From Candidatus Krumholzibacteriota bacterium (GTDB lineage Bacteria; Krumholzibacteriota; Krumholzibacteriia; LZORAL124-64-63), in the NCBI GenBank assembly GCA_039714075.1, contig JBDLKA010000072.1, forward strand, positions 1-18,567: 18,567 bases of DNA, written 5' to 3'. The position numbers and the translations under genes are program-made. Of the stretch, positions 1 to 18,567 are shown in pieces. Under the pieces are notes generated by a model. The model saw only the letters and a program-made list of their open reading frames with translations. It had not been told where the DNA came from and did not search any database. Positions within the stretch are counted from its first letter, which is position 1. Every line of letters begins with the position of its first letter.

Positions 1-978
1 GCCCAGGCGGGAACATCCCCGGCTGGTGAATGGACCGGAACCATGAGAACCCCCGACGGCCGGGAGGTTGAAATCCTCCTCAAACTGGACCAACAGGGGT
101 CGGCCTGGACCGGAACCATGGAAAGTCAGGCCATCGGGGAAACAGTCGTGACCGGCCTGAAGGTGACCGAAACCAGGATCAGTTTCACCTTCAAACCCGA
201 AGGTGCGCCTTTCCCGGCCCACTTCAGCGGCTCCTATATCGCCGGGGACGACCGGGTTACCGGTACCTTGTCCCTGCGCGGCAATAGTCGATTCGTCAAA
301 TTCCACCGGGTTCCGGGCTCCGAACCCGTAGTCCTGGCGCCGGGCGAAGAGCCGCCCGAGCCCGCCCGGATCCGCCATGAGTATAAATTCGCCTTCACCG
401 CCCGGGCCAGCTACTGGGCCGACCTGCACGTGGTCAAGGACGAAGAATACAACATGAACAACCTGACCGTCGGCGACTGGAGCTTCGACGGAACCCTCAG
501 GTACCACCTCTTGGACGGGTTCAACGTTTTTGTCAGGGGTTACCGGGGCGCACAGCGGACCAGCACGAACCAGATGAGGCTGGACGACTACAACGACCTG
601 GGCCTGGTCAGCCAATCCACGTGGAAGCTGGACGGCTACGAATTCGGCGTCATGGGCTACCTGGGCAACATCATGATGCGGGATTCAAAATTCAATCCCT
701 ACCTGACCGCCGCCGGCGGCGTCGTCAATTGGGAACTGACCAGGGCCGAACGCGGCACCAGGGTGCTCTCCCTTGAGGGGCAGCCCTTCGAAGGCAGTGA
801 TCCGGCGGTGGCCGTCGGCATGGGTACCGAATACGAGATCAGCAAGAACATCATGCTGGAATTCGAGTGGCTGTGGCGTTACTTCATGACCGCCGACGAC
901 ACCAAGTGGCCCACCGAAATCTTCAGCAATACCCACGCCTGGGCCTTGTCCTTCGGTGCTACCATCGGGTTTTTCTAG
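1..978 (+). CDS. Outer-membrane beta-barrel domain protein with an N-terminal soluble beta-rich domain (5'-truncated by the window)
   Basis: Frame is open from base 1 (AQAGTSPAGEWTGTM...), so the true start lies upstream; AQA resembles a signal peptidase site. The C-terminal ~200 aa have amphipathic strands typical of OmpA-like/porin-family barrels (KFNPYLTAAGG, VGMGTEYEISKNIMLEFEWLWRY) and end in an aromatic BAM-type signal (WALSFGATIGFF). A Pro-rich linker (PGEEPPEP) separates the two domains. Confidence 0.7.
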   Translation, partial: AQAGTSPAGEWTGTMRTPDGREVEILLKLDQQGSAWTGTMESQAIGETVVTGLKVTETRISFTFKPEGAPFPAHFSGSYIAGDDRVTGTLSLRGNSRFVKFHRVPGSEPVVLAPGEEPPEPARIRHEYKFAFTARASYWADLHVVKDEEYNMNNLTVGDWSFDGTLRYHLLDGFNVFVRGYRGAQRTSTNQMRLDDYNDLGLVSQSTWKLDGYEFGVMGYLGNIMMRDSKFNPYLTAAGGVVNWELTRAERGTRVLSLEGQPFEGSDPAVAVGMGTEYEISKNIMLEFEWLWRYFMTADDTKWPTEIFSNTHAWALSFGATIGFF

Positions 979-1004
979 GATCCGCCGCTCCGGCGCTTCG
1001 ACCT

Positions 1005-1037
1005 GAAAAAGCCTCCCCGACCGGGGAGGCTTTTTTC
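1005..1037. terminator. Bidirectional intrinsic terminator
   Basis: GAAAAA-GCCTCCCC-gacc-GGGGAGGC-TTTTTTC: perfect GC stem with A-tract before and T-tract after, between convergent genes ending at 978 and 1056. Confidence 0.9.
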
Positions 1038-1055
1038 TTGATGGCCTTCCTGGTA

Positions 1056-2411
1056 TCACATCCCCTTTTGAACCGCGTACCATATCAAATCCGTCAGAGG
1101 CAGGATGGGCAGGTCGGGGGCGTCAAGCAGCAGGGCGTCGGCGATCTGCCCCAGACAACCGGGATTGGAAGTCACCACCAGGTCCGCCCCGGCGGCGATC
1201 AGGTTGGCCGCTTTGCGGCGTCCCAGATCCGCGGAAATTTCCGGGTACCGCAACCCCCAGGCTCCACCGCTGCCGCAGCAGACTTCCGCTTCCACGGGTT
1301 CGACCAGTTCCAGACCGGGGATGGCCTGCAGCAATTGGCGGGGCTCGGTGACGATTCCCTGCCCATGCCGGGCATGGCAGGGATCGTGATAGACGACCCT
1401 GAGCGGAACCCGGCCCGCCGGCGGCAGATCCAGGCCCGCCAGCAGGACGGTCGCATCAATCACCTTTTCCTGGAAATCCTCGCCGTATTGCCCGAGTTCA
1501 TGGCTGCAACCGGCCGCCTCGGCGACGATGACCGCACCGGCCGCCAAGGCTCCGGAAAAAGCCTCCCGGTTGCGCCCTCTCAGATCGGCCGCGCGCCCCG
1601 GCCGACCCGTATGGGCGGCCAGGGCGCCGCAACAATCCTGGGTCACGGGTTCCTCGATCCGGCAGCCGGCCTCCACCAGCAGGTCGTGGAGCCGGCGGGA
1701 GGTTCCGGGCAGCAGTGCGGCGTTGGCGCAGCCCCGGAAAAAGGCGATCCGGGGACCGGGACCGGGCTGAAGAGACCTCCCCTCCCCTTGGAGCTCCCCA
1801 CCGCTTTTCCCGCCGCTTTTCCCGCCGGAAAGCCCGTCCAGCATCCGCAACAGTTCCCCGTCTGTGCGGGGGGAGGTGGGCATGGACCCCAACAACCGGA
1901 CCAGTTGCCCCGCCCCGGCCGGGGAGCCGGCCAACCTGTGCCGCCAGGTCCTGCCGGCCAAAGCCGCCAGCAGGCCGCGGGCCAGGCCCGCCACACCGGA
2001 CATGAAGCCAAGGAACCCGGTCCTGTCCAGCCGGCGCAGGACGGATCCCGGAACCGCCGGCCGCGGCAATCCGTCCGCCCGGTCGGTGAGCAGGCCCACG
2101 GCCCGCTGCTGCCCGTATTCCAGCAGGGAAAAGGGGACTCCACTCGGGCAGGCGGTCTCGCAGGCCCGGCAACCGATGCACTGGTCGAAGGCCTGCAGGA
2201 AGACGCCCGGGACCGAAACCGCTTCCGTGGAAGGGAGCATTTCACCCAGCAGCAGCAACCGTCCCCGGGGGGACTGCACCTCGTTGCCGGTGGCCAGCCA
2301 GGTCGCGCAATGGGGCAGGCACAGGCCGCACTGCACACACTGCCGTAACAGGTTGTCGAGCTGCCGCTCCGCTGACACCGTGGCTGTCACCTGCGCGTCA
2401 GGCATTTTCAT
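1056..2411 (-). CDS. glcF: Glycolate/D-lactate oxidase iron-sulfur subunit (GlcF-like): two 4Fe-4S motifs plus two CCG domains
   Basis: CVQCGLCLPHC and CIGCRACETACPSGV ferredoxin motifs; SPRGR; CCG domains FRGC...QDCCGAL...AAGC and YHDPCHARHG...VCCGSGG...SNPGC. Start is 2411 or 2405, overlapping the upstream gene's stop. Confidence 0.85.
   Translation of the reverse strand: MKMPDAQVTATVSAERQLDNLLRQCVQCGLCLPHCATWLATGNEVQSPRGRLLLLGEMLPSTEAVSVPGVFLQAFDQCIGCRACETACPSGVPFSLLEYGQQRAVGLLTDRADGLPRPAVPGSVLRRLDRTGFLGFMSGVAGLARGLLAALAGRTWRHRLAGSPAGAGQLVRLLGSMPTSPRTDGELLRMLDGLSGGKSGGKSGGELQGEGRSLQPGPGPRIAFFRGCANAALLPGTSRRLHDLLVEAGCRIEEPVTQDCCGALAAHTGRPGRAADLRGRNREAFSGALAAGAVIVAEAAGCSHELGQYGEDFQEKVIDATVLLAGLDLPPAGRVPLRVVYHDPCHARHGQGIVTEPRQLLQAIPGLELVEPVEAEVCCGSGGAWGLRYPEISADLGRRKAANLIAAGADLVVTSNPGCLGQIADALLLDAPDLPILPLTDLIWYAVQKGM
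1801..1827. repeat. 12-bp tandem repeat CCGCTTTTCCCG x2 plus partial copy, encoding the SGGK-SGGK-SGGE linker in GlcF
   Basis: Exact copies at 1801-1812 and 1813-1824, in frame with the minus-strand CDS. Confidence 0.85.
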
Positions 2412-4845
2412 CCTCCAGCCAGGGCGGCGTCTCCAGGGCGCCGGAGGGGTCGAACAAGGCCTTCATATCCCGCAGGAAATCCAGGGGCACGCCAGGGGCA
2501 GGAGCACAGGCGGGAAGTATGTGGCCGTCTTTGCAGAAACGATCGGCGTGCCAACCGGCGGATGAACCTGCCGGATCGGGCGACCACACCAGTCGCGGCG
2601 CCGATTGCCAGATCCACCGGTCGATATTTGCGGGCCACATCTTCCGGTCCCCGTCTTCACCGGGCAACCGGGCCAGGAAAGTCCAATCGGGGGAAGAGAG
2701 GGCCCAGTCGGGAATCAGGCCGCTGTCCAGGAATTCACCGGCCCGGCCGAAGTCGAGTTCCAGATGCGAAGCCGGCGGGGAGCCCCCCAGGATGGCCTCC
2801 ATGTCCTTCCCCGCCTGGTCCAGATCCCACGGTCTGCTGCGGCCGGGAAGCAGGACGACCACCTCCGGCTCGGGATTTTCGGTGGAAGCGTCGACGATCA
2901 TCACCGGCCCGCCCAGGCCGTCGTCCCTGGTTGCCAGGTATCGGGCCAAACGGTCGAGATCCGGTTCGCGCCGCTTGCGATCGGCCAAGGGGAAACGCCA
3001 GCAACCGACGCTTTCGGGAACCGGCCGGAGCTGAAAGGTGGCCGCCAGGGGTTGGGCCCAGACACGGCCCGAACCGCACAGCATGTGGACCAGATCGTAA
3101 CCCGCCACGTTCTTGAACACCGGAGCGCCCGCGTGGAAAAGACGCCCCGCACCCGTTTCCGCCCAGAGCTCCAGGAGGAATTGGCGGGCCGTCCCCGTCC
3201 CGCAAAAAGAGGGACCCGCAACAAGATGGGCCACCAGATCCCCCACGGTGCCGGCGGATCCCAGACCGCAGCCCGAGCTGTGGAAAACAGCCCCCACGGG
3301 AATCCAGAACCCCTTGGCGAGGGCGGCCTCCTGGATCCCGGCCAGAGGCGTGTCCGCCGGTGCGGTCACCGTCAGGTTCGCCCATTGGAAAACGGTTTCA
3401 GCAGGGAGAGGTTCGACCGGCCTGAAAGTCGCCTCGGCGCCGGGATGCAGTTTGCCCGGGTTCAGGATCTCCCGGGGATCGAAAATATCCTTTATCCCCC
3501 GCTGCAGGCGCGCGGTTTCGCCGTCGATCTGCCAGGGCAACGCATGGAGTTTTTCGATCCCCACGCCGTGTTCGCCGGTGATGCTGCCCCCCCGGGCCAG
3601 GGTGGCCCGGATGATGTCATCGGCCGCCGCGTGGGCGCGGCGGGTCTGGTCGGGATCACGGTCGTCATAACACACACCGGGGTGCAGGTTGCCGTCCCCG
3701 GCGTGGAAGGCGGTGATGACGTCCACGCCGTGGCCGGCCTTGATGACCTGGATTTCCCGGACCAGCCCCGGCAGTTCACCCAGAGGGACGACAACGTCCA
3801 TGGTCACGTAACTGGGCGTCAAGCGTCCGACGGCGCCGAAGGCCTTCTTGCGGCACTTCCACAGTTCGAGGCGTTCGGCCTCGTCGGCCGCGCGGCGCAC
3901 GTCGCTGGCGCCATGGCCGGCCAGCAGGGCGGCGGCGCGGTCACCATCCTCAACCGTTTCCTGCGGCCGGCCCACGAATTCGACAATCATCGCGGCTTCG
4001 ACGTCGGTGGGAAAACCGAAGCCGAAGGCTTCTTCAACCGCCGCCAGCACGGCCTGGTCCACCATCTCCACCGCCACCGGAGCCAACCCCTCGCCCAACA
4101 GGCCGACCACCGCGCGGGCGGCATCCTCCAGGTCGGGAAAAAACGCCAGCAGGGTGGATACGTCCGCAGGGTCGGCCACCAGCCTGAGGTCGGCCGCCGT
4201 CACCAGACCCAGGGTTCCCTCGCTGCCGCACAACAGCGACAAAAGGTCCAGACCACGCTCCACCGCCAGGCCCCGGCCGGTGCGGTGGAGCCTGCCGTCG
4301 GCGTCGAGCCATTCCAGGTGCAGCAGGTGCTGAAGGGTGACCCCGTGCCGCAGGCAGTGGGGTCCCCCCGCGTTTTCGGCGATGTTGCCGCCGATGCTGG
4401 ACGCGGCCTGGCTGGAGGGATCGGGGGCGAAATGAAGACCGTGGCCGGCGGCATGCCGGGTCACGCCATCGTTCAGGACTCCCGGCTGGACCCGAACCCG
4501 ACCGCCATACGAATCTACAGGGTCGAGGTCGGTCAACCGCGAGGTCCCCACGACGACCGCATCGGGGCCGGGCACCGCGCCTCCGCTCAAACCCGTTCCG
4601 GTGCCGCGGCAAACCACCGGAACCTCAGCCTTGCGGCACAGGCGGATCACCCGGCGGAGTTGCGCCTCATCGGCCGGAAGCGCTACGGCCAAGGGCCGGC
4701 CCCCGGTCAGATGGGAGGCGTCCCGGGAATAGACCAGCCGGATCGCTTCGTCCGCGTGGAATCCGCGTACGCCCAGGATCTCTTGCAGTTCTGCCAAAAA
4801 GGCGGGGGAAGAACCGGATTCCTGGTCAGGTGCGATCCCGGACAT
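2398..4845 (-). CDS. glcD: FAD-linked 2-hydroxyacid oxidoreductase: GlcD-like N-terminal ~467 aa fused to a degenerate GlcE-like C-terminal module
   Basis: GlcD motifs RGTGTGLSGGA, FAPDPSSQ..SIGGNIAENAGGPHCL, GSEGTLG, HAGDGNLHP, ITGEHGVG, FDPREILNPGK. These are followed by GlcE-like LTVTAPADTPLAGIQEA, FKNVAGYDL and a second MKALFDPSG ending. Confidence 0.8.
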   Translation of the reverse strand: MSGIAPDQESGSSPAFLAELQEILGVRGFHADEAIRLVYSRDASHLTGGRPLAVALPADEAQLRRVIRLCRKAEVPVVCRGTGTGLSGGAVPGPDAVVVGTSRLTDLDPVDSYGGRVRVQPGVLNDGVTRHAAGHGLHFAPDPSSQAASSIGGNIAENAGGPHCLRHGVTLQHLLHLEWLDADGRLHRTGRGLAVERGLDLLSLLCGSEGTLGLVTAADLRLVADPADVSTLLAFFPDLEDAARAVVGLLGEGLAPVAVEMVDQAVLAAVEEAFGFGFPTDVEAAMIVEFVGRPQETVEDGDRAAALLAGHGASDVRRAADEAERLELWKCRKKAFGAVGRLTPSYVTMDVVVPLGELPGLVREIQVIKAGHGVDVITAFHAGDGNLHPGVCYDDRDPDQTRRAHAAADDIIRATLARGGSITGEHGVGIEKLHALPWQIDGETARLQRGIKDIFDPREILNPGKLHPGAEATFRPVEPLPAETVFQWANLTVTAPADTPLAGIQEAALAKGFWIPVGAVFHSSGCGLGSAGTVGDLVAHLVAGPSFCGTGTARQFLLELWAETGAGRLFHAGAPVFKNVAGYDLVHMLCGSGRVWAQPLAATFQLRPVPESVGCWRFPLADRKRREPDLDRLARYLATRDDGLGGPVMIVDASTENPEPEVVVLLPGRSRPWDLDQAGKDMEAILGGSPPASHLELDFGRAGEFLDSGLIPDWALSSPDWTFLARLPGEDGDRKMWPANIDRWIWQSAPRLVWSPDPAGSSAGWHADRFCKDGHILPACAPAPGVPLDFLRDMKALFDPSGALETPPWLEDENA

Positions 4846-4849
4846 GGCC

Positions 4850-7800
4850 TCAGCCTTTGGGCACGGGTTTGTGTTCGGCGGAAAGGGCGGGCTTCGGCCG
4901 GCGCCGCCCCGTCAGTTTGCGGGGAATCCTCCCCAGGGCCTCGAAAATGTCTTCGGACAGGGTCGTCGTCGTCGGCAGAAGGATCAGGGTCAGGAACGCG
5001 CTCACGAACAGCCCGCCCATGATCACCAGGGCCATGGAGTAATAGTAGACCCCGCCCAGGGACGGCTTCTGGACCACGATGGGCACCAGGCCGATCAGGG
5101 TCGTCACCGCCGTCATGACGATGGGACGCAGGCGCTCGCGGCCGCCGCGCATCATGGCTTCGGTTCTCTCCATGCCCCGGCGCCGATACTGATTGATGTG
5201 CTCCAGCATGACGATGCCGTTGTTCACCACGATGCCGATCAGCAGAAGAAGACCGATGGCCGCGGGCTGATCGAATGAGGTCCCGGTGAAGTAAAGGGTC
5301 CAGATGGCGCCGGACAGGGCGAAGGGCAACGACACCATCAGGGCCAGGGCCTGCCGGACCGATTCGAAGAGCCCGGCCATGACCGCGAACACCAGCATCA
5401 GCGCCAGCAGAAGGTTGGTCATGAATTCCCGGGACTGTTCCTTGCGGAGCGATTCCCACTGGCCGAAGGTCCAGTTATAACCAAAAGGGAATTCCATTCC
5501 CGCCAGCGCCTGCTCTACCTGGGGGATGTAATCCTCCCGCCTCCCGTCCTGGTAGCGGGCGGTTACCCAGACGCTCGTCAACCGGTTGTCCCGCTGGATG
5601 TGTTCCCGGCCCGGACGCTGATTCAAATCCGCCACCGCGGCCAGGGGCACCTTCTCGCCCTCGGGGGTGTGCATGACCAGGTTCTGGAGCTGGTCCAGGC
5701 TCTCCACTTCCTGCTCGTCCAGGGTCAGGCGCATTTCCCGTTCCCCTTCCGGGGTCCGGAACCGCTGCAGCCTGCGGCCGCGGTAGGTCAGGCCCACCAC
5801 CTGGGAAACCTGGTCCGGGCTGATGTCGTACCGCGCCGCCAGGTCCCGGTCCGGTTCGATATGCAGTTCCTGCTGGGCTTCGGCATGGCGGGTTTCCACG
5901 TCGATCAGGCCGGGGATGGTTTCGATCTTCAGAATGGCCGTTTCCGCCAGCTCCATCAGGACCTGGGTATCCTCCCCCACCAGTTGGAAGGCCACGCGGT
6001 CGCGGCCGCGGTGCCGCCGCCAGCCCATGCTGTTTTCCTGGACCCGCAGCTGGACTCCGGCCAGCTCCGGCAGCAAGCCCCGCAGGGTGTTCCGCACCTG
6101 GTTGATGTTTTCCTCGTTGGCCTCGCCTTCCTCGAGATAGATCCTGGTCAGGGAGAACCGGTCGCTCCAGAAGCTGTAGATCGAACGCGCCATGAGGTCT
6201 TCGCGGTGGGGCTCGAGGACCTGTTCGACCTGGGAAATCACCTTCTCCTTGCGGTCCAGGCTCATCTCCTCGCTGAATTCGTAACGCACCTGGACGAAGA
6301 GCTCGGTCTGGCTGGTGTCGAAGTTCATGTCCACCCGCTGAAAGGGGAAGACGGCCGACCCGACCACCACCAGACCCACCACCGGGCTGATCCACCGGCG
6401 CTTCAGGCTGACCGCCAGCATCCGTTGAAAGACATCTTCCAGCCAGATCATGGCCCTGCCCCTGGGCCGGGGCTTGGACTTGATGTACCACGAGGTGGCC
6501 AGGGGAATGAGCGTCTGGCTGATGAACAGGGAAGCCAGCAGGGTGAGGCAGACGGTGATGCCCAGTTCCTTGAGATAGAGATTCATCTCGCTGGGCTTGT
6601 TGAAGATCAGCGGAATGAACACGATGACCGAAGTCAGGGTCGCGGCGACCACCGCGGTGGTGACCTCGCGGGCGCCCAGGCGGGCGGCGGTCTTGCGGTC
6701 GGCTCCCAGTTCGCGGTGGCGGAAGATGTTTTCCATCACCACGACCGCGTTGTCCACCAGCATCCCGATGCCCACGATCAATCCGAGCAGGGTCAGGGTG
6801 TTGAGTGATTTGCCCTGGGCCCAGACGATGCCGCAGGTCACGATCAGCGAGAAGGGAATGCAGCTGACCGCCACCAGGGTCGTGGAAACCCGCCGCAGGA
6901 ATCCGAAGAGAACCAGGGCCGCCAGGATGGAGCCGAAAATTCCGGTGAAGGTCAGGTCCCTGAGGGTCTTGCGGATTTCCTGTCCCTGGCTGAACCAGAC
7001 CAGGAAGTTGACGCCCTCCAATTCCGGGTCGTCGTTCATGCGGGCGATGGCCGCTTCCAGTTCATCGCAGACCTCGACGGTGTTGGCCTTGGACTCCTGG
7101 GTCACCGTGACCCCGATGGCGAAATGGCCGTCCAGGTGGCGGCCGTATTCCAGCGGCGGTTCCTGGTACACCACGTCCGCGACGTCGGACAGGTGCAGGC
7201 CGTCCGCGCGCAGGGGCAGGTTGCTGATCTGCTCGACATCGCCGAAGGTGCCGATGGTGCGCAGGGTCCAGCGCGAGTCCCGGGAGACGATCTTCCCCAG
7301 GGACTGGTCGAAGTTTCCCGCGCGCAATACGCGGGCCACGTCCCGGACGTCGAGGTTGTGAAGTTCCAGGTCGGCCACCCGCAGGTTGATCCGCACTTCC
7401 CGGGGATTCACCCCGTCCAGACGAACCTGCGCGACCCCGGACACCCTTTCCAGGGGCCGGATGATCTTCCTTTCCAGCAGGTCGTAACTTTCGCTGAGAT
7501 CCCGCGGCGAACTGAGGCGTCCCTCGAGGACCGGCTGGTCCGCGTCACGTGAATCCCAACTGGTCGAGACCTCGATGTCCCCGATGTCCTCCGGCAATTC
7601 CCCCCTGATCCGGTCGATGCGTTCCCACACCTCCACCCGGGCCAGATGCATGTCCACGTCCCAGGAGAAATTCAGCCGGATGCGCCCGCCGTCACTGCCG
7701 CAGCGTGACCACATGCTTTGCAAACCGCGGACGCTGCCGACGGCATCCTCGACCGGACGGACGATCATACGCTCCACCTGTTCGGGTGAAGCATTTTCGT

Positions 7801-7951
7801 AAGGAAGATTTATAAACAGTTCCGGTTCGGTAATATCCGGCATGAAGGCCAGCGGCAGCCGGCCCAGGGCGACCAGTCCGAGGACCACGATGCTCACCAG
7901 CACCATCAAAGTGGTGACGGGCCGTTTGATGGCCAGTTCCGGGAGCGTCAT
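4850..7951 (-). CDS. RND efflux transporter permease subunit (AcrB/AcrD/AcrF family), second of a pair
   Basis: 1033 aa; N-terminal AIKRPV, ASPEQVE..IVRPVE, GMLVDNAVVVMENI (TM4), GIVVNNGIV (TM10), RLRPIVMT (TM11); two large periplasmic loops. Confidence 0.95.
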   Translation of the reverse strand: MTLPELAIKRPVTTLMVLVSIVVLGLVALGRLPLAFMPDITEPELFINLPYENASPEQVERMIVRPVEDAVGSVRGLQSMWSRCGSDGGRIRLNFSWDVDMHLARVEVWERIDRIRGELPEDIGDIEVSTSWDSRDADQPVLEGRLSSPRDLSESYDLLERKIIRPLERVSGVAQVRLDGVNPREVRINLRVADLELHNLDVRDVARVLRAGNFDQSLGKIVSRDSRWTLRTIGTFGDVEQISNLPLRADGLHLSDVADVVYQEPPLEYGRHLDGHFAIGVTVTQESKANTVEVCDELEAAIARMNDDPELEGVNFLVWFSQGQEIRKTLRDLTFTGIFGSILAALVLFGFLRRVSTTLVAVSCIPFSLIVTCGIVWAQGKSLNTLTLLGLIVGIGMLVDNAVVVMENIFRHRELGADRKTAARLGAREVTTAVVAATLTSVIVFIPLIFNKPSEMNLYLKELGITVCLTLLASLFISQTLIPLATSWYIKSKPRPRGRAMIWLEDVFQRMLAVSLKRRWISPVVGLVVVGSAVFPFQRVDMNFDTSQTELFVQVRYEFSEEMSLDRKEKVISQVEQVLEPHREDLMARSIYSFWSDRFSLTRIYLEEGEANEENINQVRNTLRGLLPELAGVQLRVQENSMGWRRHRGRDRVAFQLVGEDTQVLMELAETAILKIETIPGLIDVETRHAEAQQELHIEPDRDLAARYDISPDQVSQVVGLTYRGRRLQRFRTPEGEREMRLTLDEQEVESLDQLQNLVMHTPEGEKVPLAAVADLNQRPGREHIQRDNRLTSVWVTARYQDGRREDYIPQVEQALAGMEFPFGYNWTFGQWESLRKEQSREFMTNLLLALMLVFAVMAGLFESVRQALALMVSLPFALSGAIWTLYFTGTSFDQPAAIGLLLLIGIVVNNGIVMLEHINQYRRRGMERTEAMMRGGRERLRPIVMTAVTTLIGLVPIVVQKPSLGGVYYYSMALVIMGGLFVSAFLTLILLPTTTTLSEDIFEALGRIPRKLTGRRRPKPALSAEHKPVPKG

Positions 7952-7964
7952 ATGCGGCGTCCTC

Positions 7965-10900
7965 TCAATCTTCCTCGCCCACCCGCGACGGCACCACCAG
8001 GTAGGCCGCGGGAATGACCACCAGGGTCAGCAGGGTGCTCAGGGCCAGACCGCTGGCCACGGTGATGGCCAGGGGTGAGCGCAACTCGGCACCCTCGCCC
8101 CAGGCCAGGGCCATGGGCATCAGTCCCAGGATGGTCGTCAGGGTCGTCATCAGGATCGGTCTCAATCTGATATGGCCCGCCCGGATCACGGCTTCGAGCT
8201 TGGTCGCTCCGTTCCGTCGCAGGCGGTTGATGGTGTCGATGAGCACGATGGCGTTGTTGACCACGATCCCCACCAGCATCACCGTGCCGATCAGCACAAT
8301 GACGGTGATCGGCGTGGAAGTCGCCAGCAGGCCGGCCACCACCCCGACCAGCGCCAACGGAATGGTGAACAGGACCAGGAACGGATGCAGGAACGATTCG
8401 AAGGTGGCCGCCATGACCAGGTAGACCAGGAAAATCGCCAGGCCGATGGCGAAGCGCAGACTGCCGAAGCTGACCTGCATTTCCTTGTTCTGCCCCCCGA
8501 GGTCCAGGGACAGTCCCGTGGTGCGGGGCATGCCGTCCATGATGCGCTGGACGTCGGCGACGGCCGCGCCCAGGCTGCGGCCGTCCAGGTTGGCCGAAAC
8601 CACGGCCGCCCGCTGCTGCTGGAGCCGGTGGATTTCCGCCGGCCCGCGGTCCTCCGTCACCTCGGCCACCGACAGCAGGCGCAGGGGCTCGCCGTCGGGC
8701 CCGGGCACGATGAGGTTGCGGACGTCGTTCACCGTCTGCCGATGGCTTTCCCGGTTGCGGATGCGGATGTCGATCTGCCGGTCCTGCTCCTTGAACTTGG
8801 TGGGCACCACGCCAAGGACCCTGTTTTTCAGGGTTTCGGACAGCACGCCCATGTCCAGGCCCAGGGCGGCCAGGCGCTCCCGGTCGAACACGACCTGCAG
8901 TTCGGGGTTGCCCGCTTCCAGCGAGGAGCGGACGTCGACCAGGCCGGGGACGGCATTCAGTTTCCCGGCCAATTCCAGGGAGTAGGAGCGCAGCTGGTCC
9001 AGATCATCGCCGAAGATGAGCACCTCGACCGGCGTCTTGAGACTGAAATACGAGGGCCGGCCGAACTTGATCTCCAGGTCGGGAAGGGCGGAGAAATCGC
9101 GGCGCAGCCGTTCGGCGAGGTTCACCTCACCTTCGCTGTCGGACCGGTCCTTCATCACCAGGTTCAGCTGGCCCAGGTTTTCCGCCTTGGTGTTCAGGGA
9201 CATCCCGCCGGAAACTAGCCGGCTGCCCACGGTCGCGTAGTAGCGATCCACGGCGGATTCACCTCCGGCGGCCTGTTCCATCAGTTTGACCGACCGGTCG
9301 GTGGCGGCCAGCGAGGCTCCCTCCGGCAACTTGACCTCGAAAAAGAATTCGCCTTCGCTGAGCTGCGGAATGAGCTCGGTGCCCAGCAGGCCCACGGCGG
9401 CGAGCGCGCCGAAGAAGAGGGCGAAACCGACGAGCAGGGTCAGGTATTTGAACCTGAGAGCGCCCTGGAGAAACCCGTCATAGATTCCGGAAAACCAGCC
9501 CAGGGTCCGGTCGGAAACCGGCTGCGCGGGACCCTCCGCAGCCGTGGATTCCATCAGGGCTTCGGCCACCCGGTCCGCCCGCGGCAGGCGGCCGCCCGCC
9601 GCGCTCAGCATGGGAATCACCGTCACGGCCACCACCAGGGAAGCCAGGATGCTGAAGGTGACGGTCAGGGCCTGGTCGCGGAACAACTGCCCCGCCACCC
9701 CTTCCACGAACACGATGGGCAGGAACACCGCCACGGTGGTCAAGGTGGACGCCACCACGGCGCCCCCCACTTCGGCTGTACCGTGCACCGCCGCGGCGAA
9801 CAGCAGCCGGCCTTCCTTCCTCTGGCGGTAAATGGACTCCAGCACCACGATCGAGTTGTCCACCAGCATGCCGATCCCCAGGGTCAGTCCACCCAGGGAC
9901 ATGATGTTCAGGGAGATGTCCATCTTGTACATCGCAATGAAGGTGGCGATCACCGAGATGGGAATGGAGGTGGCGATGATCAGCGTGCTGCGGGCATCCT
10001 TCAGGAACAGGAACAGGACGGTGATCGCCAACAGCCCACCGATGAGGGCGGCGTTGCGGACCTCGTCCACGGCCTGCTGGATGAACTGGGACTGGTCGAA
10101 CAACACGGTCAGGGTGGCGCCTGCGGGCAGCTTGCCGTTCTGCCATTCGGCGATCCGGTCGCGCAGGCGGCGGGCCACCGTCACGGTGTTGGCGTCGCCC
10201 TCCTTGTAAAGGGAGATCTCCACCGATTCACGCCCATTCACGCGCGTGATTTCCTCCCGTTCCCGGCTGCCCCACCGCACCGTCGCCACCTCGCCCAAGC
10301 GAACCGAAGCCCCCTCGGAGTGGACGATGATCAGGTCGGCGATTTCCTGGATGTCCTGGAACTCGTTGATGGTCCGAATGAGGTACTGGCTGTCCTGGCC
10401 GCGCAGAGCCCCTCCGGGAAGGTTCACGTTGCTGACACCGACGACCTGGCGCACACGGTCGATGGTGATGCCCAGGGCCGCCAGGCGCTCCTGGTCGACC
10501 TCGATCTGGATTTCCTCTTCCAGGCCGCCCTTGATGCCCGCCGCCGCCACGCCCTTGACGGTTTCGAAATCCTGCTTGATCTGCCGATCGGCCAGGCGGC
10601 GCAGGGTGGTCAGGTCGCTGTCGCCGGCCAGGGCCAGGCGGATGATGGGATCCAGGCTGGGATCGAAGCGCAGGACCACCGGATCGGTGGCCTCTTCCGG
10701 CATGACCAGCCGGTCGAGCATCTCGCGGACTTCCATGGACAGCAGGTCCATGTCGCTGCCCCACTCGAATTCCAGGGTGACCTCGGAAATCCCCGCGCGC
10801 GACACCGAGTGGATGGTCTGCAATCCGCGCAGAACACCCACGGCCTCCTCCACCGGACGGGTCACCAGGTTCTCGACTTCCTGGGGCGCCGTGTCGGGGA

Positions 10901-11054
10901 ATTCGGTCTGCACGGTGATCGACGGATAGGTGATGTCGGGAAACAGCTCGAGGGAAAGGCGGTTGTATCCCACCAACCCGAAAGCGATGACGGCCAGGGC
11001 CGCCATGACCACGCTGACCCGCCTGCGGACCGCCAGACTGACTATGGTCTGCAT
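7965..11054 (-). CDS. RND efflux transporter permease subunit (AcrB/AcrD/AcrF family), first of a pair
   Basis: 1029 aa; ELFPDI, APQEVENLVTRPVEE, SLNIMSLGGL..GMLVDNSIVVLE, GIVVNNAIVL, RLRPILMTTLTT, GEGAELRSPLA. Confidence 0.95.
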   Translation of the reverse strand: MQTIVSLAVRRRVSVVMAALAVIAFGLVGYNRLSLELFPDITYPSITVQTEFPDTAPQEVENLVTRPVEEAVGVLRGLQTIHSVSRAGISEVTLEFEWGSDMDLLSMEVREMLDRLVMPEEATDPVVLRFDPSLDPIIRLALAGDSDLTTLRRLADRQIKQDFETVKGVAAAGIKGGLEEEIQIEVDQERLAALGITIDRVRQVVGVSNVNLPGGALRGQDSQYLIRTINEFQDIQEIADLIIVHSEGASVRLGEVATVRWGSREREEITRVNGRESVEISLYKEGDANTVTVARRLRDRIAEWQNGKLPAGATLTVLFDQSQFIQQAVDEVRNAALIGGLLAITVLFLFLKDARSTLIIATSIPISVIATFIAMYKMDISLNIMSLGGLTLGIGMLVDNSIVVLESIYRQRKEGRLLFAAAVHGTAEVGGAVVASTLTTVAVFLPIVFVEGVAGQLFRDQALTVTFSILASLVVAVTVIPMLSAAGGRLPRADRVAEALMESTAAEGPAQPVSDRTLGWFSGIYDGFLQGALRFKYLTLLVGFALFFGALAAVGLLGTELIPQLSEGEFFFEVKLPEGASLAATDRSVKLMEQAAGGESAVDRYYATVGSRLVSGGMSLNTKAENLGQLNLVMKDRSDSEGEVNLAERLRRDFSALPDLEIKFGRPSYFSLKTPVEVLIFGDDLDQLRSYSLELAGKLNAVPGLVDVRSSLEAGNPELQVVFDRERLAALGLDMGVLSETLKNRVLGVVPTKFKEQDRQIDIRIRNRESHRQTVNDVRNLIVPGPDGEPLRLLSVAEVTEDRGPAEIHRLQQQRAAVVSANLDGRSLGAAVADVQRIMDGMPRTTGLSLDLGGQNKEMQVSFGSLRFAIGLAIFLVYLVMAATFESFLHPFLVLFTIPLALVGVVAGLLATSTPITVIVLIGTVMLVGIVVNNAIVLIDTINRLRRNGATKLEAVIRAGHIRLRPILMTTLTTILGLMPMALAWGEGAELRSPLAITVASGLALSTLLTLVVIPAAYLVVPSRVGEED

Positions 11055-12232
11055 CAGCGGCCCGCTCCCGACTCGTCCTCGAGGATCTTCAGCGGCGACC
11101 CGTTCTTGAGGGATCGCTGGCCCTTGACGACCACGGTTTCGTCCAGAGCCAGGCCCGACAGGATCTGGGCCTGTTCATCGTCGGTGAACCCCACCTCGAC
11201 GATGCGCCGTTCGGCGGTGGGTTCGGAATCGGGTTTTTCACCCGCAACAACGGTGTAGACCACCGACTCACCCTTGTCGGTCAGGACCGCGATGCGGGGC
11301 ACCAGCGCAACGCCGTCGCGCTTCTCGGTCACGATCTGCACCTGGGCGAAATCACCCGGCCGGGTCTGTTCCGGGTATTCCGGCACCTCGATGGTGAGCT
11401 TGATGGTTCCACTGGTCGGGTCGATGACCGGGCTGACCAGCTTGATGCGGCCGGCCAGCCGGGCCCCCGTGCTGTCCAGGACCAGGTTGACCGCCTGATC
11501 GGCCTGGAGCTTCCTGAATTCTCGGCTGGGCACATGGACCCGCGCCAGCAGGGGATCGAAATCGGCCATGACCATCACCGCGTCGCCCACAGTCAGATTC
11601 TGACCTACATCCACCAGACGGCTGGTGACGCGGCCGCTGAAGGGCGCGGTGACGGTGGTGTGCGACAGGGCCAGCCGGGCCAGGCCCTCGTCGGCCTCGG
11701 CGCTGGCCAGCTCGCTGCGGACCGCCTGGAATTCCTCCTCGGTGGCCAGCTCTTCCTTCATCATCAATTCCATCCGCTCGAACCGCGAGCGGGTGTTCGC
11801 CGTAGCGGCGGCGGCCTGTTCCAGTCGATAGCGGTACTCGTCGTTGTCCACCTTGAGCAGCGGATCGCCGGCGTCGACAAAGTCCCCTTCCTCGACCAGG
11901 AGCGTTTCCACGACACCGGTCGCCCGGGCCAGAATCTGGGCTTCCTTTTCGGCCTCGAGGGTGGCCGTGGCCCGGTAGTAACTGGAGATGGAACCGCTGA
12001 CCACCCGGGTTACGGCGACGGGAATGGCCGGTTGGGCGGGCCGCCCGCCCGGCTTGTGGCCCTGTCCGTGGTTGCCGGCGCCGGGGCCGTGACCCTGGCC
12101 GCCCGGGGCCGCCTGATCGCCACCGGAATCCCCACATCCACCGCTTCCGGTCAGGAAAACCAGCGACAACAACATCAACAGCACCGGAATACAACTTGGG
12201 CCGCCTCTTCGGATCCAGGCCATCTTTCCCAT
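11054..12232 (-). CDS. RND efflux periplasmic adaptor (membrane fusion protein), probable lipoprotein
   Basis: Basic N-terminus, hydrophobic stretch and GSGGC; lipoyl half-motifs GVVETLLVEEGDFVDAGDPL and TVTAPFSGRV; ISP-like VSPVIDPTSGT; C-terminal ILSGL..DETVVVKG. Its TGA overlaps the ATG of the next gene by 1 nt. Start is 12232 or 12223. Confidence 0.93.
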   Translation of the reverse strand: MGKMAWIRRGGPSCIPVLLMLLSLVFLTGSGGCGDSGGDQAAPGGQGHGPGAGNHGQGHKPGGRPAQPAIPVAVTRVVSGSISSYYRATATLEAEKEAQILARATGVVETLLVEEGDFVDAGDPLLKVDNDEYRYRLEQAAAATANTRSRFERMELMMKEELATEEEFQAVRSELASAEADEGLARLALSHTTVTAPFSGRVTSRLVDVGQNLTVGDAVMVMADFDPLLARVHVPSREFRKLQADQAVNLVLDSTGARLAGRIKLVSPVIDPTSGTIKLTIEVPEYPEQTRPGDFAQVQIVTEKRDGVALVPRIAVLTDKGESVVYTVVAGEKPDSEPTAERRIVEVGFTDDEQAQILSGLALDETVVVKGQRSLKNGSPLKILEDESGAGR

Positions 12233-12361
12233 TCCCTTTCATCCCAACATGGTGATAAACAAGACCGGCAAGGCCGGCCGAATTGATCATATACGTGATT
12301 CAACCACCTAAGATTCCTGTATTTCCGCGAAGTGGCAAGTTCAAACCCGGTTGTTGGTTAA

Positions 12362-12390
12362 TTGACGGCCGCAAATCCACCTTTTATTAT
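12362..12390 (+). promoter_or_regulatory. Sigma70-type promoter for etfBA
   Basis: TTGACG (12362-12367), a 17-nt spacer, then TATTAT (12385-12390), in the AT-rich divergent intergenic region. GGAGG RBS at 12451-12455 precedes ATG 12460. Confidence 0.75.
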
Positions 12391-12459
12391 GGAGGCACGA
12401 ATATTCCCAGTCCCCCATTTGCAACCTGAACGGGGCGCGGACCGCCCCTGGGAGGAACC

Positions 12460-13239
12460 ATGAAAATAGCGGTATGTGTCAAGCAGGTTCCCGATTCGGA
12501 AACCAGGATCAATCTGGCCGCGCCCGCCGCCGAGCTGGACGAATCCGGATTCACGCGGGTCCTGAATCCCTACGACGCCTACGCCGTCGAGGAAGCGGTC
12601 AAGATCAAGGAAGCCGGTGGCGAGGTCGAAGTGACGGCCATCACCATTGGTCCCGAGACCGTCAAGGAAACCCTCAAGAAGGACTGCCTGGCCGTGGGCT
12701 GCGACAAGGCCGTGATCATCACCGATCCCGCCCTGGACGGAGCCGACGAGACCGCCCTGTCCACCGTTCTGACCGCCGCCCTGGGCCGCGATTCCTATGA
12801 CCTGGTCCTGTTCGGCATCAAGGCCATCGACGACGACAGCGGACAGATCGGCATCATGGTGGCCGAAAAGATGGGACTGCCCCACGTTTCGACCATCACC
12901 CATCTGGAACTGGGCGACGGTTCCCTGACCGCCCACCGGGAAATCGAAGGCGGCAAGGAGATCGTTACCGCGGCGATGCCCGCGGTGCTGACCTGCCAGA
13001 AGGGGCTGAACGAACCCCGCCTGCCGAGCCTGCCCAACATCATGAAGGCCGGCATGAAGCCCATGGAGACGCTGACCTGCGCGGACCTGGGTATCGAAGT
13101 CCCGGCCAGCCTGGTCGAGATCAAGCTCTACTCCCCGCCCCCGGCGCGGGCCGAATGCAAACTGGTGGAGGCCGAAGAACCGGCCGCCGCCGCCCATGAA
13201 CTGGCCCGCCTGCTTCATGAAGAAGCCAAGGTGATTTAA
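12460..13239 (+). CDS. etfB: Electron transfer flavoprotein beta subunit
   Basis: MKIAVCVKQVPD, NPYDAYAVEEA, GIKAIDDDSGQIG, REIEGG, NEPRLPSLPNIMKA; strong RBS. Confidence 0.97.
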   Translation: MKIAVCVKQVPDSETRINLAAPAAELDESGFTRVLNPYDAYAVEEAVKIKEAGGEVEVTAITIGPETVKETLKKDCLAVGCDKAVIITDPALDGADETALSTVLTAALGRDSYDLVLFGIKAIDDDSGQIGIMVAEKMGLPHVSTITHLELGDGSLTAHREIEGGKEIVTAAMPAVLTCQKGLNEPRLPSLPNIMKAGMKPMETLTCADLGIEVPASLVEIKLYSPPPARAECKLVEAEEPAAAAHELARLLHEEAKVI

Positions 13240-13283
13240 GCCCTGCGTTTTCAACCCGGCCCATGGCCGAGGGGAGTTTCGAC

Positions 13284-14255
13284 ATGCCGAACATTGCCGT
13301 ATTCATCGAACAGCGGGACGGCGCCCTGAAGAAGGTCGCCTGGCAGATGGTGAGTGAAGCCCGCCGGATCGCCGACGCCGCCGGCGGCGAAGTGTGGGGC
13401 GTTTTCCTGGGCGCCGATGCGTCCGCCGCCACCGCCGAAGCCGGAAAGTACGGAGCCGACAAGGTCTTCTCCGCCACCGGCGAGGAATTCAACCAGTACA
13501 ACAGCGAAATCTACGGAACGGCCCTGGCGGCTTTCTGCAAGTCCGCCGGTCCGGATATCCTGCTCCTGGGCTCGACCGCCATGGGCAAGGACCTCGGTCC
13601 CAAGGTCGCCGCCAAGCTGGAATGCGCGTGCATCAGCGACGCGGTGGGCCTGAAGTACGAAGGCGGCTGGGAAGTGCGGCGGCCCATCTTCGCGGGCAAG
13701 TGCTTCGCCGATGTGGCCCCCAAATCGGCCATGGCCGTGGTGGGCATCCGCCCGAACGCCTTCATTCTCGAGGAAAAGAACGCCCCCGCGGCGGGCGAGA
13801 CCTTTGACGCGGGCACCGCCGGGATCGATCCCAAGGCCGTGGTCGGCAGCATCGAGTCGGGCGACGGCGGCAAGATCGAACTGACCGAGGCCGAGACCAT
13901 CGTCTCGGGCGGCCGCGGCATCAAGGGCCCGGAGAACTACGAGTTGATCGAGAAACTTGCCGACACCCTGGGCGCCGCCGCCGGCGCGAGCCGGGCCGTC
14001 GTCGACGCCGGCTGGGTGGACTACTCCCACCAGGTCGGCCAGACCGGCAAGACCGTCGGTCCGAACCTGTACATCGCCTGCGGCATCAGCGGCGCCATCC
14101 AGCATCTGGCGGGCATGAGCAGCAGCAAGTGCATCGTGGCCATCAACAAGGACGCCAACGCCCCCATCTTCAAGGTGGCGGACTACGGCGTGGTCGCGGA
14201 TCTGTTCGATATCGTGCCGGCCCTGACGGACGAGATCGGCAAGATCAGGAGTTGA
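13284..14255 (+). CDS. etfA: Electron transfer flavoprotein alpha subunit
   Basis: [67 protein letters not shown]. Start placed at ATG 13284 (GGGAG RBS at 13272-13276) rather than 13263. Confidence 0.97.
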
Positions 14256-14274
14256 CTCCCACTTCGGGATAACC

Positions 14275-14308
14275 GGCTGCCCCGCCCTCGGGCGGGGTGG
14301 TCTGTTTA
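14275..14308 (+). terminator. Probable intrinsic terminator after etfA
   Basis: GGCTGCCCCGCC-ctcg-GGCGGGGTGGTC stem (with G-U pairs) followed by TGTTTA. Confidence 0.6.
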
Positions 14309-14338
14309 ATCAGGCTGGCATCAGACAGAGGCGACACC

Positions 14339-14881
14339 ATGCCGGAAACCCCAACCCGACGCGTCATGCAGGCCACCTGGAACTGGCAGTCCCGCGAGGA
14401 CGCCGTTCCCGGAGGGCCGGCCGGCCAACTCCGCCGTGGCGCCCTGATCCAGGCCGTGGTGATGGGTCTCATCGCGGCGTTTCTGTTTTTCGGCCTCCAT
14501 CATCATCTGCTGGCCCGCGTCATCTGGGCCCTGGCCGGCCTAGTGCTGATCCTGGGGCTGGTCTTTCCACCGGCCTACCGCCCCATCCACACTTTCGGCC
14601 GCTGGTTGGGCAGCGTGGTCGGCCAAGGCCTGACCTATCTGCTGCTGGTCCCCTTTTTCTTCCTCTTCTTCACGCCGGTGTCCCTGATCCTGCGCCTGCA
14701 GGGCCGCGACCCGCTGCATCGCGGTTTCCGCGATCCCCAATGGACCTACTGGATCGCCCGTTCGCAAAAGTCGCGGGAAGAAAACATCGACAGGCAGTTC
14801 CTGCGCGAGGAACGGGAAGGCCGGAAACAACTGCGCCCCGTCGGTGAGGCGGCCGGTGGACAAGGGACGGACCGGCCATGA
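14339..14881 (+). CDS. SxtJ-family membrane protein
   Basis: About three hydrophobic segments, then FFFLFFTPVSLILRLQGRDPL and TYWIAR, the TP..R..G.DPL/YWI pattern I recall for SxtJ-like proteins. ATG 14339 has a GAGG RBS. An ATGA overlap couples it to the carbamoyltransferase. Confidence 0.8.
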   Translation: MPETPTRRVMQATWNWQSREDAVPGGPAGQLRRGALIQAVVMGLIAAFLFFGLHHHLLARVIWALAGLVLILGLVFPPAYRPIHTFGRWLGSVVGQGLTYLLLVPFFFLFFTPVSLILRLQGRDPLHRGFRDPQWTYWIARSQKSREENIDRQFLREEREGRKQLRPVGEAAGGQGTDRP

Positions 14882-16713
14882 ACATCCTCGGCATCTCCGC
14901 CTACTACCACGATTCTGCCGCCTGCCTGGTCCAGGACGGAATCGTGACCGCGGCCGCCCAGGAGGAACGGTTCACACGGCGCAAACACGACTCGGCTTTC
15001 CCCGTAAACGCGGTCCGTTACTGCCTGGCCGAGGGCGGGATCGCCAAGGACGGCCTCGACGCGGTGGTCTTCTACGACAAGCCCCTGACCAAGTTCGGGC
15101 GCATCGCCAAAACCTATTTTTCGGTGGCGCCCCGGGGATTGCGTCCGTTCCTGATGGCCATCCCCCTGTGGCTGCAGGAAAAACTGTGGATCCCCACCGA
15201 CATCGAGAAAGCCCTGCGTGACGCCGGCGGCGGGCGGGCGAAACATCTCTACTTCGCGGAACATCACGAATCGCACGCGGCCAGCGCCTTTTTTCCCAGC
15301 CCTTACCAGAGCGCGGCCGTCCTGACAATGGACGGGGTCGGCGAATGGGCCACCACTTCGGTGGGCCACGGAACCGGCAACCGGGTGGACATCCTGGAGG
15401 AACTGCATTTCCCCCACTCGCTGGGGCTGCTCTATTCGGCCTTCACGTACTTCACCGGTTTCCGGGTCAACTCCGGGGAATACAAGCTGATGGGGCTGGC
15501 GCCCTACGGCGAGCCGAAATTCGTCGACCGGATTCTTGACAACCTCGTCGACATCCGCGACGACGGCTCGTTCCGGCTGAACATGGACTATTTCGGCTAC
15601 CATGACGGCCTGACCATGACCAACGAGCGTTTCGCCCGGTTGTTCGACGGCCCCGCCCGGGCCCCGGAAACCGACATGTCCCGGCGCGAAATGGACCTGG
15701 CCCGTTCGGTCCAGGTGGTCACCGAGGAAATCGTCCTGAAGCAGGTCGCGCACGCGGCCCGGGTGACCGGGGAAAAGAACCTCTGTCTGGCCGGTGGCGT
15801 GGCCCTGAATTGCGTGGCCAACGGCCGCATCCTGCGCGAGAGCTCATTTGAAAACGTCTGGATCCAGCCCGCGGCCGGCGACGCCGGCGGCGCCCTGGGT
15901 GCGGCCCTGCACGTCTGGCACCAGGTGCAGGACAACCCCCGCCGGGTCGACGGGAAAACCGACGCCATGGACGGGGCCTACCTGGGTCCGGCCTATCCCG
16001 ACGACGAGATCCGCGAGTGGCTCGACCATCAGGGCTATCCCTACCGGACGCTGGACGACGGCGATCTGGAAAACGAGGTGGCCCGGCTGATAGACGAGCA
16101 GAACGTCCTGGGACTGTTCCAGGGCCGCATGGAGTTCGGTCCGCGGGCCCTGGGCAACCGTTCCATCGTCGGTGATGCCCGCTCGTCGAAAATGCAGTCG
16201 GTCCTCAACCTGAAGATCAAGTACCGGGAATCGTTCCGGCCGTTTGCGCCTTCCTGCATGGAAGAAAGGATCGGGGACTTTTTCGACATCGACCGCCCCA
16301 GTCCCTACATGCTGCTGGTGGCCCAGGTCCGGCCCGACCGCTGCCTGCCGCCTGAAGACTCCGACGACGGCACCGACCTCTACAAGCGTGTTTCCCGGCC
16401 CCGGTCCGATGTCCCGGCCATCACCCACGTGGACTATTCGGCCCGCATCCAGTCGGTCAGCGGACAGACCAACCCCCGCTATCACCGGATCATCCGGGCC
16501 TTCGAGGAAAGGACCGGATACGGGATCATCATCAACACGTCGTTCAACGTGCGCGGCGAGCCCATCGTCTGCACCCCCGAAGACGCCTACCGCTGCTTCA
16601 TGCGGACGGAGATGGATTTCCTGGTCCTGGGGAACCACATTCTGGATAAATCGGCCCAACCGGCCATGGAAATGGCCAAAGAGGCCTGGCAGGAAGAATT
16701 CCCGCTGGATTGA
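14878..16713 (+). CDS. O-carbamoyltransferase (NodU/CmcH/TobZ family, SxtI-like)
   Basis: ILGISAYYHDSAA, EERFTRRKHD, HHESHA (Kae1-like metal site), DGVGE, EYKLMGLAPYG, GGVALNC, AGDAG, EFGPRALGNRS, KYRESFRPFAP, HVDYSARIQSV, NTSFNVRGEPIV. Confidence 0.96.
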   Translation: MNILGISAYYHDSAACLVQDGIVTAAAQEERFTRRKHDSAFPVNAVRYCLAEGGIAKDGLDAVVFYDKPLTKFGRIAKTYFSVAPRGLRPFLMAIPLWLQEKLWIPTDIEKALRDAGGGRAKHLYFAEHHESHAASAFFPSPYQSAAVLTMDGVGEWATTSVGHGTGNRVDILEELHFPHSLGLLYSAFTYFTGFRVNSGEYKLMGLAPYGEPKFVDRILDNLVDIRDDGSFRLNMDYFGYHDGLTMTNERFARLFDGPARAPETDMSRREMDLARSVQVVTEEIVLKQVAHAARVTGEKNLCLAGGVALNCVANGRILRESSFENVWIQPAAGDAGGALGAALHVWHQVQDNPRRVDGKTDAMDGAYLGPAYPDDEIREWLDHQGYPYRTLDDGDLENEVARLIDEQNVLGLFQGRMEFGPRALGNRSIVGDARSSKMQSVLNLKIKYRESFRPFAPSCMEERIGDFFDIDRPSPYMLLVAQVRPDRCLPPEDSDDGTDLYKRVSRPRSDVPAITHVDYSARIQSVSGQTNPRYHRIIRAFEERTGYGIIINTSFNVRGEPIVCTPEDAYRCFMRTEMDFLVLGNHILDKSAQPAMEMAKEAWQEEFPLD

Positions 16714-16773
16714 CATACCGCGGGCCGCGCATGATCTTGGCGGCACACCCCGGATGAAAAGGACAAGGATCGC

Positions 16774-16938
16774 GTGAGTAAGTTTTTCTACATCGGCCGC
16801 CTGTTCCGCGAAATATTCCAGTTCGCCATGCAGAACAAGGCCTGGTGGATCGTGCCGACCGTGCTGATCCTGCTGGTGCTGGGCGTTCTCATCTTTTCCG
16901 GGCAGGCCGTGGCGCCGTTCATCTATACGCTGTTCTAG
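16774..16938 (+). CDS. Small single-pass membrane protein, SxtK/DUF5989 family (54 aa; absent from the ORF track)
   Basis: GTG start with AAGGA RBS at 16765-16769. Translation: MSKFFYIGRLFREIFQFAMQNKAWWIVPTVLILLVLGVLIFSGQAVAPFIYTLF*. The K.WW..P and C-terminal APFIYTLF signature matches SxtK-like proteins, codons are GC3-rich, and a terminator follows. Confidence 0.88.
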   Translation: MSKFFYIGRLFREIFQFAMQNKAWWIVPTVLILLVLGVLIFSGQAVAPFIYTLF

Positions 16939-16964
16939 GATTCGAACCGGGGAAACCGGACCTG

Positions 16965-17005
16965 AAAAAGCCGCCGCGGGAAATGACCGCGGCGGCTTTT
17001 CTTTT
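16965..17005. terminator. Bidirectional intrinsic terminator
   Basis: AAAAA-GCCGCCGCGG-gaaatga-CCGCGGCGGC-TTTTCTTTT between convergent genes ending at 16938 and 17021. Confidence 0.9.
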
Positions 17006-17020
17006 GCGACAGGCGACGGA

Positions 17021-17632
17021 TCAGCCGGCGACCTTGACCAGCAGGTCCTCCTTCAGACCGTCACTGGCCGGCTTTGCTCCGAACCAGACGGTCCACAGGG
17101 CCTTGACGAACTCGAAATTCGTGATGACGCCCTGCTCCGCACCGTTCAGAACCGTTTTCAGGCCCTTGCCGGGAATGTAGGTGAAGACGAGTTCATCGCC
17201 CTCCTGCGCATCGTTCTCGAAGTAGGCCAGGAAGGCATCCATGTCGGTGGAAAAAGCCGACAGGTCCTCGTAGTTGTCTTCGATGACATCCTTGAAGGCG
17301 TTGCAGAGCTTTTCACGGCTGAAGCCCCGCACCAGATCCATCCGGATCATCTTGGGAGCGTCCAGTTCCAGCAGCGAAATCCCCAGGTCGCCCTTGAGCT
17401 GGGTGCCGGTCGCCACATAGGAGACGATGGCGTAGACGTTGACCTTCAGGAAGGTCTTTTCCCGCAACCCCACTCCGGTGACGGTCAGGGTGTAGCTGGC
17501 GCCGTCGGTTTCGATGGTCACCGTGTCGTCGTATTCCATCTCCGTGTCGGGTTCGATGATGGCTCCGGCGGACCAGGGCATCATCAGGATGATCAGGGCC
17601 AGCAGGCTGGCGAAACGGGCATATCTGTACAT
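17021..17632 (-). CDS. Secreted chalcone-isomerase-like fold protein (Chalcone_3-type)
   Basis: Start re-assigned to ATG 17632 (GGGAGA RBS), giving a signal peptide MYRYARFASLLALIILMMPWSAGA. Motifs G.GLREK.FLKVNVYAI, GDELVFTYIPGKG, F.KALW.VWFG.KP.S..LK..LL are typical of bacterial CHI-fold proteins. Confidence 0.85.
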   Translation of the reverse strand: MYRYARFASLLALIILMMPWSAGAIIEPDTEMEYDDTVTIETDGASYTLTVTGVGLREKTFLKVNVYAIVSYVATGTQLKGDLGISLLELDAPKMIRMDLVRGFSREKLCNAFKDVIEDNYEDLSAFSTDMDAFLAYFENDAQEGDELVFTYIPGKGLKTVLNGAEQGVITNFEFVKALWTVWFGAKPASDGLKEDLLVKVAG

Positions 17633-17746
17633 GGCTGTTCTCTCCCGGGCCGGTGGAAAAAGGTCGGATGGCCTGGATCCGAATGACTCCAGACTACACC
17701 CCATCCCTCCCCTTGGACAAGCAAAAGGGTTGAACCCCGCCGGGAC

Positions 17747-17783
17747 AAAAAAGTGCCCGTGGACGGTGTACGTCCACGGGCAC
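17747..17783 (-). terminator. Intrinsic terminator of the SdrD-B-domain gene
   Basis: 13-bp perfect stem GTGCCCGTGGACG/CGTCCACGGGCAC with a 5-nt loop, followed on the minus strand by T6 (17752-17747), about 20 nt after the stop at 17803. Confidence 0.88.
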
Positions 17784-17802
17784 CTGGTGCGAAGGGATAT
17801 TT

Positions 17803-18567
17803 CTACTTGAACATGACCGGTTCTTCGTCATCGTCGTCTTCACAATGTCCGGGGCCGATGTCCCCGTTGTTGTAGGCGTCGAACGAACCCTGCCACATCA
17901 TGACCATGTCCTTGTCCTCTTGGCTCAGCCCGTCCCAGTCGGTCCAGTCGTGGTCGGCCAGGAAAGCGTCGGCGTCGGTCACATAGTCGGCGACATCGCC
18001 ATCACTGGCGCCGGCGGCGAAGTTGAGCTTCGCGGCCAGCAGCTGTGCGTACAGCTTGGTGATGCCGTTGTTGTTCTTGCCGTAGGTCTTCATTTCCAGA
18101 ACGTCGACCGCGATGGCAGCCGTGGTCACGTCCAGCGTCTTGGCCCCACCCATGTCACCGAGGTAGACCGGCAGGTACTGGCTGACAAGGTCTTCCTGGG
18201 GGCCGAATCCGGTCCAGTTCTTCCACTTTCCGATGGTCAGCGTGCAGCCGTCCTGGGGAGGCAGGCACAGACCGGCATCAATGGTCCAGTCGTCGGCGTC
18301 GACGATGGTGATGCAGTCGGTCATTCCGTCCTCACCGGCGTTGCTGTCGGTCTCGAAGCCGCAGGCAAACTGGGGGCTGAATTCATAACCGGCAGGAGCC
18401 TCGAACCGGACTGTGTAGTCTCCGGGCAGGAGTTCACAGAACTCGTAGTAGCCAGTATCATCGGTGAACGTGGTCCCGATTTCATCCCCGGCGGGGCAAC
18501 CTTCATACAGGAACACCTTGACGCCTCTGACGCCTCTTTCACCATCGTCCTGGCAACCGTTGCAGTC
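17803..18567 (-). CDS. Probable secreted/surface protein, C-terminal part: SdrD B-like domain plus an uncharacterised C-terminal helical domain (5'-truncated)
   Basis: Frame is open to the window end: DCNGCQDDGERGVRGVKVFLY...TDDTGYYEF..L.PGDYTVRFEAPAGY.FSP....DSN...G.T......D.TIDAGL is the SdrD-B pattern. It continues GCTLTIGKWKN...LYAQLLAAKLN...DAYNNG and an acidic tail. Confidence 0.8.
   Translation of the reverse strand, partial: DCNGCQDDGERGVRGVKVFLYEGCPAGDEIGTTFTDDTGYYEFCELLPGDYTVRFEAPAGYEFSPQFACGFETDSNAGEDGMTDCITIVDADDWTIDAGLCLPPQDGCTLTIGKWKNWTGFGPQEDLVSQYLPVYLGDMGGAKTLDVTTAAIAVDVLEMKTYGKNNNGITKLYAQLLAAKLNFAAGASDGDVADYVTDADAFLADHDWTDWDGLSQEDKDMVMMWQGSFDAYNNGDIGPGHCEDDDDEEPVMFK

Follow-up and report, generated by a model that had tools for sequence, protein, structure and literature searches.

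The window, that is, the whole stretch of 18,567 nucleotides analysed here from a Candidatus Krumholzibacteriota contig (JBDLKA010000072.1), carries a unit of three genes encoding, from 5' to 3', an SxtJ-like membrane protein, an O-carbamoyltransferase (CT) and, as the last, a peptide of 54 amino acids. The peptide gene, read directly from the sequence, is a 54-codon open reading frame (16774..16938, +) with a GTG start, a TAG stop (16936-16938, +) and an RBS-like AAGGA located 4 nt upstream of the GTG (16765..16769, +). Its translation matches the initial annotation, including the segment WWIVPTVLILLVLGVLIF (residues 24-41) and the terminal F49-I-Y51-T-L-F54. By hydropathy, residues 24-41 constitute a single transmembrane helix (16843..16896, +). 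The C-terminal hexapeptide F-I-Y-T-L-F, seen in the sequence and in the family logo, is encoded at 16918..16935 (+), with the TAT codon of Tyr51 at 16924-16926 (+). Homologues and a match to Pfam DUF5989 (PF19451) over residues 10-54 (E 2.3e-16; 60 bits, with the cut-off at 27) place the product among the DUF5989/SxtK-family microproteins. The gene is real, far beyond chance: the sequence, the Pfam match, the homologues, and synteny all confirm the small ORF with one transmembrane helix and a free FIYTLF end that had been claimed for this position.

The unit ends in an intrinsic-terminator-like hairpin followed by a U-run (16966..17005, +), which was revealed by RNA folding (dG -35.7 kcal/mol, z -4.46, with 0 of 200 shuffles equally stable). 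The pattern-based terminator scan did not list it, perhaps because A/U pairs lengthen the stem into the T-run. The next gene, chalcone-isomerase-like (17021-17704), is convergent towards the hairpin. Other neighbours in the window encode ETF and RND efflux proteins, and toxin-pathway genes are absent.

The CT (14878..16713, +) has 611 amino acids and no signal sequence, and its Pfam and PDB sequence matches assign it to the TobZ/NovN/GdmN/NodU type. It comprises Kae1-like N-terminal and YrdC-like C-terminal carbamoyltransferase domains, matches Carbam_trans_N (E 2.4e-101) and Carbam_trans_C (E 2.3e-70) in Pfam, and aligns over its full length with the PDB sequences of decarbamoylnovobiocin carbamoyltransferase (9s2t, E 8.5e-88), GdmN, and TobZ (E ~1e-81). 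In having both domains, and with E values of ~1e-81 to 1e-88 to the solved members, it resembles TobZ, NovN, GdmN, NodU, and CmcH. These enzymes modify soluble small molecules directly, and we know of no membrane partners for them, whereas the CT described here is nearly always encoded together with two small membrane proteins.

The SxtJ-like small membrane protein (14339..14881, +) has 180 amino acids when read from the ATG at 14339, which is preceded at 7 nt by GAGG; the ORF list begins at GTG 14297, a codon covered by a terminator-like hairpin (14275-14302). Its stop overlaps the CT start as ATGA. Helices are predicted at residues 27-51, 56-75, and 77-120, followed by a basic C-terminal tail. 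The assignment comes from an iterated HMM built from locus homologues, which matches the protein with E 4e-39, and from the Pfam matches of those homologues: SxtJ (PF19588) is matched by 31 of the 46 aligned (best E 1.7e-22), the window's own copy reaching only E 0.038, under the cut-off. The AF2 model (pLDDT 81.5) found no match in a fold search of the PDB (best E 2.1). No column of the SxtJ alignment is invariant, the mean column identity is 25%, and no conserved polar or catalytic residue was found in it.

Topology and C-terminal motif of the peptide family

The peptide family is large. Close homologues of the window's peptide number 89, and a profile search retrieved 3790 representative clusters (E<=1e-3, clustered at 50% identity). 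Among the 602 pattern matches listed, at least 473 genome matches were confirmed; the record titles contain at least 15 phylum-level names, and the matches listed come mostly from Gram-negative-type phyla. A tblastn search of plasmids with the window's own peptide found nothing; 41 records were matched when a more typical member of the family served as the query. The literature search found no paper mentioning DUF5989.

In the window's peptide, an 18-residue stretch from residue 26 has a mean Kyte-Doolittle hydropathy of 2.68; on the same scale, the helix averages 2.97 in the family, with a minimum of 2.38. The N-terminus, which had been described as basic and amphipathic, is basic (K3, R9, R12, and K22 against E13) and at most moderately amphipathic, as a muH of 0.40 over residues 2-22 is reached by 14% of shuffles. 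The tail after the helix is short, uncharged, and 11-13 residues long. The 15 positions preceding the helix contain on average 3.0 K and R residues, and any K or R after the helix was found in 2 of 144 peptides. By the positive-inside rule, this charge distribution predicts an N-in/C-out peptide, in agreement with the topology suggested earlier.

The tail is the best-conserved region: F49-F54 is invariant in the peptide alignment, against a mean column identity of 55%. An ending of the form x-[ILV]-Y-x-x-[FW] is present in 143 of the 150 best representatives of the 3790 clusters, the other seven being run-on or frameshifted fragments. When the window's own peptide is added to these 143, the Tyr at position -4 is found in 144 of 144 motif-bearing peptides, although the profile search was able to retain Y-to-F variants. 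This bears out its presumed conservation. All other motif positions show some substitution, with P(-7) in 142, F(-6) in 134, I(-5) in 130, T(-3) in 127, L(-2) in 132, and F(-1) in 141 peptides, W taking the last position in 3. Counts of C-terminal motifs obtained by motif-word or motif-pattern searches are biased, because the queries were taken from the motif itself.

The motif had also been expected to be strictly C-terminal. It forms the very end in 107 of the 120 longer database proteins listed, and the 13 that exceed it continue from the exact stop position. None of these 120 proteins contains an MBOAT domain, and the peptide stands alone. The 18 + 13 long sequences from the profile search for longer proteins that were read for the question of fusion included apparent SxtJ+DUF5989 and CT+DUF5989 fusions; those read look frameshifted or have a stop codon read as a residue (for example ...KKQF-Q-MVEFF... 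and ...FIYTLF-W-...), and they were therefore left unused as evidence of fusion. The sole match of the corresponding single-sequence search (P0243) is a frameshifted read-through from CT to peptide. In three loci (L005, L041, and L043), long frames running from stop to stop connect the peptide with DNA upstream of it; they are out of frame with the CT and were likewise rejected as fusions.

The register of the tail is that of a published motif. According to a recent account (PMC12148441), FXYXXF is the acyl shuttle motif of DltX and PatA, its Tyr is invariant and extracellular, and PatA of Neisseria gonorrhoeae ends in FIYANF, which bears out, as regards the motif, the shared tail noted in the initial annotation. 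The peptide is like DltX in several respects: both are free single-pass microproteins of about 50 amino acids, with an outward C-terminus which is known for DltX and predicted here; both share the F-x-Y-x-x-F register with an invariant Tyr four residues from the end; and both are linked to genes for a cytoplasmic enzyme activating the transferred group and, in the present family at 29 of 80 loci, for a membrane-anchored SGNH protein (PMC12148441 for DltX). PatA/AlgI-type MBOATs carry the hexapeptide in the same register, FIYANF in the gonococcal PatA (PMC12148441) compared with FIYTLF here. In these systems the MBOAT polypeptide itself bears the motif, and acetyl-CoA supplies the load through the MBOAT lumen, whereas the peptide described here is separate.

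The DltX-like shuttle proposed earlier, with its putative O-carbamoyl-Tyr51 intermediate, is partly supported. All refuting conditions that the sequences could address, including loss of the Tyr, a motif away from the end, and a C-terminus predicted to face the cytoplasm, turned out in its favour. A simple analogy to DltX is weakened by three observations: the lack of detectable DltX homology, the lack of a nearby MBOAT or other obvious conduit together with the lack of conserved polar residues in SxtJ, and the lack of an SGNH gene in the window. Pfam includes a DltX model, and the scan of the peptide at E<=10 returns DUF5989 only. No DltX chain appeared in PDB sequence searches with the peptide or with the profile, and an ESM Atlas search with the peptide gave no look-alike. 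With no detectable sequence homology to DltX, the likeness may therefore be convergent.

Gene neighbourhood and associated SGNH proteins

Across 80 genome loci, a CT adjoins the peptide gene on the same strand in 77, and SxtJ, detected by the iterated HMM, adjoins in 74. The gene order is shuffled between loci: J-CT-K, CT-J-K, CT-K-J, J-K-CT, and K-J-CT all occur. At a single locus (L022), the peptide gene occurs without CT or SxtJ nearby. Neighbour families were found by clustering all ORFs, two clusters (1 and 3) being ignored as antisense shadows in GC-rich DNA; besides CT, SxtJ, and SGNH, no family occurs in more than 7 of the 80 loci. Genes for envelope glycans are represented among the neighbours by PMT_2 (five), Wzy_C (three), a flippase, Bac_transf, and GT4. 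Neither an MBOAT nor another recognizable conduit was found among the 41 polytopic proteins encoded within 6 kb on either side at the 80 loci, and the genes of the window include no MBOAT.

The search for an SGNH partner, which the initial annotation had recommended, was productive beyond the window. ORFs for SGNH/GDSL proteins occur in 37 of the 80 loci, with none in view in the other 43; in 29 loci, 30 such ORFs abut the gene unit at 300 nt or less. This amounts to 65.8 per 100 kb, compared with 1.0-1.5 at distances of more than 1.5 kb from the unit, an enrichment of about 50-fold. Within the window, no SGNH match was obtained at E<=10 across 143 frames. In Sinorhizobium meliloti pSymB, the order is SGNH followed by SxtJ-peptide-CT. 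The RefSeq annotation of Ensifer canadensis pT173d lists a GDSL esterase, a hypothetical protein of 143 aa, DUF5989, a carbamoyltransferase, and GT4, within an exopolysaccharide locus.

In an alignment of 32 SGNH neighbours, the Gly and Ser of the G-D-S block and one C-terminal His are invariant, and a hydrophobic helix precedes the GDS block in almost all (residues 3-31 in the modelled member). The AlgX acetyltransferase SGNH domain (Pfam ALGX) is matched by 10 of the 32 (best E 4.1e-9), a likeness to PatA/AlgI systems, whose partners are the SGNH proteins PatB, AlgJ, and AlgX; DltD is matched by one of the 32. The top fold match of the SGNH model is CgnD (8a2n, E 1.3e-8, TM 0.62 on the target, 14% identity). 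The remaining matches are ordinary esterases, and the 50 fold matches listed include no chain of DltD, PatB, or AlgX. According to its description (PMC10070186), CgnD frees a C-terminal Ile-Tyr-Trp core from its precursor in crocagin biosynthesis, and the cluster also encodes a carbamoyltransferase. Acting beside a C-terminal Ile-Tyr-Trp in such a cluster, it resembles the SGNH neighbours described here; it differs in having been purified, by the same account, as a soluble protein and slow hydrolase or peptidase (PMC10070186), whereas the SGNH neighbours are predicted to be membrane-anchored.

The same families occur in the saxitoxin cluster, where sxtI, sxtJ, sxtK, and sxtL, the last encoding a GDSL lipase, are listed with consecutive accessions. 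sxtK has 165 bp and encodes 54 aa of the DUF5989 family, as does the window's peptide gene, and SxtI is a CT of the same type. The position of sxtL beside sxtK agrees with the pairing sought between peptide and SGNH protein. In the window, by contrast, neither an SGNH gene nor toxin genes are present. In print, from 2009 to 2025-26, the function of SxtJ and SxtK is given as 'unknown, probably work with SxtI', and SxtL has been guessed to be a decarbamoylase. The L. wollei sxt cluster, in which sxtI is truncated and sxtL is absent, makes no carbamoylated toxins.

A putative carbamoyl relay and its alternatives

A membrane peptide which lies beside a CT and ends in an acyl-passing Tyr motif may reveal an undescribed extracellular carbamoylation. 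On these grounds the peptide might be the carrier in a DltX-like carbamoyl-tyrosine relay with putative chemistry, a tentative reading that we prefer to the others and to which we give a little less than an even chance. Such a relay would have four parts and would place carbamoyl groups onto an acceptor outside the cytoplasmic membrane, with the CT as loader in place of an MBOAT. TobZ-type enzymes use ATP and carbamoyl phosphate to generate a carbamoyl group in activated form, and the cytoplasmic CT would produce it in the same way. SxtJ and the basic N-terminal segment of the peptide would keep the CT at the membrane, and the carbamoyl group would be attached to the phenol of Tyr51, the invariant residue of the free F-I-Y-T-L-F end. 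At the outer face, the tail would bring the resulting aryl carbamate to a membrane-anchored SGNH protein, at its catalytic Ser, and this protein would hand the carbamoyl group on to a hydroxyl, either on an envelope glycan or on some other molecule that is exported. This last transfer is suggested by the gene linkage and by the precedents of DltX/DltD and PatA/PatB. Genes for the first three steps only are encoded in the window, and any SGNH partner would lie elsewhere.

The relay would differ from the Dlt system in the group transferred, which is D-alanyl there and would be carbamoyl here, and in the loader, which consists there of a carrier protein and the MBOAT DltB and would consist here of a TobZ-type CT and the three-helix SxtJ. 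Its weakest step is the membrane crossing, the CT being cytoplasmic and the Tyr predicted to face outward. Either SxtJ would have to supply a path, or loading of the peptide would have to precede the insertion of its short tail.

A relay of this kind, if real, would assign a function to the SxtJ, SxtK, and DUF5989 genes, and carbamoyl would join the groups that bacteria attach outside the membrane. The tyrosine shuttle of the Dlt and Pat systems would be loadable by an enzyme unrelated to MBOATs, and SGNH 'lipases' encoded beside carbamoyltransferases would need a new reading. A wider proposal is that DUF5989/SxtK peptides in general are catalytic carbamoyl-Tyr shuttles across the membrane, acting with SxtJ and a TobZ-type enzyme and with no MBOAT, and that the linked SGNH proteins, including SxtL, are terminal extracytoplasmic O-carbamoyltransferases; it is conceivable, if on balance doubtful. 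Were it true, a widespread new pathway would carbamoylate glycans of the envelope as well as metabolites for export in Acidobacteriota, Planctomycetota, Verrucomicrobiota, Bacteroidota, Myxococcota, rhizobia, cyanobacteria, and others, and the acyl-Tyr relay would be a general, loader-independent device. The initial annotation had presented the connection as new, and the literature search found no description of a link between SxtK/DUF5989 and a tyrosine shuttle.

The same observations can be read in other ways. The motif, the size, and the predicted topology would also fit an ordinary DltX-type acyl shuttle serving an MBOAT encoded elsewhere, with the adjacency of the CT being incidental or regulatory. 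The presence of the CT at 77 of 80 loci, in many phyla and in shuffled gene order, makes this highly improbable, as do the 0 of 41 polytopic neighbours with an MBOAT and the lack of a DltX family match. Rather unlikely, with more in its favour, is a role in tethering or assembly. SxtJ and the peptide would do no more than hold the CT at the inner face of the membrane, where it would carbamoylate, on the cytoplasmic side, a lipid-linked sugar or some other membrane-bound acceptor. The tail would then serve as a plug in the structure or make contacts inside the complex, and the SGNH protein would be an unrelated esterase acting on the same polymer. The near-universal CT and SxtJ (77 and 74 of 80 loci), compared with an SGNH gene in view in only 37 and none in the window, are consistent with such a complex; so are the lack of a known conduit, with no MBOAT in the neighbourhood and no conserved polar residue in SxtJ, and the literature, which already treats SxtI, SxtJ, and SxtK as a complex, without evidence. 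An anchor, however, needs no invariant free F-I-Y-T-L-F end across the membrane from the enzyme. With no invariant column and 25% identity, SxtJ is too variable to impose this invariance, so its binding alone cannot explain it, and both the roughly 50-fold enrichment of SGNH genes at the edge of the unit and the exact FXYXXF register would have to be coincidence.

The peptide could instead be the substrate, its tail being carbamoylated at Tyr51 or Thr52 and perhaps clipped by the SGNH protein. The product would be either a short modified peptide or a microprotein that stays modified for good, in the manner of natural products and cofactors derived from peptides. Peptide-derived cofactors are known to have a strongly conserved C-terminal core, as this family does. 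The top structural match of the SGNH neighbour, CgnD, also points in this direction, as it cuts a precursor peptide in a carbamoyltransferase-bearing cluster (PMC10070186). We nevertheless regard this reading as improbable, and the difficulty of topology is equally present in it. The peptide has the features of a typical single-pass membrane protein, unlike a soluble leader-core precursor, and no further tailoring enzyme recurs nearby, as none exceeds 7 of the 80 loci. The same core is found under at least 15 phylum-level names, unlike ordinary RiPP cores.

The peptide gene and its neighbours in the window

The initial annotation proposed a small ORF at 16774..16938, and it was recovered on the + strand with a GTG start, 54 codons and a TAG stop. 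An AAGGA sequence lies 4 nt 5' of the GTG on the same strand, and a hairpin with a U-run is found 3' of the gene (16966-17005, dG -35.7 kcal/mol, z -4.46). The translation, VSKFFYIGRLFREIFQFAMQNKAWWIVPTVLILLVLGVLIFSGQAVAPFIYTLF, matches Pfam DUF5989 with 60 bits against a cut-off of 27 (E 2.3e-16), and the Pfam scan at E<=10 returned no other family. Its N-terminus is basic as described, but only moderately amphipathic.

The gene order is etfB/etfA, a terminator-like hairpin (14275-14302), a gene for a 180-aa membrane protein, an O-carbamoyltransferase gene (CT, 14878..16713) and, after a gap of 60 nt, the peptide gene. The membrane protein most likely starts at ATG 14339, which has GAGG 7 nt 5' of it, since the hairpin after etfA covers GTG 14297. 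Its stop and the CT start share ATGA (14878-14881), which suggests translational coupling. Judged by sequence comparison, this protein is a divergent SxtJ: its match to Pfam SxtJ is under the cut-off (E 0.038), and a local HMM links it to homologues (E 4e-39), 31/46 of which match the Pfam family. The CT has 611 aa, contains both Pfam carbamoyltransferase domains and matches solved NovN-like, GdmN and TobZ enzymes with E 1e-81 to 1e-88. CTs of the unit have a common C-terminal extension past the TobZ-aligned part (16650-16713; alignments A2 of CT and A3 of SxtJ), ending in a conserved F-x-L-D with a nearly invariant D611, and most SxtJ proteins end in Y-x-R-Q-F. Both ends may serve to dock the partners to one another.

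The remaining genes encode an OMP, an Fe-S/CCG protein, a FAD oxidase, two AcrB-type pumps with an MFP, ETF, a chalcone-isomerase-like protein and an SdrD_B protein. No substrate hint was found among them, and the window contains no SGNH gene. The FAD-linked oxidase (815 aa) and the Fe-S/CCG protein near etfB/etfA (1056-4845, -; 12460-14255, +) resemble with these an electron-transfer-flavoprotein-linked (lactate/glycolate-type) dehydrogenase set, which has no relation to the peptide. The HlyD-type membrane fusion protein followed by tandem AcrB-family RND pumps of 1033 and 1029 aa (4850-12232, -) is like an MdtABC-type heteromeric efflux system.

The C-terminal tyrosine motif

A word-based search found 89 peptide homologues, 86 of them ending in FIYTLF, a count biased by the preference of such a search for the motif. 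An exhaustive profile search gave 3790 representative clusters at a threshold of E<=1e-3, of which 482 also passed E<=1e-10. Among the best 150 of the 3790 clusters, 143 end in x-[ILV]-Y-x-x-[FW] (96 of these in FIYTLF), and the other seven are run-on or frameshifted fragments. The Tyr at -4 had been predicted to be invariant and is present in 144/144 motif-bearing peptides. The profile contained the motif, so the matches listed lean to motif-bearing peptides; a Tyr-to-Phe variant would score lower by no more than a few bits and should have remained among them. Every other motif position is substituted somewhere in the 144 peptides: F, L, V, S, W, A or Y occur at -6, I, V or L at -5, T, P, S, A or V at -3, L, F, I, M or V at -2, and F or W at -1. 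Pro precedes the motif at -7 in 142/144. In 46 syntenic peptides F49-F54 are invariant at a mean column identity of 55%. The 80 loci described below were picked partly by the pattern APFIYTLF, so that C-terminal counts made in them, like the count from the word-based search, are not independent evidence.

The motif also proved strictly C-terminal. It is terminal in 107 of the 120 longer domain-bearing proteins listed. In the other 13 the chain continues exactly where the stop would be, the residue there being W, Q, Y, F, L or S, and in five of these it enters the CT N-terminus; we read these 13 as cases in which gene callers translated the stop codon. A single residue of this set in the place of a stop, following either the motif or SxtJ, is seen in the database proteins P0250, P0263, P0272, P0277, P0291, P0297, P0313, P0321, P0330, P0341, P0342, P0347, P0353 and P0355. 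Such read-through proteins probably come from gene calling with alternative genetic codes and create false 'fusion' architectures in domain tables.

The proposed N-in/C-out topology agrees with the prediction from the positive-inside rule. The 15 residues preceding the helix hold on average 3.0 K+R in the 144 peptides, K/R after the helix occurs in 2/144 only, and the uncharged tail mostly measures 11-13 residues (135/144).

Linked genes and a proposed role of the terminal tyrosine

A genome scan yielded at least 602 matching stretches, at least 473 of them confirmed, and 80 loci with mechanical ORF calls were kept, spanning at least 15 phylum-level names in record titles. Linkage of the peptide to CT and SxtJ is near-obligate: CT lies beside it on the same strand in 77/80 loci, and SxtJ was found in 74/80. 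The exceptions for CT are L061 (contig edge), L042, where a TPR protein is upstream of the peptide gene, and L022. The orphan gene of L022 (8001-8147) is flanked by MscS-like and metallo-beta-lactamase genes, with no CT or SxtJ within 8 kb; its peptide is 71% identical to that of the window, with FIYTLF intact. The unit occurs in five different gene orders, which argues for a functional link rather than inherited synteny.

When all neighbour ORFs were clustered and representatives scanned, the commonest further neighbour was a GDSL/SGNH protein. An iterated local HMM over whole loci detected 46 SGNH ORFs in 37 loci, 30 of them (29 loci) within 300 nt of the unit; 43/80 loci have no SGNH gene in view. 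Their density per 100 kb is 65.8 up to 300 nt, drops to 4.7 between 300 and 1500 nt and is 1.0-1.5 at larger distances. In 32 SGNH neighbours the G-D-S block has an invariant Gly and Ser, a C-terminal His is likewise invariant, and nearly all have a hydrophobic helix ahead of the catalytic domain (3-31 in one modelled neighbour, pLDDT 89.5). Pfam assigned Lipase_GDSL_2 to 29/32, ALGX also to 10/32 (best E 4.1e-9) and DltD to 1/32. Linkage of the peptide to these membrane-anchored proteins, AlgX-like ones included, is frequent and position-specific. In six loci from Bacteroidota and related taxa (L021, L033, L045, L052, L018, L042), the linked SGNH protein has 575-750 aa, its long C-terminal half being rich in TPRs, and its gene usually adjoins the unit or converges on it. 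Two peptide copies occur with 2-3 SGNH paralogues in L036 (8001-8156, 10356-10514; three SGNH genes and a second, partial CT match), L037 (6371-6502, 8001-8132) and L066 (three SGNH genes), which suggests several acceptors for one system.

Anderson et al. (JBC 2025, PMC12148441) place the shuttle Tyr in a hexapeptide, the 'acyl shuttle' motif FXYXXF, which PatA-type MBOATs carry at their own C-terminus (FIYANF in N. gonorrhoeae PatA), and name acyl-Tyr as the donor to an SGNH protein, DltD or PatB. As worded there for DltX and PatA, the motif is in identical register with FIYTLF of the window. Excerpts on the saxitoxin cluster give consecutive accessions for sxtI, J, K and L, the last a GDSL lipase (PMC2684587), so the sxtI-L block is the same four-gene unit as in 29 loci. 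The L. wollei toxins carry no carbamoyl group; in that cluster sxtI is truncated and sxtL absent, which the authors explain by taking SxtL for a decarbamoylase (PMC3037375). As late as 2025 (a review) and 2026 (a preprint), SxtJ and SxtK are treated as hypothetical partners.

The best reading of the peptide, at somewhat less than an even chance, is a carbamoyl-tyrosine relay. Tyr51 would take the carbamoyl group, and the resulting aryl carbamate would pass it to the SGNH serine and on to an extracytoplasmic acceptor. Carbamoyl-AMP is made by TobZ-type enzymes, and aryl carbamates are classical donors of carbamoyl to serine hydrolases. SxtJ is the only candidate for a path from the cytoplasmic CT to the predicted outward-facing Tyr; its alignment holds no invariant residue, and a fold search with its model matched no known fold. 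Alternatively, the Tyr might be loaded before the short tail inserts. If this reading is correct, the relay would be of the acyl-tyrosine kind, with another loader and another transferred group than in the known shuttle. The open-access papers and bioRxiv preprints searched held no paper on DUF5989 and, under acyl shuttle, SGNH/polysaccharide and carbamoyl-tyrosine topics, no description of a peptide-shuttle/carbamoyl link.

The near-obligate linkage could also reflect a plain membrane tether for CT formed by SxtJ and the peptide, which we consider rather unlikely. That the peptide is itself a substrate or precursor is a good deal less probable and draws on the likeness of the SGNH neighbour to CgnD. 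A fold search with SGNH model m5a6d76120326 (L019:8186-9388) placed CgnD first (PDB 8a2n, E 1.3e-8) and ordinary SGNH esterases next, and DltD, PatB and AlgX were not among the 50 fold matches listed. Passages on crocagin biosynthesis state that CgnD cuts before a C-terminal Ile-Tyr-Trp, that its cluster also has a carbamoyltransferase, and that the enzyme was very slow and PMSF labelling failed (PMC10070186). CgnD may belong with the carbamoyl-linked SGNH subfamily. Service to a distant MBOAT is very improbable; 0/41 polytopic neighbours were MBOATs, and PMT_2 (5), Wzy_C (3), flippase, AT3, Bac_transf, exosortase and transporters were found instead. The remaining probability falls to explanations outside those considered.

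Occurrence in cultured bacteria

A typical family member used as query retrieved 41 plasmid/chromid records, from Sinorhizobium (30), Ensifer (8), Rhizobium, Leisingera and Gemmatirosa (1 each). No paper on the S. meliloti pSymB carbamoyltransferase and polysaccharide was found among the open-access papers and bioRxiv preprints searched; on this replicon SxtJ-peptide-CT is adjoined by a divergent SGNH gene. Ensifer canadensis pT173d is annotated with a GDSL-type esterase, a hypothetical protein of 143 aa, a DUF5989 family protein, a carbamoyltransferase and GT4, surrounded by exopolysaccharide transport, sulfotransferase and flippase genes. The Leisingera plasmid annotation reads 'SxtJ family membrane protein', then 'DUF5989 family protein'. 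In Sinorhizobium and Ensifer loci (L082:4285-6752, L081:4520-6954) a HisKA_3 sensor kinase and a LuxR-type response regulator adjoin the SGNH gene, a hint of regulated expression of the unit.
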